This document shows positions 1 to 64,000 of a stretch of 64,000 nt of DNA, piece by piece. The stretch spans positions 1-64,000 of IMG/VR virus record IMGVR_UViG_3300020810_001156; one strand, given 5' to 3'. The position numbers and the translations under genes were made by a program. How positions within the stretch are numbered: the stretch's first letter is position 1; every line of letters starts with the position of its first letter. The notes under the pieces are model-generated. The model did not search any database. It was not told where the DNA came from and saw nothing but the letters and a program-made list of their open reading frames with translations.

Positions 1-2
1 AT

Positions 3-131
3 GTATCTGATTTTTTGGATGAGATGGAAATCAAAAGTTGGATGGCTAATGGAATTGGTGAAGGACCTTCTTCACAAAAGAAAAAGAAACTAACATCAGA
101 AAGAGTAAAACGAATAGTACAAATTGACTAA
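3..131 (+). CDS. hypothetical protein, 5' truncated by window edge
   Basis: Open frame from base 3 (VSDFLDEMEIKSW...) to TAA at 129-131. Confidence 0.5.
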   Translation, partial: VSDFLDEMEIKSWMANGIGEGPSSQKKKKLTSERVKRIVQID

Positions 132-132
132 T

Positions 133-315
133 ATGAATAAATTAACGTATCTTATAACCGAAAATGGTGAAACTTATTCAATGGAATTTATCACCGATAG
201 AACCGCAAGTTGGACTGAATCTCAGTATATGAGAAATCGTTCCAATATTCAAATGAATTTGATTGGTGAAGAACCAACGGATGAAACCGAACCAACATCA
301 TATAAATTAGATTAA
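133..315 (+). CDS. hypothetical protein
   Basis: ORF track 124-315; ATG at 133 follows the upstream stop. Confidence 0.7.
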   Translation: MNKLTYLITENGETYSMEFITDRTASWTESQYMRNRSNIQMNLIGEEPTDETEPTSYKLD

Positions 316-316
316 A

Positions 317-880
317 ATGGCAAATGATATTGAAAATTACATTGTAATTGAGAACTCAAATGAAGAAGTTCAAAAGGAAGTTCAGCGAATATTCCAAACC
401 GAAGAAGGTCAATGGGAAGTTCATTCAGAAGATTTAGCAAAGAGAGTATTTGGTGAGGATGCTCCCGAAGAATACGATAGAACTTGGTATTGTGATACTC
501 TTGGTGCTAAGTGGTTGTATGGTTCTATTGAAGATGATTCTGAGGAAGAACAAACCGTCCGAATCACTTCAGCATGGGACCCGGTTAATGGTTGGATTGA
601 ACGATTCGCTGAGAACCTACAAAAAATCAAAGAGGATGTTGTAGTTCACAATACCTTTGAAGATGAGGGATACAACTTTGCTGGTGTTTACTTTGTAGCA
701 AAATATTACGATGATTGTGAGTGGGTAGATATGGATGAGTATGAAGTAGATAAAATTTGGGAAGATGATGATGTTAGAGAAGAATATCATAACGAACTTT
801 ACCAAATTCTACAAGACCACAAAGGGGCATACCAAAATACTTTGGAAGATGTAAAGGAAAATCCTGAGGATTATCAATAA
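317..880 (+). CDS. YubB/DUF1281-like ferredoxin-fold phage protein
   Basis: Motifs WYCDTLGAKW and ITSAWDP resemble the WGTKW and FxTAWxPP motifs of this family. Confidence 0.55.
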   Translation: MANDIENYIVIENSNEEVQKEVQRIFQTEEGQWEVHSEDLAKRVFGEDAPEEYDRTWYCDTLGAKWLYGSIEDDSEEEQTVRITSAWDPVNGWIERFAENLQKIKEDVVVHNTFEDEGYNFAGVYFVAKYYDDCEWVDMDEYEVDKIWEDDDVREEYHNELYQILQDHKGAYQNTLEDVKENPEDYQ

Positions 881-913
881 AACTATATATTTATGGTAAA
901 TATACATTCAACT

Positions 914-1051
914 ATGAACATTAAAGAAAAACTTGCTAAGAAAATCTTAGAGACAAAATTGAATAAAGCAACTAAACACGCTAAATCTTATATTCAAAAG
1001 TTACAACTAGAATTGGATGATTTAATCAATAAAGGAAAAGGCAATGAATAA
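914..1051 (+). CDS. small hypothetical protein (45 aa)
   Basis: MNIKEKLAKK...; follows a TATATTTAT motif and overlaps the next ATG. Confidence 0.55.
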   Translation: MNIKEKLAKKILETKLNKATKHAKSYIQKLQLELDDLINKGKGNE

Positions 1052-1379
1052 AATAGTTTTAGGATATCTATCTGATGGTAATTTTTGGAGAGGTAGGCTG
1101 TATGAGGGTGATTTAAGTAATGATAGAAATTCATTGGAATATAGAAACCCAGACAAACTATCCGATTGGTTAGAAATAAAATGTGGAGGTGGCAAGGGTA
1201 ATACATATAATCCAGATATTCCAAATATCTATGATGCTGATAGATTGGAAGTTATCAAAACAACATTAGAAAGTAGATTGGGATGTGTAGTTGAATATCA
1301 CCAAACTGCATCCATCAATGATTATTGGGGAGCTAACTCAGAAGAGGATAGAAAAAAAGCAGGTACTATTCCTTATTAA
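1044..1379 (+). CDS. hypothetical protein
   Basis: ORF track; tight gene packing. Confidence 0.7.
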   Translation: MNKIVLGYLSDGNFWRGRLYEGDLSNDRNSLEYRNPDKLSDWLEIKCGGGKGNTYNPDIPNIYDADRLEVIKTTLESRLGCVVEYHQTASINDYWGANSEEDRKKAGTIPY

Positions 1380-1425
1380 TAGAATATTTTAGGGTTAAAT
1401 TTTTTTGAAAAAAGTTGGGAAAACA

Positions 1426-1472
1426 TTTGGATTTCTCAACTTTTTTTCGTATGTTAGTACTGTAATTGAGAG
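1426..1472 (+). promoter_or_regulatory. Bacteroidota sigma-A-type promoter with conserved TACTGTAATTGAGAG tail
   Basis: TTTG 1426-1429, 20-nt spacer, TATGTTAG 1450-1457. Confidence 0.8.
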
Positions 1473-1491
1473 ATAACCTAAAAGTATTGAT

Positions 1492-1821
1492 ATGAATTAT
1501 TTGATTGACCCCACTTCCCTTCTTTTCAACTCTCACCGAATTGAGGGATTCACCAAAATGATTGGTGATTTAAAAATTCATCAATGGGATTTATTGGATA
1601 TCGCACAAGAAGTTGCTGAAGAGTGGACCGAAGATTGGCCTGAAGATGAAGGATTCGGTTCTTCAGATATGACCTATATGATTAAGAACTTTATTGATAA
1701 TGTAATTTGGAAATTCGCTAGTGGTAAGTTGGAAACCAAATTTACTCCTTCACTTTCAATAGTGGAGTATTCAGAAGCTGAACACCACAATATGGTTCAA
1801 CGAATGGAAAGTGTAATTTAA
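1492..1821 (+). CDS. hypothetical early protein
   Basis: ORF track; directly downstream of promoter. Confidence 0.75.
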   Translation: MNYLIDPTSLLFNSHRIEGFTKMIGDLKIHQWDLLDIAQEVAEEWTEDWPEDEGFGSSDMTYMIKNFIDNVIWKFASGKLETKFTPSLSIVEYSEAEHHNMVQRMESVI

Positions 1822-1833
1822 ACCCTAAAAGAT

Positions 1834-2067
1834 ATGTTAAACGGAAAGATTGATTTTCTAACCCTAAGTAAAGTTGAGAAAGAGTTCGGTAACTTTGAAA
1901 TCGGACAAGTTCATGGTGGTGGTAATCCCATTTACCTACGATTCGGATATTGGAATCGAGTTGATGTTGTGAAACTCAACGAAATCTTAGGTTATCATGC
2001 TACCGCAATCGAAGATGATTGGTACGATGATGATTGTGGTTGGAAATATTCATATAAACTAAACTAA
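1834..2067 (+). CDS. hypothetical early protein
   Basis: ORF track. Confidence 0.7.
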   Translation: MLNGKIDFLTLSKVEKEFGNFEIGQVHGGGNPIYLRFGYWNRVDVVKLNEILGYHATAIEDDWYDDDCGWKYSYKLN

Positions 2068-2206
2068 GGAGGTACTTTTGAATAAGAAAGAATTCAAACT
2101 TTCAATCCGAACTTTGAACACTATGGCTAAACAAGGTATTGGTCATAGTTCTCTTAAAGAGGTAGTAAAAAATCTTCAAAAAAAATCAAAAAAAAGTAAG
2201 AAATAA

Positions 2207-2252
2207 TTTGGAATTCTCAGGAATATTTCGTATGTTAGTACTGTAATTGAGA
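2207..2252 (+). promoter_or_regulatory. Bacteroidota sigma-A-type promoter with TACTGTAATTGAGA tail
   Basis: TTTG 2207-2210, TATGTTAG 2231-2238. Confidence 0.8.
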
Positions 2253-2267
2253 ATAAAACCTAATACT

Positions 2268-2468
2268 ATGAAAAATTATCAAATCGTTTTAACAACCATC
2301 ATTTCCTTCTTTATCGCTTATTCGGTATTGTTTGGAATCGCACAAGAATATGTTCACTTTGCTGGTGAACTGAATGAGATGGCTGTATTTATCCTTGCTT
2401 CAACAATGGGATTCATGTCGTTGTTTGCTTGGAATTGGAAAGGATTGTGGAATTGGTTAATTAAATAA
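2268..2468 (+). CDS. small membrane protein (2 TM)
   Basis: Two hydrophobic stretches; ATG 2268 lies downstream of the promoter. Confidence 0.7.
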   Translation: MKNYQIVLTTIISFFIAYSVLFGIAQEYVHFAGELNEMAVFILASTMGFMSLFAWNWKGLWNWLIK

Positions 2469-2469
2469 T

Positions 2470-2604
2470 ATGGCATATTCAAAATCATTATACGAAGCAA
2501 TCCACAAAGGTACTTTGGTAAAATACCTAATGAGTAGAGATAGAGAGATAAAAAAACTTAAAAAAGAGATAGAAACCCTTAAAAACGGAAGTTATGAAAG
2601 CTAA
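2470..2604 (+). CDS. small hypothetical protein (44 aa)
   Basis: MAYSKSLYEAIHKG...; fills the gap between flanking genes. Confidence 0.55.
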   Translation: MAYSKSLYEAIHKGTLVKYLMSRDREIKKLKKEIETLKNGSYES

Positions 2605-2899
2605 TTTATTAGTACATTGTCAGTATTACGAAAACTATAATGTGGATTCCAATGGATTTGGTGAAGTTCCATATTGGAAACCTAAAGGTGGACACACCTT
2701 TACAATGCCTGTTGATTCAGACACGGTATTTTATGCGGATGAGGATAAACTCATTCAAGCCATCAAAAATTTGGTGGAATCTCAGAATTCGATTGCTGCG
2801 AAGTTCGAATATATCGAACATGAGTTGGTAACTTCTGAACCTACTTTGGTTGAAGGTTTGGAAACGGAGTTGGAAAAACTTTATAAAGAGGTTGCCTAA
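2594..2899 (+). CDS. hypothetical protein
   Basis: ORF track. Confidence 0.7.
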   Translation: MKANLLVHCQYYENYNVDSNGFGEVPYWKPKGGHTFTMPVDSDTVFYADEDKLIQAIKNLVESQNSIAAKFEYIEHELVTSEPTLVEGLETELEKLYKEVA

Positions 2900-2900
2900 A

Positions 2901-2932
2901 TTAGGTTTTCTCAAATAAATTTCGTATATTTG
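2901..2932 (+). promoter_or_regulatory. Bacteroidota sigma-A-type promoter
   Basis: TTAG at -33, TATATTTG 2925-2932. Confidence 0.65.
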
Positions 2933-2936
2933 TATT

Positions 2937-3242
2937 ATGGAAAAAGTTATTAAAGATGGTAAAGTGGGTGTATTGATTTCACCTGGTTTTGGAGCAGGAT
3001 TCTACACTTGGGGTTACCCCGAAGAAGCAATCTTTGACCCAACTTTGATTGAGTTGGTAGAAAACGAAAAGTGGCAGGAAGCCATTGATTATTGTGAAAA
3101 GACTTGGACCGATGGTTACTCTGGTGGTGTTCAAGATTTAAGAGTGGCTTGGATTGATGAGGGTACAAAGTTCATCATTGAAGAGTACGATGGTGCTGAA
3201 TCTTTCCTATTTAAAGAAGATATTGATTGGGTAACAGCATAA
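2937..3242 (+). CDS. conserved phage hypothetical protein
   Basis: VGVLISPGFGAGFYTW...EEYDGAE motif is typical of a widespread phage family. Confidence 0.75.
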   Translation: MEKVIKDGKVGVLISPGFGAGFYTWGYPEEAIFDPTLIELVENEKWQEAIDYCEKTWTDGYSGGVQDLRVAWIDEGTKFIIEEYDGAESFLFKEDIDWVTA

Positions 3243-3246
3243 AGTT

Positions 3247-3420
3247 ATGAGTGGAAAAGTAAGTGGATATACCGAAAAAATCTTCACCCAAGATGAGGTG
3301 AAAGATATTCTAAAAGAAATCATTGATATGGTAGATGATTTGGGATGGGAACATCAAAGAATGAGTACCAGCGGACAAGAAACCTACGAAAAGTTGTATG
3401 ATTACTTAGAAAATCTATGA
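3247..3420 (+). CDS. small hypothetical protein (57 aa)
   Basis: MSGKVSGYTEKIF...; ATGA overlap with next gene. Confidence 0.6.
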   Translation: MSGKVSGYTEKIFTQDEVKDILKEIIDMVDDLGWEHQRMSTSGQETYEKLYDYLENL

Positions 3421-3656
3421 AAACCTCAGTTCACTATCCATTAGATAAAGAACAAGCCAAACTTCTAAAACAATTGGATGTTTGGTTAATGGATAATATG
3501 TTAACACAGGGTAGTGAAGCAGAAAATATGGTGATGCAATTAAGAGAAAGAATCACCAAAATTGAAGATAAAGGTTACTATGATACAGGCGAAAAAGAAC
3601 TCTTAAATGAGTTAAGGTATCAGTATTTGGAGGACTTAAAAAGTAAATCTGAATAA
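3417..3656 (+). CDS. hypothetical protein
   Basis: ORF track; C-terminal GYY..KELLN.LR motif shared with 17543-17833. Confidence 0.7.
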   Translation: MKTSVHYPLDKEQAKLLKQLDVWLMDNMLTQGSEAENMVMQLRERITKIEDKGYYDTGEKELLNELRYQYLEDLKSKSE

Positions 3657-3659
3657 CCT

Positions 3660-3669
3660 TATATTTATA
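3660..3669 (+). promoter_or_regulatory. putative phage late promoter (ATATTTATA)
   Basis: Recurrent intergenic motif upstream of gene starts. Confidence 0.5.
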
Positions 3670-3721
3670 GAAACCGAATTGTTTTGTAAATCGGTTTTGT
3701 TGTTTAACTAAAGGGAAACCT

Positions 3722-4309
3722 ATGAGAAAACACATTATTTTTGGAATATTGATAGTTGTAGCTCTACTATCCTTTGGAATGAGTGATTCTAAAGACAAAG
3801 AGCTAAACCTTCCAACGATTGAACAAATGGAAGAAGAACGAAAACTGAAAGAAATTGCTATCCAAGATAGTATCAATCAGTACCACAAAGATGAATTAGA
3901 TAGATACTTAGATGCTATCGGATTTAGAGAAAGTGGAAATAGATATAATGTAACCAATACATTTGGTTATATGGGTAAGTACCAATTTGGTAAATCTACC
4001 TTAAAAGGCTTAGGATACAATGTAAGTAGAAATGAGTTTCTAAACAATCCAGACCTACAAGAAGAAGCAATGTTATCTTTATTAAACCATAATAAAGAGA
4101 AACTACAAACATATATTGACATTTACGATGGTAAAACGATAAATGGAATATATATTACTGAGAGTGGTATTCTCGCAGCTGCCCATTTAGGAGGACAAGG
4201 TTCTGTACGAAGATACTTTAAGAATGGAAAAGTTTTTAAAGATGGGAACGGAACTAAAATTACATCTTATATGAACCAGTTTAGTGGATATGACATTAAT
4301 TTAAATTAA
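3722..4309 (+). CDS. lysozyme-like / lytic transglycosylase protein with N-terminal membrane anchor
   Basis: IGFRESGNRY (catalytic Glu), GYMGKYQFG and ILAAAHLGG motifs of the lysozyme superfamily. Confidence 0.75.
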   Translation: MRKHIIFGILIVVALLSFGMSDSKDKELNLPTIEQMEEERKLKEIAIQDSINQYHKDELDRYLDAIGFRESGNRYNVTNTFGYMGKYQFGKSTLKGLGYNVSRNEFLNNPDLQEEAMLSLLNHNKEKLQTYIDIYDGKTINGIYITESGILAAAHLGGQGSVRRYFKNGKVFKDGNGTKITSYMNQFSGYDINLN

Positions 4310-4317
4310 TAAAGGAT

Positions 4318-4725
4318 ATGAGAAAATCGTTATGGATAGGGTTAGGCCTATTTTTTGTAGGTTGTGCCTACATCGGAGTACTTCTTCCTGGAGTACCAAC
4401 CACATTTTTTGTGATACTAGCTGCATGGGCATTTAGTAAATCTTCTGAGAAATTTAATAGGTGGTTACACGAACATCCTTTGTTCGGAAAGTATCTTACC
4501 AATTGGGAAACCAAAAAAATCTATCCAAATAGAGGTAGATGGGCTATGGTGGGTGTTATGTGTATTTCATTAATTTCAATGTATTTTACAGTTCCACTTA
4601 GAGTTGTAGGATATGCAGGAATTACATTTATACTAATTATTATTTGGGCATTTAGATATCCTGGTTCAGTTGAGGAGTATGATAAAAGAGTAAAAGAGGG
4701 TAAAAAAATCGGTTGGTTCAAATAG
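4318..4725 (+). CDS. ybaN: YbaN (DUF454) family inner-membrane protein
   Basis: GVLLPGVPTTFFVILAAWAF.KSS..F..WL..HP.FG.YL signature. Confidence 0.85.
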   Translation: MRKSLWIGLGLFFVGCAYIGVLLPGVPTTFFVILAAWAFSKSSEKFNRWLHEHPLFGKYLTNWETKKIYPNRGRWAMVGVMCISLISMYFTVPLRVVGYAGITFILIIIWAFRYPGSVEEYDKRVKEGKKIGWFK

Positions 4726-4728
4726 ATT

Positions 4729-5658
4729 GTGAAAAAGGTTACATTAGAACATACTGATATTCCTATAAAATACCCATCAATTGATTATTTTATTGATAAA
4801 CTTAAAAGTGGTCAACCATATCACTTTTTAAGATTTAATCATGGTATTATTGATTCTTTTGTTGACGCGTATGATAATTATGATATTCTTAAAAAAGATA
4901 TAGAATCTAAAAAATATGATACAATATCTCAAACGATATATGATGGGTATAAGAATTCACAATGGGGATTTAATTATTACAATTTACAATCAGAGACTAC
5001 GATTGATAAAATCAAATCTTTTGTAAAGATATTTTTTGAACTCAAATTATACATACCTAAATTGGAAGTTGGTATATCAAGTGGTGTTGGGATGGGTTAT
5101 ATATTTGGAACATATGCACCCGATTATCCAATTCAGATAAACAGAAATAAAGTTATTAAAGATATTGTAACTATAACAAATGGTGATTATTTCCATTCTG
5201 GTATTTTCAGGCATTTTTCAGTTATGGGTGATATGTTTAAATTCTTTGAAGTTGCCAATCAATTAAACTATGGTGTAATTGTAATAGGACCTAATTATTT
5301 GAGATTACTAAAATCCAAATATAACATTCAAAATTTCAATATGATTTCTATACCAACCAAAGGTGCTGTTGATTTTATGGATGAATATATTTCAGATATT
5401 AAAAATGCTATTAACCAAAATCAACATAACATATTACTTACATCGGTTGGAACTATAAGTTCTTGTTATATAGCTGATAAGTTAAAAGATGAAAATATCA
5501 TTGGTATTGATATTGGTAGAAGTTTAGATTGGGATATCAGAGAACATCAAAGTAAAGAACCTACAATGCCAAAAGGTGATTGTTGGATTTCACCTGCGGG
5601 TCGTGGAGATGTTTCTCAACAATATAAAAACTATATAAATGGTTTAAGAAATGGGTAA
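4729..5658 (+). CDS. putative GT-D-fold glycosyltransferase-like protein
   Basis: FLRFNHG N-terminal motif and C-terminal IDIGRSLD resemble GT-D/DUF1792 proteins; heads a sugar-modification operon. Confidence 0.45.
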   Translation: MKKVTLEHTDIPIKYPSIDYFIDKLKSGQPYHFLRFNHGIIDSFVDAYDNYDILKKDIESKKYDTISQTIYDGYKNSQWGFNYYNLQSETTIDKIKSFVKIFFELKLYIPKLEVGISSGVGMGYIFGTYAPDYPIQINRNKVIKDIVTITNGDYFHSGIFRHFSVMGDMFKFFEVANQLNYGVIVIGPNYLRLLKSKYNIQNFNMISIPTKGAVDFMDEYISDIKNAINQNQHNILLTSVGTISSCYIADKLKDENIIGIDIGRSLDWDIREHQSKEPTMPKGDCWISPAGRGDVSQQYKNYINGLRNG

Positions 5659-6289
5659 GGGAGTTTATAAAATTACTGAAGAATTTGAAGATAAATTGGC
5701 TCATTATACTGGAGCTAGATTTGCAGTAACGGTAGATAATATGAGTAACGCTCTATTTCTAGCGTTATATTATGAACACAATGTAATGAATAGAACTGAA
5801 GATATTCTTACGATACCAAGTCGTACATATCCATCAGTACCTTGTGAAATCATTCATGCAGGTCTTAAAGTGAACTTTCGTAAAGTTAAAGGAAAGACTA
5901 TCAAAGGAGCATACCAATTAGAGGGTTCTAATGTATGGGATTCAGCTCTAACTTTTACAGCTGATATGTACAAACCAAATACACATATGTGTGTTTCGTT
6001 TACAGGTCCTTACAAACATTTTAAACTTTCAAAAGGTGGTGCGATTCTAACCGATGATTATGATGCATATCTTTGGTTCAAAAGAGCTAGATATAGTGGA
6101 AGAAGAGAATGTTCATATCACGAAGATAACTTTGATATGTTAGGGTGGAATTTTTATATGATGCCCGAACTTGCCGCCAGGGGATTGTTACTTATGGGAC
6201 AATTCTATGAAGGTGGTAAGAAAAAGGTTAACGATGATTTAGAATTATCGTATCCTGATTTAAGTAAATTTGAAATATATAAACAATAA
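5651..6289 (+). CDS. DegT/DnrJ/EryC1/StrS-family aminotransferase (short form)
   Basis: FEDKLAHYTGARFAVTVDN..NALFLAL, SFTGPYKH...GGAILTDD and GWNFYM motifs. Confidence 0.8.
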   Translation: MGKGVYKITEEFEDKLAHYTGARFAVTVDNMSNALFLALYYEHNVMNRTEDILTIPSRTYPSVPCEIIHAGLKVNFRKVKGKTIKGAYQLEGSNVWDSALTFTADMYKPNTHMCVSFTGPYKHFKLSKGGAILTDDYDAYLWFKRARYSGRRECSYHEDNFDMLGWNFYMMPELAARGLLLMGQFYEGGKKKVNDDLELSYPDLSKFEIYKQ

Positions 6290-6309
6290 ATATATAGTTA
6301 GATTTATCA

Positions 6310-7452
6310 ATGAACTTCAAAAAAACCAAAGAACAATTAACGATAAAGAAATCAGCAAGAATATTTGCCGAAACTTATATTAAACCAAACGCTTATTATT
6401 GGGATAATAATGAAATCTTTCCAAAGGAGTTACTACATAATGCTGGTGAGTTGGGGTTTATGGGTATTTTAATTCCAAAAGAATATGGTGGATTGGGATT
6501 GGGGTATATTGAATATGCTGATGTAATAGAAGAGATATCCAAAGTAGACCCATCTATTGGATTATCCATAGCAGCTCATAATTCATTACCATCACAACAT
6601 ATTTACAAATTTGGTACAAAAGAACAAAAAGAAAAGTGGTTACCAAAACTAGCTTCTGGTAAGTGGATTGGTAGTTGGGGATTGACTGAAGAAAATACTG
6701 GTTCTGATGCTGGAAATATGGATTGTGTAGCTGTAAAGGATGGAGATGGTTGGCTGATAAATGGTGTAAAGAAATTTATTACACATGGTAAATCATCCGA
6801 TATTACAGTGGTAGTTGTGAGAACTGGTGATAGAGGAGATTCGCATGGAATGACTGCATTTGTGGTTGAAAGAGGAACTAGAGGGTTTTCCTCAGGTAAA
6901 GTAGAAACAAAAATGGGAATGAGAGCATCTGAAACTGCTGAAATGGTATTTAAAGATTGTTGGATTTCTGATGAAAATAGATTGGGAGAAATCGGTGAGG
7001 GGTTTATCCAATCAATGAAAATATTAGATGGTGGTAGAATATCAATAGCTGCACTATCTTTGGGGATAGCTAAAGGGGCTTATGAATGTGCTTTAAATTA
7101 CTCAAATAAAAGAGTACAATTTGGTAAACCAATTAGTTCATTCCAATCCGTTGGATTTAAATTAGCTGATATGGCTACCGAAATAGAAGCATCGGAATTA
7201 CTGATTCAGAAAGCATCTATTGAAAAGAGCACTAAGTTATCAGCTATGTGTAAGATGTATGCATCTGAAGTTTGTGTTAAGATAACTAATGAAGCTATGC
7301 AGATTTTGGGTGGATATGGATTTGTAAAAGGTGAATATCCAGTAGAAAGGTTTTTAAGAGATTCCAAACTATGTACAATCGGTGAAGGAACTACTGAAAT
7401 TCAAAAATTAGTAATTTTTAGAAAAATAAACAATGAAAGTAGGAAAGTATAA
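6310..7452 (+). CDS. acyl-CoA dehydrogenase
   Basis: GSWGLTEENTGSDAG, WLINGVKKFITHG, KMGMRASET, RVQFGKPI, QILGGYGF and TIGEGTTEIQ motifs. Confidence 0.95.
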   Translation: MNFKKTKEQLTIKKSARIFAETYIKPNAYYWDNNEIFPKELLHNAGELGFMGILIPKEYGGLGLGYIEYADVIEEISKVDPSIGLSIAAHNSLPSQHIYKFGTKEQKEKWLPKLASGKWIGSWGLTEENTGSDAGNMDCVAVKDGDGWLINGVKKFITHGKSSDITVVVVRTGDRGDSHGMTAFVVERGTRGFSSGKVETKMGMRASETAEMVFKDCWISDENRLGEIGEGFIQSMKILDGGRISIAALSLGIAKGAYECALNYSNKRVQFGKPISSFQSVGFKLADMATEIEASELLIQKASIEKSTKLSAMCKMYASEVCVKITNEAMQILGGYGFVKGEYPVERFLRDSKLCTIGEGTTEIQKLVIFRKINNESRKV

Positions 7453-7924
7453 TATAATCGCAGATGATGTAATTATCGAAGATGGTGTTGAAATTGGAAA
7501 CTTCAATATCATAGGAGCTGGAACTATAATCCGAAAGGGAACTGTAGTTGGTAACTATTGTGAAATAGGTGAAAATAATGATATCGGTGAAAACTCGATT
7601 GTTCAAGGTAGAGTTAGAACTGCTAGTGGGTGTATTATAGAAAAAAATGTAACTATAAAATATGGTACAATTCTAACTTCAGATGTACTACTAAAAGAAG
7701 GATGTTTTTTAGGTCCTCATACTATTACATTGGGTTCAACACATGAAAGGATAACCAAACATGGAACTGTAATCGGTAAAAATACCTACATTGGAGCTGG
7801 TTCGAAAATAGCTGCTGATACTAAAATCGGTGATGATATTGTAGTTGGTGCTTTGGGATTTGTAAATAAAGATATAAATGAAAAGGGAATATATGTAGGA
7901 TTGCCCGTTAAAAAAATAAAATAA
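7433..7924 (+). CDS. hexapeptide-repeat (left-handed beta-helix) acyltransferase
   Basis: [IV]G[DEN]xxx repeats; C-terminal YVGLPVKKIK. Confidence 0.85.
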   Translation: MKVGKYNIIADDVIIEDGVEIGNFNIIGAGTIIRKGTVVGNYCEIGENNDIGENSIVQGRVRTASGCIIEKNVTIKYGTILTSDVLLKEGCFLGPHTITLGSTHERITKHGTVIGKNTYIGAGSKIAADTKIGDDIVVGALGFVNKDINEKGIYVGLPVKKIK

Positions 7925-8745
7925 TGTTATCAATTCTTCCAAATGCTGGTTTTGGTTCTACAACCTATTATGATGGTGATGATGTAAATCACCTATCTCA
8001 CTTAAAAAATTGTAAGTTAATATGTAAAAAAAGATTCAATATTGATGAATCGGTTGAGCAAATAGTTGTAGAGGACCCTCAGCTACATTTTTACAAATTA
8101 TCAAATAAAGTATCAAATACTTACATTTTTAATGAAAATGAAGGGTATAGTAAGGGTAAAAATTGTGATATTCATAATACTGCTACAATTGGAGTGGGAG
8201 TAGAAATTGGTGATAATGTAACTATTGGACCAAATGTTGTAATTTATTCTCATACTAAAATTGGTGATAATGTAACAATAGATTCCAATTGTACAATTGG
8301 AACTGAAGGAATGATGTGGGTGTGGGATAATAATAAAAAAGTATATCTCAGACAGTTAGGTGGAGTTTTAATTGAAAATAATGTTAGGATTTGTAGTAAT
8401 TGTGTTATAGTTAGAGGTTCAGCTAATGAACTTACGATTATTAGAGAGGGTTCTAACTTAGCGCCAGGATGTTGTATTGGGCATGGAACTGAAATAGGTG
8501 AGTATGTACATTTCGCTAACAATATATCAACTGGTGGTTCAACAAAAATTGCTGGTTATAACTTTGTAGGAAGTGGTGTAGTTTTTAGAGCTGGTGTTAA
8601 CGTTACTTCAAATGATGTAATTATCGGAGCTGGTGCTGTTGTTAATAAAAACATAGATAAGAGTGGGGTTTATGTTGGTGTACCTGCTAAATGGATAAAA
8701 GAATCCAAAGGTAAATTAAATGGAATGCCAAAATGGAGAAGATAA
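7924..8745 (+). CDS. LpxD-like hexapeptide-repeat N-acyltransferase
   Basis: IGTEG..., QLGGVLIENNVRI..NCVIVRG, IGHGTEIG motifs of the LpxD family. Confidence 0.8.
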   Translation: MLSILPNAGFGSTTYYDGDDVNHLSHLKNCKLICKKRFNIDESVEQIVVEDPQLHFYKLSNKVSNTYIFNENEGYSKGKNCDIHNTATIGVGVEIGDNVTIGPNVVIYSHTKIGDNVTIDSNCTIGTEGMMWVWDNNKKVYLRQLGGVLIENNVRICSNCVIVRGSANELTIIREGSNLAPGCCIGHGTEIGEYVHFANNISTGGSTKIAGYNFVGSGVVFRAGVNVTSNDVIIGAGAVVNKNIDKSGVYVGVPAKWIKESKGKLNGMPKWRR

Positions 8746-9284
8746 AAGTATTTCAAATTGGATTTAACAAATGTGGAACACAATCTCTTTGTGATTTTTT
8801 TCTTCAAAATGGATATAAATCCGTACATTGGGGTGAAGGAAAATGGGCTAATCATTTTAAAAAAAATCAAAGTGAAGGTAACCTACTTTGTGAAGGAGCT
8901 AATGATATTGTAATGTGGACTGATATTGGATTTATACAAAGGAACTTTCAAATATTTGCTGAACAATATCCCAATTCTAAATTCATATACAATATCAGAC
9001 CTTTAGAAAAGTGGTTAGATAGTAGAATTAGACAATATAAAAAACATCCACTTTCCTTTACAGATGGATATGGATTTACTATTGAAAATGGAATTGATAG
9101 AATTGATTATTGGAAATCCGAATGGTTTTATCACAAAAAAGTTATTGAAGAGTTTTTTGTGGGAAATATGGCTAAACGATTATTGATTTTTGATATTGAA
9201 AAAAATAATGGTGAGGATATTCAATCTTTTTTACCAGAATTAAAGTTTAGTAACTTAAAAATACCATATAGAAACAAAGGATGA
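8733..9284 (+). CDS. sulfotransferase-family P-loop protein
   Basis: KVFQIGFNKCGTQSL PAPS-binding loop; FIYNIRP..KWL.SR. Confidence 0.75.
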   Translation: MEKIKVFQIGFNKCGTQSLCDFFLQNGYKSVHWGEGKWANHFKKNQSEGNLLCEGANDIVMWTDIGFIQRNFQIFAEQYPNSKFIYNIRPLEKWLDSRIRQYKKHPLSFTDGYGFTIENGIDRIDYWKSEWFYHKKVIEEFFVGNMAKRLLIFDIEKNNGEDIQSFLPELKFSNLKIPYRNKG

Positions 9285-9360
9285 GTGATATAGCAATTAT
9301 AGTAATTATTGTGATTGGAGGACTTTTATCTGGATATTTAAGATATTCGGAGTATAAAGA

Positions 9361-9392
9361 TTTGTAATTCTCATTTATTTTTCGTATATTTG
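9361..9392 (+). promoter_or_regulatory. Bacteroidota sigma-A-type promoter
   Basis: TTTG 9361-9364, TATATTTG 9385-9392. Confidence 0.8.
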
Positions 9393-9432
9393 TATTAACA
9401 AAACTTAAAGATGAACAAAATCAAGTAATGTA

Positions 9433-9657
9433 ATGGAAACTTATGTAGTAATAGCATATCGATGGGGTGATATCAATGAACACTCATATTTGGTAGCAGT
9501 TTGTGATTCACATTTTATTGCTCAGAGATATGCTGATAATGAAACCACTGCTAGAGCTGGAAAGTATGGTTGTATGGTTTACAAAAAAATGATGAACGCA
9601 CCATTTACTGATAATGATGTATTGGTATATAAAACTAAATCACAAAAACAAAAATAA
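9433..9657 (+). CDS. hypothetical protein
   Basis: ORF track. Confidence 0.7.
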   Translation: METYVVIAYRWGDINEHSYLVAVCDSHFIAQRYADNETTARAGKYGCMVYKKMMNAPFTDNDVLVYKTKSQKQK

Positions 9658-10728
9658 ATGAATTACGCACTAACTTACGATGATATTCAATTAGTACCAG
9701 CTTTTTCGAATATCAAATCAAGACAAAATATCAAACTTCATACGATGTTGAGTGAAAGATATGGATTATTAAATCCTATCGTAGCTTCACCAATGGATAC
9801 AGTTTGTGAGTTTGAAATGGCTTACAAAATGGCTGAATTGGGTGGAGTTGGGTGTATTCACCGATTTATGAGTATCAAAGAACAAAGAGATATCGTAGAG
9901 AGGTTGTATGAAGCAATCTATGCCGATGAATTTGGTATTGCTGAACAATGGGGTGTAATGTACGATGATTGGCATGGTGAAATCAAAGCCGTACCTATCA
10001 TGGCTGCTATTGGAGTTCAAAATGAAGATAAGGATAGAGCTTCGGCATTGGTTGAAGCTGGTGCAAATGTTTTACTGATTGATGTGGCTCATGGAGACCA
10101 CCAAAATGTGTTAGATATGATTCATTGGTGTGTAACTCAAGATGATTTTCAAAATGTAGATATCATAGCTGGAAATATTGCAACTGCAGAGGCAGCAGAG
10201 TTACTCCAAACTTATGGAGTACATGGTTTGAGAGTTGGAATTGGTGGAGGTTCACTTTGTACAACGAGAATTAAAACTGGGTTTGGTGTTCCAAATGTAA
10301 CTTCATTAGAGGATATCGCTAGGGTATCGAATGTACCTATTATGGCTGATGGTGGTTTGAGAACTTCTGGTGATATCTCAAAAGCACTAGCAGTTGGAGC
10401 TGATTGTGTAATGTTGGGTTCACTATTAGCTGGAACTGATGAAGCGCCTGGTCAAATTGTTGAAACTCCAAACGGATTGTACAAAAGATATAGAGGTTCA
10501 GCATCATTGGAAACTAAAGTAACTCACGGACAAGCTGCGAGAAATGTTGAAGGTGAAGCAACAACAATTCCATATAAAGGTGGAGTTAAATTTATTATCA
10601 ATGGATTATTGGATGGAGTGAAATCAGCCCTAAGTTATGCTGGGGCTAGTGATTTAAAAAATTATAATCCAAAATATGTAGTAGTTACCAATGCTGGACA
10701 GAATGAAGCTAAACCGCATCTTTTATGA
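9658..10728 (+). CDS. guaB: IMP dehydrogenase / GMP reductase family protein, no CBS domains
   Basis: ALTYDDIQLVP, ASPMDTV, IDVAHG, GNIAT, GIGGGSLCTTR (catalytic Cys), ADGG; IMPDH versus GMPR not resolved. Confidence 0.85.
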   Translation: MNYALTYDDIQLVPAFSNIKSRQNIKLHTMLSERYGLLNPIVASPMDTVCEFEMAYKMAELGGVGCIHRFMSIKEQRDIVERLYEAIYADEFGIAEQWGVMYDDWHGEIKAVPIMAAIGVQNEDKDRASALVEAGANVLLIDVAHGDHQNVLDMIHWCVTQDDFQNVDIIAGNIATAEAAELLQTYGVHGLRVGIGGGSLCTTRIKTGFGVPNVTSLEDIARVSNVPIMADGGLRTSGDISKALAVGADCVMLGSLLAGTDEAPGQIVETPNGLYKRYRGSASLETKVTHGQAARNVEGEATTIPYKGGVKFIINGLLDGVKSALSYAGASDLKNYNPKYVVVTNAGQNEAKPHLL

Positions 10729-10901
10729 TAAAATGGTGGAGAACAAATAAAGAACTCGAAACTGAGATTGGTAGATTAGAACACCAAATCCGTCTCATGC
10801 AAGACCATTTTGCGGTTCAAAATAAAGAGATTTTGAGCTTGAAAAAGCAAATCCGTGAGCTTGAAATGTTGTGGGATATAGAAATGAAAAAGAAATATTA
10901 A
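10725..10901 (+). CDS. small coiled-coil protein (58 aa)
   Basis: MIKWWRTNKELETEIGRLEHQ...; ATGA overlap with the upstream stop. Confidence 0.6.
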   Translation: MIKWWRTNKELETEIGRLEHQIRLMQDHFAVQNKEILSLKKQIRELEMLWDIEMKKKY

Positions 10902-10904
10902 AGA

Positions 10905-10913
10905 ATATTTATA
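10905..10913 (+). promoter_or_regulatory. putative phage late promoter (ATATTTATA)
   Basis: Recurrent intergenic motif. Confidence 0.5.
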
Positions 10914-10929
10914 CTAAAAAGGAAAAATT

Positions 10930-11115
10930 ATGAGTCAAGAACAACATAAACCCAGAGATATCCACCAAATGTATGGGTGGGTAGTAGTAGGTAAGAGAGA
11001 TGGGAGAGAACATGCGCTCCATTTCCAAACCAAAGAGGAAGCTATGAAATCTTCATTGGAGGGCATCCTTATGGATGAGAGATACTACAAAGAAGTTTAC
11101 TTAAAAAATAAATAA
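10930..11115 (+). CDS. hypothetical protein
   Basis: ORF track. Confidence 0.65.
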   Translation: MSQEQHKPRDIHQMYGWVVVGKRDGREHALHFQTKEEAMKSSLEGILMDERYYKEVYLKNK

Positions 11116-11116
11116 T

Positions 11117-11539
11117 ATGAGTAAGAAAAAAGCTGTTATAGTTAGTGGATATTTCAATCCGCTTCATAAAGGACACTTAGAATTATTTGAGTTAGCAAAA
11201 CAACACGCTGATAAACTTTGGGTGATTGTAAATTCAGATAAGCAAAGAGAACTGAAAGGTTCTGAGTACTTTATGGATGAGGATGAAAGATTACAAATCG
11301 TAAAAGCAATTAGATATGTAGATTATGCTCTAATTTCTCAAGATACTGATAAAACACAATGTGAAACCCTCAAACAATTTTCAGAAATGTTTGGTGAGAT
11401 TTATGATTTGGCATTCGCTAATGGTGGTGACCAAAATAATGATACAATCCCAGAAGTTGAGGTTTGTAAAGAAAATGGTATTGAATTAATCGATGGATTA
11501 GGAAACAAAATCCAATCCTCAAGTTGGTTATTGAAATAA
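11117..11539 (+). CDS. cytidylyltransferase-like nucleotidyltransferase (RfaE-II/TagD family)
   Basis: VSGYFNPLHKGH (HxGH), VIVNSD, FANGGD motifs. Confidence 0.9.
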   Translation: MSKKKAVIVSGYFNPLHKGHLELFELAKQHADKLWVIVNSDKQRELKGSEYFMDEDERLQIVKAIRYVDYALISQDTDKTQCETLKQFSEMFGEIYDLAFANGGDQNNDTIPEVEVCKENGIELIDGLGNKIQSSSWLLK

Positions 11540-11543
11540 TAGA

Positions 11544-11888
11544 ATGAGTGAAGATACAATTATAAACCTACTTGCAGCTGGAACTTTGATAGTTGCAGTA
11601 GTATTAAGCATAATAATTAGAAATACTAAAATACACAAAGTATTAACTTTCATATTTTATCCATTAATAAAACTAAAAGATTGGGTTGACCCGAACTATT
11701 GGGCTGGTGAGATAGGTGAAAAGAGTGGAATGTATGAAAAAGCAAGAAACTCTAAAAGTAGAAAATGGGTTGATAATCTAAAAGGTTGGAAATGGTGGGC
11801 ATGGCAAATAGGAGTTGGACTTGTATTTGTAATTGTTTTAGAATTCGTTCTAAATATGATAGGATTAACAATGTTACCTTGGAAATGA
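11544..11888 (+). CDS. membrane protein
   Basis: N- and C-terminal hydrophobic helices. Confidence 0.7.
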   Translation: MSEDTIINLLAAGTLIVAVVLSIIIRNTKIHKVLTFIFYPLIKLKDWVDPNYWAGEIGEKSGMYEKARNSKSRKWVDNLKGWKWWAWQIGVGLVFVIVLEFVLNMIGLTMLPWK

Positions 11889-12064
11889 CAGCAAAAGAGT
11901 GGTTAGATAAGCAAGAATGGGAAAACAAATTCGTAGAATCTGTTGCTTGGTCTCATCATACAACAATGGATAGTATAATGGAAGAATATGCTAAACACTA
12001 TTTAACCGAACATTTAAAATATACTCAAAGAAAAATCGAAACTGAAAAGAAAAAATATATATGA
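11885..12064 (+). CDS. hypothetical protein
   Basis: ATG 11885 (ATGA overlap) preferred over track start 11786. Confidence 0.6.
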   Translation: MTAKEWLDKQEWENKFVESVAWSHHTTMDSIMEEYAKHYLTEHLKYTQRKIETEKKKYI

Positions 12065-12261
12065 TAGATTTTATTCTAACTTATTTCCTTTTAGGAACAC
12101 TATGGACTATGTACTTTGAATATGCAGTAAATCCGAAACAAATGAGTAATTCCGATAGAATCCGTCAAATGATTTTTTGGATTATACCCGCTGGAGCTTT
12201 TGTGATTGGCTTCATTATTGGATTCATAAATCACATCAACAATTTTTTTAAAAATAATTAA
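12061..12261 (+). CDS. small membrane protein
   Basis: Two hydrophobic segments. Confidence 0.7.
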   Translation: MIDFILTYFLLGTLWTMYFEYAVNPKQMSNSDRIRQMIFWIIPAGAFVIGFIIGFINHINNFFKNN

Positions 12262-12273
12262 CTTTAATAAAAT

Positions 12274-12300
12274 ACACCCCAATTCGGTGGGTTTTTTATT
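12274..12300 (+). terminator. intrinsic terminator
   Basis: CACC/GGTG hairpin followed by a T-run. Confidence 0.55.
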
Positions 12301-12320
12301 TGAAAATAATTGTAAAAAGG

Positions 12321-12352
12321 CTTGACTTTTATAAAAATTCTTATTAGATTAG
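12321..12352 (+). promoter_or_regulatory. Bacteroidota sigma-A-type promoter (variant)
   Basis: CTTG 12321-12324, TAGATTAG 12345-12352. Confidence 0.55.
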
Positions 12353-12365
12353 AGGTGTTGAGTTA

Positions 12366-12548
12366 ATGATAATTAAACCCCTTACTAATATGGACCAACG
12401 AATGAAAGATAGACTTTGGAAAGAAAGAGAAATGAGAGCCGAATTGGCTCATGAAGATAGAAGTTGGAGAAACCAACAACAAATGAGAGTGATTCATAGA
12501 AGAAGAGCTCAAGTTCAATTGGAAAGATTAAACCAAAAATCTCAATGA
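12366..12548 (+). CDS. hypothetical basic protein
   Basis: ORF track. Confidence 0.6.
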   Translation: MIIKPLTNMDQRMKDRLWKEREMRAELAHEDRSWRNQQQMRVIHRRRAQVQLERLNQKSQ

Positions 12549-12937
12549 GTACCTTTCCTACCGATTTCCAAAAAGTAGTAGATTTCTTAAAATACTACGA
12601 TGTGAATGTAATGATTGATTCAGTTAGTTGTTATATTAAAACCGATGATGAACAAACCATTTGCATTCACCACAATTATAACTTAGAGAAAAACGGATTA
12701 ATTACCCTACTTCACGAAGCTGGACATGTATTACAATCCAATGATAATGGAGTGTGTAATCATTACAAAAATGTGGATGATATGGAAAATCCCAAAGAGT
12801 ACAATATGTACCAATTTATGAATGAGTTGGATGCTTGGAATAGAGGTGAGGAATTGATTGAAATGTTGGACTTGGATGTTGATTCAAATAGATTCCATAA
12901 ACAAAGAGAGGAAGCGCTCTTAACTTATTATGTTTAG
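12545..12937 (+). CDS. HExxH zincin-like metallopeptidase (ImmA/IrrE-like)
   Basis: LITLLHEAGH followed by E.DAW..G. Confidence 0.6.
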   Translation: MSTFPTDFQKVVDFLKYYDVNVMIDSVSCYIKTDDEQTICIHHNYNLEKNGLITLLHEAGHVLQSNDNGVCNHYKNVDDMENPKEYNMYQFMNELDAWNRGEELIEMLDLDVDSNRFHKQREEALLTYYV

Positions 12938-13124
12938 AGAACCCGAAGTATTAGAAAACGAAAATGGAGTATCTACTCCTGTATTTTTAAAGAGTGGATT
13001 CTTTGATGAAACTTTCTTACATAAGGAACGAAACCCTATTGAAGATGTAGAAGAGATGCTAGAGGAATATTCCGATTTAATCCATTGGGTCTATATTCCT
13101 TTGTGGAGATTTAGAACCGAATAA
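12930..13124 (+). CDS. hypothetical protein
   Basis: ORF track. Confidence 0.6.
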   Translation: MFREPEVLENENGVSTPVFLKSGFFDETFLHKERNPIEDVEEMLEEYSDLIHWVYIPLWRFRTE

Positions 13125-13125
13125 A

Positions 13126-13157
13126 TTTGCATGATTCAAATATTTTTCTTATATTAG
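13126..13157 (+). promoter_or_regulatory. Bacteroidota sigma-A-type promoter
   Basis: TTTG 13126-13129, TATATTAG 13150-13157. Confidence 0.75.
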
Positions 13158-13172
13158 TGCTAAAATAATAGT

Positions 13173-13949
13173 ATGACTTTTTGGGAATGGAAAAATGAGG
13201 TATCTCAAGTTAAGAGTAAATTGGATATTCGAAAGGAGAGAGTAGAAGAATTCTTTAAAAATGAAGAATGGAGAAACCACCAGAAATTATCCGAATGGGC
13301 TATAAAGAATGATATAAAGTATCTTAGAAAGTACGATGCATTTGAGTATGAGTATGAATACAAATATATCATGTACTATGAATACCAAGTCCGTACAGCG
13401 TTACCACCAATAGAACCAAAAGAGAATCATTTTTGGTGTAGGTATTGTAGAGATGAAAAACCACAATCTGAAGTTAGGGGTACTTCAATATGTACTCCAT
13501 GTGCTAAACAATATCGAAGAGATAATTACGCTGAAAAAGAACGAAATTCAATGAGAGAAAGATATCATTCAGACCCAATACATAGAATTGGTTCTGTTAT
13601 AAAAGCTCATATCAATCATATCTTAAATAATAAATTTGATAAGATAAGAGATGAAACATGGGAAGAAACTGTTGGATTGAGTAAGCAGGCATTTTTAGAT
13701 TATATTTTAGAACAATGTGAACCTCATTGGAATATGGATAATTACGGAACGGAATGGGTCATTCAACATATCATTCCAAGAGATTGGGCTGAAGTAGAAT
13801 CTGATGCATATCTATTGAACTATTATAAGAACTTAATGCCGTGGGGTTTTTCTGAGAACGCAGCTCTTAAAAATAGAATCGAACCTTCTCAATTAAATGA
13901 ATGGCATTACACTAATGAGAGAATTCAACAATTGATTCAAAACCAATAG
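13173..13949 (+). CDS. HNH-type endonuclease-like protein with Cys4 zinc finger
   Basis: CRYC...CTPC, then MDNYGTEWVIQHIIP...YYKNLMP...EN, like the W.NYG.WHIDHIIP...NLQPLW..N free-standing HNH family. Confidence 0.65.
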   Translation: MTFWEWKNEVSQVKSKLDIRKERVEEFFKNEEWRNHQKLSEWAIKNDIKYLRKYDAFEYEYEYKYIMYYEYQVRTALPPIEPKENHFWCRYCRDEKPQSEVRGTSICTPCAKQYRRDNYAEKERNSMRERYHSDPIHRIGSVIKAHINHILNNKFDKIRDETWEETVGLSKQAFLDYILEQCEPHWNMDNYGTEWVIQHIIPRDWAEVESDAYLLNYYKNLMPWGFSENAALKNRIEPSQLNEWHYTNERIQQLIQNQ

Positions 13950-13954
13950 TAAAG

Positions 13955-13984
13955 AATCCACCCCAAAAAGGTGGGTTTTCTTTT
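13955..13984 (+). terminator. intrinsic terminator
   Basis: AATCCACC/GGTGGGTT hairpin followed by TTCTTTT. Confidence 0.7.
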
Positions 13985-14045
13985 GCGCCAAATCCAAATG
14001 AACTCGAAGTTGGAAAACCAAGATAAAAATAATATAGCTAAGAAT
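13985..14045. repeat. imperfect ~60-bp repeat, copy 1 (copy 2 at 16530-16585)
   Basis: GCGC-AAATC..AAC-CGAAG-TGGA..AAG-TAAAAATAA-ATAGCTAAGAAT shared; each copy follows a terminator. Confidence 0.65.
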
Positions 14046-14141
14046 AGTAGTAATCAATATAGTATAGGTATAGAAGATATATAAGATAAAGAATAAGAAG
14101 ATATAATAGTTATATTAAATAACCCCAAATACCACCCAGCT

Positions 14142-14297
14142 ATGATAACTCAGAAAGAACTCATCCATATGTACTATAAGATATGTGATATAGAAGAGGA
14201 ATTGTATGTTAACCCCTTCCCCAACGATAAGATACTCCTCCTGACCGAAGATTTAAAAAAGACTATCATCAATAGAGTAGATGAAGCTCCTAAATAA
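14142..14297 (+). CDS. small hypothetical protein (51 aa)
   Basis: MITQKELIHMYYKICDIEEELY...; not in ORF track. Confidence 0.45.
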   Translation: MITQKELIHMYYKICDIEEELYVNPFPNDKILLLTEDLKKTIINRVDEAPK

Positions 14298-14426
14298 TCA
14301 AACCATCAACACTCTTTTACCATAAGAGTTAGGATAATGACACCCCCATATAATTAACTATACCGATATACACCTATAAGCATATATTCTAATACTTATA
14401 TACAAATAGGTTTATTTCTATCTCTA

Positions 14427-14462
14427 TCCCACTACCTACCACTTTCCCCCACTTTTCCCCAC
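14427..14462 (-). promoter_or_regulatory. four GTGG boxes at exact 10-bp period (MraZ-operator-like array)
   Basis: Minus strand reads GTGGGG-AAAA-GTGGGG-GAAA-GTGGTA-GGTA-GTGGGA. Confidence 0.55.
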
Positions 14463-14665
14463 CTAATAACATACTACTAAATAATTAGCTAAGAAAAGTA
14501 CTCTATCACCATGGTAGAGGGGCTTGTGTGTGTGTTGGTATCGCTGCAAATTTTCCTGGCCCTGATTCTGATACTATCTCCGAGCCACCTTACCCCTTTA
14601 ACCCCTAAATCCCATAAGCGCTTAGAGACAATCCCTGAGAGAGCTTGGAAATTGGGCTGTAAGAG

Positions 14666-14697
14666 CTAATATACAAAAAAGAAATGAGATATACAAG
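14666..14697 (-). promoter_or_regulatory. Bacteroidota sigma-A-type promoter, minus strand, firing into non-coding DNA
   Basis: Reverse complement: CTTG-N20-TATATTAG. Confidence 0.7.
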
Positions 14698-14707
14698 CCA
14701 TATGGCC

Positions 14708-14810
14708 TGACAATTCGTCATTGTGGATAACTTTTTTTATTAACACCAAAATGTGGATAACTTTTCAAGCGGCTGTTGATAACTTTTTAGCTTGATTTGA
14801 CAAATTGTCA
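14708..14810. promoter_or_regulatory. three co-oriented DnaA boxes flanked by two TGACAAnTTGTCA-type palindromes
   Basis: TGTGGATAA at 14722 and 14752, TGTTGATAA at 14774, each followed by CTTTT; palindromes at 14708-14720 (imperfect) and 14798-14810. Confidence 0.75.
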
Positions 14811-14819
14811 TACAAATAA

Positions 14820-14851
14820 TTTGGATATATCATTTATTTTTCGTATCTTTA
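14820..14851 (+). promoter_or_regulatory. Bacteroidota sigma-A-type promoter upstream of candidate sRNA
   Basis: TTTG 14820-14823, TATCTTTA 14844-14851. Confidence 0.65.
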
Positions 14852-14854
14852 AGG

Positions 14855-14925
14855 GTGGCTGGGTGGGAGTAGTATAGGGGAAAACAGCGAATACTGCCGC
14901 AGGAATTAGATTCACCGGCAGTCAC
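14855..14925 (+). ncRNA. candidate structured small RNA
   Basis: Own promoter; closing stem GTGGCTG/CAGTCAC plus GGTG/CACC; inner stem GTAGTAT/ATACTGC; no ORF. Confidence 0.4.
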
Positions 14926-14959
14926 GACAAAAAAAATATTAAAAAAAAGTGAGAAAAGG

Positions 14960-15006
14960 CTTGCATGATTCAAATTAATTTCGTATATTAGTACTGTAAT
15001 TGAGAG
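14960..15006 (+). promoter_or_regulatory. Bacteroidota sigma-A-type promoter with TACTGTAATTGAGAG tail
   Basis: CTTG 14960-14963, TATATTAG 14984-14991. Confidence 0.8.
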
Positions 15007-15029
15007 ATAAGTTAAAACCTAAAACAAAT

Positions 15030-15605
15030 ATGAGTAAGAAATTCAAATTTAAATTAAACGGAATGGAGTTCTCCCTTCCTATTAAACACCTAAAGACAAC
15101 TGATTGGAATGGTAACCCTACCAAGCCTGAGATTTCGATTAACCACTCAGCTGGGTCAAACCTTCTGAAACAATATGTGAAAGCGAAGTATCCCAAAGTT
15201 ACGGTGATGGTTTCATCATCTATCTTCTCTATGGGTAACTCAGTTGATGTGTATATTACTGATGAGGTTGGTAATCCAGTTGATAAATCTATTGTAGAAG
15301 ATGTTCAAGCTTTCGGTAACCAATTTGTTTATGGTCAGTTCAACGGAATGATTGATATGTATGAACACAAAGAGTGTGGTGCTACCTCTGAAAGTGGTAC
15401 TACTATCACTGGTAACATCAAATACCTTCACGTTCAGAATCGTGCGAAGCACGCATCTCTTCCTGATGTATGTAGAATGTTGGTTGAGATGACAACTACT
15501 GAGAACTATGTGTTTGGAAAAGTAAGTGTTGAAAAAGCTATTGAACATGCTAAGAGTTTCGGCGCTAGTGAGAATAATATTAACAAAGCTCTAAAATTGA
15601 TATAA
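15030..15605 (+). CDS. LPD29 (large polyvalent protein-associated domain 29)-like protein
   Basis: LLKQYVKAKYPKVTVMVSSSIFSMGNSVDVY...F.YGQFNGMIDMYE matches the LPD29 pattern. Confidence 0.7.
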   Translation: MSKKFKFKLNGMEFSLPIKHLKTTDWNGNPTKPEISINHSAGSNLLKQYVKAKYPKVTVMVSSSIFSMGNSVDVYITDEVGNPVDKSIVEDVQAFGNQFVYGQFNGMIDMYEHKECGATSESGTTITGNIKYLHVQNRAKHASLPDVCRMLVEMTTTENYVFGKVSVEKAIEHAKSFGASENNINKALKLI

Positions 15606-15606
15606 T

Positions 15607-15759
15607 ATGAGTAAGTATGAGAATGGGTATCTACCTAAGATTCAGTATTGGCAATCCCAATACGATTTGGCTAAGGAAGCTGGAAATAATTCAGCGATGT
15701 TGAAGTGTTTGGATAAGTTAACTTACTTTGTCCAACGCCAAAAAGAGGTGTACGGATAA
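15607..15759 (+). CDS. small hypothetical protein (50 aa)
   Basis: MSKYENGYLPKIQYWQ... Confidence 0.6.
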   Translation: MSKYENGYLPKIQYWQSQYDLAKEAGNNSAMLKCLDKLTYFVQRQKEVYG

Positions 15760-15785
15760 AAAAATTGAAAAAAGTTTGAAATAAA

Positions 15786-15828
15786 TTTGGATATATCATT
15801 TTTATTTCGTATATTAGTAGTGTAATTG
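15786..15828 (+). promoter_or_regulatory. Bacteroidota sigma-A-type promoter upstream of tRNA
   Basis: TTTG 15786-15789, TATATTAG 15810-15817, TAGTGTAATTG tail. Confidence 0.8.
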
Positions 15829-15871
15829 GTTGAGGTGATTGAGATGTACTCTAGCCCTAACTAACAAATTT

Positions 15872-15943
15872 GCGGGAGAAGCGTTAAGAGAAACGTGCCG
15901 GGCTTCCAGCTCGGAGAAGGTGGGGCGGTTCCATCCTCCCGCT
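15872..15943 (+). tRNA. tRNA-Gly(UCC) with non-canonical D and T loops
   Basis: Acceptor GCGGGAG/CTCCCGC; D stem GCGT/ACGT; anticodon stem CCGGG/CTCGG with loop CTTCCAG; T stem GGTGG/CCATC; U73; no encoded CCA. Confidence 0.75.
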
Positions 15944-16009
15944 CAACTGATGATGAGATTAAGGATAACTCGGCTCCGAATGGGGAGGTAGCATCATCAA
16001 ACACATATT

Positions 16010-16297
16010 ATGGGAGAACAAGTAGCAAACAATAGAGAAATGCAGGAAGTGATGTATCTCCGCCAAGAAGATGGAAAGTGGTACATCCTATCCGAACCTA
16101 AATCACCTGGCCTGGTGAAGAAGGAATACTTACCTATTGGCAATCGGCTTGTATATCCTAAGAAGTGGGGAAGGAAGAAAGCTGCTGAGGTACTACTATC
16201 CGCACTTATATCAGATTCGGAAAAGGTGTGTGAAAAAGCTAATGAGAGGTTGGAAGTACTAAGAGGATTAACTGCTGAGGTTAGTGAATGGAAGTAA
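16010..16297 (+). CDS. hypothetical protein
   Basis: ORF track. Confidence 0.7.
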   Translation: MGEQVANNREMQEVMYLRQEDGKWYILSEPKSPGLVKKEYLPIGNRLVYPKKWGRKKAAEVLLSALISDSEKVCEKANERLEVLRGLTAEVSEWK

Positions 16298-16467
16298 TGA
16301 CTTATTATCAGATACGGAAGAAAGTAGAAGAATCAGGTAAGTCACTGGAAGTCAGAGAGTTAGCTAAGCAGTTACAACTTCAACTATCGGAACCTGGAGC
16401 TAATATCCCATTTAAAGATGCATATGAAATGGCCTATAATGAGATACTCCTACAAAGGGTTTACTAA
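16297..16467 (+). CDS. small hypothetical protein (56 aa)
   Basis: TAATG overlap; MTYYQIRKKVEESG... Confidence 0.55.
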   Translation: MTYYQIRKKVEESGKSLEVRELAKQLQLQLSEPGANIPFKDAYEMAYNEILLQRVY

Positions 16468-16500
16468 ATAAGGGTTATAGTAGTGGGTTGAGGTTACTAA

Positions 16501-16528
16501 GGGAGTGAGGAATCGCTCCCTTTTTTTA
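16501..16528 (+). terminator. intrinsic terminator
   Basis: GGGAGTGA-GGAA-TCGCTCCC followed by T7. Confidence 0.85.
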
Positions 16529-16529
16529 T

Positions 16530-16585
16530 GCGCAAATCTCAAACCGAAGCTGGACAAATAAGCTAAAAATAAAATAGCTAAGAAT
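16530..16585. repeat. imperfect ~60-bp repeat, copy 2 (copy 1 at 13985-14045)
   Basis: Shared core ends in TAAAAATAAAATAGCTAAGAAT. Confidence 0.65.
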
Positions 16586-16630
16586 CCCTATACTATACAT
16601 AAGAGAATATATACTATACTTATACTCACT

Positions 16631-16780
16631 ATGACAACAAAGAAAACACATAGTATATACCACAACACTCAGAACACTATAAAGTGTTACCATTGTAATT
16701 GGGAATGGGAGAGTGGGGCTTTAACCCTATACGAATGCCCCCATTGTGGAAAAGTGGCTGAAGGTATTTCCCAGCTCTAG
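16631..16780 (+). CDS. small zinc-ribbon protein (49 aa)
   Basis: KCYHCNWEW...YECPHCGK (CxxC...CxxC). Confidence 0.6.
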   Translation: MTTKKTHSIYHNTQNTIKCYHCNWEWESGALTLYECPHCGKVAEGISQL

Positions 16781-16990
16781 CGAGCGTAAGCGAGCGGAGG
16801 AGACAGGGGAGACCCCCCACCCCCCTTAGACAGGTTTCTTGTTGCTACCGGATTTGGAAACGCTCTCAAGCCGGGTCTGGTCCGTTTTCGCCTCGAGCCC
16901 GGTTTTTTCCGGTATAGAAAAAATACCCTTTGATACCCCTTCGGTGTATCCTAAGAGGATATCAAACTCGGATTTGTGAAGGGAGCCATT
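16779..16990. other. GC-rich non-coding structured island (candidate packaging/terminus or origin site)
   Basis: AGCGAGCG x2, AGACAGG x2, GGGGAGACCCCCCACCCCCC, CCGGG/CCCGG stem, UUCG hairpin; contrasts with AT-rich surroundings. Confidence 0.45.
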
Positions 16991-17009
16991 TTTATTTTAC
17001 CTCATTTTA

Positions 17010-17041
17010 TTTGGAATTCTCATTTATTTTTTGTATATTTG
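17010..17041 (+). promoter_or_regulatory. Bacteroidota sigma-A-type promoter
   Basis: TTTG 17010-17013, TATATTTG 17034-17041. Confidence 0.8.
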
Positions 17042-17064
17042 TATAAACTAAAATTTAAGAAGAT

Positions 17065-17223
17065 ATGCAAGCATTGACATTAAAAGAAACAATCAACATT
17101 GGAGGTAAGCAATTTTATCATTATTCATTGGGCGGAAAGTACTTCTCTAAAGAGTGGGTAGTAATTCATGGAATAACCTATTATGATTCAGTAAGAGGTG
17201 AAGAAGATTTTCGAAGAGTATAG
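17065..17223 (+). CDS. small hypothetical protein (52 aa)
   Basis: First ATG after the promoter; MQALTLKETINIGGK... Confidence 0.55.
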   Translation: MQALTLKETINIGGKQFYHYSLGGKYFSKEWVVIHGITYYDSVRGEEDFRRV

Positions 17224-17410
17224 ATATACCTTTAAGGGAATCACTTATGAGATAAGGGAAGAACCTCAAAGAGCGAAACAGCTACTTAGGGATTTCCTTC
17301 ATTGTGAAGAAACAAAGGATTGGATAACTATTAAGAATCGAATAACCAATGGATTGATGTTCGGTTGGTTAAAAGAAGTAGAAGAAAAGAATGAGCAAGG
17401 ATTTTGGTAA
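17198..17410 (+). CDS. hypothetical protein
   Basis: ORF track (GTG start). Confidence 0.6.
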   Translation: MKKIFEEYRYTFKGITYEIREEPQRAKQLLRDFLHCEETKDWITIKNRITNGLMFGWLKEVEEKNEQGFW

Positions 17411-17542
17411 GAAGGTTCATAAAATGAATCAGTTAAAGAAAAGATTAAAAAGAAGTAGAGATAACGAAGGACACTCTACTCCCCTAAAGGATAAACTTAG
17501 GTTAAAGAGATTAGTAGAATTAAAGAAAGAGATAGATAAGAA

Positions 17543-17833
17543 ATGGAAACCGAAACATTAAGTAATCAAAGAGAAGCTCTTTTGGAGTTACAAGGGTGGC
17601 AAGAACAAATCTTAGCTATGAGTTCTTCGGAGTTAGGAAATGAGATTCCCTTAAAGAAAAAACAAATGAAGATGTTGGAATGGGCTCTATCCGATGAATA
17701 CTTTATACTAAGGGCTAATGATAGAAAGGTTCTTAAAAGAGTATATGAGAGAGGATATTACTATGAAGAAGATAAAGAAGTTCTCAATTGGATTAGAGAG
17801 AATATCTTAAAGGGAAAGAATTTCATTAAGTAA
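17543..17833 (+). CDS. hypothetical protein
   Basis: ORF track; C-terminus resembles 3417-3656. Confidence 0.7.
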   Translation: METETLSNQREALLELQGWQEQILAMSSSELGNEIPLKKKQMKMLEWALSDEYFILRANDRKVLKRVYERGYYYEEDKEVLNWIRENILKGKNFIK

Positions 17834-18017
17834 TGGATAGAAGTATAAAAGATATCCTTGATGAGTTGACCTATGAATGCGATGAGTGTTGTGGCATTAC
17901 ATCGGATAGAGAAAGGGTATTGGATTTAATAGAAGAGTTAAGAAGGAAGTTGGATGTTGGGTAGTTACTCAGTATTCCCTATAAGGTGATATTTATCTAT
18001 AAAGGATTAAATGAATT

Positions 18018-18305
18018 ATGGGGCCTGAAGAATACCATTACTTAGATAAGTTCAATAACCAATACTTTAAGAATATGAGGGAGGTTCGTATATCCTCCTT
18101 ATATTGGGTATGGGATAACTTATCTTCTAATTCAGGTTCTATACGAAGAAAGACAATAATAGAACTCATACCTTATCCATCCTTATCTCAATTGCTTTCC
18201 GAATTGGAATCGGAAGAAAGATATGAGGATTGTAAGGTTGTATGGGATATAATGAATTTATATGAAGAACATGAGAAAAAAGGAATATACAAACAACTCT
18301 TCTAA
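18018..18305 (+). CDS. hypothetical protein with UVR-like motif
   Basis: LSELESEERYEDCKVVWD resembles the UvrB/C hairpin. Confidence 0.6.
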   Translation: MGPEEYHYLDKFNNQYFKNMREVRISSLYWVWDNLSSNSGSIRRKTIIELIPYPSLSQLLSELESEERYEDCKVVWDIMNLYEEHEKKGIYKQLF

Positions 18306-18519
18306 TTTACCCATAGGGGAATGGAAGATAGGAGATGATACGGATTTCATTTCCTTTGCTTTAAAACAAAAACCCCATTGGTTTCATAGGATGATGGCTA
18401 GGTTTTTCTTTGGCCTTCGTTGGATTGATTTCGAAGAACCACATGATGTGAAACCTTCTAAAGGGATAAGGGCTGGTGTAACGAAGGTTGTACCACCTTC
18501 TAAACGAATCCGAAGATGA
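18262..18519 (+). CDS. hypothetical protein
   Basis: ORF track; KPHWFHRMMARFFFGLRW. Confidence 0.6.
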   Translation: MKNMRKKEYTNNSSNLPIGEWKIGDDTDFISFALKQKPHWFHRMMARFFFGLRWIDFEEPHDVKPSKGIRAGVTKVVPPSKRIRR

Positions 18520-18736
18520 GAGCGATAGAACAAAAGAGTAGATTAAAACACATTGCCCATAACCCATCTGGAGAATTGGTGAGAATTCTAACTCAAAGAG
18601 GACGAGCTTGGTTGAGGCTAAGAACTATCAATAGGAATCAAATAACGACGACGGAAAATTCGTTTTGACCGACACCGTAAAAAATTTTAAAAAGACTGGG
18701 GTAGAACGGGCCCCCTCAAACAACAATAAGGGTTAT

Positions 18737-19027
18737 ATGGGAAAGAAAAAGAAAATCAAAAAAGGATTAGGAAGAAAAATAGGAGAGTGGTTGGTTTTCA
18801 ATCGTAGGTTAACTGCTGCGGAACGATTAGGAAATAGAATGGGTTATATGGGTTCGGCATTTATTATGATGTCTCCATATTTACTTCCTTACGATAACTT
18901 AGGCGCTTACACATATTTAATTGGAGCCGTTCTATCTATACCACAAGTATTCCTTGCCAAACAATGGAACTTAGTGGTAATCAACTTAAATCTATTGGTA
19001 GGATATGGATTATACCTTTATCGATAA
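18737..19027 (+). CDS. small membrane protein
   Basis: Three hydrophobic helices; ATG 18737 preferred over TTG 18665. Confidence 0.65.
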   Translation: MGKKKKIKKGLGRKIGEWLVFNRRLTAAERLGNRMGYMGSAFIMMSPYLLPYDNLGAYTYLIGAVLSIPQVFLAKQWNLVVINLNLLVGYGLYLYR

Positions 19028-19114
19028 ATTAAAAATAAAATTTAAAATGTGGTTGGTTGGAAAGACCGTTAAGATTTGGTTTCCAATCCCCAAACCACGT
19101 CTTTGGAATATATT

Positions 19115-19414
19115 ATGATTTGGAAAGATAGAGAGTGTTTACATTTAGTTCTAATGAAAGACCCTTTCGAAAGAATAGCAAAGGGTGTGAAGAAAATCGA
19201 ATATAGAGAACGAACTGATTATTGGAATAGAAGATTATGGGGAAAGGATATCAAATGGATTTTCTTTCAATATGCGTATCATAAGAACCCCACACATATG
19301 GTTGTGGAATGTAAGAAGGTAGAAATCACCGATAGATGGGAACTTCACTTAGGTGATATCATTCACTTTGAAAATAATCATATAGATAATTTAGAATTGT
19401 TAAAGGAAAAATAA
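19115..19414 (+). CDS. ASCH-domain protein
   Basis: LHLVL..DPFERIAKGVKKIEYRE..DYW..RL signature. Confidence 0.8.
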   Translation: MIWKDRECLHLVLMKDPFERIAKGVKKIEYRERTDYWNRRLWGKDIKWIFFQYAYHKNPTHMVVECKKVEITDRWELHLGDIIHFENNHIDNLELLKEK

Positions 19415-19415
19415 T

Positions 19416-19425
19416 TATATTTATA
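19416..19425 (+). promoter_or_regulatory. putative phage late promoter (TATATTTATA)
   Basis: Recurrent intergenic motif. Confidence 0.5.
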
Positions 19426-19448
19426 TACACAACTAAAGGAGTATAGAT

Positions 19449-19736
19449 ATGAAAATCGGTATTAAATCACATGGTAAAGGATACCAAATAGAATTCACAA
19501 TCGGACCAGGTAGAGGTGATACACACCTTACGGCAATGGCTAAAACATCAGTAGAATTAGATAAATTGAAAACTGCGATTATCAATAGAGAACATGGTGA
19601 GGAAGCAATTGGTGTAATTATTGCTAGGGCAATTGAAAAGAAATTAAACTTACCTGTTGAAGTGGATTATGGATATAGAGGAGCAGGATTTGGATTTAAA
19701 TTTGATTTATATTCTATTGCTAAAAAATTAAAATAA
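19449..19736 (+). CDS. hypothetical protein
   Basis: ORF track. Confidence 0.7.
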   Translation: MKIGIKSHGKGYQIEFTIGPGRGDTHLTAMAKTSVELDKLKTAIINREHGEEAIGVIIARAIEKKLNLPVEVDYGYRGAGFGFKFDLYSIAKKLK

Positions 19737-19745
19737 GGAATTATT

Positions 19746-20108
19746 ATGAACGAATATGTAGGAACTTTGATGCAGAGTAGAAACCAAACTCACATCTTTC
19801 ACTTACAAACAACATCTTACGCTAAGCATGTAGCGTTACAAGAATACTATGAAGGAATCATTGATTTGATTGATGGATTAGTAGAAGCATATCAAGGTAA
19901 GTACGAAATCATAACTGGGTATAAAATGATTGGTACATTAGAAGATATGAGTGATGAAGGAGATATCACAAACTATATTGAAAAGATAGCAAGATATTGT
20001 GAATTAAAAAGAGAGAAACTTCCACAAGATAATTTCTTAACTAACATCTATGATGATATAGATGTATTACTTCGTTCCACACATTACAAATTATCACAGT
20101 TATCTTAA
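19746..20108 (+). CDS. ferritin/Dps-like four-helix protein (DUF5856-like)
   Basis: HIFHLQT.SYAKH.AL.EYYE.I.DLIDGLVEAYQG motif. Confidence 0.75.
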   Translation: MNEYVGTLMQSRNQTHIFHLQTTSYAKHVALQEYYEGIIDLIDGLVEAYQGKYEIITGYKMIGTLEDMSDEGDITNYIEKIARYCELKREKLPQDNFLTNIYDDIDVLLRSTHYKLSQLS

Positions 20109-20125
20109 CCAAAAAATAAAGAGCA

Positions 20126-20163
20126 TAAAAAAAGGGGATGATTAATTTCATCCCCTTTCTTAT
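20126..20163. terminator. bidirectional intrinsic terminator
   Basis: AAAAAAGGGGATGA-TTAATT-TCATCCCCTTTCTT between convergent genes. Confidence 0.85.
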
Positions 20164-20179
20164 TTTATAAAGGTTTCTC

Positions 20180-22900
20180 TTAGAATCTATAAGTTAAACT
20201 TGCGTTCCAAGTTCTACCAAATCCGAACCATACTGAGTTTCTAACATCAACACCATTCCATGTAGTTGAACTAGCATCTGCATGAATGTTAGAGTTAGAT
20301 TCTGCAATATAAACAGCATCGAATAAGTTGTTGATATTAGCTCTCGCAGTAAATTTACCAAACTTACCAGTCAATCCTAAATCAACTAAACCATACGATG
20401 GTAATTTCATCGCACCTAAGTTATCAGGTTGTGTAAACTCCGAATCAGTAATAGAGTAGTCAGCGTATAATCCATCTACAAATCTATAATCTACATCAAC
20501 ATTAAATCTTTTACCTAACTTCTGGTCTACTCCTAAAACAGCTACGAATTGTGCAGCATCACCAACTTTAGCATCTTTAAGGTAAAGAGTACCTGTTCCG
20601 ATTGATTGTTGGTTATCATCAAATAATTCTGCTTCGAAATCTTTAGTATATCTCCAATCACCGATTGATAACATACCTCTGAATCTCGTTGCGTTTGATA
20701 ATTGATACTTACCTTCAAATTCGATACCATTATGTACTACATCGATATCTCTGAATTGTGCAAATCCATCTACACCTTGTTGGTTAGATAAACTTCTACT
20801 AACAAATCTATTACCCCAAGTTGTTGTGTAAGCGTTAATGTTAAACGATACATCTGAACCAATAAAACCATAACCCAATTCAAATGAACGAATTTCTTCG
20901 TTTTGTAAATCTGGATTAATTTCATTAGCAAAGTTAGGGAATACTGCATCAAACTGAGGTTGTCTTGAAATTACACCTGCGTTAAAGAACACATTTGATT
21001 TCTCATCGATATTGTAGTTAGCACCACCCTTTACATATCCACCACCTTGGTTTTGAACATCTGATTCTGGGTTACCTGGTTGGTCAAAATAATCGATTCT
21101 TTGGAATGCTTGGTTAGATAAACCTGCTTGTACTACTGCAGTTAATTTATCTCCCTGATATTCTACTAAACCATTAAGACCTTGCCATCCAACTTTACCA
21201 ACATTGTAGTAATCAATCTTCGGACCGTTTAGACCTGTATTCTGAAAAGGATTTGCTTCAACTAAAGTATTGATGATTTGACCGTTAGAGTTTTTGTTAC
21301 CCGTTGAGTAATAACCATCTAATCCCATTAAATCATTAAGAACTCTATAATGATAACCAGTATAGCTTCTTAAATCAACACCAATAGATGTTTTGAATTT
21401 ACCAAATTGTCCTTCTAAGTTTGAGATACCACCAACCCAGTTGTGTGAGTTCATAGATGCTCTTCTTACCAATACTGTTCTATTTACATTAGAATCTCTG
21501 AATCCATTCGAACCAATAAGTTGTCCTTGGAATGCTGAGATATCACCTGTATATCCTTCAGTAGTTGATTGGTTAGCTGCAACGATTGCATCGAAATCGA
21601 TGAATCCATTTGCATCTCTTGAACCTCTACCATTTTCTAAGTAGTGTTCTGTAAGGTCTTTTCTGAAAGGTAAGATATCAGTTGCAGCTGCACGATAGTT
21701 GTTACCACGAGGACCTGTACCACCACCTCTACCAGCAGAACCATATAATGATGTTGCTAATTTAAGGTTATCTGAAATGTTCCAATCCCAGTTGAAAGTT
21801 GCTAATGGTTTGTTGTAGAAGTTTCTTCTTAAAGAATACTCTTCTCCATTTAGTGTACCACCATTAGAATTCCATCTCTGGTCAATTCCTTCTTCACCAA
21901 AGTTTTGGTAATCTCTAATAGATACCCAAACATCTCTTTGATGGTGCCATTGACCTGCACCTAAGAATGAAAAGTTCAATTCATGGTCTGAACCTTCCGG
22001 TGCGTAACCAACTGCAGCGAAGTAAGTCCATCCTTCACCTGAAGTGTTGTAAACATATCCGTTACCAGCCCACTTAGATAATAAGAAAGATGATGCCCAT
22101 CCTTTATCATTCTTACCTGTGTTGTAAGAAACTCCTGTTTTGGTGTATCCATCGTTACCAACCATTTGAATTACTTTACCACCTTCAGTTTTCTGTGCGG
22201 CTTTAGTAAAAATGGAAACAGTTCCCCCAACTGAAGGAACTGCCAACTTAGATGCACCTAAACCTCTTTGGATTTGGATACCTGATGCTACATCGGTTAA
22301 ACCTTGCCAGTTACTCCAATATACCCATCCGTTCTCCATATCGTTAACGGGTTGTCCGTTAATAAGGAAAGATGTATTTCTTTGGTCAAATCCTCTAAGA
22401 GAGATTCTTGAATCACCATAACCACCACCTTGTTTAGTAGCATAAACCCCTGGAGTTTTATTCATAATTTCAGGGAATTCTTGGTTACCAACCTTTAGAG
22501 AAATCTCAGCTGGTGATATCGATGATACCGCTACTGGAGTTTCTCTTACTTTTGCTACATCAATTACCCCTGATGTAACCACCACTTCAGCTAACTGATT
22601 TAATGCAGTTGGTAAATTTACAATCATATCGTTCACAGCAACAACCTCAGTTGTTTGGAAACCAATAAAAGAAATTACTAAAGTGTTACCAGCGGATGCC
22701 CCAGAAATAGAAAAGAGACCATCAAAATCGGTTGTTGTACCATTTTGGGTCCCTTTGATTACTACCGTTGCGCCTGGTAGGGGTTCATTCGTTTCTGCAT
22801 CTACCACTGTTCCAGTGATTTGTGCGAAACCGGTCATTGAGGTGAAAACCATCAATAACCCAATCAAAAATTGCTTCATAATTGCTTGATTTTTGTTCAT
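20180..22900 (-). CDS. TonB-dependent outer-membrane receptor
   Basis: Signal peptide (FAQ), CarboxypepD-like domain (ITGTVVD..EPLPGATV), plug (SLRGF...INGQP), barrel ending ...SLTYRF. Confidence 0.9.
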   Translation of the reverse strand: MNKNQAIMKQFLIGLLMVFTSMTGFAQITGTVVDAETNEPLPGATVVIKGTQNGTTTDFDGLFSISGASAGNTLVISFIGFQTTEVVAVNDMIVNLPTALNQLAEVVVTSGVIDVAKVRETPVAVSSISPAEISLKVGNQEFPEIMNKTPGVYATKQGGGYGDSRISLRGFDQRNTSFLINGQPVNDMENGWVYWSNWQGLTDVASGIQIQRGLGASKLAVPSVGGTVSIFTKAAQKTEGGKVIQMVGNDGYTKTGVSYNTGKNDKGWASSFLLSKWAGNGYVYNTSGEGWTYFAAVGYAPEGSDHELNFSFLGAGQWHHQRDVWVSIRDYQNFGEEGIDQRWNSNGGTLNGEEYSLRRNFYNKPLATFNWDWNISDNLKLATSLYGSAGRGGGTGPRGNNYRAAATDILPFRKDLTEHYLENGRGSRDANGFIDFDAIVAANQSTTEGYTGDISAFQGQLIGSNGFRDSNVNRTVLVRRASMNSHNWVGGISNLEGQFGKFKTSIGVDLRSYTGYHYRVLNDLMGLDGYYSTGNKNSNGQIINTLVEANPFQNTGLNGPKIDYYNVGKVGWQGLNGLVEYQGDKLTAVVQAGLSNQAFQRIDYFDQPGNPESDVQNQGGGYVKGGANYNIDEKSNVFFNAGVISRQPQFDAVFPNFANEINPDLQNEEIRSFELGYGFIGSDVSFNINAYTTTWGNRFVSRSLSNQQGVDGFAQFRDIDVVHNGIEFEGKYQLSNATRFRGMLSIGDWRYTKDFEAELFDDNQQSIGTGTLYLKDAKVGDAAQFVAVLGVDQKLGKRFNVDVDYRFVDGLYADYSITDSEFTQPDNLGAMKLPSYGLVDLGLTGKFGKFTARANINNLFDAVYIAESNSNIHADASSTTWNGVDVRNSVWFGFGRTWNASLTYRF

Positions 22901-23003
22901 AAATAATATAACTAATTAATATAACTTAACCCCATAAAGGGGTTTCTTTGAATATGTATAATGAACTTTGAAAAACAAAATTTCACTTGTACATATTTTG
23001 ATA

Positions 23004-23035
23004 CTAAGATACGAATAAATTTCTTAATATCCAAA
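23004..23035 (-). promoter_or_regulatory. Bacteroidota sigma-A-type promoter for the TBDR
   Basis: Reverse complement: TTTG-N20-TATCTTAG. Confidence 0.75.
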
Positions 23036-23075
23036 TAATATTTGGAAAATATTAAAAAAATGTTAATAAAAAATA

Positions 23076-23107
23076 TTTGTATATGTCAATTTTTTTTCGT
23101 ATATTAG
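23076..23107 (+). promoter_or_regulatory. Bacteroidota sigma-A-type promoter for the helicase
   Basis: TTTG 23076-23079, TATATTAG 23100-23107. Confidence 0.75.
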
Positions 23108-23149
23108 TAAAATTGTATATTTATGTATATACATATATAAGTATTACGA

Positions 23150-24529
23150 ATGTTAACATTACGAAATAATCAAATAGAACCTGTTAGAAAGGGTATTGAA
23201 TATTTTTCTGAAAATAAACCCGTTCCATCAATTATCGTAGCACCTACTGCTTTCGGTAAATCAATTGTTATTGCTCATATAGCAAAAGGTGTGGGAGAGA
23301 AGGTACTTGTTATTCAACCATCAAAAGAATTATTAGAACAAAACTATGAGAAGTTTACTAACTTAGGTGGTGAAGCAACTATCTATTCCGCTTCAATGGG
23401 TGAAAAAGAGATTGGTGATGTAACATATGCTACTATTGGTTCTATTGTTAATATAGCATATAAATTCAAAGAGTATGGAATATCTAAAGTAATCATCGAT
23501 GAGTGCGATAGGTTTCCCAGAGAACCAAATGGAATGTTAAGAAGATTCTTAAAGGGAGCTGGTATCATCCATACTTTAGGTCTAACTGCTACCCCTCTCA
23601 AACTTCAAACCAATATGGGTGAAGATGGTAAACCTTTCTCTAAGTTGGTTATGTTAACTAATCGTTCTAAGAAAGGTAACTTCTTTAAAAAGATTATTCA
23701 TGTTGCCCAAATTCAACAAATGGTTGAATCAAAGTTTTGGAGTAGATTAGAATATCAATCCTATGATTTCAATACTGGTGATTTGGTTTACAATACAACT
23801 GGTGCTGAGTATTCTAATTCATCTATAAAAAGAGCATATAAGAATCAAAAGATATCTTCTAAGATTGTAAAGAAGGTTGAAGAACTATACAATAGAAAAT
23901 CAATCTTAATAGCAGTTCCTTCAATCGATGAGGCTAAAGAATTAACTACAATGATTCCAAGTTGTAAAGCAGTTTACTCTGATATGCCAACTTCGGAAAG
24001 AAAAGAGATTATTGAAGATTTCAAAGCTGGTAGGTTAAGATGCATCGCTCAAGTTAATATCTTATCAGTTGGATTTGATTATCCAGAATTAGATTGTATC
24101 ATAACTGGTAGACCTACTGCTTCTTTGAGTTGGTGGTATCAATTTGTTGGTAGAGTTACTCGTATCCATCCAAACAAATCAGAAGGATTGGTTGTAGATT
24201 TCGTAGGAGCAGTTCCAAAGTTTGGAAAGGTTGAAGATATCTACTTCAAAGAAGATAAGGGAAGGTGGAGTATGTATGGTGAAGGAAAGAAACTACTAAC
24301 AGGTATCCCTATAAAAGAGATTGGTTTGCATATAGAAGGTGAACCATCACCATATGAAAAAGCCGCTGCATCACCATCAGTTAAGATGCCGTTTGGTAAA
24401 TATGCTGGTAGAGAGGTTAGAGAGATTCCTGCTCATTATAGAGAGTGGATGTTGACCAATTTTAATTGGACTCCATTTAACCAAAAGATTAAGGATGAAA
24501 TTCTAAGACTAAAATCTATTGGTATTTAA
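23150..24529 (+). CDS. SF2 DEAD/DEAH-like helicase (RadD/UvsW-like) with C-terminal DUF3820-like domain
   Basis: APTAFGKS, IIDECD, GLTATP, LSVGFD, QFVGRVTR; tail MPFGKY.G. Confidence 0.9.
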   Translation: MLTLRNNQIEPVRKGIEYFSENKPVPSIIVAPTAFGKSIVIAHIAKGVGEKVLVIQPSKELLEQNYEKFTNLGGEATIYSASMGEKEIGDVTYATIGSIVNIAYKFKEYGISKVIIDECDRFPREPNGMLRRFLKGAGIIHTLGLTATPLKLQTNMGEDGKPFSKLVMLTNRSKKGNFFKKIIHVAQIQQMVESKFWSRLEYQSYDFNTGDLVYNTTGAEYSNSSIKRAYKNQKISSKIVKKVEELYNRKSILIAVPSIDEAKELTTMIPSCKAVYSDMPTSERKEIIEDFKAGRLRCIAQVNILSVGFDYPELDCIITGRPTASLSWWYQFVGRVTRIHPNKSEGLVVDFVGAVPKFGKVEDIYFKEDKGRWSMYGEGKKLLTGIPIKEIGLHIEGEPSPYEKAAASPSVKMPFGKYAGREVREIPAHYREWMLTNFNWTPFNQKIKDEILRLKSIGI

Positions 24530-24537
24530 TACTTACT

Positions 24538-24547
24538 TATATTTATA
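24538..24547 (+). promoter_or_regulatory. putative phage late promoter heading the exported-protein operon
   Basis: TATATTTATA just after the helicase stop. Confidence 0.5.
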
Positions 24548-24695
24548 ACAAATACTCATTGTATAGTATCTAATACTCAACGAGTATAATCGTTATCTCA
24601 ATTAAGTTTATCGGAGGGTTCTCCTCTGGTGTTTTATAAATCGTTTTATTATTAAGTTATACAATTGGTTACTTTAACTATAAAGTAGGCATTTT

Positions 24696-25175
24696 ATGTA
24701 TGCGTTAAGATTTTTAGGAATTGTTTTATTCTTAATATTGGGTGTATCAAGTATATCCGCACAAGAAATAAAGGTAGGAGATGTTACAAACGAAATCCGA
24801 TTAGGACCTTTCGCTGGTAATGCAAATCTTGCTATGGGAGTTCGTAATATTACCGAAGAACTTCTTATGGATTTGGATTACGATTTATCCCCATACGCAG
24901 AAACACAAATTAATATAAGACTTGTATTCTTTGATGTAAAGAATATTGGTAAGAGTATTGGTGTATATCATAATAAGGTATCAGCAACTCAAATCATTGC
25001 AATAGGAGAATTACAAGTTGGTAAGAAAGTAAAGAAACGAGTTACTAAAAAAGGAGTGAGTAAAGAAATATCTAACTCCACTTTGGTGGTAGCATCAGAT
25101 GGTTCGTTTAATCAACAAACGGCATCAAGTGCTGTAAAAAAGGTTTTAGTAGAAATAATTAAAGATTTATTATGA
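24696..25175 (+). CDS. exported CsgG/TolB-N-like alpha/beta protein
   Basis: Signal peptide (SAQ); LAMGVRNITEELL helix and terminal S.AVKK.L helix resemble the CsgG fold. Confidence 0.5.
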   Translation: MYALRFLGIVLFLILGVSSISAQEIKVGDVTNEIRLGPFAGNANLAMGVRNITEELLMDLDYDLSPYAETQINIRLVFFDVKNIGKSIGVYHNKVSATQIIAIGELQVGKKVKKRVTKKGVSKEISNSTLVVASDGSFNQQTASSAVKKVLVEIIKDLL

Positions 25176-26848
25176 AAAAAATTTTAACATTATTAGTTAG
25201 TGTATTGTGTACACTAAGTGTCTTTGGACAATCTCGTATGGATTATTCGAGAGTAAATACAGTAACCCAAGTAGGGGATACTTTAATTGTAAAATATCAA
25301 TACTTTAAAGGAACTGATGTTAATGGTAATGATATGCCAGATGCGACACTTTATCAGTTTGATATACAACATAACAATAAGTTATTGGATGTTATTGAAA
25401 ATGATTGGCAACCAACATCTAACTCTTCACAAAAAGCAGTAAACACTTGGAATGGATATAAGTTTACTATTGATTCTGAAAAAGACCAAACTGATTTTGA
25501 TGGGCAATATCTAAGTTGGTTAAGTGGAGATGCTACCTATGGAACAAATGCTGATTGGTCAGTACAAAGGGTAACTTATCAAGATGTAACTTCATTGGAA
25601 AATGGTGATGAGATTATGAAGGTATCTTATAAGATTAAAGATAAGGCAAATTCAAACTATACTGATTATACTAATTTAATCAATGTGAATTGGGCAAACT
25701 ATAAAGAAGCAGATGGTACTCAGATTGATGTAACTGGTCAATCTAATATAGGGTTAACAGGTATTCAAGGTGGTGATGCTGGTAATGTTTCTATTTCAGT
25801 ATCATCGAATGTAATCACAAATAATATTGGTGATGGTGGTGATTTCTCTTATACAATTTATAACAAAGGTGAAAATACTAATCCAATAGCAAGTGGTAAC
25901 TTTGATGCTGCTGGTGATGCAACTGTAACTGGTTTGGAAAATGATGTTGAGTATGATTTATATGTTTCAATTGATTCATCTAAAGAGTATTTAGATAATG
26001 TAGTAACTGTATCTGATTTATCATTGGTGTTTGCAGAAGCAATAGGAGCAGGCGATTCTCCAAATGGTATTTCAACTACATTTGATTATTACATTCAAAG
26101 TATTTTAGCGAATGTTGTAGGTACTTCTATTCCAAATGGTGGTGATATAAACTTTGATGATTCGTATGAGATACTTGCTTATCTACAAGGTGTAACATCT
26201 ACCAATACAACATTCATTTCAAAAACAGGTGAAGTGTATAATGTAAGTGGTATCAAATCTACTTTTGGTGATGAAGTAAATGGTATAGCAACCGTTTCAC
26301 CAACATTCAAACCAACTGATAGTGATAAATCGTTCCAATTTGCTCATGCAATTTCTGGTGATGTAAACTTCTCACATGGATTTGAACCAACATCAACTAA
26401 TGCGGATATACCAACCTCAGCACAATCAACTACTACTCAAAGAAGTATGATGGCAAGGGGTGCAAAACTTAATCCTGAAACTGCTAATTTAGATTTAACA
26501 TCTGAATTAAAAGATGGTCAAGTAATCTTCACAATAGGTTCGGAGGTTGAGGAAATGATTGGTGCTCAGTTTAACATTGTTTACGATAGAACGAGATTAG
26601 TATTAGATGATGTAATATTTGATACTGGTAATACAATGACCAACTTCTCAAATCACATTGAAGAAAATGGAAAAATAAATATAGGTTCTTTTGACCAAAA
26701 CTTTGAGGCAACTGTTAAGACAGGTACTCCTTATAAGTTAATCTTTACACCAACCGTACAGTTACAAAACACATCAGGTTTAATTACTTTCAAAGTTAAT
26801 GAAGGTGTTAAAGCAGATGGTACACAAATTAAATTTATAATGGAGTAA
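25172..26848 (+). CDS. exported cohesin- and dockerin-like domain protein
   Basis: Signal peptide (FGQ); cohesin-like N-terminus (YQFDIQHN..LL) and C-terminus (GAQFNIVYD); dockerin-like VTVSD and GDVNFSH segments. Confidence 0.6.
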   Translation: MKKILTLLVSVLCTLSVFGQSRMDYSRVNTVTQVGDTLIVKYQYFKGTDVNGNDMPDATLYQFDIQHNNKLLDVIENDWQPTSNSSQKAVNTWNGYKFTIDSEKDQTDFDGQYLSWLSGDATYGTNADWSVQRVTYQDVTSLENGDEIMKVSYKIKDKANSNYTDYTNLINVNWANYKEADGTQIDVTGQSNIGLTGIQGGDAGNVSISVSSNVITNNIGDGGDFSYTIYNKGENTNPIASGNFDAAGDATVTGLENDVEYDLYVSIDSSKEYLDNVVTVSDLSLVFAEAIGAGDSPNGISTTFDYYIQSILANVVGTSIPNGGDINFDDSYEILAYLQGVTSTNTTFISKTGEVYNVSGIKSTFGDEVNGIATVSPTFKPTDSDKSFQFAHAISGDVNFSHGFEPTSTNADIPTSAQSTTTQRSMMARGAKLNPETANLDLTSELKDGQVIFTIGSEVEEMIGAQFNIVYDRTRLVLDDVIFDTGNTMTNFSNHIEENGKINIGSFDQNFEATVKTGTPYKLIFTPTVQLQNTSGLITFKVNEGVKADGTQIKFIME

Positions 26849-26850
26849 AT

Positions 26851-27228
26851 ATGAAAAAAGTATTAGTATTATTATCTTTGGTTTTATTAATGGGATGTGT
26901 TAAGGATGAAATCCTTTCTCCTATTGATAATACAGTAGAGGTTCCTGAATCATTGGTTATTGGTGATTTACAAGGTATTAAAGTAGAATCAACAATCGTA
27001 ACCGATGAAGTTAAGATGAATATCAAACTTCCTTATACGGGAACTTATAGAGTTAAAATTAGAGATATAGGAAAAGAACTTATATCTCAAGAAAAGTTAC
27101 AAGCAAACGAAGGAGATAATATTCTTAAAGTATATGTTTCTTCTTTATCAAACGATGGTTATACTTTAGAGTTGACCGATGATAATCACGATATCATAGG
27201 TATAACTTCAATCGTAGTAAACAACTAA
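26851..27228 (+). CDS. lipoprotein consisting of a T9SS C-terminal sorting domain-like Ig fold
   Basis: Lipobox LMGC then VKDE; IRDIGKELI...GDN.LKV.VSSL..GYTLEL resembles type A CTD. Confidence 0.6.
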   Translation: MKKVLVLLSLVLLMGCVKDEILSPIDNTVEVPESLVIGDLQGIKVESTIVTDEVKMNIKLPYTGTYRVKIRDIGKELISQEKLQANEGDNILKVYVSSLSNDGYTLELTDDNHDIIGITSIVVNN

Positions 27229-27238
27229 ATATAAAATT

Positions 27239-27541
27239 ATGAGTGAAGAAAAAGAAGTAGGGTTCTTCGGACAATTGAAAAATCAAATCATAACTGGTGC
27301 AGGGGTTATCCTAACTGGTTTGGGTACAATGTTTATGGATGAAGTAAAAACATTCATTGGTATTGGAGATGAAGAAGAAACCAAAACAGAACAAGTTCAA
27401 GTTGAACAAAAGCAAGAGGTCAATGTAAGTGGACCTGAAATCATTATCAATATTCCTGAACAAAAAACAGAAACTAAAACAATTATTAAAGAAGTTCCTG
27501 TTAAAGAAAAGAAGGAAAAAGAAGAAGAAATAGATTGGTAA
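27239..27541 (+). CDS. membrane-anchored protein with charged low-complexity tail
   Basis: One TM segment; KTIIKEVPVKEKKEKEEE. Confidence 0.75.
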   Translation: MSEEKEVGFFGQLKNQIITGAGVILTGLGTMFMDEVKTFIGIGDEEETKTEQVQVEQKQEVNVSGPEIIINIPEQKTETKTIIKEVPVKEKKEKEEEIDW

Positions 27542-27570
27542 TAAGTTATATATTGTTAATATTAAATTAA

Positions 27571-27807
27571 ATGATTATGTTAAAATTCTTTAGAAATTTT
27601 TGGGAACTAAACACTATGCCGATGGTGGATATGTGGAATGATGCCGAAACTGTTAATGAAAAAATAGTAGCAGTATTTTTTAGCATTTGGATTGCTATAT
27701 TGTTGGTATTGTTTTATGTAGGAATGACGGGATTATTATACGGATTAATATCAGGAGAAGCAGATGTAGCAAATGCAACATTTGGTATCTTTGATTATTG
27801 TTGTTAA
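27571..27807 (+). CDS. small membrane protein
   Basis: Long hydrophobic segment. Confidence 0.65.
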   Translation: MIMLKFFRNFWELNTMPMVDMWNDAETVNEKIVAVFFSIWIAILLVLFYVGMTGLLYGLISGEADVANATFGIFDYCC

Positions 27808-28008
27808 TTATGAAAAAAATAATTGATATATTGAGTAAGATTGATAGTTGGGTATATAATCAACTATTAAATTTATACCCTAATCTTACAAAACATATGA
27901 GGGAAAAATAATGGGATTATTAGATGTGTTTATAATAACATCTGCAATCGTTATAGGTATGTCCGTTGTAATCGGACAATTAATGAAAATATTTGATAAG
28001 GAAGAATA

Positions 28009-28725
28009 ATGAAAAAATTATTACTATTGTTGGTATGTGTATTTTTAACACAAACCACATTTGCGCAAGTTGGAAGTATTAAAGCAGAAGAATATGTTGC
28101 TGAATTCGAAAAGAAAAAATCAATTGATGATGTTTCGGATTATGATGGTGATATGTTGCCTGTTGCACTACTCGATGTAGGTATCTCAGATGCTCTCTAC
28201 GAAACTTATCCTGAATTAAGGGATGGTAGAGTGGGTTTAGGACTTACAAACATTGTAATCGAATATTTGGATTGGACAAATAGATTTGAATTTGTTGAAG
28301 AAAAATCTGCAATCAAAGATAGAATGAAATCACAATGGGTTGCTTCTCGTAAAGGTGTATCTGAAAATAAAGTTTATGGTATGGGTAAGATTACTCTTGC
28401 TGAATACTTTGTAACTATTGAGATATACGATTTCTCAGTATCGGAAGATGAAGTACTTTCACTTAAAGAAGGTTCTAAACAAACTCAAACAACTCGTTTA
28501 GGATTACAAGTAAGATTTACCGATGCTGAAACTGGTAGATACTTGGTAGGTTCTGGTTTAGGAGATGCTAAGACTGTTAAAACTCAAGAAGGTTTAATTG
28601 GTTTAGATGTAGATGAAATCGCATTTAGAGAATCAGGTATCGGAGTTGCAACTCGTAAAGCATTAGAAACAGCTTCAGCAAGAATTGTGGCAAGAATGAT
28701 ACGAAAAGGAATCTTCCCAAACTAA
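28009..28725 (+). CDS. csgG: CsgG-family (curli assembly/transport) protein
   Basis: Signal peptide; RFEFVEEK, AEYFVTIEIYDF, LGLQVRFTDAETG...GSG.G, G.ATRKALETA motifs. Confidence 0.7.
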   Translation: MKKLLLLLVCVFLTQTTFAQVGSIKAEEYVAEFEKKKSIDDVSDYDGDMLPVALLDVGISDALYETYPELRDGRVGLGLTNIVIEYLDWTNRFEFVEEKSAIKDRMKSQWVASRKGVSENKVYGMGKITLAEYFVTIEIYDFSVSEDEVLSLKEGSKQTQTTRLGLQVRFTDAETGRYLVGSGLGDAKTVKTQEGLIGLDVDEIAFRESGIGVATRKALETASARIVARMIRKGIFPN

Positions 28726-28728
28726 TGG

Positions 28729-30339
28729 ATGAAAAAACTACTATCGATACTATTTTTTATATTCGTAACACAAGTTAGTTACGGACAGACATTTACACAA
28801 ACCTTTGTAGATAGATGTACTGGTGAAGTACAAGTAGTAACTGCCAACTTTCAAACGGGTTCGGCAGTTGTTTCATTTTATAATAAAGTTAGAGTATTTA
28901 CATATCAAGAATATGTAAACGGAGAATTACACCAATGGTTGATGACTACTTATGCTTGGTGGCAAGCACTCTCCCCATGTTCAGCTGCACAAACTCAAAC
29001 TACCAACGCACAAAACGCAGCGAATAACGCCACAAATAACACTACAAACACAACCAATACAAATACCTCATCAACTAGCAACACATCTTCATCAAGTAGT
29101 AGTTCATCATCAAGTTCGTCTGGAGGGGATTCTGGTAGTTCATCTTCAAGTTCGTCAGGTGGTTCAGACGGTGGTGGTGATGGAAGTAGTTCATCAGGTG
29201 GTTCAGAAGGTAGTGGAGAAGGTAGTGGAGAAGGTAGTGGAGAAGGTTCTGGCGAAGGAAGTGGAGAAGGTAGTGGAGAAGGTAGTGGAGAAGGTGAAGG
29301 TTCTGGTGAAGGTTCCGGTGAAGGTGAAGGTGAAGGAGAAGGTAGTGGAGAGGGTGAAGGTGAAGGAGAAGGTTCTGGTGAAGGAGAAGGAGAAGGTTCT
29401 GGTGAAGGTGAAGGAGAAGGTGAAGAAGAGTCATCTGAAGAAAGTTCAGAGGAAGAATCAAGTGAAGAGGAATCATCAGAAGAATCGGAAGAAGAAAGTT
29501 CAGAAGAAGAATCCGAAGAAGAGAGTGAGGAGGAATCAGAAGAAGAAGAGAGTGAAGAAGAATCTGAGGAAGATGAGGAAGAATCTGATGAGGATGATGA
29601 AGAAGAATCCGAAGAAAGTGATGGTGAAGATGAAGAAGATGAGGAAGATGAAAAGGAAAAAAAGTTTATGCCTATTCAATTAAAGGCGGATATGATGGCT
29701 CAACAAGCTCTTACTTTGGATTATAATGCGGTTCTTAATATCGGTGCTTCTATGAGTTCTATTTTTGGTGATAGAAGTTATGGTGCTAATCTTATGATAT
29801 ATGATAATCTTAAACAAGCAAACATTTCACTTAACACATCAGGTGTTACTATGAATGATAATTACGAAGTAACATGGGTAGATGGTGTTTCGGTTTCTTA
29901 TATGAGAAACTATAAGATGAATGCTATATCAGCATCAGCAAGTAGAATGAAACCATTAGGTAAGTGGGGAACTGTTGGTGTGGGTATTAACTATTCTTAT
30001 ATGACGGGTAAAGACCAATTAGGGCAACAACTTCCTAAGTCTTGGATGTTAGGATATAATGTTGTTTATTCTAATATGATAAAAATAACTGATAGAATAA
30101 TGTATTCACCAGCATTGGTTGGAGTTAGTTCTCCATTATCATATACACAAATGCAAGAAACTGATATTGTAGATTTTTCTACAATCAATAAAGATTTAAT
30201 GGTTATAGTAGCAAACCCATTCACAATACAATTAACTAATAGATTTTCGTTCAATGTAGGGTGGACAGTTATAATGAGTACGAGTGAATATCTACCGATA
30301 TTAAACTCGTTTATGATAGGTTCTAAAATACCATTTTAA
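28729..30339 (+). CDS. exported protein: small N-domain, long S/G/E low-complexity stalk, C-terminal beta-barrel-like domain
   Basis: Signal peptide (YGQ); GSGE and EEES repeats; alternating beta strands ending in Phe. Confidence 0.8.
29206..29660 (+). repeat. coding low-complexity repeats (GSGE / GEGE / EEES)
   Basis: Tandem GAAGGTAGTGGA-type and GAAGAA-rich units. Confidence 0.9.
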
Positions 30340-30341
30340 TT

Positions 30342-30890
30342 ATGAATAAAAAAATAGAAATTTCTGTATGGTTACTTTGTTTATTAGTAATCGGATTTTG
30401 GTTTATTGGATATACTACACAATACCAAAGACCAGCTAAAATAGAATATGTAGAAGTAGTAAAAGAAGTAGAAGTAGTTGTTACTGATACAATCTATGTA
30501 GATAAAATCATAGAAGAAAAAATATATGTACCAAAATACATTACACAAATCGAAAGAGATACAATTAAAGTAGAAGTACCAGTAGAAGTAATTGTTGAAA
30601 AACAAATACCAATTACTAAAAAAGTATATGTGGATAAAGTAGTAGATAGACTTGTTGAAGTTCCCGTCAACGAGAAAAAACTATTTTTAGGGTTTGGTTA
30701 TCAATACGATTTTGAAAATTATTTTAGTGGAGCAAATATAAAGTTAATTCACAAAACACCTAAAGATAAAATGTTTAGTTTAGATGTTGGTTTCAGAAAT
30801 GATTTGTTAGATAAAGAAACTAATGTAGGAAGATTAAGACCTTACATTGGAGGTTCTATATATTTTAGAATTGATAATCCAAACAAATAG
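30342..30890 (+). CDS. membrane-anchored protein with V/E/K-rich repeats and C-terminal beta strands
   Basis: TM helix; KVEVPVEVIVEK and VDRLVEVPV repeats. Confidence 0.75.
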   Translation: MNKKIEISVWLLCLLVIGFWFIGYTTQYQRPAKIEYVEVVKEVEVVVTDTIYVDKIIEEKIYVPKYITQIERDTIKVEVPVEVIVEKQIPITKKVYVDKVVDRLVEVPVNEKKLFLGFGYQYDFENYFSGANIKLIHKTPKDKMFSLDVGFRNDLLDKETNVGRLRPYIGGSIYFRIDNPNK

Positions 30891-32920
30891 TGAAAAAACT
30901 TCTTTACATATTATTATTTTTACCCACTTTAGTTTTTGGACAAAGTGGTGAAGGATATGTAAATTACAAATCCTATAAAACTCACTATGGGAATGGTTAT
31001 AGTTCAACCTATAATGGATACACATATAGTGGATTAGCTGATAACGCAACCGAGTTACAAGCAATGTTAGATGTAAATCACCCTGGTACATCTTTAACAC
31101 ATGAAGGTGAAGCAGTAGCTAATTCAAGTGAAGGATTAAAAGGAGGTAGACCTTCCAGATGGGGGAATGATTTTTATGCCGTTTATCACTATGGTTGGTT
31201 TCAACCACAAGAAACAGGAACTTACAGATTTACCCTACAATCAGATGATGGTAGTGGTTTATGGATAGATGGAGACTTAAAACTATTTAGACCTTGTTGT
31301 GGTGCATCCTCTGTGGATGTTTCCTTAACATCAGGACAATGGTACTTCTTTGAAACAAAATGGCAAGAATATACAGGTGGTGATTATATGTACTTTATGT
31401 ACTCACCTCCAAGTAATGCTAATGTGTTTTATGTTGGTGACCAAACACAGTATCTTAAAGTAACTAATATAGAACCAGAAGAAGAACCAATAAGTCCTGA
31501 AGTAGATTTAGATTTAGAATTCCATTCTCAATTAGCACCAGAAGAATATAGATTCAGAGTTTACTATGATGGAACTTCTGCACAAGATGGAACTGAATGG
31601 TTGAATACATCTACAATGAACTCTTCTTATTATTTAGATGATGATGGTAGTAAGGATATTACTGATTATCTAAATTTAGTCAAAATGGCAGATGGTAAGA
31701 AGGCAACTACAACTGGTGGTTGGACGGAGTGGTGTGTGGTTTATGATTATGATACAACTAACAAACGATACAGGGTTGGTATTGATAAAAGAGAATTTCC
31801 AAGTGGATTTACTTTTACTGATTTGAAACAATTAAAGTTGTTTGATTTATGGGATGGTGAAATAACTTATATGTCAGATGATATCTATTGGGCAAATTAT
31901 TACATCTATACTGATACTCAATTTGATTTCACAAGTTCAACCTTTTCATCTTATATAAGAGATGCAAATGGATTCTATGGAATAAAAGCAGATTTCTCAT
32001 TTGAAGATGTTGAAATATACAAAGGACATAAAGTATCATTTATGAATCCATCTACCAATATAGAAGGATGGACAGCAGAAGAATTTATGGATGATTATAT
32101 TACAGTTGCAGATGTAGTTGCAGGATTTAACGAATTAGCTGGTGGTGGAATTAATGGTGGATTAAAAGGAGATTTGAATGGAGTCCAATTACAAAACTCA
32201 GATGTTAACCAAGATGGTGAATTTGATTTTCAAGATAGTCAAATAGGATTATCTTTTTTGACTGGTGGTGATACTCCGTTTGATGGAAGTTTATATGATA
32301 TAATGAGAATAGTTCCTAAATCAGAATATGATAATACTACAACTACTAATTGGAAAACACAAACAAATAAATCACCATCAACATCGTTTACGTTTAGTCT
32401 TATAGATACGATACAAACTTTAGAGTATAAGGTTTCTTTTATAGGTGATGTAAACCTTTCACATTCTGCTCCCCAAACAGGTACTTCACCCGCTACCCAA
32501 TCTACTATATCTTCAAGAATGATGAGTGTAAGAAATTCATCTACTCAAAACAATACTTCGTTAGAGGTTGATTTAGATATTGAAAAAACTGAAGAACATA
32601 TAATCATTACATTAGATTTGCCTGAGAATAATTTTAATCTAATTGGTTCTGAATTTAGAATTGGGTTTGATAATGAACGAGTAGAATATGATAAGTTAGA
32701 AACTAATACAATGATGAATAGCTTTGATGCTAAGAGGAGTTCTTATGTTAAGGTGGGTTCTATATCAACTGATGGTTCTCTAACCTTAAACAGCGGCGTT
32801 CAATATAAAATTTATTTTAAACCAATACAATCATTTGAATCAACATTAGGATTGGTATCGGTTAAGAAATCAGAAGTTGTTGATGTAAATGCTAATATAA
32901 TAAATGTAATTATAAAATGA
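30890..32920 (+). CDS. exported PA14-domain protein with dockerin- and cohesin-like domains
   Basis: Signal peptide (FGQ); GWFQPQETGTYRFTLQSDDGS.LWIDG (PA14); DVNQDGEFDFQD; GDVNLSH; C-terminal cohesin-like domain. Confidence 0.75.
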   Translation: MKKLLYILLFLPTLVFGQSGEGYVNYKSYKTHYGNGYSSTYNGYTYSGLADNATELQAMLDVNHPGTSLTHEGEAVANSSEGLKGGRPSRWGNDFYAVYHYGWFQPQETGTYRFTLQSDDGSGLWIDGDLKLFRPCCGASSVDVSLTSGQWYFFETKWQEYTGGDYMYFMYSPPSNANVFYVGDQTQYLKVTNIEPEEEPISPEVDLDLEFHSQLAPEEYRFRVYYDGTSAQDGTEWLNTSTMNSSYYLDDDGSKDITDYLNLVKMADGKKATTTGGWTEWCVVYDYDTTNKRYRVGIDKREFPSGFTFTDLKQLKLFDLWDGEITYMSDDIYWANYYIYTDTQFDFTSSTFSSYIRDANGFYGIKADFSFEDVEIYKGHKVSFMNPSTNIEGWTAEEFMDDYITVADVVAGFNELAGGGINGGLKGDLNGVQLQNSDVNQDGEFDFQDSQIGLSFLTGGDTPFDGSLYDIMRIVPKSEYDNTTTTNWKTQTNKSPSTSFTFSLIDTIQTLEYKVSFIGDVNLSHSAPQTGTSPATQSTISSRMMSVRNSSTQNNTSLEVDLDIEKTEEHIIITLDLPENNFNLIGSEFRIGFDNERVEYDKLETNTMMNSFDAKRSSYVKVGSISTDGSLTLNSGVQYKIYFKPIQSFESTLGLVSVKKSEVVDVNANIINVIIK

Positions 32921-33258
32921 GAAAGATATTATTATTTATATTATTAATTTTGGTATCTTGTCAACCTGATGAGTTAATGGTTGTTGAACCATATCCACAA
33001 TACGAAATGATATTTGAGGAATCAATATCTAAAGTGGTTGATGGACAAGAGTTCTCATTTGAGGTATCAACAACTGAAGAATATACGTTGATTATATCAC
33101 ACCAAAATAGTTCAGTAATATCAAAAGAATCATTCATGCCAACAATGGGATTGAATACTAAAATCCTTTATACAAAATCTTTACCTAAAGGAGAATTAAA
33201 CTTAATATTAATTTTATCTAAAGAAGAAATCCAAAAAACTACTATTATTATAGAATAA
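32917..33258 (+). CDS. lipoprotein with T9SS CTD-like Ig fold (paralog of 26851)
   Basis: Lipobox LVSC then QPDE; similar strand pattern ending KTTIIIE. Confidence 0.55.
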   Translation: MRKILLFILLILVSCQPDELMVVEPYPQYEMIFEESISKVVDGQEFSFEVSTTEEYTLIISHQNSSVISKESFMPTMGLNTKILYTKSLPKGELNLILILSKEEIQKTTIIIE

Positions 33259-33268
33259 TATATTTATA
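33259..33268 (+). promoter_or_regulatory. putative phage late promoter (TATATTTATA)
   Basis: Recurrent intergenic motif. Confidence 0.5.
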
Positions 33269-33271
33269 GGT

Positions 33272-33928
33272 ATGTTAGTATATGATTTCAAAAATGTGGG
33301 AAAGATTTATGGATTGACCAATAATGATTCGGTTGAACCAAAACATGCTGACCGTATTGCTGAAATTCCTAAATCTATTTTTTCTGGGTTTAAGTATGAG
33401 AGGTATAAAAATATGCCTCCATATAAAAACGAATCTATGAGAACAATGCAGGAATTAATTAGATTATCACAAATACCATCTAATGATGAATTTACTTTGA
33501 AGATGGATAAAGTGAAAGAATCTTTTAAAAATTTATGTGAAGAATTAGATATTGATTTCCCAAAAGAAATGGTAAAAGATTTAAAAGATGCTGCTAGTGG
33601 TGTGATATTAGATTTAAAATATCACTACAATAGACCGAGGCCTTACAAATTAGCACCTTTACTTAATATAGAATTAGATACTAACGAAATCGAAGATACA
33701 ACATCAGATTCACCATCTTATCCTTCTGGACACGCAGCTCAAGGTATTCTGATATCCAATTATTTAGCTTACAAAAATCCTTTACATAGAGGAAAGATTT
33801 TGAGGTTAGGTAGAGATATAGCAAAGAGTAGAGTTACTGCAAAAGTTCACTATCAATCGGATGTAGATTTTGGTTCAATGATTGGAAACGATATGTTCAA
33901 CTATTTAAAAGAAAACAAATTAATATAA
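33272..33928 (+). CDS. PAP2-superfamily phosphatase/haloperoxidase-like protein
   Basis: KYHYNRPRP, PSYPSGHA and SRV.AKVHY.SD motifs. Confidence 0.9.
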   Translation: MLVYDFKNVGKIYGLTNNDSVEPKHADRIAEIPKSIFSGFKYERYKNMPPYKNESMRTMQELIRLSQIPSNDEFTLKMDKVKESFKNLCEELDIDFPKEMVKDLKDAASGVILDLKYHYNRPRPYKLAPLLNIELDTNEIEDTTSDSPSYPSGHAAQGILISNYLAYKNPLHRGKILRLGRDIAKSRVTAKVHYQSDVDFGSMIGNDMFNYLKENKLI

Positions 33929-34128
33929 TGCCAGCAAAATTAAAACCAAGTACAAAGGAATATCTTAGAGATAAAAATGGCAGACAAATCAATAAATGGT
34001 TTTGGAAGCATTATACTTTGAGTGGGGCAGGAACAGAAGAGTTGATAAAGTTATATGGCACACCTTCCTATAAGAAGAAAAAACAAATGATTAAAAGAGA
34101 ACTTCAAAAAAGAGGAGTAGAACTATGA
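33928..34128 (+). CDS. small basic hypothetical protein
   Basis: ORF track. Confidence 0.65.
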   Translation: MPAKLKPSTKEYLRDKNGRQINKWFWKHYTLSGAGTEELIKLYGTPSYKKKKQMIKRELQKRGVEL

Positions 34129-34361
34129 AAGAATTTGCAGTACAAAAACAATTAATACCAGTAGATACTAATACTGGAGACCCTTCTTGGGCAAAAAGAC
34201 AGATTTGGGTTTATAAATTAAATGGAGATGATACTATTGATGAGTATGATACTCAATCTGAAGCAGAAATAAAAAGAGATGAATTGGATTCTAACGACCC
34301 GACAAGTAGAGTATATAGGGTAGTAAGAAGAATAGACCAATTTAACTATGAAGTGCTTTAG
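34125..34361 (+). CDS. hypothetical protein
   Basis: ORF track. Confidence 0.7.
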   Translation: MKEFAVQKQLIPVDTNTGDPSWAKRQIWVYKLNGDDTIDEYDTQSEAEIKRDELDSNDPTSRVYRVVRRIDQFNYEVL

Positions 34362-34614
34362 TTGTCTTGTCTAAATTTTTATTTTAATTTTTTTATTTAA
34401 CACTTGTCTTGTCTTGCACCGTGTCACTGTGTCCGAAAAATCAAAAAGAATATTTGCTCGGTCCAACAATCGTTTCTGATTGAAGTTTGGAAGCGTTTAG
34501 ACTCATAGCTTCACCTTAGAGTATCGTATGTTCGTATAATACATATAGACCAAAATCACCAAACATAAAAAAAATTTGAACTTTTTTCACTTTTTGAAAA
34601 TTTAGTTGAAAGTG

Positions 34615-34646
34615 TTTGGAATTGTAAAATATTTTTCGTATATTTG
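34615..34646 (+). promoter_or_regulatory. Bacteroidota sigma-A-type promoter
   Basis: TTTG 34615-34618, TATATTTG 34639-34646. Confidence 0.8.
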
Positions 34647-34669
34647 TGGATAAACATCAAATAGAATAT

Positions 34670-35029
34670 ATGGAAGATAAAGTACCTTACGGAGAAACCG
34701 CAGTAGAATTTTGTGAAAGAACCTACCCAGAAACTTGTAAAGAGTTTAAACTAATTTTAGATGAGATGTATGAAACCTTTTGTAAGAAACAAAGAAATTA
34801 TGGACCAGGCAACATTTCAGTTGGTTCATCTTTGGAAACCGAAGAAGATGTTAAAGTAGCATTGACGGGTTTGTGGTTTAGAAAGAATGATAAAATCCAA
34901 AGATTACTTCAGTTAGTTGTAAAAGGTCAACCCGATGAGGTTGGTGAAAATATTCAAGATACTTATGAGGATTTATCAGTTTATGGTATAATCTCTCAAT
35001 TAGTACAAAGAGGTAAATGGGCAAAATAA
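34670..35029 (+). CDS. DUF1599 / nucleotide-modification-associated all-alpha protein
   Basis: F.KKQRNYG..NI, R.NDKIQRL, DTYEDL.VYGII. Confidence 0.75.
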   Translation: MEDKVPYGETAVEFCERTYPETCKEFKLILDEMYETFCKKQRNYGPGNISVGSSLETEEDVKVALTGLWFRKNDKIQRLLQLVVKGQPDEVGENIQDTYEDLSVYGIISQLVQRGKWAK

Positions 35030-35163
35030 AATTTAATACTTACTTGGTATGGGGGCAGATTTACATCCTACCCTATATTAAGTTAACACACAATAGAAAC
35101 CTCAATGGTGATTTAGAACTTATCATTGGTTGGTTAAATAAAGAATTGGTAATCGGAATTTAA
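35017..35163 (+). CDS. small hypothetical protein (48 aa)
   Basis: MGKIKFNTYLVWGQ...; fills the gap between genes. Confidence 0.5.
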   Translation: MGKIKFNTYLVWGQIYILPYIKLTHNRNLNGDLELIIGWLNKELVIGI

Positions 35164-35164
35164 T

Positions 35165-35845
35165 ATGAGAATCTGGCACATATCAGATACACACACTTAT
35201 CACAATTTGTTGGAAGTTCCAACTGATATTGATATGGTGATTTTTAGTGGGGATTGTTCTAATCCAAAAGACCCTTACAATAACGAAGCTGAGGTAAGAG
35301 GTTTTATTGATTGGTATCGTTCACTAAAGATACCTTTAAAGATATTTGTTGCTGGAAATCACGATACTTCTATTGAAAACAAATTCGTAACCAAAGAAGA
35401 TTTTGAAAGACACAAAATTATCTATTTGGAAAATGAAAGTATCACTATTGAAGGATTAAAAATCTTTGGTTCACCTCATACTCCAACATTTGGATATGGT
35501 TGGGCTTTTAATAAAGATAGAACTAAGTTGGAAAGAATTTGGAGAAAAGCTATTGATGAAGATGTGAATATTGTTATCACCCACGGACCTCCAAAGGGTA
35601 TCTTAGATTTATCATTTGATAGAGCTGGAAATTTAGAAAGGTGTGGTGATAAATCCCTTCTCAATAGAGTAATGGAAGTAAATCCAAAATTATGTTTATT
35701 TGGACACATCCACAACCACCAAGATATTATCAATCAGGGAACAATGAAGTTGAGTGGATTAGATACTATCTTCTCAAATGGTTCGGTGATGAAAGATGGT
35801 AGATTTGGTAAATTAACTTCAAACGGAAACATCTTTGAGTTATAA
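35165..35845 (+). CDS. calcineurin-like metallophosphoesterase
   Basis: ISDTH, SGD, AGNHD, THGPP and FGHIH motifs. Confidence 0.95.
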   Translation: MRIWHISDTHTYHNLLEVPTDIDMVIFSGDCSNPKDPYNNEAEVRGFIDWYRSLKIPLKIFVAGNHDTSIENKFVTKEDFERHKIIYLENESITIEGLKIFGSPHTPTFGYGWAFNKDRTKLERIWRKAIDEDVNIVITHGPPKGILDLSFDRAGNLERCGDKSLLNRVMEVNPKLCLFGHIHNHQDIINQGTMKLSGLDTIFSNGSVMKDGRFGKLTSNGNIFEL

Positions 35846-35857
35846 ATACTTATTATT

Positions 35858-36316
35858 ATGAGATGGGTAGAATACTTTCAAAATTTAGCACACCAAATTA
35901 AACTCAAATCCAAAGATGAGAGAACTCAGATTGGAGCAGTAATAGTTGGTAAAGATAAAGAAATTGTATCAACAGGTTACAACTCATTTCCCAGAGGTAT
36001 TGATGATACAATAAAAGAAAGACAAGAAAGGCCAGAGAAATATTTTTGGTTTGAACACGCTGAAAGAAATGCCATATATAACGCAGCTCGAATTGGAGTT
36101 TCTACTAAAGGATGTACAATGTATCTAAGTTGTGGTATCCCTTGCTCTGATTGTGCTAGAGGAATTATCAATGCTGGAATCGTAAGAATCTTTTGTGAAA
36201 GAGGTGGTGGAGCAAAAGGACCTAAGTGGGAAGAATCCGCTGAAAGGAGTTGGAAGATGTTCGAAGAAGCTGGAGTAAATGTTCAGTTTTATGATGAAGG
36301 TAATAACGGAATCTAA
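35858..36316 (+). CDS. dCMP deaminase (cytidine/deoxycytidylate deaminase family)
   Basis: TGYN, HAERNAI and PCSDCARGII. Confidence 0.95.
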   Translation: MRWVEYFQNLAHQIKLKSKDERTQIGAVIVGKDKEIVSTGYNSFPRGIDDTIKERQERPEKYFWFEHAERNAIYNAARIGVSTKGCTMYLSCGIPCSDCARGIINAGIVRIFCERGGGAKGPKWEESAERSWKMFEEAGVNVQFYDEGNNGI

Positions 36317-36332
36317 TCTTTCTTAAATTCGA

Positions 36333-36341
36333 ATATTTATA
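36333..36341 (+). promoter_or_regulatory. putative phage late promoter (ATATTTATA-TAGAAAGGA)
   Basis: Identical extended context at 54020. Confidence 0.55.
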
Positions 36342-36356
36342 TAGAAAGGAATTATA

Positions 36357-37547
36357 ATGGCTGAACCAGCATATAACGCAGGAGGACTTATTGGTTTTAA
36401 TGAAACTACTACTGGTGGTAACACTAATAGTGGTAATAATGGTTATACACCAAGTCCACCCAAATCACCCCCACCAATTCCTACACCACCACCAAAAGAA
36501 AGTAATCCACCTCAACCAAAACCACAAAAAACTACTTTGGATGAGGTATCTTCTGTATCTAAACCATTAACCCCAACAAAAAAACCAGCATCTAAAAACA
36601 TTAGAGAACGTATTAGTGTAGAAAATGTTATTGAAAAACAAACAGTTGGTAATTTTGAAGAAATTGATAAAATAAGATTATTTGGTGAATATCCCCAAAA
36701 CTTTGTGGATATCCCTAAATACGATTTATCAAAGCTAAATGTAATTAGTGATGAGGAGGTTGATTTCAATTTTATTCTTTGTTTGAAAGATGGTGAAGAA
36801 TCACTACCCCGATTATTTGTAACAAAAAACTTTTACGAAAGATTAACAAATAACTACTCTACTGGAAACCCATTTGGTGTAAATGATATTATAGATGAAA
36901 AAAATATTATAGTAATTGATATTAAACCCTTAAAAGAAAAGGTAGAACTTTTAAGGATAGCTGAGTTAAACACAGATATAGATTTAACATCGGTTCAGGA
37001 ATCTGAAAGGAGTTATGTAGAGGTAATTAGAAATTTATTTGTTCATTCCAATTACGAAAAAGATGCAGTAAAGGGATTACAAGCTAATCCCACATATACT
37101 GATATCGAACTATTAAGATATATTTCTTGGGCAGTTGCGAAACCATCTAATAATTTCGATGAACGATTAATACCAGCTGAACAATTAGGTACTTTTAAAG
37201 ATATTCCACAAAACGCTGATATTAGTGATGATGAACCATCTAAAAAGATTGAAGAAGAATTAGATAACAATGGAAATCCAATTGACCCAAATCCAAACTT
37301 ATATCCACCAATTGGTAGAAGGGGTGTAGAAGATGAAGAAGAAGTTTTCTATAATGGAAAAACTTGGACTTGGTTCGAAGAAGAAGAATCTTGGAATTTG
37401 GTAAATCGGGATAATGGTGAACCATTACCTGGTGGAGGTAACAATGGTGGTTCTGGAGGTTCTGGAGGTTCTGGGGGTTCTGGAGGTTCTGGAGGTTCTG
37501 GCGGCTATGGTGATGTTGGTGGTGGTGGACCTAGAGATAGAAGTTAA
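36357..37547 (+). CDS. hypothetical protein with Pro-rich N-terminus and Gly/Ser tail (probably virion-associated)
   Basis: ORF track; low-complexity ends like 60722-62236. Confidence 0.75.
   Translation: MAEPAYNAGGLIGFNETTTGGNTNSGNNGYTPSPPKSPPPIPTPPPKESNPPQPKPQKTTLDEVSSVSKPLTPTKKPASKNIRERISVENVIEKQTVGNFEEIDKIRLFGEYPQNFVDIPKYDLSKLNVISDEEVDFNFILCLKDGEESLPRLFVTKNFYERLTNNYSTGNPFGVNDIIDEKNIIVIDIKPLKEKVELLRIAELNTDIDLTSVQESERSYVEVIRNLFVHSNYEKDAVKGLQANPTYTDIELLRYISWAVAKPSNNFDERLIPAEQLGTFKDIPQNADISDDEPSKKIEEELDNNGNPIDPNPNLYPPIGRRGVEDEEEVFYNGKTWTWFEEEESWNLVNRDNGEPLPGGGNNGGSGGSGGSGGSGGSGGSGGYGDVGGGGPRDRS
37449..37502 (+). repeat. 6x 9-bp coding tandem repeat (GGS)
   Basis: GGTTCTGGN x6. Confidence 0.9.
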
Positions 37548-37596
37548 ATCTAATTTTTATTATATTTATAATAGTAACAACTAAACATTTCGCACT

Positions 37597-37956
37597 TTGA
37601 AAAAAAGACCTTTAGCAAATGTTGAATGGAGAAAATACTTCTCTCTTAATAATACCACATTGAATGAGTATTTAAATTCCTATGGAGATGATTTTCTTAA
37701 CCAATCCCTTTCTTTAGTTATTCAAGCCCACAAACAAAATCTTCCCTCAGTTGTATTGATTGAATTTACAATCGATGGTGTTGTTTCGGTTGTGGAAAAG
37801 AAAGATTACTTATTGGTTTTACAACGATTACTAAATTTGTGTGAACGATTGGAAAAGTATGAGATTTGTGCTGAGATTGTAAAGTATCAGAAATCAATTC
37901 CACCAAAGATTAAAACCCCAACTAAAAAATCGCATAAGATAACTACATTTAATTAA
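37597..37956 (+). CDS. hypothetical protein with UVR-like motif
   Basis: TTG start after TATATTTATA at 37561; LCERLEKYEICAEI. Confidence 0.65.
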   Translation: MKKRPLANVEWRKYFSLNNTTLNEYLNSYGDDFLNQSLSLVIQAHKQNLPSVVLIEFTIDGVVSVVEKKDYLLVLQRLLNLCERLEKYEICAEIVKYQKSIPPKIKTPTKKSHKITTFN

Positions 37957-37961
37957 AACAC

Positions 37962-38624
37962 ATGGCAGAGAACATTACAAAAGTTCCACCAAAAGGTAAA
38001 ATCAAATTTGATATAACCTTGTCTGAAGAACAAAAGTTAGCAAAAACAGCAATCCTTTATCATCCTTACAATTTTATAATGGGAAAAGCAGGTTCCGGTA
38101 AAACCCTTTTAGCAGTACAAATAGCATTAGATATGTTTTTTACGAGGCAGGTAAATAAGATTGTAATAACAAGACCAACGGTATCAAACGAAGATAATGG
38201 ATATCTGCCTGGTTCACTAAATGAAAAGATGGAACCTTGGTTAGTTCCAATTCGTTCTAATATGAGAAAGGTTTATAACAAACCTATGATTTTAGAGAAG
38301 ATGGAAAAGAACGAAGATATTGAATTAGTTTCTCTTTCACATTTCAGAGGAAGAACATTTGAACACTCGATTGTGATTGTAGATGAATTTCAAAACCTAA
38401 CTAAACCACAATTAGGAATGGTATTAGGTAGATTAGGTAAGGGTTCAACAATGATTTTAACAGGAGACCCACAACAAATCGATTTGAAGTTTTCAAATGA
38501 TTCGGCAATACATGAAGTTCCTAAAGTAAAGGATTCACAATATGTTTATTCAACTCATCTGAGAGATAATCACAGACATGAAGCATTGGATGAACTACTA
38601 CGATTGTTGAGTAATTATCAGTAA
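37962..38624 (+). CDS. phoH: PhoH-family ATPase
   Basis: GKAGSGKT, GYLPG, FRGRTF, VDEFQN, GDPQQID. Confidence 0.95.
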   Translation: MAENITKVPPKGKIKFDITLSEEQKLAKTAILYHPYNFIMGKAGSGKTLLAVQIALDMFFTRQVNKIVITRPTVSNEDNGYLPGSLNEKMEPWLVPIRSNMRKVYNKPMILEKMEKNEDIELVSLSHFRGRTFEHSIVIVDEFQNLTKPQLGMVLGRLGKGSTMILTGDPQQIDLKFSNDSAIHEVPKVKDSQYVYSTHLRDNHRHEALDELLRLLSNYQ

Positions 38625-38662
38625 AAATAAATTAAAAATAATTAAAAAAAGTTGAGTTTTCC

Positions 38663-38709
38663 CTTGGATTTCTCAACTTTTTTTTGTATGTTAGTACTGT
38701 AATTGAGAG
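38663..38709 (+). promoter_or_regulatory. Bacteroidota sigma-A-type promoter with TACTGTAATTGAGAG tail and overlapping inverted repeat
   Basis: CTTG, TATGTTAG 38687-38694; AAAAAAAGTTGAG/CTCAACTTTTTTT. Confidence 0.8.
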
Positions 38710-38715
38710 ATAGAT

Positions 38716-39045
38716 ATGAAAAACCAAAAGACATTAAACGCCCTTCGTAAGAAAGCCGGATTGGGTATTTGTGAAAATTCAAGAATGCCAAACCTCAACA
38801 AAGTTGGTGAACTACTAACTGAGTTAGGAATTGAAAACGATGTAACAAATTGGAGTTGTACCAAATGGACATCAGCGGCAGGTTACCGATACAACACTTC
38901 GGGGGGTACTCGTGATTACAATGGTTACCGATTGAAAGTTCCTCAAATCAATTTGAATATCAATTCAACTGACACATACTACTCTTGGAACACAAAGATG
39001 TTCGCTAAAGAGTTGGTAGAATTGATTGAAAAAGTTCAAAAATAA
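38716..39045 (+). CDS. hypothetical early protein
   Basis: ORF track. Confidence 0.75.
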   Translation: MKNQKTLNALRKKAGLGICENSRMPNLNKVGELLTELGIENDVTNWSCTKWTSAAGYRYNTSGGTRDYNGYRLKVPQINLNINSTDTYYSWNTKMFAKELVELIEKVQK

Positions 39046-39056
39046 TTAAGAAAAGA

Positions 39057-39103
39057 CTTGCATAATTCAAAATTATTTTGTATGTTAGTACTGTAATTGA
39101 GAG
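39057..39103 (+). promoter_or_regulatory. Bacteroidota sigma-A-type promoter with TACTGTAATTGAGAG tail
   Basis: CTTG 39057-39060, TATGTTAG 39081-39088. Confidence 0.8.
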
Positions 39104-39134
39104 TAAGAGTTAAAACGATTAAACCCTAAAAGAT

Positions 39135-39446
39135 ATGAAAACTAAATTTGATTTGTGGCTCGAAAAAGTTAACGAAGAGAGAAAAACCTATTGGGAAAGT
39201 AAATTTAATTACAAACCCTACGAACCCCTAAGAGTTGATAAAGGTAGAAAATACATCCGTTTGTGGGATGGTAGTTCTGCTTGGGGATTTGTTTCTATGG
39301 TTGATGGAGTTAACAAAGGAGTTCCAGTTAAGAAAGGTGATTTGTTGAAACCACAAGGTTGGCAAGGACCTGCTAAACATTCTCGTGGTAACATCTTTGA
39401 TGGTACTGATAAGTGGGAATACTACGGACCAAATTACTTAGTTTAA
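39135..39446 (+). CDS. conserved phage early protein
   Basis: GRKYIRL...GDLLKP.GW..PAKH.RGNIF motif widespread in large phages. Confidence 0.8.
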   Translation: MKTKFDLWLEKVNEERKTYWESKFNYKPYEPLRVDKGRKYIRLWDGSSAWGFVSMVDGVNKGVPVKKGDLLKPQGWQGPAKHSRGNIFDGTDKWEYYGPNYLV

Positions 39447-39469
39447 TTAAACCTTAAAACATAAACGAT

Positions 39470-39697
39470 ATGAATATTAAAGAATTTTATTTGAACACTT
39501 ACCCAACCGATGAATTGGGAGTTGAAATCAACGAGAAAGCCACCTTTGTTGGTTTGGTTACCGAACTATTTGGTGGGAGCGATATCTACGAATATATTGG
39601 TGTTGGTGATAGTATCATCAGAGAACGATGTTTTGAAGAACTAGCAAAACAACTAAACAAACCATATGATTTTGTTTACAATTTATGGTTAAATTAA
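39470..39697 (+). CDS. hypothetical protein
   Basis: ORF track. Confidence 0.75.
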   Translation: MNIKEFYLNTYPTDELGVEINEKATFVGLVTELFGGSDIYEYIGVGDSIIRERCFEELAKQLNKPYDFVYNLWLN

Positions 39698-39708
39698 TTC
39701 AAAAAAAG

Positions 39709-39750
39709 CTTGCATGTTTCAAATAAATTTTGTATATTAGTACTCTAATG
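39709..39750 (+). promoter_or_regulatory. Bacteroidota sigma-A-type promoter
   Basis: CTTG 39709-39712, TATATTAG 39733-39740, TACTCTAAT tail. Confidence 0.75.
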
Positions 39751-39756
39751 AGTGAT

Positions 39757-40242
39757 ATGATAAAAAAGAAAATAGTTTACATTGATATGGATGGAGTCAT
39801 CGTTGACTTCGGAAAAGCAATCAAAGATTGGTTTGAAAAACATCCACATTTAGAAGAAAGATACAAAACTCATCCTGACCACATTCAAGGTTTATTCAGA
39901 ATCGCACCTCCCATTAAAGGTGCTATTGAAGCTATTAAAAAATTACACAATAGTGGTAAGTATGAATTATTCATCGCCACCTCTGCTCCTTGGGGTAATC
40001 CTCAATCTCTTACTGATAAAAGATTTTGGTTAGAAGATTACTTCGATAATATCTTTCACAAAAGATTATTCACTACTCACAGAAAAGATTTGTTAATGGG
40101 TGATTACCTTATTGATGATAGATTAAAGAATGGAGCTGGTGAGTTCAAAGGTAAATTATTAAGATTTGGATATGATTGGGAAAACAACAATTCTCCTAAT
40201 GAATATCCTGATTGGGATTCTATTTTAGATTATTTATTATGA
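39757..40242 (+). CDS. 5'(3')-deoxyribonucleotidase (NT5C, HAD family)
   Basis: YIDMDGVIVDF, ATSAPW, K..WLE.YF, GDYLIDD. Confidence 0.9.
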   Translation: MIKKKIVYIDMDGVIVDFGKAIKDWFEKHPHLEERYKTHPDHIQGLFRIAPPIKGAIEAIKKLHNSGKYELFIATSAPWGNPQSLTDKRFWLEDYFDNIFHKRLFTTHRKDLLMGDYLIDDRLKNGAGEFKGKLLRFGYDWENNNSPNEYPDWDSILDYLL

Positions 40243-40790
40243 AACAATTCGATAGTATAAATTTTTTATTAAAGTTTGCATTAGTTCTTTATTCATTAAT
40301 GTTATTGGGAACATTAACATCTTGTACGGATGACCCATTATCAGATTTACCCGATAATTACACAATGGAATTAGATGGTAGATTAGATACAACCAATGAA
40401 GGATTATATAAATTAGAACTAAACTCTACACAAAATTCTATTCAAACAATTCATAGAATTACAGGTAAACTTTTAAATCACAACGAAGAACCATTATATC
40501 CACAATTAGTTGAATGGGAATCATCTCATCAATGGACTTTAAATGATACTGCTTATGTATTCATTCGAAGAACTATAAATGTATTAGGTGATTGGGTAGA
40601 TGTAGATACAACTTATGTAACTGGATTTGCTGGAACCATTGTACCGACTATAAATGAGTTTTCATATAGTGGAACTGGTGGAGAAATAAATACAGTAATT
40701 GCACCAATAGATGAAATGGTTGGCGATACACTTATTGTAAAAGCAACATTTCAAGACTTAGAAGAAACAATTAGAATCGTATTAGAATGA
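40239..40790 (+). CDS. lipoprotein
   Basis: Hydrophobic stretch and lipobox LTSC then TDD. Confidence 0.7.
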   Translation: MKQFDSINFLLKFALVLYSLMLLGTLTSCTDDPLSDLPDNYTMELDGRLDTTNEGLYKLELNSTQNSIQTIHRITGKLLNHNEEPLYPQLVEWESSHQWTLNDTAYVFIRRTINVLGDWVDVDTTYVTGFAGTIVPTINEFSYSGTGGEINTVIAPIDEMVGDTLIVKATFQDLEETIRIVLE

Positions 40791-41161
40791 GAAAGGTAAG
40801 ATTACAAGCAACACCACTAACCGATGAAACTTTTAAGAGGCAAGGTTGGTCAAAACATCTTTCAAATGATTATAATGGTACTGGAGATTTTATTGAGAAT
40901 AGGGAGGATTTAGATGATAATGAAGAACTGGACAAACCTTATTTTTGGACACTCCCTCTACCTAAAGAAAGAAATGATAAGTATGCACCCCGATTTGTAA
41001 CCAACTCATCCGATGATGATGCAGAGTTGGTAAATATGGGATTAAAGCCAGGTCAATATTTTATTGAAATTTTAGATTTCGATGGACTTGGATTTTGTAC
41101 AACTGAGGAAGAATTAGAAATATTATATAGGTCACTAACTGGAAAATATATAGAACAATGA
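40787..41161 (+). CDS. hypothetical protein
   Basis: ORF track. Confidence 0.75.
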   Translation: MRKVRLQATPLTDETFKRQGWSKHLSNDYNGTGDFIENREDLDDNEELDKPYFWTLPLPKERNDKYAPRFVTNSSDDDAELVNMGLKPGQYFIEILDFDGLGFCTTEEELEILYRSLTGKYIEQ

Positions 41162-41844
41162 TTAGAAACTATACAGAAGAACAAATAGAAGCAAACTATA
41201 ATAAGTTTATAGAAGCTATTAAAAAAGTGTTTAGTGGAGAACGATTAGAAAAACTTCTCCATATGTATTCCCCAGAAGAATTGGGAACTGAACTTGCTAT
41301 TGCACCCGCAAGTGGTAAACTTAATTTTCACTCTGCATATCCTGGTGGTTATATCGACCACGTAATGAATGTAGCAAGAAACGCTTACAAACTAAAAAAG
41401 ATGTTTGAAGAGAGTGGTGGGTTTATTAACTTTACTGATGAAGAATTATTCTTCGCAGCTTTCCACCACGATTTAGGAAAGTTGGGTGATGGTAAAGAAC
41501 CATATTATTTACCACAAGAATCGGAATGGCATCAAAAAAATAAAAAAGAATATTTTACTCACAATCCAAAGTTACAATACTTTGATGTAACCGATAGAGC
41601 ATTTTGGTTACTGAATCAATATGGAATCAAATATACTCAGAAAGAACAATTGGGTATTCATATGGCTGATGGATTGTACAACGATGCAACTAAGAAATAC
41701 TTTATTTCTTATAATGAAGATTTCCAAGTAAAAACTGATTTACCATACATTATTCATTGGGCTGACCATATGAGTACTAGATTAGAAAATTCAGAATATA
41801 GAAAATCAACGGGTATGTATGACAATATTTCCGAAAACTTTTAA
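41158..41844 (+). CDS. HD-domain phosphohydrolase
   Basis: APAS...FH.AYPGG..DH, FHHDLGK, IHWAD. Confidence 0.9.
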   Translation: MIRNYTEEQIEANYNKFIEAIKKVFSGERLEKLLHMYSPEELGTELAIAPASGKLNFHSAYPGGYIDHVMNVARNAYKLKKMFEESGGFINFTDEELFFAAFHHDLGKLGDGKEPYYLPQESEWHQKNKKEYFTHNPKLQYFDVTDRAFWLLNQYGIKYTQKEQLGIHMADGLYNDATKKYFISYNEDFQVKTDLPYIIHWADHMSTRLENSEYRKSTGMYDNISENF

Positions 41845-41850
41845 TTAAAC

Positions 41851-41890
41851 TGACAAGTTGTCATACAAAATGAAATGGTATGGATTTGGT
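41851..41890 (+). promoter_or_regulatory. palindromic operator TGACAAGTTGTCA plus GG-N10-G element upstream of hsp20
   Basis: TGACAAnTTGTCATACAAA also at 14798; TGGTATGGATTTGGT at 41876-41890. Confidence 0.45.
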
Positions 41891-41931
41891 AATATATAGA
41901 TTGTATGTTTAACTTAAAAAAAGGAAAAAAT

Positions 41932-42297
41932 ATGATTTTAACATTTGACAGATTCTTTGATGAGGTATTTGATTCTAAATTTCAACCGATGCAAATAAAT
42001 CATCAACAAGGAAACTATTCCATCAATACAACTAAAGATGGAAAACAAAGTATTGTTATAAGTGTTGTAGGACACAACCCAAAAGATGTAAATGTGGATG
42101 TTACTGAAGATTTAATTACAGTAAATGCAGAAACTGAAAATGTGAATGCAGTTGTTGGCAATATAAATCTAAAGTTCAAAGTAGGAAAAGATTACGATGG
42201 AACTACTGCAGAAGCATCAATTGAAAATGGTCTACTTACCATTCTTTTGGATAAAAAAGAAGAGAGAAAAAGTAAAAAGATAAAGATTAAATTTTAA
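41932..42297 (+). CDS. small heat-shock protein (Hsp20/alpha-crystallin family)
   Basis: V.GHNPKDVNV.V, AEASIENGLLTI.L motifs. Confidence 0.85.
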   Translation: MILTFDRFFDEVFDSKFQPMQINHQQGNYSINTTKDGKQSIVISVVGHNPKDVNVDVTEDLITVNAETENVNAVVGNINLKFKVGKDYDGTTAEASIENGLLTILLDKKEERKSKKIKIKF

Positions 42298-42318
42298 TCT
42301 TAGTGGTGTTAGTTTAGT

Positions 42319-42350
42319 AAAGGGGAGGTTGAATAAATCTCCCTTTTTTC
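42319..42350 (+). terminator. intrinsic terminator
   Basis: GGGAGGTT/AATCTCCC hairpin followed by T6. Confidence 0.7.
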
Positions 42351-42389
42351 ATTTTCTTATATTTATATATATTAACAAATAGAGTTATT

Positions 42390-42569
42390 ATGAAACCAGA
42401 ACATAAACAAAAAGCATTATCTCATATTGAGGGAGTAGAAAATCACAACAAAGTGATTAAAGGTATGTTAGATGGAAGTAGACCATCAGACCAAAAAGAA
42501 GCTTTAAGACTAACACATCAAATTGAAAGGTTACTCGAACTTACGAAAAATCTCGTAGACTTAGCATAG
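42390..42569 (+). CDS. small hypothetical protein (59 aa)
   Basis: MKPEHKQKALSHIEG...; follows TATATTTATA at 42358. Confidence 0.65.
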   Translation: MKPEHKQKALSHIEGVENHNKVIKGMLDGSRPSDQKEALRLTHQIERLLELTKNLVDLA

Positions 42570-42579
42570 AAAGAGTAAA

Positions 42580-43983
42580 ATGAAGTTCAGAACTTTATTA
42601 TTGGGATTATCTGCGTTGTTCGTAGCATTTAACGCAGCATTCTTCTCCGTAACTGGTTTATCTAAACTATTTGCAGGAGCAGCATTTTCCGTTATGATAA
42701 TGGCAAGTTCATTGGAATTAGCTAAATTAATTACGGCTGGATATCTTTATAATTATTGGGAAAAAATAAACAAAACATTTAGAATCTATCTAAGTGGAGC
42801 AGTGGTTATATTAATACTAATCACATCATTAGGTATTTACGGATTTCTAACATCAGCATTTCAAGATACATTTAATCAATTTAGTGTTCAAGAAAAACAA
42901 CTAGCATTTCTACAACAAAAAGAAAAGTTTTGGGCAGATGACGTTGCAAGATACGATACTGAATTAGAAAGAATTTCACAAAATATTTCAACACTTTCAA
43001 ATGCTAAAGCAACCGGAATCCAAGTTAGAGATACAACTTCATCAACTGGATTTAGAAACACAATCTCAACAACCGAACTAAGATTATCACAACAAAGAAT
43101 ATCGGTTGAAGAAGATAACAGAAAAGAGGTTCAAGGAAAAAGAGAAGTAGCGGCCGATTCATTACAATCCATTCAATTAAAAATATTAGATGTTGAATCA
43201 TCAGAAGGTGTTTCATCGGAGTTAGGACCTTTACAATACCTTAGTGGATTATTGGATAAACCTATGGACCAAATTATAAACTGGTTCATTCTTATTATTA
43301 TCTTTGTATTCGACCCATTGGCAGTTGCACTTGTAATCGCATTCAACAACGCAATGAAAGTTGATAAAGGTGAAAAGGATAAAAAGAAAGTAGTTGAGAA
43401 AAGAGAACTCTATGGTGAAGAACCTGAAGAGGGCTCTGATATCTACACCGAAGGTGAATTAAAGGATTGGGATACCACATTATCAGATGGGTTAGAAGAT
43501 GAAGAATGGGATGAAGACCATGCCTTAGACCAAGTAATGAATGATATGGTATCCGATATGGATATGGAAGAACTCAATGAAGATTTATTTGGCGAGGAAG
43601 ATGATGTTCCATATGAAGATAGTAAGTTTGAAACTGACAATACTACTACGGAAGATAAAAAAAAAGTTGATGAAGCTGTAATCGTTGATGGTGTTGAGTT
43701 AAAAAAAGATACAAAAAGACGAGGTGTTGATATTGATGGTGATGGTACTATTGATGGATATGATAATACAGGAGATGGATTAATTGATGAACCAAAACCA
43801 TCATCTTCTCAACGAGCACAATATGTAATGAGAGAAAAACCATATTATGCTAGACCTGACTTTAATTGGGGAGATAGAAGTAAGTGGATAAACAATCAAA
43901 ACGCGGTAAACTATTGGTTGACTTACATAAAGAATGATAAAGATACTTCTTATCCAACCGACTTCGATTCTAAAACTTATTAA
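42580..43983 (+). CDS. membrane protein with long coiled coil and acidic C-terminus
   Basis: Three N-terminal TM helices, coiled coil, IIFVFDPLAV helix, DIDGDG/DNTGDG loops. Confidence 0.8.
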   Translation: MKFRTLLLGLSALFVAFNAAFFSVTGLSKLFAGAAFSVMIMASSLELAKLITAGYLYNYWEKINKTFRIYLSGAVVILILITSLGIYGFLTSAFQDTFNQFSVQEKQLAFLQQKEKFWADDVARYDTELERISQNISTLSNAKATGIQVRDTTSSTGFRNTISTTELRLSQQRISVEEDNRKEVQGKREVAADSLQSIQLKILDVESSEGVSSELGPLQYLSGLLDKPMDQIINWFILIIIFVFDPLAVALVIAFNNAMKVDKGEKDKKKVVEKRELYGEEPEEGSDIYTEGELKDWDTTLSDGLEDEEWDEDHALDQVMNDMVSDMDMEELNEDLFGEEDDVPYEDSKFETDNTTTEDKKKVDEAVIVDGVELKKDTKRRGVDIDGDGTIDGYDNTGDGLIDEPKPSSSQRAQYVMREKPYYARPDFNWGDRSKWINNQNAVNYWLTYIKNDKDTSYPTDFDSKTY

Positions 43984-43989
43984 AAATAA

Positions 43990-44021
43990 TTTGGTTTTTT
44001 GAAAATAATTTCGTATATTTG
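43990..44021 (+). promoter_or_regulatory. Bacteroidota sigma-A-type promoter
   Basis: TTTG 43990-43993, TATATTTG 44014-44021. Confidence 0.8.
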
Positions 44022-44050
44022 TTATAAACAAATAAGAAATCATACAAAAG

Positions 44051-45004
44051 ATGAATTTAGGATACGCTTGTATTAATATGACTCTATCAGGTCAAAAACC
44101 AAAAGTAACTACTAATCGTTCAATGATTAAAAGAACATTCTTAGAAAGGGGTGTTGGTTACGCAACTGAATTAGGGTTACAAAACGCAAGAGATTTGTTT
44201 CATATTTTAAAATGGAATAATGAAAATGGAATCAAACTATTTAGATTATCATCTGAAATGTTTCCATGGGGTTCTGAGTATGATTTAGAAACAGCACCAC
44301 ATTACCTAAGAATTAAAACAATATTAGAGGGGTGTGGTCATTATGCAAAAACAAATGGAATTAGAATTACTTCTCACCCTGGTCCTTTCAATGTTCTTAC
44401 TTCACCACATAAAAAAGTAGTAGATAATACTATTACTGATTTAGAACTACATGGTAAAGTTTTTGATTTATTAGGATTAGAAAAATCACATTATAACAAA
44501 ATCAACATTCATTGCAATGGTGTTTATGGAGATAAGAAATCTGCTATGGATAGATTTTGTGATAACTTCCAAAGATTATCACCATCGGTTCAATCTCGTT
44601 TGACAGTTGAGAATGATGATAAAGCATCAATGTATTCGGTAAAAGATTTAATGTATATTCACAACAAAATTGGTATCCCAATCGTATTTGATTATCACCA
44701 CCACAAATTTAATACAGGTGGATTGAGTGAAGAAGAAGCTCTAAAATTAGCAATCTCAACTTGGCCAAAAGGAATTAAACCCATTGTTCATTACTCTGAA
44801 AGTAAAGCATTACATGAGGAGAATGAAAAATTAAAACCACAAGCACATTCAGATTACATCAATGAATTACCCGAACTATATGGTACTGATGTTGATGTAA
44901 TGGTGGAAGCAAAAGCAAAAGAACTTGCTATTCTACCATTTATTAATAAAGATAGTGTATGTGCTTATAGTGGATTGTTAAACACACAAAGTTACGCAGA
45001 ATGA
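44051..45004 (+). CDS. uvsE: UV DNA damage endonuclease (UvsE/UVDE)
   Basis: LGYACIN, FRLSS, HPGPF, HCNG, ENDDK, FDYHHH, HYSES, AHSD, EAKAKE. Confidence 0.95.
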   Translation: MNLGYACINMTLSGQKPKVTTNRSMIKRTFLERGVGYATELGLQNARDLFHILKWNNENGIKLFRLSSEMFPWGSEYDLETAPHYLRIKTILEGCGHYAKTNGIRITSHPGPFNVLTSPHKKVVDNTITDLELHGKVFDLLGLEKSHYNKINIHCNGVYGDKKSAMDRFCDNFQRLSPSVQSRLTVENDDKASMYSVKDLMYIHNKIGIPIVFDYHHHKFNTGGLSEEEALKLAISTWPKGIKPIVHYSESKALHEENEKLKPQAHSDYINELPELYGTDVDVMVEAKAKELAILPFINKDSVCAYSGLLNTQSYAE

Positions 45005-45387
45005 TTATAGATGTAGATATTAAAGCTCCTAAGAGAGTAGAAAAGAATTGGGGATATGAATTATGGATTCACAACGATGAAGAGTATTGTGGGAAATTAT
45101 TGGTATTCACAAAAGAAAGAAATAGATTCTCAATGCATTACCACTTAAAGAAAAAAGAAAGTTGGTATGTGCAAGAAGGAAGATTCCAATTTAATTGGTT
45201 GAATGTAGAAGATGGAAAATTAGAAGGTAAAACTTTAGAGAAGGGTGATAGTGTTTTAATTGAAAGAGGATTGCCTCATCAGTTAATTTCATTAGAAGAT
45301 AACTCAATTGTATTTGAAGTTTCGACTGAACACTTTGATGAGGATAGTTACAGAGTTTATAGAGAAACACCTGAGGATTTATTATGA
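45001..45387 (+). CDS. cupin-domain protein (sugar isomerase-like)
   Basis: K.WGYE.W..N..EYCGK, SMHYH..K.ESWYV, PHQL, EVST. Confidence 0.85.
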   Translation: MIIDVDIKAPKRVEKNWGYELWIHNDEEYCGKLLVFTKERNRFSMHYHLKKKESWYVQEGRFQFNWLNVEDGKLEGKTLEKGDSVLIERGLPHQLISLEDNSIVFEVSTEHFDEDSYRVYRETPEDLL

Positions 45388-45560
45388 GTTACATAAAAGT
45401 TCACGTACCAGAAATATATCAATTAAAAGAACAATTTGAGTCTGATAAAGATAAATGGATTCAATACTATTCAAAGTATGGAGCATTTGTTGGAAGTTCA
45501 GATTCGGTAGATTACCTAACTAAAGAAATAGAAAAATATTATGATAGTAAAAAGAGTTGA
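45384..45560 (+). CDS. small hypothetical protein (58 aa)
   Basis: MSYIKVHVPEIYQL...; ATGA overlap. Confidence 0.55.
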   Translation: MSYIKVHVPEIYQLKEQFESDKDKWIQYYSKYGAFVGSSDSVDYLTKEIEKYYDSKKS

Positions 45561-46119
45561 AAAAACTCCCGTTACAAACGAAGAGTTAAACCTATATAAA
45601 GAAAGAATATCTAAATTAGATAAAGAGTTTGCAGTAACTGCATTAGATGTTGGGATGGATAAGAGAATCGTAACCATTAAGTTTGGTGGTGATTACGATG
45701 ATTTAACTTTGGTAAATCCAACAATAACAAAAACATCAGATGCTATGGTACAATATTTTGAAAAAGATTTACACAAGAAAAACAAAGTAAGAAAAACAAT
45801 TAGACATAAATCCTTTTCAGTTGATACAGACAATTTAGGTTTGGTAGAATTTTCATCGGACAACGATAGTTGGAAAACACAAGATGAGTTTATGAATGAT
45901 TTGGGCTTATTCGAATGTATTACCGCACAAAGATTAATCGATTCAATTGATGGTATTGATATTAGTTCACCACTTCGTAGATACACAGCTGAAATCAAAA
46001 AAGAAAAGAAGCCAGGTAGAAACGAAAGAGTAATGTTACAATCACCTGAAGGAGATATGGAATTTGTTAAATACAAAAAAGCACAACCTCTTTTAGATAA
46101 AGGATATAAATTGGTATAG
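45541..46119 (+). CDS. peptide deformylase-like protein with degenerate catalytic motifs
   Basis: A.DVG..KR, LVNP.I and AQRLIDSIDGI align to PDF motifs; HExxH and EGCLS lost. Confidence 0.65.
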   Translation: MIVKRVEKTPVTNEELNLYKERISKLDKEFAVTALDVGMDKRIVTIKFGGDYDDLTLVNPTITKTSDAMVQYFEKDLHKKNKVRKTIRHKSFSVDTDNLGLVEFSSDNDSWKTQDEFMNDLGLFECITAQRLIDSIDGIDISSPLRRYTAEIKKEKKPGRNERVMLQSPEGDMEFVKYKKAQPLLDKGYKLV

Positions 46120-46121
46120 TT

Positions 46122-46373
46122 ATGGGAATTTTTAGTTACGAATCAGAAGATTCCCTAAATAGGGAAGCTAAGAACATTTCATTCGATGTTCCTGATGATA
46201 TGAATATTTATGAGTATAAGATTATGTGTGTTCGAATGGCACATGCAATGGGTTATCATCACAAATCTGTAAAGAAGGCGTTTGGTGAATTAGATTACGA
46301 AACGGAATCGGATAGAGATTTTAAAGAATTTATGGAAGCAGTTAATCAACTAACTGGTTCTCTTACACCCTAA
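46122..46373 (+). CDS. hypothetical protein
   Basis: ORF track. Confidence 0.75.
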   Translation: MGIFSYESEDSLNREAKNISFDVPDDMNIYEYKIMCVRMAHAMGYHHKSVKKAFGELDYETESDRDFKEFMEAVNQLTGSLTP

Positions 46374-46376
46374 TGA

Positions 46377-46595
46377 ATGAATAAACTATACATATTAGAA
46401 CAAAAAATAGCAACTTTGGAAATTATATTAGAATCGATAGTAGAAGAATTAATTGAAACCAAATTGGTTAATGGAGAAACCTTAGATGCTAGGATTATAG
46501 AAAGAATAAAAGAGTTATCTAATAAAGTAAAAGAAGAAGAAAAACAAATTGAACTACTTAACTTTCCCTATTGGGGAGAAAAAGGTGAAGCATAA
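46377..46595 (+). CDS. hypothetical coiled-coil protein
   Basis: ORF track. Confidence 0.7.
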   Translation: MNKLYILEQKIATLEIILESIVEELIETKLVNGETLDARIIERIKELSNKVKEEEKQIELLNFPYWGEKGEA

Positions 46596-46627
46596 TTTGG
46601 TTTTATCAAAATAATTTCGTATATTAG
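46596..46627 (+). promoter_or_regulatory. Bacteroidota sigma-A-type promoter for the sigma-factor operon
   Basis: TTTG 46596-46599, TATATTAG 46620-46627. Confidence 0.8.
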
Positions 46628-46644
46628 TAAAATATTTTAACTAC

Positions 46645-46917
46645 ATGGAATCAATTTATATATTATATGTTATCATAGCATTATTAGTACTTTCAAATAT
46701 ATTCTTTATTTGGAAAGGAACTCAACTCGTTAAACAAGTTGAAGATGCTGTAAATGAAACTGATAATGTTACCGATGAAACACTTATAGTTTTGGAAAGA
46801 ATGTTATCAGAAATGAAAGAAATAGATATCAGAGGTTCATTTGAATCAGATGATGAGGTTGGTGTTGTATTTAATGAGTTAAAAGATATTATTCAAAAAT
46901 ACCAAAACAAATTATAA
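46645..46917 (+). CDS. membrane-anchored coiled-coil protein
   Basis: N-terminal TM helix. Confidence 0.75.
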   Translation: MESIYILYVIIALLVLSNIFFIWKGTQLVKQVEDAVNETDNVTDETLIVLERMLSEMKEIDIRGSFESDDEVGVVFNELKDIIQKYQNKL

Positions 46918-46918
46918 A

Positions 46919-47638
46919 ATGCCAAGACCTAGAAAAAATAAACAATACTTTACACAAGATACGCAAGATGCAATTATAGCGTATAATAAATCAAAGAGTG
47001 ATAGAGAAAAAAATGAACTTTATCGGAATCGGATAAAGTATCCTTTTGAAAAATTAGCAGAAAACATATTAAATACATTTAAATTCTCTTACTTTGATGT
47101 ACCAAAAGAAGATGTACAAAAAGAAGTGGTAGCTATTCTTATTCAAAAAATTCATATGTTTAAAGAAGGTAAGGGAAAAGCATTTTCATACTTTTCAATT
47201 GTAGCAAAAAACTATCTTATCCTTAATAATAACTCAAATTATAAAAGATACAAAAAAACAGATTTGTTATCTCAGATGCCACAAACTTGGAATCCTGAAA
47301 ATGATTTTTATCACGAACAACAAGGGGATGAGTTTTCTGAATTTAAAGAATTAATGTTACAATATTGGGATAAAAATCTTACAAAAGTATTCACAAAGAA
47401 GAGAGATATTCAAATAGCAGATGCTATCTTAGAGTTATTTAGAAGAAGTCAATATATCGAAAACTTTAATAAAAAGCATTTATATCTTTTAATCAGAGAA
47501 ATGACTGATTGCAAGACTCACTATATCACAAAAGTAGTTAATGTAATGAAAGAGCATCAGAAAAAAATGTTAAATGATTATTTAGACTATGGTGAGTTAA
47601 AGGAAGATTCTGATGAAGATGAATTCTTTTCTTACTAA
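46919..47638 (+). CDS. phage RNA polymerase sigma factor (T4 gp55-like)
   Basis: QYFT...AI..YN, KLAENI, F...KGKAFSYFSIVAKNYLI resemble sigma region 2 of gp55-type factors. Confidence 0.7.
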   Translation: MPRPRKNKQYFTQDTQDAIIAYNKSKSDREKNELYRNRIKYPFEKLAENILNTFKFSYFDVPKEDVQKEVVAILIQKIHMFKEGKGKAFSYFSIVAKNYLILNNNSNYKRYKKTDLLSQMPQTWNPENDFYHEQQGDEFSEFKELMLQYWDKNLTKVFTKKRDIQIADAILELFRRSQYIENFNKKHLYLLIREMTDCKTHYITKVVNVMKEHQKKMLNDYLDYGELKEDSDEDEFFSY

Positions 47639-47688
47639 TCCTATATTTATTCTAAATAGGTTATAATACTTCACTTAAAGAAATACAA

Positions 47689-47799
47689 ATGGAATTGGAA
47701 GATATTTTCAAGACCAAAGAATTCAAATCGTTACCACTTCATAAACGAATTTGGATTAGAATTAAGGTTGCATTTTTTGGACTATTAGAATTAATGTAA
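47689..47799 (+). CDS. small hypothetical protein (36 aa)
   Basis: MELEDIFKTKEFKSLP...; follows TATATTTAT at 47642; TAATG overlap. Confidence 0.5.
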   Translation: MELEDIFKTKEFKSLPLHKRIWIRIKVAFFGLLELM

Positions 47800-47987
47800 T
47801 GAAAAAATGGACTTCGGTACGAGCAGTTTACCTACTCATGTCTCTCGTACTTTTATCCGCCACACTTCTACAAAATTGGTGGATAGTATTATTTGTAGTA
47901 ACAATGTTGCAAATCGGTGTATGGACTAAATTTTGTCCATCTAAGTTTTTATTTGAAAAGTTAGGATTAAAGAAATCAGAACTTTAA
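47799..47987 (+). CDS. DUF2892/YgaP-like small membrane protein
   Basis: W..VR......G/S, two TM helices, G.WT.FCP....F.KLG. Confidence 0.7.
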   Translation: MKKWTSVRAVYLLMSLVLLSATLLQNWWIVLFVVTMLQIGVWTKFCPSKFLFEKLGLKKSEL

Positions 47988-47996
47988 AAGTTACTT

Positions 47997-49229
47997 ATGA
48001 ATCGGTTTGCGAAAATATGTTTAGGCATGGCAGGTGCTATTATGTTCACTTTCTTTGCAGTACAAACTTGTATTGTATTTAGATGGTGTGAACCCTCTTA
48101 CTTTCTTGCCGAATTTGGATATGGTTGTGTTATTGCATTCATGCCACCATTCTTCTATGTGGTATATGATTTCATTCGTACTACAAAATTAAAAGAAGCA
48201 AATATTGATTTACAATTAAATGCTATTGATAAATCTAATTTGGTGGTTATGTTGGATATGGATGGGTACATCTTATCAGCAAACAAAAAGTTTTGTAACA
48301 CAATGATGTGTACTGAAAAAGAACTAAAGTACAAACAACATAAAAGAATGGTCCCAAAAGAATATGGTGATAGTTTAGAGTATCACGAATTTTGGGAAAG
48401 GTTAAAGAGAGGTGAAAGTATTACTGGTGAATTTGAAAGAATTGCAAAGGATGGTACATCTCGTTGGTTATTTGGTAACTACACTCCCATCCAAAGTTCA
48501 GATGGTAGTTACAACAAAGTTCTAAAGATAGCAACTGATATTACACTTCAACACGAATCCGAAGTGTTGGTAAATCAGAAAAACTCTTACTTAGAACACG
48601 CTGCGAAGATTCTCCGACACGATATGCATAGTGGTATCAACACATATATGCCAAGAGGATTATCATCATTACAAAGAAGATTATCTGAAGAAAAAATTAA
48701 AGAGTTAAAAATTGATGCTCCACTAAGGATGTTAGCAGAAGGATTGAAACACACACAAAAAGTTTATGCTGGTGTTAAGGAGTTTACAAACTTAGTTAAG
48801 GAAGATGCACAATTAGATATGAAGGAATGTAACTTATCAGAAATATTGAGAAATTACTTATCCTCTACATCTTATGTTTCACAAGTTAAAATAGATAGGT
48901 TACCATTCACTCAAGTAAACGAACCACTCTTTTGTACTGCAATAGATAACTTAATCAGAAATGGATTAAAGTATAATGATAGTAGTACAAAGGTGGTTAA
49001 AATTTATATGGAAAATGATTTTACAATTTGTGTGGAAGATAATGGTAGAGGTATTACTAATGAAGAGTTCATTGAGTTATCTAAACCATATACAAGAAAA
49101 GAAGGACAAAAGGAAGGAGGTTCAGGATTGGGATTAAACATTTGTATCGCAATTTTGAAAGAACATGGTTTTAAGATAACTGCAGAGAAGTTAGACTCTG
49201 GTACAAAATTAAAAATTAAATTAAAATGA
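47997..49229 (+). CDS. membrane PAS-domain sensor histidine kinase
   Basis: Two TM helices; PAS-PAC; H-box LRHDM; N-box DNLIRNGLKY; EDNGRGI; GSGLGL. Confidence 0.9.
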   Translation: MNRFAKICLGMAGAIMFTFFAVQTCIVFRWCEPSYFLAEFGYGCVIAFMPPFFYVVYDFIRTTKLKEANIDLQLNAIDKSNLVVMLDMDGYILSANKKFCNTMMCTEKELKYKQHKRMVPKEYGDSLEYHEFWERLKRGESITGEFERIAKDGTSRWLFGNYTPIQSSDGSYNKVLKIATDITLQHESEVLVNQKNSYLEHAAKILRHDMHSGINTYMPRGLSSLQRRLSEEKIKELKIDAPLRMLAEGLKHTQKVYAGVKEFTNLVKEDAQLDMKECNLSEILRNYLSSTSYVSQVKIDRLPFTQVNEPLFCTAIDNLIRNGLKYNDSSTKVVKIYMENDFTICVEDNGRGITNEEFIELSKPYTRKEGQKEGGSGLGLNICIAILKEHGFKITAEKLDSGTKLKIKLK

Positions 49230-49672
49230 ACACAATGATTAACTCAATCTTGTTAGTGGATGATGAGGACTTATTCCACTTGGTATTTGAAGATGCTTGT
49301 AGTATCTTAGATATCACTCTATCTTTAGAGGCACTAAATTCATCTGATGAAGCAGATGAAAAATTCAAAGAATGGTTTCCAGAAAACCCAGCAGATGAAA
49401 GACCCGAATGTGTATTCGTTGATTTGAATATTATCGGTTCTTCATATGATGGTATTGAACTTATTCGTAAAATCAATTTTGAATATGGTAACGGATGTGT
49501 AATTGGTATTATCTCATCTTCAGATGATAATCAAGAAATTGAAAAAGCAAAATCAGCAGGTGCACAATTTTGGATTATTAAATCCGATGATATTGAACCT
49601 CGATTAGAAGAATTCAGAAAAGATTATGAAGGATATCTAAACCGAACCGCTCCATTCAAAATTTATAAATAA
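49226..49672 (+). CDS. single-domain response regulator (receiver only)
   Basis: ILLVDDED, phospho-acceptor VFVDLN, ISSS, WIIK. Confidence 0.9.
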   Translation: MNTMINSILLVDDEDLFHLVFEDACSILDITLSLEALNSSDEADEKFKEWFPENPADERPECVFVDLNIIGSSYDGIELIRKINFEYGNGCVIGIISSSDDNQEIEKAKSAGAQFWIIKSDDIEPRLEEFRKDYEGYLNRTAPFKIYK

Positions 49673-49680
49673 GTTTTACA

Positions 49681-50274
49681 ATGATTGAGGTTACGAAACA
49701 TACCAGAGATATCCTATTGGGTGTTGCTAAGAAAAGGAAAGTTTATGTTGAAGGAAACTTTCTTAAACTCTTAAAAGCACCCGATGGGGATACCGAGTTT
49801 GAAGAATATCTTAAAATATGTAAGGATAAAGATTCTACTGCTCGTAGAAAAAGATTACAAGTAACTAAGCAAGTTCAACAACAAAACAAAGAGTTGGTTG
49901 ATAAACAAAAGGAAACCGATGAATTGATGATAGAACTTCAAGATGCTTTGGAATCTGCAAAACAATCTGAAGAAGAAGCAAATCAATTAAGACAAGAAGC
50001 CGAAAAAGGAATGGGTAAAGCATTAGAAGATTTGGAACTAATGCAAAAGAAAACACAATTTGAGTTAATCAGTACAATTGTTAAAGTAGCACTTTATGTG
50101 ATTATAGGAGTTGGTGTTCTCACAACTGCTATGTATGGGTTAGCATTGATTTCTGGTACTGATACACAAATCATAGGTTCTACTTGGAGTAATATGTTTG
50201 GTATTCTCCTAACTAACGCATTCTCAATCGTTGGTACGATTATGGGTGTAAAGTATGCAACTGAAAAAGAATAA
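49681..50274 (+). CDS. coiled-coil membrane protein
   Basis: Long coiled coil and two C-terminal TM helices. Confidence 0.75.
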   Translation: MIEVTKHTRDILLGVAKKRKVYVEGNFLKLLKAPDGDTEFEEYLKICKDKDSTARRKRLQVTKQVQQQNKELVDKQKETDELMIELQDALESAKQSEEEANQLRQEAEKGMGKALEDLELMQKKTQFELISTIVKVALYVIIGVGVLTTAMYGLALISGTDTQIIGSTWSNMFGILLTNAFSIVGTIMGVKYATEKE

Positions 50275-50276
50275 AG

Positions 50277-50807
50277 ATGAGTCCTCAAATCATAGATAAA
50301 GTTAGTGTGGAAACTTACTATGATGTATTATCCATACCATTTGATAGGGAAGTATCAGAACCACATCATATCAGTTCTATCGTAGATTTTAAGACCCTAA
50401 GAGAAGATACACAAAATTTTTTATTAAAACTACCCATCGTTCAGTTCACAGGTAATTTTAAGGCAGGTGGCTTGGATTCTAAACAACGATTGTATCTAAT
50501 GAGTAGTATGAATGATATCTTCTTCGTAGACACCCTTAAAACGAATTATGCTAAGTGTGTAACCAAACTGATTAATGTTCCCGATTTAAGTGGAAAGGAA
50601 GTTATTGAAAGAACTGATGAGCATAGAAGTATTAAACGAATTAGAAAATCCGAAAGTTATGAAGTTACCTATAATGAGGTGGATTATGTAATTGAAATTA
50701 CCGAAGAGGGTAATGGAACATTTACCAGCATTATGTATGGGGATAACTTCGTAATGGATTATATGTTGGAGAAAGATATATTGGAATATTTTTATAAGAA
50801 TAAGTAA
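50277..50807 (+). CDS. hypothetical protein
   Basis: ORF track; last gene of the kinase operon. Confidence 0.75.
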   Translation: MSPQIIDKVSVETYYDVLSIPFDREVSEPHHISSIVDFKTLREDTQNFLLKLPIVQFTGNFKAGGLDSKQRLYLMSSMNDIFFVDTLKTNYAKCVTKLINVPDLSGKEVIERTDEHRSIKRIRKSESYEVTYNEVDYVIEITEEGNGTFTSIMYGDNFVMDYMLEKDILEYFYKNK

Positions 50808-50859
50808 TTGTTTTTGTTTGATTTAGTATAATATACTTATTGGTATATAATAATAAATT

Positions 50860-51003
50860 ATGGCAAAAGCAAAGGGAGGTTTTGGTATTTCGTTATATCG
50901 TTCTCAAAGTAAGAAGAGACCTGGTGTTCACGCTAAGAGTAAAACTTCAAAATCTAAAAATAGTAGAAATTACAAAAAGGCATATAGAGGGCAGGGTAGA
51001 TAA
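50860..51003 (+). CDS. small very basic protein (47 aa) ending YRGQGR
   Basis: MAKAKGGFG...KKAYRGQGR; preferred over overlapping track ORF 50840-51040. Confidence 0.75.
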   Translation: MAKAKGGFGISLYRSQSKKRPGVHAKSKTSKSKNSRNYKKAYRGQGR

Positions 51004-51025
51004 TCCTACACTTTTTTGTTTATTG

Positions 51026-51034
51026 ATATTTATA
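51026..51034 (+). promoter_or_regulatory. putative phage late promoter heading the baseplate module
   Basis: ATATTTATA. Confidence 0.55.
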
Positions 51035-51058
51035 TATTGAACAAATATTGATAAACGT

Positions 51059-51454
51059 ATGTCAACAGATTTCGAATTATTCCCAGGCAAAAACCTTAGT
51101 GGGTTGTTTGAGGATATCTATAACAATCAAATAAATAAAAAGAAACATATTTCTGATGTCATCTTTGAAATCAGAAAAATGATTAGGCATAATGGTGATA
51201 TGGGAATTTTAGGTCCAGTCATCAAAGACTTAATTGATACATCAGTTCGTAACGATGACCAATTGGTTAAGTTAGCAACTATCGCACAAAGAATTATAGC
51301 ATCTAATCAAAAATCAGAAGGAGATACTGGATTCCTCACGGAAGCAGAGAGAGAACAATTACTTTCAGAAATTGAACAAGTTCAAGATGAGGTTAGTAGG
51401 GTAGATGATTTACAAAACGAAATAGAAGAAGTAAAACAAAAATTAGAAAAGTAA
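51059..51454 (+). CDS. hypothetical helical protein (structural module)
   Basis: ORF track. Confidence 0.8.
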   Translation: MSTDFELFPGKNLSGLFEDIYNNQINKKKHISDVIFEIRKMIRHNGDMGILGPVIKDLIDTSVRNDDQLVKLATIAQRIIASNQKSEGDTGFLTEAEREQLLSEIEQVQDEVSRVDDLQNEIEEVKQKLEK

Positions 51455-52680
51455 TGTTTGGGGATAGAAATCGTAATGTACAATCCAATCAAAGTGTTAA
51501 TATTAGAAGGCATAAAGATACTATGTCTATGGGTACTGTATATAAGATTATATTGGATATTAATGATGATATTCTTTCTGATTTAGAAATAGAAGAACCA
51601 CTAAAAGGTAAATATATAGGAGCGATTCAGTTCAGAGCTTCAACTAGTCAAAATAAAAAAGATGAAGGATTAACTTTAGCATTACCGAAAGATAAAACAT
51701 GTGTTTCTCTACCAACTATAAATGAAACAGTTGCTATTACCAATTCACCAGCTGGTGGATATTTGTATGAACGAATCATCAGTTCGGCATTACCAAATGT
51801 AAATACAAGTATAGATGAAATAAATGCATCTCAGAAAAAAGAAAAATCAGCTCAATCAAACACCGCATCTAATTATGGTAACGTACAATCAACTGGAATA
51901 TCAAGAACGGAAAGTTCATCTGATTCGATTGATGTTTCTTCGCTAGGTCAATATTTCCAACCAGATGGTACTATTCATAAACTTAAACTATATGAGGGTG
52001 ATTATTTAATTGAAAGTAGATTTGGTCAATCAATTAGATTTAGTGGTTATAATAACCCTGATAATATTTTTTCACCAAACATTATAATTAGAAATGGTGA
52101 AAATGGAGAATCCCTAACAAAGGATATAGGAACATCTACTGAAGAAAGTATTAATGATGATGGTAATATTATATTTTTAGGTAGCGGTGAACGATTATTG
52201 GAATATACATTACCAACTGAAAATGAATATCCATCATTTTTTAATTACCCATCAGAACTAAAAGGAAATCAAATATTATTAAATTCAGATAGAGTTATTA
52301 TATCGGCTAAATCAGCCGAAATGATTTTTTCTGCAAAAAAAGATATTGGTTTTATAACTGATGGTCAATTTTCAATTGATGCAACCGATGGTATAAACAT
52401 CACAACAGATAATCATATATTTGTTGATACACAGGATAGAGATATAAATTTAGATATTGGTAATGGTACTATTATGTTAGGAACTGATGGTGAGTTGGAA
52501 GCTGCACCAAAGGGTGAAACTTTGGTAGAGTTATTGGGTGAAATGATAGATTTAATAACACAACAAATATATTTAACACCAGCTGGCCCAACCTCACCTG
52601 GCCCAACAAATATAGCACAATTTACAACATTGAAATCTAAATTACAAACAATGTTAAGTAATAATGTACAACTAAAGTAA
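51454..52680 (+). CDS. baseplate hub/central spike protein (gp5/VgrG-like)
   Basis: N-terminal OB-like LP..NETV, YEGD.LIESRFGQSIRF, beta-helical ILLNSDRVIISAK, terminal TPAGP. Confidence 0.65.
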   Translation: MFGDRNRNVQSNQSVNIRRHKDTMSMGTVYKIILDINDDILSDLEIEEPLKGKYIGAIQFRASTSQNKKDEGLTLALPKDKTCVSLPTINETVAITNSPAGGYLYERIISSALPNVNTSIDEINASQKKEKSAQSNTASNYGNVQSTGISRTESSSDSIDVSSLGQYFQPDGTIHKLKLYEGDYLIESRFGQSIRFSGYNNPDNIFSPNIIIRNGENGESLTKDIGTSTEESINDDGNIIFLGSGERLLEYTLPTENEYPSFFNYPSELKGNQILLNSDRVIISAKSAEMIFSAKKDIGFITDGQFSIDATDGINITTDNHIFVDTQDRDINLDIGNGTIMLGTDGELEAAPKGETLVELLGEMIDLITQQIYLTPAGPTSPGPTNIAQFTTLKSKLQTMLSNNVQLK

Positions 52681-52681
52681 T

Positions 52682-53095
52682 ATGGCAGTAAATAAAAACA
52701 TATTGGGTGGTGCTAGTGATAGTATAAAAAAAGTTGCTGATATATCTAATATTACAAATAATCCTAAAGATACGATAAGTAGCATAACTACAGAACTACC
52801 AACTCCACCTGCATTACCAAAAGTTCCACCTAAGCCAGAATTACCGGCGTTACCAAAGGTTAGATTGCCTAAACTTCCACCTATTCCAAAGTTTAGAAAA
52901 AAGAAAGTAGAAGAAAATCCTAAACTTAAAAAAGGATTACCAAAGTTACCAACTCCACCTAATCTACCACCAATACCAGTAGTACCTAAAGTACCAAATA
53001 TTCCAAAAATACCTAATATAGAACTGCCAAAGGTACCTGAAGTAAAAATACCTGATATTAATTTACCAAATCCATCGGATTTATTAAAAAGATAA
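52682..53095 (+). CDS. Pro/Lys-rich protein
   Basis: LPKVP/IPKIP repeats. Confidence 0.7.
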   Translation: MAVNKNILGGASDSIKKVADISNITNNPKDTISSITTELPTPPALPKVPPKPELPALPKVRLPKLPPIPKFRKKKVEENPKLKKGLPKLPTPPNLPPIPVVPKVPNIPKIPNIELPKVPEVKIPDINLPNPSDLLKR

Positions 53096-53098
53096 AAA

Positions 53099-54004
53099 AT
53101 GTCTTGGGGATTATTTAAAAGAAACGTAATACGAAAGACAAATCCAAATAACAATCCTTCTTTAGATATAAATAAGGTTGCAACTATTTGGGCTGATGAA
53201 TATGATGCTGCGATAAAAAGAGGAAAAGATTTTATTAATTTAGAATCAGTACAAGCTGGTAATAAAGAAATAATGAAAAATCTTTTTAGAGTTGCGTTAT
53301 TAAAAGGATTGGCAACACCACCTGGCGTAAATTTTTCATTACCAAATGAATTTGGGAATGGTGTAAAAGCTTATTGGGCCGGAGCCCAAATGAACCCATT
53401 TCCAATTCCACTAATTCCAGCACCCGGTTCAATTCAAAATTTAGTAGTAAATTCTAATATTGTAACTAATGTGGGGGTGTGGCCTCTATACCCACCATTA
53501 AAACCCGCTAAAAAACAAGAGATAATAGTAAATATGTTTATACTTGCCGCTATTGTGCATTTATTTTCGATAGGTGGTGTTATACAAACAACTTCACTAT
53601 ATCCATCGGCACCATCCCCAATACCCGCTCCTGGTGTTATAATTTGGACGGGATATTTAATACCACCCGCAATCCCTATTCCAAATCCAAACTTCCCATC
53701 TGCGGATGGTAGTGAACTACCTGTAATAGAGCAGGTTGATAATAACACTATAAGTGAAGTTGGTCCTATTCAAGAATATGAATTACCCAATGATAGTGAT
53801 GATAGTGGATTAGGTGATGGTATAAATGGAGATGGTAGTGGATTAGGTGATGGTATAAATGGAGATAGTTCTTTTGAAGATATGGTAAACTCATCTTTAG
53901 GAGATGATATTAATGATATTGGTGATGGTAATAATATCAACAAACAAATAGAAGAATTTAAAAAACAATTAGTAGCAATACGACCAGATTGTATTAAAAA
54001 TTAA
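53099..54004 (+). CDS. hypothetical baseplate-region protein
   Basis: ORF track; context. Confidence 0.75.
   Translation: MSWGLFKRNVIRKTNPNNNPSLDINKVATIWADEYDAAIKRGKDFINLESVQAGNKEIMKNLFRVALLKGLATPPGVNFSLPNEFGNGVKAYWAGAQMNPFPIPLIPAPGSIQNLVVNSNIVTNVGVWPLYPPLKPAKKQEIIVNMFILAAIVHLFSIGGVIQTTSLYPSAPSPIPAPGVIIWTGYLIPPAIPIPNPNFPSADGSELPVIEQVDNNTISEVGPIQEYELPNDSDDSGLGDGINGDGSGLGDGINGDSSFEDMVNSSLGDDINDIGDGNNINKQIEEFKKQLVAIRPDCIKN
53803..53866 (+). repeat. tandem 33-bp-period coding duplication (SGLGDGINGD x2)
   Basis: TAGTGGATTAGGTGATGGTATAAATGGAGAT at 53803 and 53836. Confidence 0.9.
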
Positions 54005-54019
54005 AAAAACCTAAATCAA

Positions 54020-54028
54020 ATATTTATA
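54020..54028 (+). promoter_or_regulatory. putative phage late promoter (ATATTTATA-TAGAAAGGA)
   Basis: Same extended context as 36333. Confidence 0.55.
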
Positions 54029-54050
54029 TAGAAAGGAAAACATTTTAACA

Positions 54051-54584
54051 ATGGATACTGATAAATTAGTAAAAGCAATACAGATTATAGTTAAGGAGGA
54101 AATCAAAGTGATTCTTCCCAAACTCGTTAAAGAAGGTGTTAAGAAAGAAATGGCTAAGTTATTGAAAGAAAACAAAAAACTTAAAGAAGCTATTACACCA
54201 AAACAACCAACATTTATGGATTCAAATGTAATGGAAGAACCAGTTCAACCACAAAAAACATTTAGTAAGAATCCTGCATTAAATGAGGTATTGGCACAAA
54301 CACAACCCTTTAACTCACAACAAAGAAGTGGAACTAATGTTCCATCATATGCTGGGGCACCAACCGAAGTATCGTCTGGTACGATGAACTTCGATTCAAA
54401 CTCAGTACATACATTAGGTGCATCAAATATAGCACAACAAATGGGTTACGGAGATATGGCACCAAAACAAGGTTTAGGTGTTCATACTGGAAACGCTGGA
54501 TTGGATAAAGCACTAAATAGAGATTATAGTGGTTTAATGAAAGCATTGGATAAAAAGAAAGGTCCTTGGAGACCGGGAATGTAA
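54051..54584 (+). CDS. hypothetical structural-module protein
   Basis: ORF track; LNEVLAQT and ALNRDYSGLMK motifs. Confidence 0.8.
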   Translation: MDTDKLVKAIQIIVKEEIKVILPKLVKEGVKKEMAKLLKENKKLKEAITPKQPTFMDSNVMEEPVQPQKTFSKNPALNEVLAQTQPFNSQQRSGTNVPSYAGAPTEVSSGTMNFDSNSVHTLGASNIAQQMGYGDMAPKQGLGVHTGNAGLDKALNRDYSGLMKALDKKKGPWRPGM

Positions 54585-54592
54585 TATAGATT

Positions 54593-55021
54593 ATGGCAGT
54601 TGAGTTAGGAAGAAGAATTGTTAAAGATACCATTGCATACGCAAATTATGCTATTGGTATTACATTACCATTAACTTTTGGTAAAAATACCTTTGAACAA
54701 TCTTTTCTAACTAAAGACCAAGTTAAATCAAATATTAAAAATCTTCTACTTACTAAAAGGGGGGAACGTATTTTACAACCTGAATTTGGTAGTGGAATCC
54801 AATCGTTATTGTTTGAACCAAATGTAGATGATTTAGAAGGTAGAATAGAAGATACAATAAACGAAAGTTTAGAACAGTGGTTACCTTATGTTACGGCAGA
54901 AGAAATTGATATTGAATCAACTGATGAATTGAGAGATAACAATAAATTAAATGTTTCAATTAAATTTAGAATTGGTGATGATATTAATTTAGAAACCTTA
55001 ACATTCACAGTTCAGGGATAA
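54593..55021 (+). CDS. baseplate wedge protein (T4 gp25/GPW family)
   Basis: VKSNIKNLLLTKRGERILQPEFGS, QWLPYV. Confidence 0.9.
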   Translation: MAVELGRRIVKDTIAYANYAIGITLPLTFGKNTFEQSFLTKDQVKSNIKNLLLTKRGERILQPEFGSGIQSLLFEPNVDDLEGRIEDTINESLEQWLPYVTAEEIDIESTDELRDNNKLNVSIKFRIGDDINLETLTFTVQG

Positions 55022-55027
55022 TAAGAT

Positions 55028-57061
55028 ATGGCAATTACAAAAACAACAAAGAATTTTAAGGGTAGAGGTAAGGATATAAAATACCTCAATAAAGATTTTA
55101 CTGAATTCAGAACTAATCTTATTGAGTTTGCTAAAACTTATTTCCCAACAACTTATTCTGATTTTAACGAATCCTCTCCTGGTATGATGTTCATTGAAAT
55201 GGCATCTTATATTGGAGATTCACTTTCATATTATGTTGATGATACCTTAAAGGAATCATTAATGGTACATGCTGATGATATTGAAAATGTAATAGCACTT
55301 TCACAATACTTAGGATATAAACCCAAAGTATCCGCACCAGCAGTAACAACTTTATCTGTCTATCAATTAGTTCCTTCAACTGGAACTGGTGCAAACAATA
55401 CATTTGATGAAACATATCTTTTAAAGATAAAAGAAGGTATGATATTGGAATCTTCAAATGGAGTATCTTTTATTACAAAAGATGTAGTTGATTTTTCGGA
55501 TTCAACTGATAGAGAAATTACAATATACCAAACCGATTCGGTTACTGGAGAAACATCATTTTATTTAGTAAAGAAATTAGTAAAAGTTATTTCGGCAGAA
55601 GTAAAAACTGAAGAATTTACATTTGGTTCATATGAAGAATTTCAAAAAATTGATTTATTGGATACAAACATTATAGATATCTATGATGTACGAGATTCAA
55701 ATGGAAACAAATGGTATGAAGTTCCCTACTTAGCACAAGAATTGGTATTTGTGGATTATCCGAATACGGAAAGTAATGACCCAGACCTTTATCAATTTAA
55801 ATCAACAGTACCATATGTATTAAATACACTTAAAACATCTCGTAGATTTGTTAAACAGGTTAACCCAGATAGTACAACAACTATTCAGTTTGGTGCAGGA
55901 GACCCAACAGCGAATGATGAAACGATTATACCTAATTTAAAAAATGTTGGATTGGGATTACCCAATTCTATTTCTAAATTAGAAGAATCATTTGACCCAA
56001 CTAACTTTTTAAAAACCAAAACTTATGGTTCATCACCATCAAATACAACCATAACTGTAAAATATTTAGTTGGTGGTGGTGTAGAATCAAATGTTCAAAA
56101 AGGAACAATTACTCAAATTAGAAATAGTGAATTTGAAGAAGATACAACATTATTCACACCAACGCAGTTGGCAATTTATAATTCAGCTAAAAATTCAATC
56201 GCAGTAGATAATGAAGTTCCTGCAACAGGTGGTAAAGGTGGTGATACTATTGAAGAAATAAGACAAAATGCTTTAGCAAACTTTGGTTCTCAGAATAGAG
56301 CAGTAACTGCTAAAGATTATGAAGTAAGAGCATTATCAATGCCAACTAAGTATGGTTCGGTTGCAAAGGCATACGCTACGGCAGATGGTACATTAGATAA
56401 CAACTCACCATCATCAATTCTTTCTTCACCAAAAGCTCTACAAGAGTTTACTGATTTAGTGATGAGTTTTGTTGAGAAGCCAGATAGTGAAGAACCTGAT
56501 AGAAAAAGCGTTCAACAAGAAATACAAAAATATCTAACTGGAAAAACATCAAATGATAATGAAAAAAATAATCCATTCGCAATAAATTTATATTTGTTAG
56601 GGTATGATTCAAATAAAAAATTATCAAATCTTAATAGAGCAGTAAAGGAAAATTTAAAAACATATCTATCGGAATATAAAATTTTAACCGATGGTATTAA
56701 TATTAATGATGGGTTTATTATTAATATAGGAATTGAATTTGAAGTAATTACTTTAAAAAATTATAATAAAAGTGAGGTAATTTCTGATTGTATATCCGAA
56801 TTAAAAGATTATTTAAATATTGATAATTGGACATTCAACAATACAATTAATATTTCAGAATTAGAATTAATTGTAGCAAATGTTGATGGTGTTAGTTCAG
56901 TACCAAAATTAAAAATTGTAAATAAGTGTGGTGGAGAATATTCACCAAACTCATATAATATAGAAGCGGCGATTAAAGATAAGATTTTATATCCATCTTT
57001 AGACCCATCGGTTTTCGAAGTTAAATTTCCAGATTCGGATATTAAAGGGAGGGCAAGATAA
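55028..57061 (+). CDS. baseplate wedge protein (T4 gp6 / baseplate J-like)
   Basis: YLNKDF..FR..L, DFNESSPGMMFIEMASYIGD.LSYY.D, QNRAVTAKDY. Confidence 0.9.
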   Translation: MAITKTTKNFKGRGKDIKYLNKDFTEFRTNLIEFAKTYFPTTYSDFNESSPGMMFIEMASYIGDSLSYYVDDTLKESLMVHADDIENVIALSQYLGYKPKVSAPAVTTLSVYQLVPSTGTGANNTFDETYLLKIKEGMILESSNGVSFITKDVVDFSDSTDREITIYQTDSVTGETSFYLVKKLVKVISAEVKTEEFTFGSYEEFQKIDLLDTNIIDIYDVRDSNGNKWYEVPYLAQELVFVDYPNTESNDPDLYQFKSTVPYVLNTLKTSRRFVKQVNPDSTTTIQFGAGDPTANDETIIPNLKNVGLGLPNSISKLEESFDPTNFLKTKTYGSSPSNTTITVKYLVGGGVESNVQKGTITQIRNSEFEEDTTLFTPTQLAIYNSAKNSIAVDNEVPATGGKGGDTIEEIRQNALANFGSQNRAVTAKDYEVRALSMPTKYGSVAKAYATADGTLDNNSPSSILSSPKALQEFTDLVMSFVEKPDSEEPDRKSVQQEIQKYLTGKTSNDNEKNNPFAINLYLLGYDSNKKLSNLNRAVKENLKTYLSEYKILTDGININDGFIINIGIEFEVITLKNYNKSEVISDCISELKDYLNIDNWTFNNTINISELELIVANVDGVSSVPKLKIVNKCGGEYSPNSYNIEAAIKDKILYPSLDPSVFEVKFPDSDIKGRAR

Positions 57062-58128
57062 TGGCATACTATTTTTTAACAGCATCAAAAGATGCATCGG
57101 TGTACTTACAACAACCCGACCAAAACGCTGGTTTAGATGAGGTATTAGAGGTTAGTAAGGTTTATTATGGTAACATCAAAGATGTATCCAGAGCACTTCT
57201 TAAATTTGATGTAACTGGATTATCATCTAGCTTAGCAGATGGGTCTGTAACAATGTCTGAAGCAACCCTTATATTAAAAGAAACCGAATCAGAAGAACTT
57301 CCATTAGAATTTACATTAGAAGCATATCCAATTTCACAAAGTTGGGAAATGGGTAATGGTACTCGTTTTGATGATATTACAACATCGGGTGTAACTTGGA
57401 ATAATAGAGAAGGTGATTCTACACTAAGATGGTTGGAAACATCTGAGTTTAGTAGTGTATCTACTGGTTCTTATGAAGGCAAAGGTGGAACATTTTATTA
57501 CGCATCTTCTTCATTACAAAACTTTGAATATAAAACTACCGATGTTTATATAGATATCAAAGATATTATGATTGATTGGATTAGTGGTTCTATTCCAAAT
57601 GATGGAATCATTCTAAAATTACCATTTTCAAAAGAAACAGATACAAATGATTATGGTATTCTTAGGTTTTTTAGTAAAGAAACAAACACCATTCATCAAC
57701 CAAAAGTTAGAATAGGTTGGGATGATACATCATTTTCAACTGGTTCGTTGACTGAGTTAACATCGGAAGAAATAAAAGTTGGAATTAAAAATTTTAAAAA
57801 AGAATATAAAGTAAATACAACTCCAAAATTAAGAGTAGTTGGTAGAGATTTATATCCAATAAAAACATTCTCATCAACATTACAATATAGTATTAGTAAA
57901 TTTTTACCAATAACATCATATTATCAAATATCCGACTATCATTCAGGTGAAGTAGTAGTTCCATTTTCAGATTATACAAAATTAAGTTGTGATTCCGATG
58001 GAAATTACTTTAAATTAAATTTATCTAATTGGGAAGTTGATAGGGTGTATATTATAGAATTTAAAGTTAGTATCAATGGAACTGATTATTTCTTTGATGA
58101 TGATTATACATTTAGCGTAATTTCATAA
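57061..58128 (+). CDS. virion structural protein (DNRLRE-like beta-sandwich)
   Basis: ASKDASVY, SRALLKFD, W.MG.G, FFSKET.TI.QP; context. Confidence 0.7.
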   Translation: MAYYFLTASKDASVYLQQPDQNAGLDEVLEVSKVYYGNIKDVSRALLKFDVTGLSSSLADGSVTMSEATLILKETESEELPLEFTLEAYPISQSWEMGNGTRFDDITTSGVTWNNREGDSTLRWLETSEFSSVSTGSYEGKGGTFYYASSSLQNFEYKTTDVYIDIKDIMIDWISGSIPNDGIILKLPFSKETDTNDYGILRFFSKETNTIHQPKVRIGWDDTSFSTGSLTELTSEEIKVGIKNFKKEYKVNTTPKLRVVGRDLYPIKTFSSTLQYSISKFLPITSYYQISDYHSGEVVVPFSDYTKLSCDSDGNYFKLNLSNWEVDRVYIIEFKVSINGTDYFFDDDYTFSVIS

Positions 58129-58131
58129 ACA

Positions 58132-59448
58132 ATGTTTAAAAAGAATAGAGCACAAAAAAAGGCAGAATCTATAAAACGAGGTCAAGCTGGTATGGGTAAT
58201 GAAAAAGAACCTATGAAGCGTGGACTTGGTAGAGATGAGTTTGTCAAAAAACTTAAAGAAGGTGGTTCTCTAAATCTTCCTAAAAAAAACGAACGTGGTG
58301 TACGCATCGCTAAAAGAAATGTAGTTAAGGGAAGGCCAATTAATCCATTATCGGATGTAATTAAAAATAGACCATTTGATTCTACAACAATAGAACCAAA
58401 TGTAAATCCATCTACAATAAATTGGGATGGTGTTAATAGTGCTGATTATGATGAATTATATGGATATATTAGTGAGCAAGAAATAGATGGTGGTATCATA
58501 GGCGGTCAACTAATTAGACCTAAATATGATAGTGTTGAATTGGAAAAATCAATAGATACTAGAATATTTGAACTTATACCAAACACACCAGCACCACAAC
58601 CAGATACAGTACTTCGTTCAGTATATAATACAGCATTAGAACAAATAGAAGATTTAACTGCCGAGGTTGAAAGATTAAATAATGATGTTAGTAATTTAAA
58701 TTCAATAATAGCTGAATTAGAAAGTATAGTTGCTGCATTAAGAATAGAAACCGATAATGAAAAATTAAAAGCTAATATTGCAAATGACCAAAGAGATATT
58801 GCTAATACTCAAATTGCATCAACAACAATAGATTTACAAAACGCGGTACAAAACTCAATCAACGAAGCAATCGAAAGAGTTTCTTTAACCGCTAGAATAG
58901 AGGCATTACAAGAATCGTTTAGAGTACAAAAAGAACTAACTGAAGAAAGAGAAAAACAAAATGCTGCACAAAACGCATTAGAAGGATTAAATGGATTCTT
59001 CCAACAAACTGAAAATAGTGGATGGAAGATATCAGCAAACGATGTAAATGAAGAGGGTAAGAAGGGATTAAAAATTGCATCTCGTAAACCCGATGAAGTT
59101 TCGATAGTAAATGGTTCTAAGGGTGTTGCATTCTTTAACTTTACAACTGAAGAACAAACATTTACATTATCTGAAAGTATTAGTTGGCTTGACGGCCCTA
59201 AAACTTGGAAAGTTCCTGCTAGAAATGAACAATCTGCTGGTGTAACTACTGTTACATTTAAGTGGACACCTCTTGGTAAAACATCTAAAAGAAAACAAGA
59301 AAAAAGCGGAACTCTTATAATTAATACATCAGCTGGTGATAAATTGGAGATAAAAGCATATTATTGGAAACGAGTTAAGAGAAAAGACAAGTGGGGAAGT
59401 AGAGGTACTGCTCAAGTATTTGTTGGTGAAGATAAAACAGGTGGATAA
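58132..59448 (+). CDS. coiled-coil virion protein
   Basis: Central heptad region; context. Confidence 0.75.
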   Translation: MFKKNRAQKKAESIKRGQAGMGNEKEPMKRGLGRDEFVKKLKEGGSLNLPKKNERGVRIAKRNVVKGRPINPLSDVIKNRPFDSTTIEPNVNPSTINWDGVNSADYDELYGYISEQEIDGGIIGGQLIRPKYDSVELEKSIDTRIFELIPNTPAPQPDTVLRSVYNTALEQIEDLTAEVERLNNDVSNLNSIIAELESIVAALRIETDNEKLKANIANDQRDIANTQIASTTIDLQNAVQNSINEAIERVSLTARIEALQESFRVQKELTEEREKQNAAQNALEGLNGFFQQTENSGWKISANDVNEEGKKGLKIASRKPDEVSIVNGSKGVAFFNFTTEEQTFTLSESISWLDGPKTWKVPARNEQSAGVTTVTFKWTPLGKTSKRKQEKSGTLIINTSAGDKLEIKAYYWKRVKRKDKWGSRGTAQVFVGEDKTGG

Positions 59449-60716
59449 TGGCAATTAAAACATTTAAGGAAATAATAGAAAATAAAGGGTATCGAATTTC
59501 TACTAAAGATAGAGAAATTTTCGAAAAAGGAACCCTGCAATCTTTTTTCGGATTTTCTGATGCGGATATGATTGAGTTCATTGTTTATGATGCCAATGAT
59601 AATCAGCTTCCTCAGGGTGATGAAGGAAAGTTAGTTAGATACATTCCACTTAGTTCAGAAAACATTAAAGATTATTTTTTAATCGCAGATGGAACCGAAT
59701 TTCAGGCATTTAATTTTCCCAATGAATATTTTATTGATGCAGAACGATTAATTAATGAGGCGGGATATAATAATGGTATATTTAAAGCACAAATAACACT
59801 ATTAAATAAAAGAGTTGGATTTGATAACTTAAATGAAAAACTTTGGATTAAAGAAATATCTCCATCGAGAACTGAAGTAAAGTTACTACCGATTCGAAAT
59901 GAAGTTTCAGAAAAAACTGATTTATTAACCAGATTTAATATTATGGTAAATGGACAATCTTTTAGGGATGATATTTTACCATATATAGGGGAATTTGTTG
60001 AAAAAATAGATTCAAAAGAAATAGATTCATTTATTAAAAAGACATATACTGAAAAATGGTATAACAAATTAGTTTCTGAGTTTGGTGTTAGGGAGTTCGA
60101 TAGATTAATGACAAGAATACATAAACAATTTGCAGAAGCGATGAAATATGAATTTTTAAATAGAAATTCTTACATTGGTGATGTAAACTATGGTAAAAAG
60201 AAACCGACAAAAGAATCATTATCTTTATCAAAAGAAGCAGTGTACAAAACAGCTCAGAGAATCTTAATAGAATGTGTAGATAAATTTTTGCCACAAAGAA
60301 CAATTCAATCAAGAACAACTAGAGAAAATGAATTTGATGCTAGTAGAGATAAAGTTGGTAAAATTATAAGAACTAGAGAATCGGATGTAATTATTCAACC
60401 GAATGTGCCGGGTATTGAGGTAACAAAAGAAAAACCTCTACCACAAACAAAAGATGAATTTAAGGAATCAAAAAATTTAGAGGTAGCTATTAAAAAAGAA
60501 GTACCATCTGAATTACCAATTCCAAAATTTATAAAAGAAAATCCGATTAAAAGTAAAAAGAAAAGTATATTTAAAAATAAGTTTTTGGGATTGGGTACTG
60601 GTAAACGAATACCGCTTGAAAATGATAAGAGTGGTGCATTTACAAAAAGACCAAATCCAATAACAACACCAGTTACAAATCAAAGAGGTGGAGGAGGACC
60701 TTCTGATATAAGTTAA
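59448..60716 (+). CDS. baseplate-region structural protein
   Basis: WIKEISPSRTEVKL motif; context. Confidence 0.75.
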   Translation: MAIKTFKEIIENKGYRISTKDREIFEKGTLQSFFGFSDADMIEFIVYDANDNQLPQGDEGKLVRYIPLSSENIKDYFLIADGTEFQAFNFPNEYFIDAERLINEAGYNNGIFKAQITLLNKRVGFDNLNEKLWIKEISPSRTEVKLLPIRNEVSEKTDLLTRFNIMVNGQSFRDDILPYIGEFVEKIDSKEIDSFIKKTYTEKWYNKLVSEFGVREFDRLMTRIHKQFAEAMKYEFLNRNSYIGDVNYGKKKPTKESLSLSKEAVYKTAQRILIECVDKFLPQRTIQSRTTRENEFDASRDKVGKIIRTRESDVIIQPNVPGIEVTKEKPLPQTKDEFKESKNLEVAIKKEVPSELPIPKFIKENPIKSKKKSIFKNKFLGLGTGKRIPLENDKSGAFTKRPNPITTPVTNQRGGGGPSDIS

Positions 60717-60721
60717 TAATT

Positions 60722-62236
60722 ATGCCAGCACCAATAAAAAATATCGATTATGATGAAGTATATGACCCTAATGAGGGTGATAATACTGGACCACAAGAGC
60801 CAGACCAAGACCCTGGTGTAGGTAATGGCCCTGCTACTGGCGATACTGGTGATACTGGTAATACTGGTGGTAATAGTGGAGGTAACTCACCAAAGGGACC
60901 TTATGGTGATACAGAAGACCCAGAAGAACCACCAAAGGATACTATCTCAGACCCTATTTTATTTATTATAAAAACTAATGAAAAGGGATTTTCAACTTTT
61001 GTAAATGATGAAAAAGTTGGTATAAATTCATTGGTAAGAGTTACAAGAGAATCATTAGCAAGAACTGGTGATAAAAAAATAAAAGTATCTAAAGAGGGTT
61101 ATGTATGTAACGAATACTACATCGTATCTATGTTAGATGATGGGGCTCCCATTATAGAAAATCAAGGATTAAAACCGGAAAACCAATTACTTGGAATAAA
61201 TACAAAAGCAATTTCTCTTATCAAATATGTTGATAATAAAATTGTAGAAGAAAAGGGTATTGCTAGTGTATCTTCTATTGATTTAAATTTTAAATTAAAT
61301 AAAAAACCAGTAAATACAGGCGGTGGACGTGATGAATATGAGGAACCAAGTAGTTATAAAGTAAATTTTTTAATAACTGGTGAGGGATTGCCGGTAAGTG
61401 TACTAAAAAATGGAAATAAAAATGCACAATTTTTTCCATCTATTGGACAGAGTTCATATGAAGATGTTGAAGGAACAAACTATGTAATAAGTTCAGCTGA
61501 TACTTCTTTGTATAGGATTACTCGTATTGATATTCTCAAACCAGATAATAAACCCATTATAATAGAAGCGGATGCTGGTGAATCGTTGGAAACAACATTA
61601 AAATTGACATCTGAATATAGTATTGGCATAGATACCGAAAAGATACCAGTTCCATTACCAGGATTAGACCCTCAAATATCATTGGTAAATGGAGACCCAA
61701 GAAAATATAATATTAACACTAAATCTGGAGTACCACTACTGGTTCAGATGAACGATGATGTGCAAGCAATAACAGTTGTAGTTGGTGATGATGTTTTGGA
61801 ATTTGATGATTTTGGTAGAGATAATTATGAGGAACCGGGTGGAAAGGTTGTTGGTATAACAATACCTCATAGGGTTTTTAACAAAATAGGACAATATAAT
61901 ATAAAATTATTTCCATTTTCATTTGATGATTATGAAAATCAAGTTAGAGAATCGGAACAACCTATTACTATAACACCAAAAGAAGTTACACCTAAGTTTG
62001 TACAAAACGAAAAAGAATTACCCCCACCACCACCAAAACCAGAGGATAAGGCTAATCCATATAAGCCAGTATCTACACCATCTGGTGGCTCTCCTCGTAG
62101 AGGTGGCGGAGGTGGAGGCGGAGGCCGAAACGAATTTATAGAAAGAGACGAATTTAATGATTTTGGAGATAGATTCGATGACTTTGGAAGAGATGATAGC
62201 ATCCTCAGACCTAATTATGATATAAGACAATTCTAA
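60722..62236 (+). CDS. structural-module protein with low-complexity termini
   Basis: ORF track; context. Confidence 0.75.
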   Translation: MPAPIKNIDYDEVYDPNEGDNTGPQEPDQDPGVGNGPATGDTGDTGNTGGNSGGNSPKGPYGDTEDPEEPPKDTISDPILFIIKTNEKGFSTFVNDEKVGINSLVRVTRESLARTGDKKIKVSKEGYVCNEYYIVSMLDDGAPIIENQGLKPENQLLGINTKAISLIKYVDNKIVEEKGIASVSSIDLNFKLNKKPVNTGGGRDEYEEPSSYKVNFLITGEGLPVSVLKNGNKNAQFFPSIGQSSYEDVEGTNYVISSADTSLYRITRIDILKPDNKPIIIEADAGESLETTLKLTSEYSIGIDTEKIPVPLPGLDPQISLVNGDPRKYNINTKSGVPLLVQMNDDVQAITVVVGDDVLEFDDFGRDNYEEPGGKVVGITIPHRVFNKIGQYNIKLFPFSFDDYENQVRESEQPITITPKEVTPKFVQNEKELPPPPPKPEDKANPYKPVSTPSGGSPRRGGGGGGGGRNEFIERDEFNDFGDRFDDFGRDDSILRPNYDIRQF

Positions 62237-64000
62237 TGCCAGCACCAAAAAACATATTAGATATTTTAAAATCTTTGGGAGCAAACAAAGTTCCACCAAA
62301 GAATAATGCCATTATATCATTATCTGATTTAAATAAATCTGGTAAAGCGGGTGGTGGAGCATTTAATCCTATTAATGATATTTTAAAACCAATAAACCCT
62401 ATAAACTATCCAACTAAACCAGTAAATGATTTAGGATTAAAATCAAATATTCCAAATACAAAAAAAGCAAACGAAAAGAAATTGCCTGAGGTATCTTTAT
62501 CAGATAGACCTAAAAATCTAAATGAAGTTGAAGAACAAAAAGATATTGTAACTAAGTTAGATGAGGGAACTCAAGATAATGAAACATCTAATATCTTAGA
62601 TAGAGCAGTTAGTTTAACAATTAATGTTGTTGATGAGTATTCTGTAACTGTACCAGATATTAGAAGAATCACATATCCCAAAGTAATTAGGGGTGCTGAT
62701 TTTATTGGATATGATGTTGATTTTAAATTAAGATTTGATGTAGAAGGATTAGAAAGAAGTGGGTTTGTTGAAGTTGGTATTGGTAGAGTTAAAAATGCAT
62801 TTACAACAAGAGAATTTAATCTTAATTTTAATGTACAAGAGATTCTAATCAACTATCTTGATATGGAAGGTACTGAAGATGTTGATAAAATTAAGATACC
62901 AATATCATTAACTCCTGTAAACCAAAATCTAAGAAAAGAAAAGGTAAGGGGTGAAACAGAAACTTTTACTATTTTATTTGATAAGGGTGATTTAGATATA
63001 CCACGTTCGGTTGCTATTAACAGGATATCAGAAGGATTCATTTCTCAATTTAATAAATGTAGTTTTGATGATTCAACATATCTTACTCACTTATTACATT
63101 TGGGGGATGGTAACAACAAAGTAATAACAACTTGGAGAGGATTGCAAGAAATCACTCAAACTGGTGGTGATGCATCTTCGTTAATTTTAAAGTTATATGA
63201 ACCCCTTTCAAACGATATACAAACAAATCAAAAAGTTTGGATTACTAAAATTCAAACCAATCCTATATTTGAGACACTCACATTATTGGGTGATACGCAG
63301 GATTACTGCCCACCATTACAAGGACCTAATTTTTCGTTAGAATCTGATAATGGTATTGGATATCAAGTATATAGTGATTTACTTGCAAGTGGTTCATCAA
63401 CAAATGATGCACTAATAAGAGAGTATGGTGAAAAAGTTGGTATAGATACCAAAAAATTAAATATTCAATATGTAAGTGGTTCCGAATATGTATTTGAAAA
63501 TTTTGTACATTTTGGTTCGGCTGAAGAAAGAATTAAAAACTTCCAATATAAAGTTGAACTATTAGAATCATATCAAACAAAATATAATAGTTTATCGGTA
63601 TCTCAAGTAGAATTGGGGTATTTATTAGCAGAGGGTGGATTGGTTGATGAATATACAATCATAAGTGAACCAGCTTCTTCCAGTTTACAAATTGAGGCTA
63701 TAAGTGTAACAGCAGCTTCGGTGGTACAAGCTAATCAACAATTGGTTAATATAAACAATCTTATCAAAACATTTGATGGATTTGAAAACTTTTTATATAC
63801 ATCAACCAATTCATTAGCATATCCTAAGAGCGGAAGTTCAATTATAGCATCAACCGATTCTCAGGCAATTGCTTGGTATAATACTGCTGTAAATGAAGCC
63901 GCAACATTTGATAGAAATAATGTAGATTACCTAAACAACAATCTTCCAGAATTTATTAGAGAAGATTATCAGAACGAGGACTTTATGTTGTTTATGGATA
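62236..64000 (+). CDS. large baseplate/virion protein, 3' truncated by window edge
   Basis: ATG overlaps the upstream TAA; frame appears open to the end; NFVHFGSAEERIKNF.YK and final EDFMLFMD. Confidence 0.8.
   Translation, partial: MPAPKNILDILKSLGANKVPPKNNAIISLSDLNKSGKAGGGAFNPINDILKPINPINYPTKPVNDLGLKSNIPNTKKANEKKLPEVSLSDRPKNLNEVEEQKDIVTKLDEGTQDNETSNILDRAVSLTINVVDEYSVTVPDIRRITYPKVIRGADFIGYDVDFKLRFDVEGLERSGFVEVGIGRVKNAFTTREFNLNFNVQEILINYLDMEGTEDVDKIKIPISLTPVNQNLRKEKVRGETETFTILFDKGDLDIPRSVAINRISEGFISQFNKCSFDDSTYLTHLLHLGDGNNKVITTWRGLQEITQTGGDASSLILKLYEPLSNDIQTNQKVWITKIQTNPIFETLTLLGDTQDYCPPLQGPNFSLESDNGIGYQVYSDLLASGSSTNDALIREYGEKVGIDTKKLNIQYVSGSEYVFENFVHFGSAEERIKNFQYKVELLESYQTKYNSLSVSQVELGYLLAEGGLVDEYTIISEPASSSLQIEAISVTAASVVQANQQLVNINNLIKTFDGFENFLYTSTNSLAYPKSGSSIIASTDSQAIAWYNTAVNEAATFDRNNVDYLNNNLPEFIREDYQNEDFMLFMD

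What the first reader, a model, noticed from the sequence alone, without database searches (positions are those of the whole stretch)
4729..9284. Six-gene phage operon for an acylated/sulfated amino-sugar
Seen: near-contiguous, mostly overlapping genes for a GT-D-like protein, a DegT aminotransferase, an acyl-CoA dehydrogenase, two hexapeptide acyltransferases and a sulfotransferase. Established: DegT plus beta-helix acyltransferases make N-acyl amino sugars. Inference: the phage builds an unusual glycan for its virion, its DNA or the host surface. The cytidylyltransferase (11117) and cupin (45001) could supply activated sugars.
Basis: partly seen in the sequence, partly recalled or inferred. 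Interest (0 to 1): 0.6.

Follow-up and report, generated by a model that had tools for sequence, protein, structure and literature searches.

The report
Phage sugar-decoration operon with captured host gene
A 253-kb phage of marine Flavobacteria carries an intact operon that most likely makes an N-acylated, sulfated amino sugar, built around an unusually short, very widespread viral aminotransferase, with one gene, an acyl-CoA dehydrogenase, captured from the host.

Summary
All six genes exist at the stated coordinates, are intact, co-oriented and mostly overlapping.

- **Identities.** They are a GT-D-fold protein (fold evidence only), a half-size DegT-like PLP enzyme (212 aa, no C-terminal domain), a complete acyl-CoA dehydrogenase (ACAD), a QdtC/WlbB-like and an LpxD-like hexapeptide acyltransferase, and a small Sulfotransfer_4 enzyme.
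- **Not a decaying host LPS fragment.** In related ~250-kb phage contigs, DUF454, the GT-D-like gene and the half-size DegT form a conserved anchor. The DegT is 87–92% identical across them.
- **Swappable cassettes.** The anchor is followed by alternative tailoring sets: two LbH ± sulfotransferase ± TauD, or methyltransferase + sulfotransferase.
- **Five conserved genes plus one insertion.** The closest relative has the same order without the ACAD. The ACAD is a precise one-gene insertion, ~70% identical to housekeeping Flavobacteriaceae ACADs. Its third-position GC content matches the phage genes rather than a bacterial homologue, and a 73%-identical copy sits in a related phage's glycan island.
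- **Supporting genes elsewhere in the genome.** These include an RmlB-like 4,6-dehydratase, an APS kinase and a second glycan cluster with a second half-size DegT.

Best reading: cytoplasmic synthesis and transfer of an N-acyl, sulfated amino-deoxy sugar, probably onto virion proteins. The target and the ACAD's role remain inferred.

The parts
3722..4309 (+). 195-aa lysozyme/transglycosylase-like protein (context; conserved just upstream in relatives)
   Evidence: PHROG baseplate hub/tail lysozyme E 1.8e-12. 65-67% identical in L009/L012.
4318..4725 (+). DUF454 (YbaN-like) small membrane protein; first gene of the conserved anchor
   Evidence: PF04304 E 7.7e-30. Two hydrophobic segments. 77-91% identical and always directly upstream in L005, L009, L017, L019 and L021.
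4729..5658 (+). P1, 309 aa, GT-D-fold putative glycosyltransferase (GTG start, as in homologue P0123)
   Evidence: No family hit. AF2 pLDDT 91.2. Best structural matches are DUF1792 4pfx/5v4a. Language-model neighbours are viral GT-D-like clusters. In relatives it lies before the DegT, or after it fused to Methyltransf_24.
5651..6289 (+). P2, 212 aa, half-size DegT-like PLP enzyme (large domain only)
   Evidence: PF01041 46.5 bits, profile positions 24-98 of 360 only. AF2 pLDDT 96.6. Foldseek matches sugar aminotransferases with TMq 0.62-0.68, covering about two thirds of the targets. K122, S116 and E13 are invariant and D97 nearly so in 62 homologues. The Lys aligns with the DegT Schiff-base Lys.
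6310..7452 (+). P3, 380 aa acyl-CoA dehydrogenase, host-derived single-gene insertion (inserted DNA about 6296-7440)
   Evidence: Three ACAD domains. ~70% identical to Flavobacteriaceae housekeeping ACADs. Glu in the GEGT motif is invariant. Absent from L019/L020, with clean junctions.
7433..7924 (+). P4, 163 aa left-handed beta-helix acyltransferase, QdtC/WlbB-like
   Evidence: Hexapep E 1.7e-21. Best solved relatives are QdtC 3fs8 (E 8e-13) and WlbB 3mqg. 84% identical in L005 and L019.
7924..8745 (+). P5, 273 aa LpxD-like beta-helix N-acyltransferase
   Evidence: NCBIfam LpxD subfamily 117.5 bits, below the cut-off of 207. Best solved relatives are LpxD 4e75/2iu8. IGHG aligns with IAHN of LpxD 4e75, which I take from memory to be the catalytic His motif. 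61-82% identical in relatives.
8733..9284 (+). P6, 183 aa Sulfotransfer_4 sulfotransferase
   Evidence: PF17784 E 1.3e-8, above the cut-off. Atlas neighbours are 100% Sulfotransfer_4 and mostly viral. PAPS-loop-like motifs present. 78% identical in L019.
9658..10728 (+). IMPDH/GMP-reductase-like protein (conserved downstream neighbour; probably nucleotide metabolism, not part of the sugar pathway)
   Evidence: PF00478 E 5.8e-97. 75-87% identical in relatives.
11117..11539 (+).
   Evidence: PF01467 E 4.7e-15, RfaE domain II-like E 4e-15, but also NMN adenylyltransferase-like. 90-94% identical in relatives.

Best explanation
The six genes are the variable arm of a glycan-tailoring island in a ~253-kb myovirus that infects marine or salt-marsh Flavobacteriia.

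Proposed pathway:
1. A phage RmlB-like 4,6-dehydratase (genome 238034-238936) makes an NDP-4-keto-6-deoxyhexose (inferred).
2. The half-size DegT converts it to an NDP-amino-deoxy sugar using PLP. The fold and PLP residues are shown; the substrate is inferred.
3. The QdtC-like and LpxD-like beta-helix enzymes acylate it. The family is shown; the acyl donor and position are inferred.
4. The GT-D-fold protein transfers the sugar to an acceptor in the cytoplasm, most likely a virion protein (inferred).
5. The small sulfotransferase adds sulfate from PAPS, helped by a phage APS kinase (inferred).

The anchor (DUF454, GT-D-like, half-size DegT) is constant among related phages, and the tailoring genes behind it are exchanged as cassettes. 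This pattern suggests diversification of a surface glycan.

The ACAD was captured from a Flavobacteriaceae host and inserted exactly between the DegT and the first acyltransferase. It either supplies a 2-enoyl-CoA donor or precursor for the N-acyl group, or is an independent metabolic gene. I give these about even odds.
For: **Gene identities:**

**Conserved anchor and cassette swapping.**
- L019/L020: same order minus the ACAD. Identities are DUF454 91%, P1 75%, DegT 92%, LbH 84% and 82%, ST 78%.
- L005: TauD in the ACAD's slot.
- L017 and L009: methyltransferase + sulfotransferase instead.
- L021: two LbH only.

**DegT paired with an acyltransferase.**
- DegT + LbH adjacency recurs in immuto, a 595-kb megaphage and at least five further phage-like contigs.
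- Family members occur fused to GNAT, or to GT1 + FkbM methyltransferase.

**Size of the half-size DegT family.** It is large and uniformly ~200-220 aa: 686 clusters at 50% identity, and over 7,900 sequences among the 8,000 scored candidates.

**Purifying selection.** In variant contigs, 3 of 4 ACAD changes and 9 of 10 P5 changes are silent.

**Presence in RNA libraries.** Contigs from four salt-marsh RNA libraries, one DNase-treated, cover all six genes and bridge four of the five gene junctions.

**Supply genes in the same genome**:
- RmlB-like dehydratase (TIGR01181, 303 bits).
- Second SDR.
- HAD+NTP_transferase fusion.
- APS kinase.
- Second cluster with three GT2, a UDP-GlcNAc 2-epimerase, a GNAT and a second half-size DegT (41% identical).

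**Cytoplasmic assembly.** No protein resembles a multi-span flippase or polymerase.

**ACAD retained in phages.** The window's ACAD, P0278, P0279 and P0280/81 form one clade (SH-aLRT 100, quick tree). P0280 sits beside GT genes of a related phage island.
Against: - No enzyme activity, product or acceptor has been observed.
- The half-size DegT lacks the C-terminal domain of every solved sugar aminotransferase, so its substrate could differ.
- P1 has no sequence-level match to GT-D families. By memory-based comparison, the DUF1792 metal motif region reads R-F-N-H-G..D instead.
- The dehydratase and other suppliers lie 17-50 kb away, not in the operon.
- The closest relative lacks the ACAD, so the pathway works without it.
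- RNA-library contigs cannot exclude DNA carry-over, because no silent control stretch was laid.
- The TM scan is a crude hydropathy count.
- The ACAD tree is a quick, midpoint-rooted one; the careful search did not finish.
Confidence: 0.6

Rival explanations
1. The conserved sugar module has five genes. The ACAD is an unrelated auxiliary metabolic gene (short or branched-chain acyl-CoA oxidation for energy or lipid precursors) that landed in a permissive intergenic site.
For: L019/L020 have the identical gene order without it. The junctions are exact gene boundaries. It is ~70% identical to housekeeping ACADs that sit in ordinary chromosomal contexts. The catalytic Glu is retained. In IMG/VR, the only other contig found with it is a same-species one.
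Against: Its 3' end overlaps the next gene's start by 20 nt, so it is tightly integrated. GC3 is 0.21, matching the phage genes, against 0.29 in a bacterial homologue. A 73%-identical clade member lies in the glycan island of a related phage, at a different position. In L005 the same slot holds another oxidoreductase, TauD, and TauD-like genes follow the DegT in L030 and L034.
Confidence: 0.4
2. The module remodels the host envelope (LPS, capsule or the Bacteroidota O-glycan) during infection, for example to block superinfection or alter outer-membrane properties, rather than decorating virions.
For: A membrane protein (DUF454) heads the anchor. P5 is LpxD-like. A WavE-like LPS-core gene and a CHU_C (T9SS-sorted) protein lie nearby in L021. 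The phage also carries two TonB-dependent receptors, so it does change the host surface.
Against: No flippase-, polymerase- or initiating-transferase-like multi-span protein was found in the 253-kb genome (crude). The only characterised GT-D enzyme I know of glycosylates a protein (PMC5063993). No lysogeny genes were examined or found here.
Confidence: 0.2
3. The sugar is attached to phage DNA as a hypermodification that protects against restriction.
For: Phage glycosyltransferases often target DNA (reviewed in PMC12619734). The genome encodes a ThyA-family enzyme that could in principle be a hydroxymethylase.
Against: Phage immuto carries the orthologous half-size DegT (76%) plus LbH and GT genes, yet has canonical dA, dC and dT, with only fdPreQ1 replacing dG. 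Neither a base-hydroxymethylation gene nor a DNA-glycosyltransferase family was seen in the island. Sulfated, N-acylated amino sugars on DNA are, to my knowledge, unknown.
Confidence: 0.06
4. The genes make a non-glycan product, such as an N-acyl amine lipid or a sulfated small molecule.
For: The ACAD, an LpxD-like acyltransferase and a sulfotransferase are all lipid-compatible. The half-size DegT lacks the C-terminal domain of solved sugar aminotransferases, which I take from memory to help hold the nucleotide sugar.
Against: Relatives of the half-size DegT are embedded among glycosyltransferases, sugar epimerases and sugar methyltransferases. P4's nearest solved relatives are sugar N-acetyltransferases.
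Confidence: 0.08
5. The cluster is a recent, decaying fragment of a host LPS locus.
For: One gene (the ACAD) is clearly of host origin.
Against: All six frames are intact. P1 has only seven homologue clusters, and those traced lie on phage-like contigs. Close half-size DegT relatives in 'genome' collections lie only on short MAG contigs assigned to many unrelated phyla, which fits mis-binned phage DNA. The module is conserved across many samples, and a variant was seen in a 2024 run as well as the 2018 runs. Variants are mostly synonymous. The host-derived gene is a housekeeping ACAD, not an LPS gene.
Confidence: 0.02

Closest known systems
Aminotransferase + LbH N-acyltransferase pairs of bacterial amino-sugar pathways (PglE/PglD, PseC/PseH, PerA/PerB, VioA/VioB, QdtB/QdtC)
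   Same: A DegT-fold PLP enzyme sits directly beside a left-handed beta-helix acyltransferase. The nearest solved relatives of P2 are GDP-perosamine synthase, PseC, ArnB and Pcryo_0618. Those of P4 are QdtC and WlbB.
   Different: P2 is only the large PLP domain (212 aa against ~370), with no C-terminal domain. There are two different LbH enzymes, one of them LpxD-like. The dehydratase is not adjacent. The genes are phage-borne.
Bacillus anthracis anthrose operon antABCD (decorates the BclA spore glycoprotein)
   Same: A compact operon needed to make a rare N-acyl amino-deoxy sugar on a surface protein (operon and phenotypes: PMC10050317). From my own knowledge, it combines an acyl-CoA-modifying enzyme, a glycosyltransferase, a DegT aminotransferase and an LbH N-acyltransferase, and its acyl donor derives from an ACAD product of leucine catabolism.
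   Different: The acyl-CoA enzyme there is an enoyl-CoA hydratase homologue, not an ACAD. There is no sulfotransferase. The aminotransferase is full-length. It is cellular, not viral. This is an analogy only; no homology was tested here.
DUF1792 / GT-D glycosyltransferase of streptococcal dGT1
   Same: Best structural match of P1 (Z 14.2). DUF1792 is a GT-D-type enzyme that adds glucose to the glycan on the Fap1 protein (PMC5063993). This fits cytoplasmic protein glycosylation.
   Different: 12-14% identity. No Pfam GT-D or GT-D-like hit and no profile match to PDB sequences. The N-terminal conserved motif differs, and P1 has extra C-terminal elements.
Virus-encoded virion glycosylation (mycobacteriophage capsid/tail-tube glycans; giant-virus fibril sugars)
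   Same: Viruses carrying their own glycosyltransferases, and in giant viruses amino-sugar aminotransferase and N-acetyltransferase genes, to decorate particles (mycobacteriophage case cited in PMC12619734; the giant-virus case is from my own knowledge).
   Different: No virion data exist here. The enzyme set (half-size DegT, GT-D-like, sulfotransferase, ACAD) has, as far as my searches show, not been described for any virion glycan.
Large Bacteroidota-infecting phages from metagenomes (bS21 phages, 'moraphages')
   Same: Large phages predicted to infect Flavobacteriia that list DegT-family aminotransferases or several core glycosyltransferases among their genes (PMC9723584, PMC12619734).
   Different: Those papers only list the annotations. 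None describes the half-size DegT, the cassette exchange or an ACAD. Relatedness of this genome to either group was not tested.

Membership tests
DegT/DnrJ/EryC1/StrS sugar aminotransferases (PF01041) | Fold-type I PLP large domain | tested here: met
   AF2 model pLDDT 96.6. Top 50 Foldseek hits are all sugar aminotransferases or dehydratases, E 5e-9 to 3e-7, TMq 0.57-0.68.
DegT/DnrJ/EryC1/StrS sugar aminotransferases (PF01041) | Schiff-base lysine, plus the Ser and Asp that hold PLP | tested here: met
   K122 and S116 are invariant and D97 is at least 90% conserved in 62 homologues. S-F-x-x-x-x-K aligns with the S-F-H-x-x-K of solved enzymes. Assignment of D97 to the pyridine nitrogen is inferred.
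DegT/DnrJ/EryC1/StrS sugar aminotransferases (PF01041) | C-terminal small domain and full-length (~360-400 aa) architecture | tested here: not met
   212 aa. The Pfam match covers profile positions 24-98 of 360 only. Foldseek alignments cover about 220-245 columns of 364-411-residue targets. The whole family is ~200-220 aa.
DegT/DnrJ/EryC1/StrS sugar aminotransferases (PF01041) | Transamination of an NDP-keto sugar | not testable with these tools
   Needs an enzyme assay.
GT-D glycosyltransferases (DUF1792; PF08759/PF22882) | GT-D fold | tested here: met
   5v4a_A Z 14.2, rmsd 3.4, 217 of 268 residues aligned. The next family (TagA/TarA) scores Z 9.6, and unrelated chains score 5.4 or less.
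GT-D glycosyltransferases (DUF1792; PF08759/PF22882) | Sequence-profile membership | tested here: not met
   No Pfam hit at E <= 0.01. A profile of 9 homologues finds nothing in PDB sequences at E <= 10. There are only language-model neighbours.
GT-D glycosyltransferases (DUF1792; PF08759/PF22882) | Metal-binding acidic motif and NDP-sugar-dependent transfer | tested here: inconclusive
   N37, H38, G39 and D42 are invariant in the P1 family. Correspondence to the DUF1792 motif rests on my memory of that motif; no residue-level structural alignment was available.
Acyl-CoA dehydrogenases | N, middle and C-terminal ACAD domains, full length | tested here: met
   PF02771, PF02770 and PF00441 are all matched essentially end to end.
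Acyl-CoA dehydrogenases | C-terminal catalytic glutamate | tested here: met
   E359 in G-E-G-T is invariant with nine ACAD homologues, mostly bacterial. Its role as the catalytic base is taken from knowledge of SCAD/MCAD.
Acyl-CoA dehydrogenases | Assignment to a specific substrate class | tested here: inconclusive
   The best NCBIfam equivalog (acryloyl-CoA reductase AcrC) scores 391.6 bits against a cut-off of 640. No equivalog cut-off is reached.
LpxD (UDP-3-O-acylglucosamine N-acyltransferase) | Equivalog-level score and full N-terminal uridine-binding domain | tested here: not met
   P5 scores 117.5 and 110.7 bits against cut-offs of 207 and 242.5. The match covers LpxD positions 124-317 only. 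P5 is 273 aa against ~340.
LpxD (UDP-3-O-acylglucosamine N-acyltransferase) | Beta-helix with the catalytic histidine | tested here: met
   I-G-H-G of P5 aligns with I-A-H-N of 4e75. That this His is the LpxD catalytic residue is from my own knowledge.
Sulfotransferases (PF17784 Sulfotransfer_4) | Profile match above the curated cut-off, and PAPS-binding loops | tested here: met
   35.4 bits against 22.8. N-K-C-G-T-Q-S lies near the N-terminus and R89..S97 follows. Motif assignment is by knowledge of the 5'-PSB and 3'-PB loops.
Conserved phage glycan island (DUF454 / GT-D-like / half-size DegT anchor + cassette) | Same anchor order in independent related contigs | tested here: met
   L005, L017, L019/L020 and L021/L022 share the order. 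In L009-L012 the P1 homologue is moved and fused.

The most novel reading that the evidence does not exclude
The ~210-aa DegT-like proteins are a new, mainly viral class of PLP sugar aminotransferase that works without the canonical C-terminal domain, possibly together with the co-varying GT-D-like protein. They anchor a plug-and-play locus in which marine jumbo phages swap acyl-, methyl-, hydroxyl- and sulfo-tailoring cassettes to vary a virion glycan. In this phage, a captured host ACAD gives the sugar an unsaturated or otherwise unusual N-acyl group.
Probability: 0.17. Interest if true: 0.75.

Novelty: new variant of a known kind. Interest (0 to 1): 0.55.

Why it matters
Phage-encoded glycan pathways are known, but their products are rarely defined. 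This locus raises three directly testable questions.

- **A minimal aminotransferase.** A very abundant half-size DegT family is strongly conserved (87-92% identical between phages whose neighbouring glycosyltransferase is only 32-75% identical). No characterised member turned up in my searches. Showing that a large-domain-only enzyme transaminates sugars would extend what is known about this enzyme class.
- **A natural series of variants.** Cassette exchange behind a fixed anchor provides natural variants for linking gene content to glycan chemistry and to phage-host recognition in marine Flavobacteriia, which are major polysaccharide degraders.
- **A rare gene in a phage.** A complete ACAD in a genuine phage is rare. 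The hits in the phage database that I inspected or could judge from their names looked like mislabelled bacterial contigs. IMG/VR holds it only in this species. It could show how a housekeeping gene is recruited into a viral pathway.

Tried and rejected
- **DNA similarity to phages.** Megablast of the operon found nothing. blastn found only the half-size DegT.
- **ACAD in phage records.** tblastn gave 38 records. The one inspected (Microcystis phage MaAM05) has a chromosome-like context, and most others (Acinetobacter phage MD-2021a contigs, a Salmonella record) look bacterial from their names, so they are not evidence for phage ACADs.
- **P1 sequence searches.** phmmer of P1, and a 9-sequence profile of it, gave no meaningful hit against PDB sequences.
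- **Promoters and terminators.** The sigma-70 promoter scan is at chance (48 found against 47.8 expected), and no terminator lies convincingly inside the operon. Bacteroidota promoters are not modelled either, so I drew no conclusion.
- **IMG/VR scans.** Scans with the ACAD, an ACAD alignment and the P1 alignment each returned only one same-species contig.
- **Genome-collection scan.** I repeated it with the single protein.
- **Complex prediction.** The idea that they bind is untested and is not claimed.
- **False negative.** The genome search 'own' with PF00483 found nothing, although a later hmmscan found an NTP_transferase domain. I therefore do not rely on negative 'own' family searches, including PF00550 and PF01747.
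- **Mistyped call.** One family search was mistyped and failed.
- **ACAD tree.** The careful search did not finish; only the quick tree is cited.
- **Nitrososynthase idea rejected.** I considered that the ACAD might be an ACAD-fold amino-sugar N-oxygenase. It is ~70% identical to ordinary ACADs and keeps the catalytic Glu, so I rejected this.
- **MGS remnant rejected.** No remnant of the MGS gene is present in the window.

Full report
**1. What the window is.**
- The window is the first 64 kb of a single 252,603-bp contig.
- The genome collection holds it as an IMG/VR virus record, which CheckV estimates to be 100% complete.
- G+C is about 33%, and almost every gene is on the + strand.
- A baseplate wedge gene lies at 55028-57061, so this is a myovirus-type tailed phage.
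- Host signals point to Flavobacteriia:
  - a SusC-type TonB-dependent receptor with a CarboxypepD_reg domain;
  - an ACAD about 70% identical to Flavobacteriaceae proteins;
  - a CHU_C (type IX secretion) protein in a related contig.
- The DNA occurs in many salt-marsh metagenomes.

**2. The observation.** Six + strand ORFs lie at 4729-5658, 5651-6289, 6310-7452, 7433-7924, 7924-8745 and 8733-9284. Overlaps are 8, 20, 1 and 13 nt, with one 20-nt gap.

| Gene | Size | Identity | Key evidence |
|---|---|---|---|
| P1 | 309 aa | GT-D-fold protein | No Pfam, NCBIfam or PHROG hit. AF2 model pLDDT 91.2. DUF1792 GT-D structures match best: Foldseek E 3e-5; VIA Z 14.2, against 9.6 for TagA/TarA and 5.4 or less for unrelated chains. 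Language-model neighbours are viral GT-D-like clusters. |
| P2 | 212 aa | Half-size DegT | See section 3. |
| P3 | 380 aa | Acyl-CoA dehydrogenase | All three ACAD domains matched end to end. |
| P4 | 163 aa | Hexapeptide acyltransferase | Nearest solved relatives QdtC and WlbB. |
| P5 | 273 aa | Hexapeptide acyltransferase | Nearest solved relative LpxD, histidine motif aligned, but below the LpxD equivalog cut-offs. |
| P6 | 183 aa | Sulfotransfer_4 | Above the Pfam cut-off. Motifs like the two PAPS-binding loops. Mostly viral Sulfotransfer_4 neighbours. |

**3. The 'DegT' is a half-size enzyme.**
- P2 is 212 aa. Pfam matches only profile positions 24-98 of 360.
- Its AlphaFold model (pLDDT 96.6) superposes on the large PLP-binding domain of solved sugar aminotransferases: Pcryo_0618, GDP-perosamine synthase, PseC and ArnB. 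TMq is 0.62-0.68, and their C-terminal ~120-130 residues have no counterpart.
- K122 and S116 are invariant and D97 nearly invariant among 62 homologues. The lysine aligns with the Schiff-base lysine of solved enzymes.
- The short form is not a truncation accident.
  - A search of representatives at 50% identity finds 686 clusters, nearly all ~200-220 aa.
  - A word-based search scored over 7,900 sequences at E <= 0.001, many from JGI, ENA and Tara ocean data.
- Fusion partners are a GNAT acetyltransferase, GT1 + FkbM methyltransferase, and homing-endonuclease domains.
- Close relatives in the species-genome collection occur only on short MAG contigs assigned to many unrelated phyla. This is what mis-binned phage DNA looks like.

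**4. Synteny: a fixed anchor and exchangeable cassettes.** Contigs of related phages (up to 264,953 bp) carry the same neighbourhood.

| Contig | Gene order after DUF454 |
|---|---|
| Window | P1, DegT, ACAD, LbH163, LbH273, ST4, (74 aa), IMPDH-like |
| L019/L020 | P1, DegT, LbH164, LbH273, ST4, MGS, IMPDH-like (no ACAD) |
| L021/L022 | P1, DegT, LbH155, LbH274, IMPDH-like, WavE-like |
| L005 | P1, DegT, TauD, LbH163, LbH277 |
| L017 | P1, DegT, Methyltransf_24, Sulfotransfer_3, MGS, IMPDH-like |
| L009-L012 | DegT, P1::Methyltransf_24 fusion, Sulfotransfer_1/3, MGS |

- The DegT stays 87-92% identical and DUF454 77-91%, while P1 falls to 75, 56, 38 and 32%.
- The sugar-forming step is thus held constant, while the transferase and the decorations diverge.
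- Further afield, the half-size DegT sits directly beside a PglB/PglD-type LbH acyltransferase in several places:
  - Flavobacterium phage immuto (76% identical);
  - a 595-kb uncultured megaphage (65%);
  - at least five other phage-like contigs.
- TauD-like genes follow the DegT in L030 and L034.
- An aminotransferase next to an LbH N-acyltransferase is the standard way bacteria make N-acyl amino sugars. This is the main reason I read P2 as a working sugar aminotransferase.

**5. The ACAD is a captured host gene.**
- The DNA alignment with L019 runs to the DegT stop codon, breaks, and resumes at the LbH163 start. About 1.15 kb holding exactly one gene has been inserted into a 4-bp spacer.
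- The protein is ~70% identical to ACADs of Robertkochia, Galbibacter, Imtechella, Joostella and other Flavobacteriaceae. In one such bacterial contig it sits among housekeeping genes (rpsU, tuf), not in an LPS locus.
- It is not raw, recent cargo, for five reasons.
  - Its last codons overlap the next gene.
  - Its third-position G+C is 0.21, like the phage genes, against 0.29 in a bacterial homologue.
  - The catalytic glutamate motif is kept.
  - Three of four variant sites seen in other samples are silent.
  - In a quick tree, the window's ACAD, a 99% and an 89% relative (P0278, P0279), and a 73% relative (P0280/81) form one clade apart from 25 bacterial-type sequences, with SH-aLRT 100.
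- P0280 lies on a 3.9-kb contig after a GT2 and a 249-aa protein. That protein is 71% identical to a gene of the L009 island. An ACAD of this clade therefore sits in the glycan island of a second related phage, at another position.
- Against a pathway role: the nearest relative manages without it.
- I put the odds that it feeds the acyltransferases at about one in two. It could do so by producing a 2-enoyl-CoA that is used directly or after hydration.
- The anthrose pathway is a precedent for an acyl-CoA-modifying enzyme inside an N-acyl amino-sugar operon. The operon is cited from PMC10050317; the enzyme roles are from my own knowledge.

**6. Support elsewhere in the genome.** All of the following lie outside the window.

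| Genome position | Gene | Evidence |
|---|---|---|
| 238034-238936 | dTDP-glucose 4,6-dehydratase-like SDR | TIGR01181, 303 bits, E 1.6e-90 |
| 236219-237076 | Second SDR | |
| about 194-208 kb | Tightly packed cluster (contents below) | |
| 218085-218570 | APS kinase, next to a small cytidylyltransferase-like gene | |

- The 194-208 kb cluster holds:
  - three GT2;
  - a UDP-GlcNAc 2-epimerase;
  - a GNAT;
  - a second half-size DegT (41% identical to P2);
  - a Sulfotransfer_1-like gene;
  - an FkbM methyltransferase;
  - a HAD+NTP_transferase fusion;
  - another methyltransferase.
- These genes supply a plausible keto-sugar substrate and the sulfate donor.
- A hydropathy scan found no protein with the many membrane spans of a flippase or polymerase. 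That favours assembly on a cytoplasmic acceptor.

**7. Expression and population data.**
- Contigs from three 2018 salt-marsh RNA libraries and one DNase-treated 2024 library match the operon at 95-100% identity.
- They cover all six genes and bridge the DegT/ACAD, ACAD/P4, P4/P5 and P5/P6 junctions.
- The tool warns that DNA can be present in RNA libraries. I take this as consistent with transcription, not proof.
- The variant sites are overwhelmingly synonymous.

**8. Target.**
- DNA is unlikely. LC-MS of immuto DNA showed canonical dA, dC and dT, with dG replaced by fdPreQ1 (10.1101/2023.04.13.536721).
- A virion protein is my first choice, for three reasons.
  - The only characterised GT-D enzyme glycosylates a protein (PMC5063993).
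  - No export machinery is encoded.
  - Cassette diversity fits a surface under diversifying selection.
- Host-envelope remodelling remains a serious rival. The anchor starts with a membrane protein, P5 is LpxD-like, and the phage clearly alters the host surface in other ways.

**9. Verdict.**
- The locus is a real, selected phage glycan module of five conserved genes plus a domesticated host ACAD.
- What is new is a variant of a known kind. I found none of the following described in the literature I could search:
  - the half-size viral DegT family;
  - the anchor-and-cassette organisation;
  - an ACAD within it.
- No alternative genetic code was used, and no toxin or animal-virus issue arose.

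Noticed in passing
window 20180-22900 (- strand); also genome 233072-235048: Two phage-encoded TonB-dependent outer-membrane receptors. The one in the window is SusC-like, with a CarboxypepD_reg domain typical of Bacteroidota, and is one of the very few genes on the minus strand.
   Followed up: no
genome 194000-208000 (outside the window): A second, larger glycan cluster of about 15 tightly packed genes. It holds three GT2, a UDP-GlcNAc 2-epimerase, a GNAT, a second half-size DegT (200553-201179, 41% identical to P2), a Sulfotransfer_1-like gene, an FkbM methyltransferase, a HAD+NTP_transferase fusion and a class I methyltransferase.
   Followed up: partly
genome 218085-218968 (outside the window): An APS kinase (161 aa) lies directly next to a 132-aa cytidylyltransferase-like protein. 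This may be a phage PAPS-supply module for its several sulfotransferases. No ATP-sulfurylase family hit was found, but that search type gave a false negative elsewhere.
   Followed up: partly
genome 243386-244560 (outside the window): A heme oxygenase plus ferredoxin-dependent bilin reductase pair, in a phage whose other host signals are Flavobacteriia rather than cyanobacteria.
   Followed up: no
genome 245175-246800 and 249111-251228 (outside the window): A GroEL-type chaperonin, and a 705-aa poly(A) polymerase/CCA-adding-like protein with HD and DUF5661 domains.
   Followed up: no
window 47997-49229; 44051-45004; 45001-45387: A PAS-domain histidine kinase, a UvdE UV-damage endonuclease, and an overlapping small cupin that resembles WbuC but scores below the cut-off (33.5 against 42 bits).
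   Followed up: partly
window 9285-9432, compared with L019 6146-6556: The MGS-domain gene found between the sulfotransferase and the IMPDH-like gene in relatives L019, L017 and L009 is cleanly absent here, with no remnant anywhere in the genome. This is another gene-sized indel in the island.
   Followed up: yes
proteins P0149, P0168, P0180, P0247 (relatives of window 5651-6289): Several half-size DegT representatives are fused to, or run on from, HNH, AP2-HNH or endonuclease VII domains. This suggests that homing endonucleases target this highly conserved gene.
   Followed up: no
window 4318-4725: DUF454 (YbaN-like, two hydrophobic segments) is conserved about as strongly as the half-size DegT (77-91%) and always heads the anchor. 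Its role in the module is unexplained.
   Followed up: partly
window 9658-10728 and 11117-11539: An IMPDH/GMP-reductase-like protein without a CBS domain, and a 140-aa cytidylyltransferase-like protein, are conserved downstream in relatives (75-94%). The latter matches both heptose-1-phosphate adenylyltransferase and NMN adenylyltransferase models, so it need not act on sugars.
   Followed up: partly
genome-wide (tool behaviour): the genome search 'own' with PF00483 reported no match, although hmmscan finds an NTP_transferase domain (E 7e-10) in genome 203816-205180. Negative results of that quick search should not be read as absence.
   Followed up: yes

What the first reader, a model, noticed from the sequence alone, without database searches (positions are those of the whole stretch)
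13950..17050. 3-kb low-coding control hub: candidate origin/terminus region that also engages host cell-cycle proteins
Seen together: an AT-rich tract (about 14020-14125), duplicated 60-bp elements, four 10-bp-phased GTGG boxes, three DnaA boxes, palindromes, divergent promoters into non-coding DNA, an aberrant tRNA and a GC-rich structured island. This stands out in an otherwise gene-packed genome. Inference: a DnaA-assisted phage origin and/or a DNA sponge that titrates DnaA and MraZ together, uncoupling host replication and division during infection.
Basis: partly seen in the sequence, partly recalled or inferred. Interest (0 to 1): 0.75.

Follow-up and report, generated by a model that had tools for sequence, protein, structure and literature searches.

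The report
Phage control hub mimicking host operators
A real, conserved 3-kb control region of an uncultured giant phage of flavobacteria carries copies of the DNA sites that control the host's cell-division operon and a new tRNA-glycine look-alike RNA, but nothing shows it is a replication origin.

Summary
Window 13950-17050 has the lowest ORF coverage of the 252.6-kb phage genome (53% against 95%). Nearly every listed element is real and conserved in related metagenomic phages.

The duplicated elements are of two kinds: a host sigma-A-type promoter family, and a 60-bp element present only twice. Three DnaA-type boxes lie between a divergent promoter pair, flanked by a 13-bp palindrome. A four-unit GTGG array with a 10-bp period is unique in the genome.

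The same two site types lie side by side at the mraZ promoter of Flavobacteriales, and the phage encodes neither MraZ nor DnaA. Host-operator mimicry is therefore supported by sequence, but binding is untested.

The "aberrant tRNA" is a covariation-proven cloverleaf RNA (43 distinct sequences, 99.8% of cells paired). It is absent from Rfam and is not a canonical tRNA. It keeps every known glycyl-tRNA-synthetase identity determinant and sits 5-20 nt upstream of varied small genes.

The origin/terminus reading has no support from GC skew and lacks several origin hallmarks. The sponge idea is untested.

My best reading is an early regulatory hub gated by host cell-cycle regulators.

The parts
13958..13984 (+). 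Terminator-like hairpin plus T-run that ends the upstream endonuclease VII-like gene
   Evidence: scan; sequence read
13985..14045 (+). 60-bp element, copy A (core ...CGAAGTTGGAAAAC...AAAAATAATATAGCTAAGAAT). Candidate promoter or regulatory site of a non-sigma-A class, upstream of ORF51.
   Evidence: Only two copies in the genome. Conserved in relatives, which also carry both copies.
14020..14125 (+). AT-rich (81%), purine-rich tract between element A and ORF51
14142..14297 (+). ORF51, a small conserved protein gene of unknown function
   Evidence: The frame and length are kept in L007, L130 and L135, with synonymous and conservative changes
14429..14462 (-). Four GTGG units with an exact 10-bp period: an array that resembles MraZ-binding repeats
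   Evidence: Unique in the genome and absent from shuffles; kept in 15 or more related loci. Fits the published repeat definition. Resembles host mraZ promoters.
14463..14665 (.). Block A: conserved non-coding block of conserved length (about 215 nt), with a (GT)n run and G-run patches on the minus strand. No consensus RNA fold.
14667..14697 (-). Leftward sigma-A-type promoter (-7 box TATATTAG, -33 TTG)
   Evidence: Inverted copy of the promoter family (I1-I3). Conserved in 9 relatives.
14708..14720 (.). 13-bp palindrome TGACAATTCGTCA, just upstream of the leftward promoter
14722..14787 (-). Three direct DnaA-type boxes (14-mers at 14722, 14752 and 14774). They read AAAAGTTATC[C/A]ACA on the minus strand.
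   Evidence: A cluster of 2-5 boxes is kept between the divergent promoters in all 9 aligned relatives. The 14-mer is enriched in Bacteroidota chromosomes.
14798..14810 (.). 13-bp palindrome TGACAAATTGTCA, just upstream of the rightward promoter
   Evidence: Further copies lie at 41851 and 244545; the latter sits at the same distance upstream of a promoter.
14820..14851 (+). Rightward sigma-A-type promoter (-7 box TATCTTTA)
14853..14869 (+). Motif of four G-runs at the predicted 5' end of the rightward transcript, followed by about 85 nt of variable non-coding spacer
   Evidence: Four G-runs kept in 11 relatives although the bases between the runs differ. Only 5 such motifs in the genome, 2 of them in this hub.
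14960..14991 (+). Promoter of the 191-aa gene. It belongs to a subclass with the conserved start GTACTGTAATTGAGAG.
15030..15605 (+). 191-aa protein, LPD29-like, widely conserved in related phages
15786..15817 (+). Promoter that drives the cloverleaf leader
15872..15944 (+). tRNA-Gly-derived cloverleaf RNA: 7-bp acceptor stem, 5-bp D-like arm, 6-bp arm with loop NUCCA, 5-bp T-like arm with loop GGCRGUU
   Evidence: Covariation. Single copy in the genome. Covered by metatranscriptome contigs.
15945..16002 (+). Optional hairpin insert between the cloverleaf and ORF95
   Evidence: Fold. A metatranscriptome contig joins 15944 to 16003. Most relatives lack the insert.
16010..16467 (+). ORF95 and the overlapping ORF59, small conserved proteins of unknown function
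16499..16528 (+). Terminator-like hairpin plus T-run
16530..16585 (+). 60-bp element, copy B, upstream of ORF49
16631..16780 (+). ORF49, a zinc-ribbon-like small protein (CxxC...CxxC)
16781..17005 (+). Block B: conserved non-coding block with the invariant patch GGTTTCTTGT, a terminator-like hairpin at 16870-16908 and a hairpin at 16932-16950
17010..17041 (+). Next sigma-A-type promoter (perfect -7 box TATATTTG)
   Evidence: consensus from PMC9723704

Best explanation
The stretch is a conserved, promoter-dense early-expression and regulatory hub of an uncultured jumbo phage of about 253 kb. The host is probably a member of the Flavobacteriales.

Layout. The hub is built of short cassettes, each headed by a promoter of the host sigma-A type (-33 TTTG, -7 TAnnTTTG).

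Centre of the hub. A divergent promoter pair encloses a 120-bp spacer. That spacer carries three DnaA-type boxes, flanked on each side by a 13-bp palindrome. The leftward arm runs through a 215-nt non-coding block into a four-unit GTGG array with a 10-bp period.

Mimicry of the host. The boxes and the array are the same two site types that lie side by side at the host mraZ (division and cell wall) promoter. The phage encodes neither protein. The inferred mechanism is therefore that host DnaA (or whichever host factor reads the AAAAGTTATCMACA box) and host MraZ bind here, and so gate the divergent early transcripts according to the host's cell-cycle state. Titration of those proteins at high phage copy number is a possible by-product.

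The cloverleaf. One kilobase to the right, a promoter drives a cloverleaf RNA derived from tRNA-Gly(UCC). It is a portable 5' leader placed 5-20 nt upstream of the start codon of various small genes. It has lost the canonical D and T loops but keeps all GlyRS identity determinants. It probably acts by mimicking tRNA-Gly, either as a processing or stabilising element or as a GlyRS-binding operator.

Shown: the elements exist, are non-random and are conserved; the RNA fold is real; the sites match host operators in sequence.
Inferred: which proteins bind, and every functional consequence.
For: Promoters and genome setting
- The promoter family matches the flavobacterial sigma-A consensus.
- A SusC-like TonB-dependent receptor gene and helicase relatives point to a Bacteroidota host.
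- This is the lowest-coding window of the genome.

Boxes, palindromes and GTGG array
- The divergent promoters, a cluster of 2-5 boxes and, in most relatives, the palindromes are kept in the same order in 9 relatives, while the sequence between them varies.
- The GTGG array is unique in the genome. It is kept in 15 or more loci, including distant relatives in which its orientation relative to the 191-aa gene is reversed.
- It fits the definition of MraZ-binding repeats.
- Of 30 Flavobacteriales mraZ loci, 22 have GTGG-N6-GTGG upstream of mraZ. Of these, 20 have a third repeat. In 16 a TTATYAACA-type box ends 2-4 nt upstream of the first GTGG, and 5 more carry the box within 45 nt.
- The phage lacks MraZ, DnaA and the DnaA C-terminal domain.
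- The 14-mer TGTGGATAACTTTT occurs 11-27 times in four Bacteroidota genomes of about 5 Mb (3 times in a fifth, a 0.7-Mb assembly), against 0-1 for its reversed control.
- A DnaA box overlaps the -7 box of another phage promoter at 34645.

Cloverleaf
- 23 pairs; 99.8% of 977 cells paired; 15 pairs with compensatory changes; slid controls give 45-51%.
- Invariant G1-C72, C2-G71, G3-C70, U73, C35 and C36. These are the published determinants.
- It sits 5-20 nt upstream of the ATG of at least five unrelated small genes.
- Metatranscriptome contigs cover it.
Against: - No binding data exist for any protein.
- The host is unknown.
- The commonest box in the phage family is TTATCAACA. It departs from the strict DnaA consensus at one position, so its reader at the host mraZ promoter may not be DnaA.
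- The palindromes point to a further, unidentified regulator, which could be phage-encoded.
- No metatranscriptome contig was laid on 14489-14869, so the leftward transcript is not shown. Strain variants branch at the edges of that gap and the tool warns that holes prove nothing.
- Block A has no detectable RNA fold and no assigned role.
- The role of the cloverleaf is inferred only from its position and its conserved nucleotides.
Confidence: 0.5

Rival explanations
1. The hub is a replication origin helped by DnaA and primed by transcription. Divergent transcription would unwind the DnaA-box spacer, and the G-rich starts of the transcripts would form stable R-loops that prime DNA synthesis. 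This would resemble T4 oriF/oriG, ColE1 RNA II or the mitochondrial LSP-CSBII system.
For: - Dense cluster of consensus DnaA boxes between AT-rich divergent promoters.
- In five sampled host genomes, direct pairs of such boxes within 5-40 nt occur only 0-1 times per genome.
- A four-G-run motif sits at the rightward start and is kept in 11 relatives. G-run patches lie on the sense strand of the leftward arm.
- Locally the + strand is C-rich at 14-15 kb.
- The AT-rich tract is in the top 0.5% of windows.
- The region is the least coding part of the genome.
Against: - Cumulative GC skew rises steadily with no turning point here. Almost all genes are on one strand, so skew may carry little information.
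- No DnaA-trio or 13-mer-type unwinding element lies next to the boxes (sequence read).
- None of the ORFs compared with Pfam or PHROGs matched an initiator, helicase-loader or primase family; the 191-aa protein gave only weak LPD29-type matches and ORF49 only weak zinc-ribbon matches.
- Box number and orientation vary among relatives, which suits regulatory sites better than an ordered origin complex.
- More distant relatives have no box cluster near the 191-aa gene.
Confidence: 0.2
2. The hub is a DNA sponge. At high phage copy number the boxes and the GTGG array would titrate host DnaA and MraZ, uncoupling host replication from division.
For: - Both site types match the host operator types that control the dcw operon.
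- The phage has no gene for either protein.
- The array and the box cluster are conserved.
Against: - There is only one array and three boxes per genome.
- Their fixed placement around promoters points to local regulation.
- MraZ is a repressor of its own operon, so titrating it would derepress division genes rather than block division.
- No phenotype data exist.
Confidence: 0.1
3. The sites are read by phage-encoded regulators rather than host proteins, and their likeness to host operators is coincidence or shared ancestry of the DNA only.
For: - The palindrome TGACAAnTTGTCA has no known reader. It recurs at two other places in the genome, one of them at the same distance upstream of a promoter.
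- Many small phage ORFs here have no assigned function.
Against: - The GTGG period and unit match the MraZ mode exactly.
- The 14-nt box is identical to the one at host mraZ promoters.
- No MraZ-like or DnaA-like fold was found in the phage by Pfam models.
Confidence: 0.12

Closest known systems
MraZ-binding repeats at the mraZ (dcw cluster) promoter
   Same: Three or more GTGG units with a 10-bp period and A-rich spacers. A triple repeat is unique in the genome. The array closely resembles the Flavobacteriales sites.
   Different: It lies in a phage genome, has four units, and sits 215 nt downstream of a promoter rather than over one. No mraZ gene follows it. Binding is untested.
DnaA-box clusters (oriC, datA, dnaA promoter; DnaA boxes of P1 oriR and at lambda pR)
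   Same: Two perfect TTATCCACA boxes plus one with a single mismatch, all direct, within 66 bp and between divergent promoters.
   Different: No DnaA-trio or unwinding element, no skew switch and no adjacent replication gene. The family consensus is TTATCAACA. The comparison with P1 and lambda rests on my own knowledge.
Transcription-primed origins (T4 oriF/oriG, ColE1 RNA II, mitochondrial LSP-CSBII)
   Same: A promoter followed at once by G-runs on the non-template strand.
   Different: There is no evidence of R-loops or of initiation. The resemblance is recalled from knowledge, not tested.
Non-proteogenic tRNA-Gly of staphylococci (PMC7826273)
   Same: A tRNA-Gly(UCC)-type molecule that keeps the GlyRS determinants but has altered D and T arms.
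   Different: Here the anticodon arm has 6 bp and a 5-nt loop, U33 is not conserved, and the RNA is embedded in an mRNA leader. The phage has no Fem-type transferase.
Viral tRNA-like elements used as processing or promoter modules (MHV68 TMERs, mascRNA; PMC4337559, PMC8457004)
   Same: A cloverleaf inside a longer transcript, sometimes followed by a hairpin and sometimes in tandem copies.
   Different: The setting is bacterial and phage-borne, and no processing data exist.
thrS-type translational operators (tRNA mimicry in an mRNA leader)
   Same: A tRNA mimic close to the start codon.
   Different: It is a whole cloverleaf rather than an anticodon arm, the downstream genes are not synthetase genes, and the comparison rests on my own knowledge.

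Membership tests
Canonical tRNA (Rfam RF00005 / ARAGORN) | Cloverleaf with a 7-bp acceptor stem, 2-nt and 1-nt connectors, and a short variable loop | tested here: met
Canonical tRNA (Rfam RF00005 / ARAGORN) | 7-nt anticodon loop with U33 | tested here: not met
   Positions 32 and 38 covary as a pair (CG 38, UA 5). Position 33 is U in 31, A in 11 and G in 1 of 43 sequences.
Canonical tRNA (Rfam RF00005 / ARAGORN) | T-loop UUCRANY and D-loop GG | tested here: not met
   The loops are GGCRGUU and AAGAGA, and both are nearly invariant
Canonical tRNA (Rfam RF00005 / ARAGORN) | Detected by standard tools | tested here: not met
   ARAGORN at default settings finds none. Rfam finds none even at E up to 5. 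The element is called only at relaxed or mitochondrial settings.
Substrates of bacterial GlyRS (tRNA-Gly identity set) | G1-C72, C2-G71, U73, C35, C36 (plus purine 4 - pyrimidine 69) | tested here: met
   All are invariant in 42-43 distinct sequences; R4-Y69 holds in 41 of 42. Determinants as in PMC10464925 and PMC7826273.
Substrates of bacterial GlyRS (tRNA-Gly identity set) | L-shaped fold, a CCA end and actual glycylation | not testable with these tools
   The 3' tail is UC(A/U)A. A genuine phage tRNA-Gly in relative L003 has the same trailer.
MraZ-binding repeats | Three or more GTGG units with a 10-bp period | tested here: met
   Four units at 14429-14462; definition
MraZ-binding repeats | Located over the promoter of mraZ / the dcw operon | tested here: not met
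   The context is phage DNA, and the genome has no mraZ
MraZ-binding repeats | Bound by MraZ | not testable with these tools
   Needs EMSA or ChIP
DnaA-dependent replication origin | Cluster of DnaA boxes | tested here: met
DnaA-dependent replication origin | Adjacent AT-rich unwinding element with DnaA-trios | tested here: not met
   The flanks are the two promoters and the palindromes. The only TAGTAGTAA-like run lies 670 bp away at 14046.
DnaA-dependent replication origin | Strand-composition switch | tested here: inconclusive
   There is no switch, but the one-strand gene layout may mask one
DnaA-dependent replication origin | Initiation of DNA synthesis at the site | not testable with these tools
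Bacteroidota sigma-A promoters | -7 box TAnnTTTG with -33 TTTG/TTG about 19-21 nt upstream | tested here: met
   Perfect at 17034-17041; one mismatch in the other four. Consensus from PMC9723704.
Bacteroidota sigma-A promoters | Mapped transcription start | not testable with these tools
   Only direction-less metatranscriptome contigs were available

The most novel reading that the evidence does not exclude
Two readings remain open.

1. A lineage of marine jumbo phages has copied the operator logic of the host division (dcw) promoter into its own early control region. That logic is a DnaA-type box plus MraZ-binding repeats. The phage genome would then both read and, at high copy number, perturb the host's replication-division regulators.

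2. The same lineage has turned a phage tRNA-Gly gene into a new class of mRNA-leader RNA. The RNA is still recognised by glycyl-tRNA synthetase. It may be charged for a non-ribosomal use, or it may act as a synthetase-gated translational operator.
Probability: 0.25. Interest if true: 0.85.

Novelty: new variant of a known kind. Interest (0 to 1): 0.62.

Why it matters
If host MraZ and DnaA bind here, this would be, as far as my literature searches show, the first phage region found to carry MraZ-binding repeats. It would give a direct handle on how a virus senses or rewires the bacterial cell cycle.

The comparison also exposes a conserved DnaA-type box next to the MraZ repeats at the mraZ promoter of Flavobacteriales. 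That suggests an unrecognised link between replication and division in the hosts themselves.

The cloverleaf is a new, well-supported RNA family absent from Rfam 15. It shows a tRNA gene evolving into a leader element while keeping its synthetase identity set. That is directly testable with GlyRS, RNase P and reporter assays.

Tried and rejected
- DNA and protein similarity to cultured phages: no match for the region or for the 191-aa protein.
- Rfam, at gathering thresholds and at permissive E-values: nothing credible.
- ARAGORN at default settings on the window and on the whole genome: no tRNA or tmRNA.
- Remnant of the tmRNA that distant relatives carry nearby: no similarity.
- Consensus RNA structure for block 14463-14665 on either strand: none with RNAalifold on 10 sequences. 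Weak z-scores (-2.5 at best) on closer subsets. A 52-aa ORF in this block is not kept in relatives (sequences read).
- Single-sequence folds of 14490-14662 (minus strand) and 16778-17000: no better than shuffles.
- GC skew as a marker of origin or terminus: uninformative or negative.
- Tying the 14-mer box to host oriC or dnaA: the clusters in Chryseobacterium and Cytophagales genomes are not next to dnaA.
- Phage-encoded MraZ, DnaA, Fem transferase or class II synthetase: none found.
- G-quadruplex enrichment genome-wide: not significant overall (5 observed against 3.9 expected), although 2 of the 5 lie in the hub.
- Metatranscriptome contigs as evidence for transcript ends: contig ends coincide with branch points between strain variants, so they cannot be read as RNA ends.

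Full report
**Source and setting.** The window is the first 64 kb of a single 252,603-bp contig with 33% G+C. The contig comes from a salt-marsh metagenome (contig Ga0181598_1000003). IMG/VR holds it as a complete linear virus record. Nearly all genes lie on the + strand. A SusC-like TonB-dependent receptor gene with a CarboxypepD_reg domain, and a helicase closest to those of Cellulophaga phages and a crAss-like phage, point to a Bacteroidota host, probably one of the Flavobacteriales. No cultured phage shares DNA with the region, or the 191-aa protein.

- Counting ATG-ORFs of 45 aa or more, 13950-17050 is the lowest-coverage 3.1-kb window of the genome (0.53 against 0.95).
- It is not empty. 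It holds six small ORFs, five of them conserved in relatives.
- The AT-rich tract 14020-14125 is 81% A+T, in the top 0.5% of windows.

**The repeats are of two kinds.**
- The first is a promoter family: TTTGG, about 18 nt, then TTTCGTATATT(T/A)G. It has roughly 30 good copies across the genome. It matches the flavobacterial sigma-A consensus, whose -7 box is TAnnTTTG (PMC9723704). Five copies lie in the hub. One of them, at 14697-14667, is inverted, which gives a divergent pair with the copy at 14820-14851.
- The second is a 60-bp element found only twice in the genome, at 13985-14045 and 16530-16585. Each copy follows a terminator-like hairpin and precedes a small ORF (ORF51, ORF49). Both copies are kept in relatives. 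It looks like a promoter or control site of another class. I could not assign it.

**Relatives.** A profile of the 191-aa protein (LPD29-like) retrieved 80 metagenomic loci and 7 IMG/VR loci. They span 37% to 100% amino-acid identity. This made phylogenetic footprinting possible.

**The centre of the hub.** In nine relatives the order of elements is the same:
1. GTGG array
2. a block of about 215 nt
3. leftward promoter
4. palindrome (in most relatives)
5. 2-5 boxes
6. palindrome (in most relatives)
7. rightward promoter
8. G-run motif

The boxes (AAAAGTTATCAACA is the commonest form) differ in number and orientation between relatives, and the sequence between them is not conserved. The boxes themselves are therefore under selection.

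- The palindrome TGACAAnTTGTCA occurs only four times in the genome. Two copies are here, each about 10 nt upstream of a -33 element; of the other two, the one at 244545 lies the same distance upstream of a promoter.
- The rightward transcript is predicted to start with four G-runs. The runs are kept in 11 relatives although the bases between the runs change.
- The 215-nt block has conserved patches and a conserved length, but no consensus fold on either strand.

**The GTGG array.** Four GTGG units at exactly 10-bp spacing occur once in the genome and never in shuffles. Arrays of three or four units are kept in at least 15 related loci. These include distant relatives in which the array's orientation relative to the 191-aa gene is reversed. 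This is the published definition of MraZ-binding repeats, GTGGN6GTGGN6GTGG, which is unique to the mra promoter in Bacillus subtilis (bioRxiv 10.1101/2022.02.09.479790).

I then fetched mraZ loci from 30 Flavobacteriales genomes and counted:
- 22 have GTGG-N6-GTGG just upstream of an MraZ-like ORF.
- 20 of those have a third repeat.
- In 16 a TTATYAACA-type box ends 2-4 nt upstream of the first GTGG, most often as AAAAGTTATCAACA.
- Five more carry the box within 45 nt.

That 14-mer is the reverse complement of the phage box TGTTGATAACTTTT. The phage hub therefore carries both site types of the host division-operon promoter. They lie on the same strand and in the same order as in the host, but about 290 bp apart. 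The phage has no MraZ, DnaA or DnaA C-terminal domain.

**Are the boxes DnaA boxes?** Two are the perfect consensus TTATCCACA, and five such 9-mers occur in the whole genome.
- The 14-mer with its CTTTT flank occurs 11-27 times in four Bacteroidota genomes of about 5 Mb (3 times in a fifth, a 0.7-Mb assembly), against 0-1 for the reversed control, and the copies are clustered.
- Pairs of it occur in 111 genome stretches from many phyla.
- The clusters I checked are not next to dnaA.
- In five other Flavobacteriales genomes the 12-mer is rare, and in two of them one of the few copies lies at the mraZ promoter.
- Direct pairs are nearly absent there.

I therefore call these DnaA-type boxes. DnaA is the likeliest reader, but this is not shown. 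Another phage promoter, at 34631-34653, has a perfect box overlapping its -7 element, which fits a regulatory use.

**Origin or terminus?** The evidence does not favour it.
- GC skew is positive in nearly every 1-kb bin, and the cumulative curve has no turning point here. The only local dips are at 14-15 kb and over the minus-strand receptor gene.
- No DnaA-trio or unwinding repeats adjoin the boxes.
- No replication protein was recognised among the ORFs compared with Pfam or PHROGs.
- More distant relatives have no box cluster near the 191-aa gene.

The divergent promoters, the G-rich transcript starts and the AT-rich tract are compatible with a transcription-primed origin, so I keep that rival at 0.2. 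My single read-laying run went to RNA runs, so DNA depth could not be examined.

**RNA evidence.** Four metatranscriptomes from the same marsh hold 32-65% of the region's sampled words.
- Their contigs cover 13973-14469 and most of 14878-16915, including the cloverleaf.
- Nothing was laid on 14489-14869.
- Contig ends coincide with branch points between strain variants (loose ends at 14469, 15765 and 16191), and the tool warns that holes prove nothing. I therefore draw no conclusion about the leftward transcript.
- One contig joins 15944 to 16003. This shows a variant that lacks the 58-nt hairpin after the cloverleaf.
- The variant junctions at promoters suggest that cassettes are exchanged there.

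**The aberrant tRNA.** Downstream of the promoter at 15786-15817 lies a leader hairpin and then a 73-nt cloverleaf at 15872-15944.
- In 15 homologues every one of 345 pair cells is a standard pair, and 13 of 23 pairs show compensatory changes. No shuffle out of 500 reached these values, and slid controls gave 44-55%.
- With a covariance model and further IMG/VR contigs there are 43 distinct sequences. Of their cells, 99.8% are paired and 15 pairs show compensatory changes.
- G-U pairs indicate that the constraint acts on the + strand RNA.
- The genome has a single copy. Relatives have one to three copies, often head to tail at a 77-nt period.

It is not a canonical tRNA.
- Positions 32 and 38 covary as a pair, leaving a 5-nt loop NUCCA.
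- U33 is replaced in a quarter of the members.
- The D-like loop is AAGAGA and the T-like loop is GGCRGUU.

It clearly derives from tRNA-Gly(UCC).
- Distant relatives carry genuine tRNAs and a tmRNA a few kilobases downstream of their 191-aa gene.
- The genuine tRNA-Gly(UCC) of L003 is the best real-tRNA hit of the model and has the same U73-CAA trailer.
- All known bacterial GlyRS determinants never vary: G1-C72, C2-G71, U73, C35 and C36, together with G3-C70 and purine 4 - pyrimidine 69 (PMC10464925, PMC7826273). Other stem pairs change freely.

The last copy ends 5-20 nt upstream of the ATG of at least five unrelated small genes, so it is a portable leader module. Flavobacterial mRNAs lack Shine-Dalgarno sequences, and initiation depends on local structure (PMC6847099, listed). 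A cloverleaf at this distance could therefore insulate or occlude the start region, be cut out by RNase P and RNase Z, or bind GlyRS. The phage has no Fem-type transferase and no class II synthetase.

**Verdict.** The claim that the hub engages host cell-cycle proteins gains real, though purely sequence-based, support. The origin/terminus and sponge claims remain unsupported. The best reading is an early regulatory hub that borrows the operator logic of the host dcw promoter and contains a new tRNA-Gly-mimic leader RNA.

Noticed in passing
L348-L376 (Flavobacteriales mraZ loci): At host mraZ promoters a conserved AAAAGTTAT(C/T)AACA box, of DnaA-box type, sits 2-4 nt upstream of the three MraZ repeats in 16 of 22 loci. 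This hints at a replication-division link in the hosts themselves.
   Followed up: partly
window 34631-34653: A perfect DnaA box TGTGGATAA overlaps the -7 element of a canonical phage promoter. This is the classic layout for repression.
   Followed up: no
window 41851-41863; genome 244545-244557: Two further copies of the palindrome TGACAAnTTGTCA. The second lies at the same distance upstream of a promoter as the copies in the hub.
   Followed up: no
window 13173-13949: The endonuclease VII-like gene (phrog_1035) just left of the hub, together with ORF 12930-13124, is absent from the closer relative L007. There the homologue of 12545-12937 abuts the 60-bp element. This suggests a mobile insertion.
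   Followed up: partly
window 20180-22900 (minus strand): The phage carries a 906-aa SusC-like TonB-dependent receptor gene, one of the very few genes on the minus strand.
   Followed up: no
window 6310-7452 and 9658-10728: Genes of host metabolic type: an acyl-CoA dehydrogenase and an IMP dehydrogenase / GMP reductase family protein.
   Followed up: no
L002 7523-7893, L004 7306-7679, L171 6345-6728; L003 10560-12567: Distant relatives carry a tmRNA with tag peptide AVELSTMTFEDAMAFVGADLAVAA, and an array of genuine tRNAs (Met, Gly, Asn, Val, Tyr), downstream of their 191-aa gene.
   Followed up: partly
L377, L379, L380, L381, L382, L383: Unrelated viral contigs (34-49% G+C) carry triple GTGG repeats with the same core AAAGTGGGGGAAAGTGG and no mraZ downstream. 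MraZ-type repeats in phages may be more widespread.
   Followed up: partly
window 1457, 2238, 14991, 38694, 39088; genome 224661, 224966: A promoter subclass is followed by a conserved start of transcript, GTACTGTAATTGAGAG (seven copies).
   Followed up: no
G002:C1:354018-354850; G005:C7:351038-352051; G001:C834:143557-144125: Chryseobacterium genomes hold arrays of 5-9 copies of TGTGGATAACTTTT spaced mostly about 110-230 nt apart, not next to dnaA.
   Followed up: no
genome 135001-140000: A 5-kb segment with 44.6% G+C in a 33% genome.
   Followed up: no
window 15765, 16191, 14469: Metatranscriptome contigs branch into different sequence at promoter or cassette borders. This suggests exchange of cassettes between strains.
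   Followed up: no

Follow-up and report, generated by a model that had tools for sequence, protein, structure and literature searches.

The locus and its surroundings

In this work we have examined a short array of repeats in a window of 64,000 nucleotides, which is the first part of a single viral contig of 252,603 bp (IMG/VR record IMGVR_UViG_3300020810_001156). The contig is rated complete by CheckV, has 32% G+C and carries almost all of its genes on the + strand, most of them without annotation. The array lies in non-coding DNA, within a gene-poor stretch of about 1 kb. The left boundary of this stretch is a hairpin followed by a T-run (13958-13986, + strand), which terminates the upstream gene for a 258-aa endonuclease-VII-like protein and is conserved in L146, a related viral locus that is syntenic with the window. 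It is followed by a gene for a 51-aa protein of unknown function (14142-14297, + strand), which is real, since a homologous ORF sits at the same place in L146 (40% amino acid identity, E 1e-10), its codon usage is frame-specific and RNA contigs cover it. The next gene begins at 15000. Between the two, at 14427-14462, the + strand reads TCCCAC (14427-32), TACC, TACCAC (14437-42), TTTC, CCCCAC (14447-52), TTTT and CCCCAC (14457-62). The minus strand therefore reads GTGGGG (14462-14457), AAAA, GTGGGG (14452-14447), GAAA, GTGGTA (14442-14437), GGTA and GTGGGA (14432-14427), with cores starting at 14429, 14439, 14449 and 14459 on the + strand and thus six nucleotides between cores and an exact period of 10 bp. 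The array described in the original prediction is accordingly confirmed. It is far beyond chance: when periods of 7-14 were scanned on both strands, it was the only run of four CCAC/GTGG cores in the whole genome and the only run of three or more at a 10-bp period. All three of the host-type two-box sites in the genome lie inside it, whereas composition-matched shuffles gave a mean of 0.075 per genome.

To the right of the array there is a conserved non-coding block (14564-14662) which is 85% identical to L146 but is absent from the lineages of three further relatives, L005, L016 and L017. It shows no stable fold on either strand (z -0.25 and 0.08). Next comes a promoter of the Bacteroidota type on the minus strand (14699-14666; -33 TTG at 14696-14694 and -7 TATATTAG at 14673-14666), which points left, towards the array, and is conserved in L146 with a perfect TAnnTTTG box. 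Two TGACA-N3-TGTCA palindromes, TGACAATTCGTCA at 14708-14720 and the perfect TGACAAATTGTCA at 14798-14810, flank three direct 14-mers, TGT(G/T)GATAACTTTT, which begin at 14722, 14752 and 14774 (14722-14787, + strand). The palindromes are putative operators for a dimeric, probably phage-encoded, regulator. They recur 2-4 times in the equivalent region of every relative, 3-4 times in L005, L016 and L017 (L005 at 5372, 5430, 5506 and 6610; L016 at 13032, 13091 and 13178), and a search with the pattern TATGACAYNTTGTCA found clusters of them, but no arrays, in the unrelated low-GC phage contigs L026 and L028. Could the 14-mers belong to a replication origin? Two of them contain a perfect DnaA-box 9-mer of the TTATCCACA type and one has a single mismatch, but relatives carry TGTTGATAA or TGTTAATAA instead, and TGTTGATAAC/TGTTAATAAC variants of the 14-mer, in either orientation, so that the perfect DnaA-box cores are not conserved. 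Read on the other strand (AAAAGTTATCMACA), the 14-mers equal the A/T-rich element found immediately 5' of the MraZ boxes in many host mraZ promoters (AAGTTATYAACAA). However, the word AAGTTATYAACA, which joins the two, is no commoner in host genomes than its reversed control (about 168 against about 300), so the link is only suggestive and we did not retain it as independent evidence.

The stretch ends with a rightward promoter (14818-14851; -33 TTTG at 14820-23 and an unusual -7 box, TATCTTTA, at 14844-51), which is followed by a G-rich start, GGGTGGCTGGGTGGGAG (14853-69), and a hairpin (z -2.3; 14818-14935 in all), and with the promoter of the gene at 15000. The rightward promoter and the G-rich start are conserved in L005, L016 and L017, where two of the GTGG cores are 10 bp apart; this may be a small RNA or a leader. 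In L005 (6490-6600) and L017 (1060-1150) a conserved element of about 90 nt, ending in a strong terminator (…CTCTCTCCTATCCTAAGTGTTCATCCGAACCACCCA…GTGGGTTTTTTT), lies upstream of a second copy of the palindrome and promoter module and may also be a small RNA. The promoters follow the Bacteroidota pattern (TTTG, about 19-21 nt, TAnnTTTG), and about 40 copies precede + strand genes across the genome. A subclass of them, for example at 1445, 2226, 14979, 38682, 39076 and 39728 of the window, is followed by a conserved leader, GTACTGTAATTGAGAG, and clusters at 224-252 kb and 1-40 kb of the contig; this is likely the early gene class. The nearest cultured relatives by helicase (about 38% identity) infect Cellulophaga and Bacteroides, and the host is therefore very probably a member of Bacteroidota.

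The samples are salt-marsh metagenomes, and four metatranscriptomes hold the region. DNA coverage is flat at about 30x, whereas RNA contigs cover about 13973-14469, including the array, at 8-26x. RNA coverage over 14510-14725 is zero in two runs and low in the third, little or no RNA is seen downstream of the leftward promoter, and RNA depth at the rightward promoter is 7-14. The array thus lies at the end of a transcribed segment which includes the 51-aa gene, next to a silent operator block. The Logan contigs carry no direction, and we rejected their ends as transcript ends, because DNA contigs break at the same places and the breaks reflect strain variation. One RNA contig joins 14456 to 14798. 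In this co-occurring variant, which lacks the 341 nt from 14457 to 14797 and with them the conserved block, the array lies next to the second palindrome and the rightward promoter.

Comparison with mraZ promoters and conservation among relatives

The original prediction likened the array to the operators of MraZ, which lie upstream of dcw operons. According to published work, MraZ boxes are GTG(G/T) with six spacer nucleotides, three boxes in most bacteria and four in some, and each is read by one subunit of an opened ring (PMC12957436, a cryo-EM study of Mycoplasma genitalium). Operators of this kind have been described in the mraZ/dcw promoter of E. coli (Eraso et al. 2014) and of B. subtilis, where the triple GTGG[A/T]G-N4 repeat is found only at P_mra (bioRxiv 10.1101/2022.02.09.479790). 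We asked if the resemblance also holds for the likely host class, and searched 81 genomes of the class containing Flavobacteriaceae for the MraZ family, which 73 of them have. Of the 31 mraZ loci that we retrieved, 17 carry at least three exact GTGG boxes at a 10-bp period, or 22 if GTG or TGGG cores are allowed. These arrays lie roughly 55-80 nt before the start codon and begin 65-91 nt before the first MraZ domain. Their hexamers are GTGGTA (28), GTGGGA (10) and GTGGGG (4), preceded and followed by A/T, and these are the hexamers of the phage array. On a profile of 52 boxes from the mraZ promoters of this class the phage boxes score 10.4-13.0 bits, compared with a host mean of 12.6, although this is a comparison with the class and not with the operator of the host species itself. 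Across the 81 genomes, GTGG-N6-GTGG-N6-GTGG has 54 matches, and comparison of coordinates places 43 of them, in 41 genomes, directly upstream of mraZ in the same orientation, whereas the pattern read backwards gives 24. The triple array is therefore almost single-copy in these genomes and close to diagnostic of the mraZ promoter.

The phage array differs from these operators in its context. In the host the boxes sit between an upstream A/T-rich element and the -7 box, so they overlap the promoter, and 13 of 17 host arrays are followed by TAnnTTT(G/A) within 18 nt. No such box follows the phage array, no -33/-7 elements are interleaved with it, and neither mraZ nor any other gene follows in the GTGG direction. 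It also has four boxes, and that of L146 five, where most host promoters sampled have three. The array should therefore be described as an operator mimic and not as an MraZ operator in the strict sense, and repression of a promoter in the host manner is not its mechanism. As the original prediction stated for the window, no mraZ gene is present, and six-frame searches of the whole genome found nothing with Pfam MraZ, with Pfam AbrB/MazE or with a full-length, class-specific HMM that we built from 29 host MraZ proteins.

Is the array conserved? A DNA search against 50,697 phage records gave no match, and a search for related loci with both flanking proteins returned only an identical contig from the same project. 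Relatives were instead reached through homologues of the flanking gene and through DNA patterns, among them a conserved promoter and leader pattern which does not include the array. Several relatives of the endonuclease-VII-like gene (L003, L008-L013) have no gap and no array at that position, so the module is not tied to that gene. L005, L016 (with L022) and L017, however, have equivalent gene-free regions with three boxes at the same period and differing spacers: GTGGTA-aacg-GTGGGA-gaaa-GTGGTA in L005, GTGGTA-tcgg-GTGGTA-gaaa-GTGGGA in L016 and GTGGTA-ttaa-GTGGTA-aaaa-GTGGAA in L017. Among these three, which were found independently of the array, none of the 12 core positions varies, while 7 of the other 14 do (P = 0.005). 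In the pairwise alignment with the five-box array of L146, the array of the window with 4 nt on each side is 39/41 identical (95%), whereas the flanks are 40% and 55% identical and the neighbouring protein is 40% identical. Loss of phasing among relatives had been named in advance as an outcome that would count against the MraZ reading, but the 10-bp phasing is conserved in all five diverged lineages. Variants within the samples also keep the box consensus: in the salt-marsh DNA and RNA contigs a change of 14457-58 from CC to TA turns GTGGGG into GTGGTA, and another change falls in a spacer. DNA depth at the array in the salt-marsh DNA run is about three times that of the flanks, as expected if several co-occurring genotypes share the array but differ around it.

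Stand-alone arrays in other phages

Similar arrays recur in many other phage contigs. The pattern GTGGKA-N4 three times gave at least 117 stretches in IMG/VR, and the reversed pattern gave 92 in a complete scan. After removal of perfect tandem repeats and duplicates, loci below 42% G+C hold at least 41 arrays against 4 for the reversed control, or at least 36 against 1 with A/T-rich spacers. None of the 116 loci examined (L128-L243) encodes MraZ. Of 43 arrays, 31 lie outside open frames of 80 codons or more and only one is followed by a -7 box, which points to a site that works by itself. They include large phages, with contigs of 105-353 kb, and a family sharing GTGGTAAAAG-GTGGTAWTAT-GTGGKAAT. 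In 11 of 22 loci that are whole contigs, the array lies within 700 nt of a contig end (for example L128, L147, L153, L160, L168 and L173); together with the raised DNA depth described above, this suggests that the conserved array, shared among divergent genotypes, breaks assemblies. Such an array is not a general requirement, since four cultured Bacteroidota phages have no triple array.

The Firmicutes-type pattern GTGGWG-N4 three times also gave at least 120 stretches (L336-L455), with 38 unique non-tandem arrays below 42% G+C and no mraZ nearby, although these counts stand without a matched control. Arrays of GTGGAG-N4 are frequent among them, in clearly related families such as aaaGTGGAGTAAAGTGGAGCAAAGTGGAGaat. 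Loci with GTGGWG arrays show more Shine-Dalgarno-type starts (0.57 against 0.26 per kb) and fewer Bacteroidota-type promoters (0.19 against 0.30 per kb) than loci with GTGGKA arrays, a trend in the direction expected if box flavour follows host type.

Possible role of the array

The simplest account is that the array is a stand-alone binding site for host MraZ, maintained by selection in this phage lineage and, it seems, in others, and we consider this more likely than not. Four GTGG-core boxes spaced exactly one helical turn apart present four identical major-groove sites on one face of the DNA, which is the geometry established for the opened MraZ ring of M. genitalium. As the phage has no MraZ of its own, the ligand would be that of the host. 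Our data demonstrate the sequence identity with the host-class operator, the uniqueness of the array in the phage genome, purifying selection on its cores and phasing, and the recurrence of such arrays in other phages; that host MraZ binds, and whatever follows from binding, we only infer. The interpretation in the original prediction is thus partly supported. The MraZ-like nature of the array, on which it rested, is strongly supported, and its suggestion of a site for a phage AbrB/MraZ-fold protein finds no support, while its suggestion of a decoy which de-represses division and cell-wall genes is compatible with the stand-alone nature of the phage arrays but remains a hypothesis.

What could binding achieve? 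Our leading version, which is tentative, is a sink. As phage DNA replicates, hundreds of copies with 4-5 boxes would compete with the single 3-box host operator and draw MraZ off it, which would de-repress mraZ and the dcw genes. The stand-alone nature of the site, its single copy per genome and the 4-5 boxes in the window/L146 lineage favour this view, but it presupposes that MraZ is limiting and that de-repression of dcw benefits the phage. A close second, about equally possible, is local action at the edge of the early promoter and operator hub, where bound MraZ would act as a roadblock or insulator between the transcript of the 51-aa gene and the hub, or would tie the hub's promoters to host MraZ level. 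The constant proximity of the array to the hub in five lineages favours this alternative, and our data do not separate the two. A broader and more doubtful possibility is that phages from several lineages and host phyla carry stand-alone arrays matching the box flavour of their host's MraZ operator and use them as molecular sinks, so that replicating phage DNA would strip MraZ from the single host operator and reprogramme the division and cell-wall operon. This would be a takeover strategy that needs no phage protein at all, and would add protein-free regulator titration to the known ways in which phages take over cells.

The physiological role of MraZ is still debated, and its only well-established target is its own promoter. 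A conserved operator copy in a phage genome, together with the apparent enrichment of such copies across low-GC phages, would be the first MraZ site known outside the dcw promoter and would give a natural handle on what MraZ does; perhaps the phage reads host division status through it, or manipulates that status by titration. In the literature searched we found no report of MraZ sites in phages. Phages do carry sites for other conserved host DNA-binding proteins and so couple themselves to host physiology, such as LexA boxes in temperate phages and DnaA boxes in the replication regions of P1 and lambda, but here the factor would be MraZ and the site is not part of an evident promoter or origin. 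Titration loci such as E. coli datA for DnaA, and transcription-factor decoy sites in general, are clusters of high-affinity sites with no promoter of their own, which act by drawing a low-abundance protein away from its regulatory target and whose copy number rises with replication. In the present case the effect, which is wholly inferred, would act across genomes, with phage DNA titrating a host regulator.

Other explanations appear less likely. The least likely is that the array is a functionless relic, a piece of a host mraZ promoter picked up by recombination, or a chance low-complexity run. Phages do capture host DNA and the array resembles host DNA closely, but no mraZ remnant and no -7 box follow it, its flanks show no similarity to host promoters beyond a common A/T-rich word, the two-box expectation from shuffles speaks against chance, and a relic would decay, whereas the cores are invariant across lineages whose flanks and neighbouring protein have diverged to 40-55%. 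A role at the level of RNA is also very unlikely, although it cannot be fully excluded because RNA contigs run through the array while the neighbouring region is silent. The array could be a C-rich, unstructured tail of the 51-aa gene's mRNA, as the + strand of 14298-14510 is almost free of G, or a G-rich antisense RNA or G-quadruplex, as a conserved leftward promoter points at it. However, Rfam searches at gathering and relaxed thresholds (best relaxed hit E 0.34, lying elsewhere) and a tRNA scan gave nothing relevant, the array is unpaired in the + strand fold and the minus-strand fold is not significant (z -1.58). G-quadruplex potential is lost in relatives whose boxes are GTGGTA, a strong + strand terminator lies between the 51-aa gene and the array in L146, little RNA is seen downstream of the leftward promoter, and a 10-bp phase with invariant 4-nt cores is a DNA-face signature. 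As the G-runs are not conserved and the folds are not significant, we rejected the G-quadruplex and RNA-structure readings.

Somewhat more plausible, though still unlikely, is that the array is bound by a phage-encoded protein which our profiles could not recognise, as iterons for a replication initiator, a partition or packaging site, or an operator for a phage repressor, in which case the likeness to MraZ operators would be convergent. Phased short direct repeats are typical of many phage and plasmid cis sites, most genes of this phage lack annotation, and the array lies beside the palindromes and the 14-mers with DnaA-box cores. Against this, the hexamers, flanking A/T preference, period and box number match the host-class operator in detail, no MraZ or AbrB-fold gene was found, the perfect DnaA-box cores are not conserved in relatives, and a shared host factor explains the same kind of array in many unrelated phage contigs more simply than many phage proteins converging on one specificity. 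In favour of a phage-encoded protein, in the 276-kb relative L016/L022 the whole array and operator module lies inside a 2,023-bp terminal overlap of the contig (L016 12489-14511 and L022 1-2023, with one mismatch), which may be a true terminal repeat. This overlap starts inside a small zinc-ribbon ORF (two CxxC pairs, about 46 aa), which precedes the C-rich non-coding region in the L005/L016 lineage (L005 4705-4845; L016 12395-12527), whereas the window/L146 lineage has the unrelated 51-aa gene at that position.
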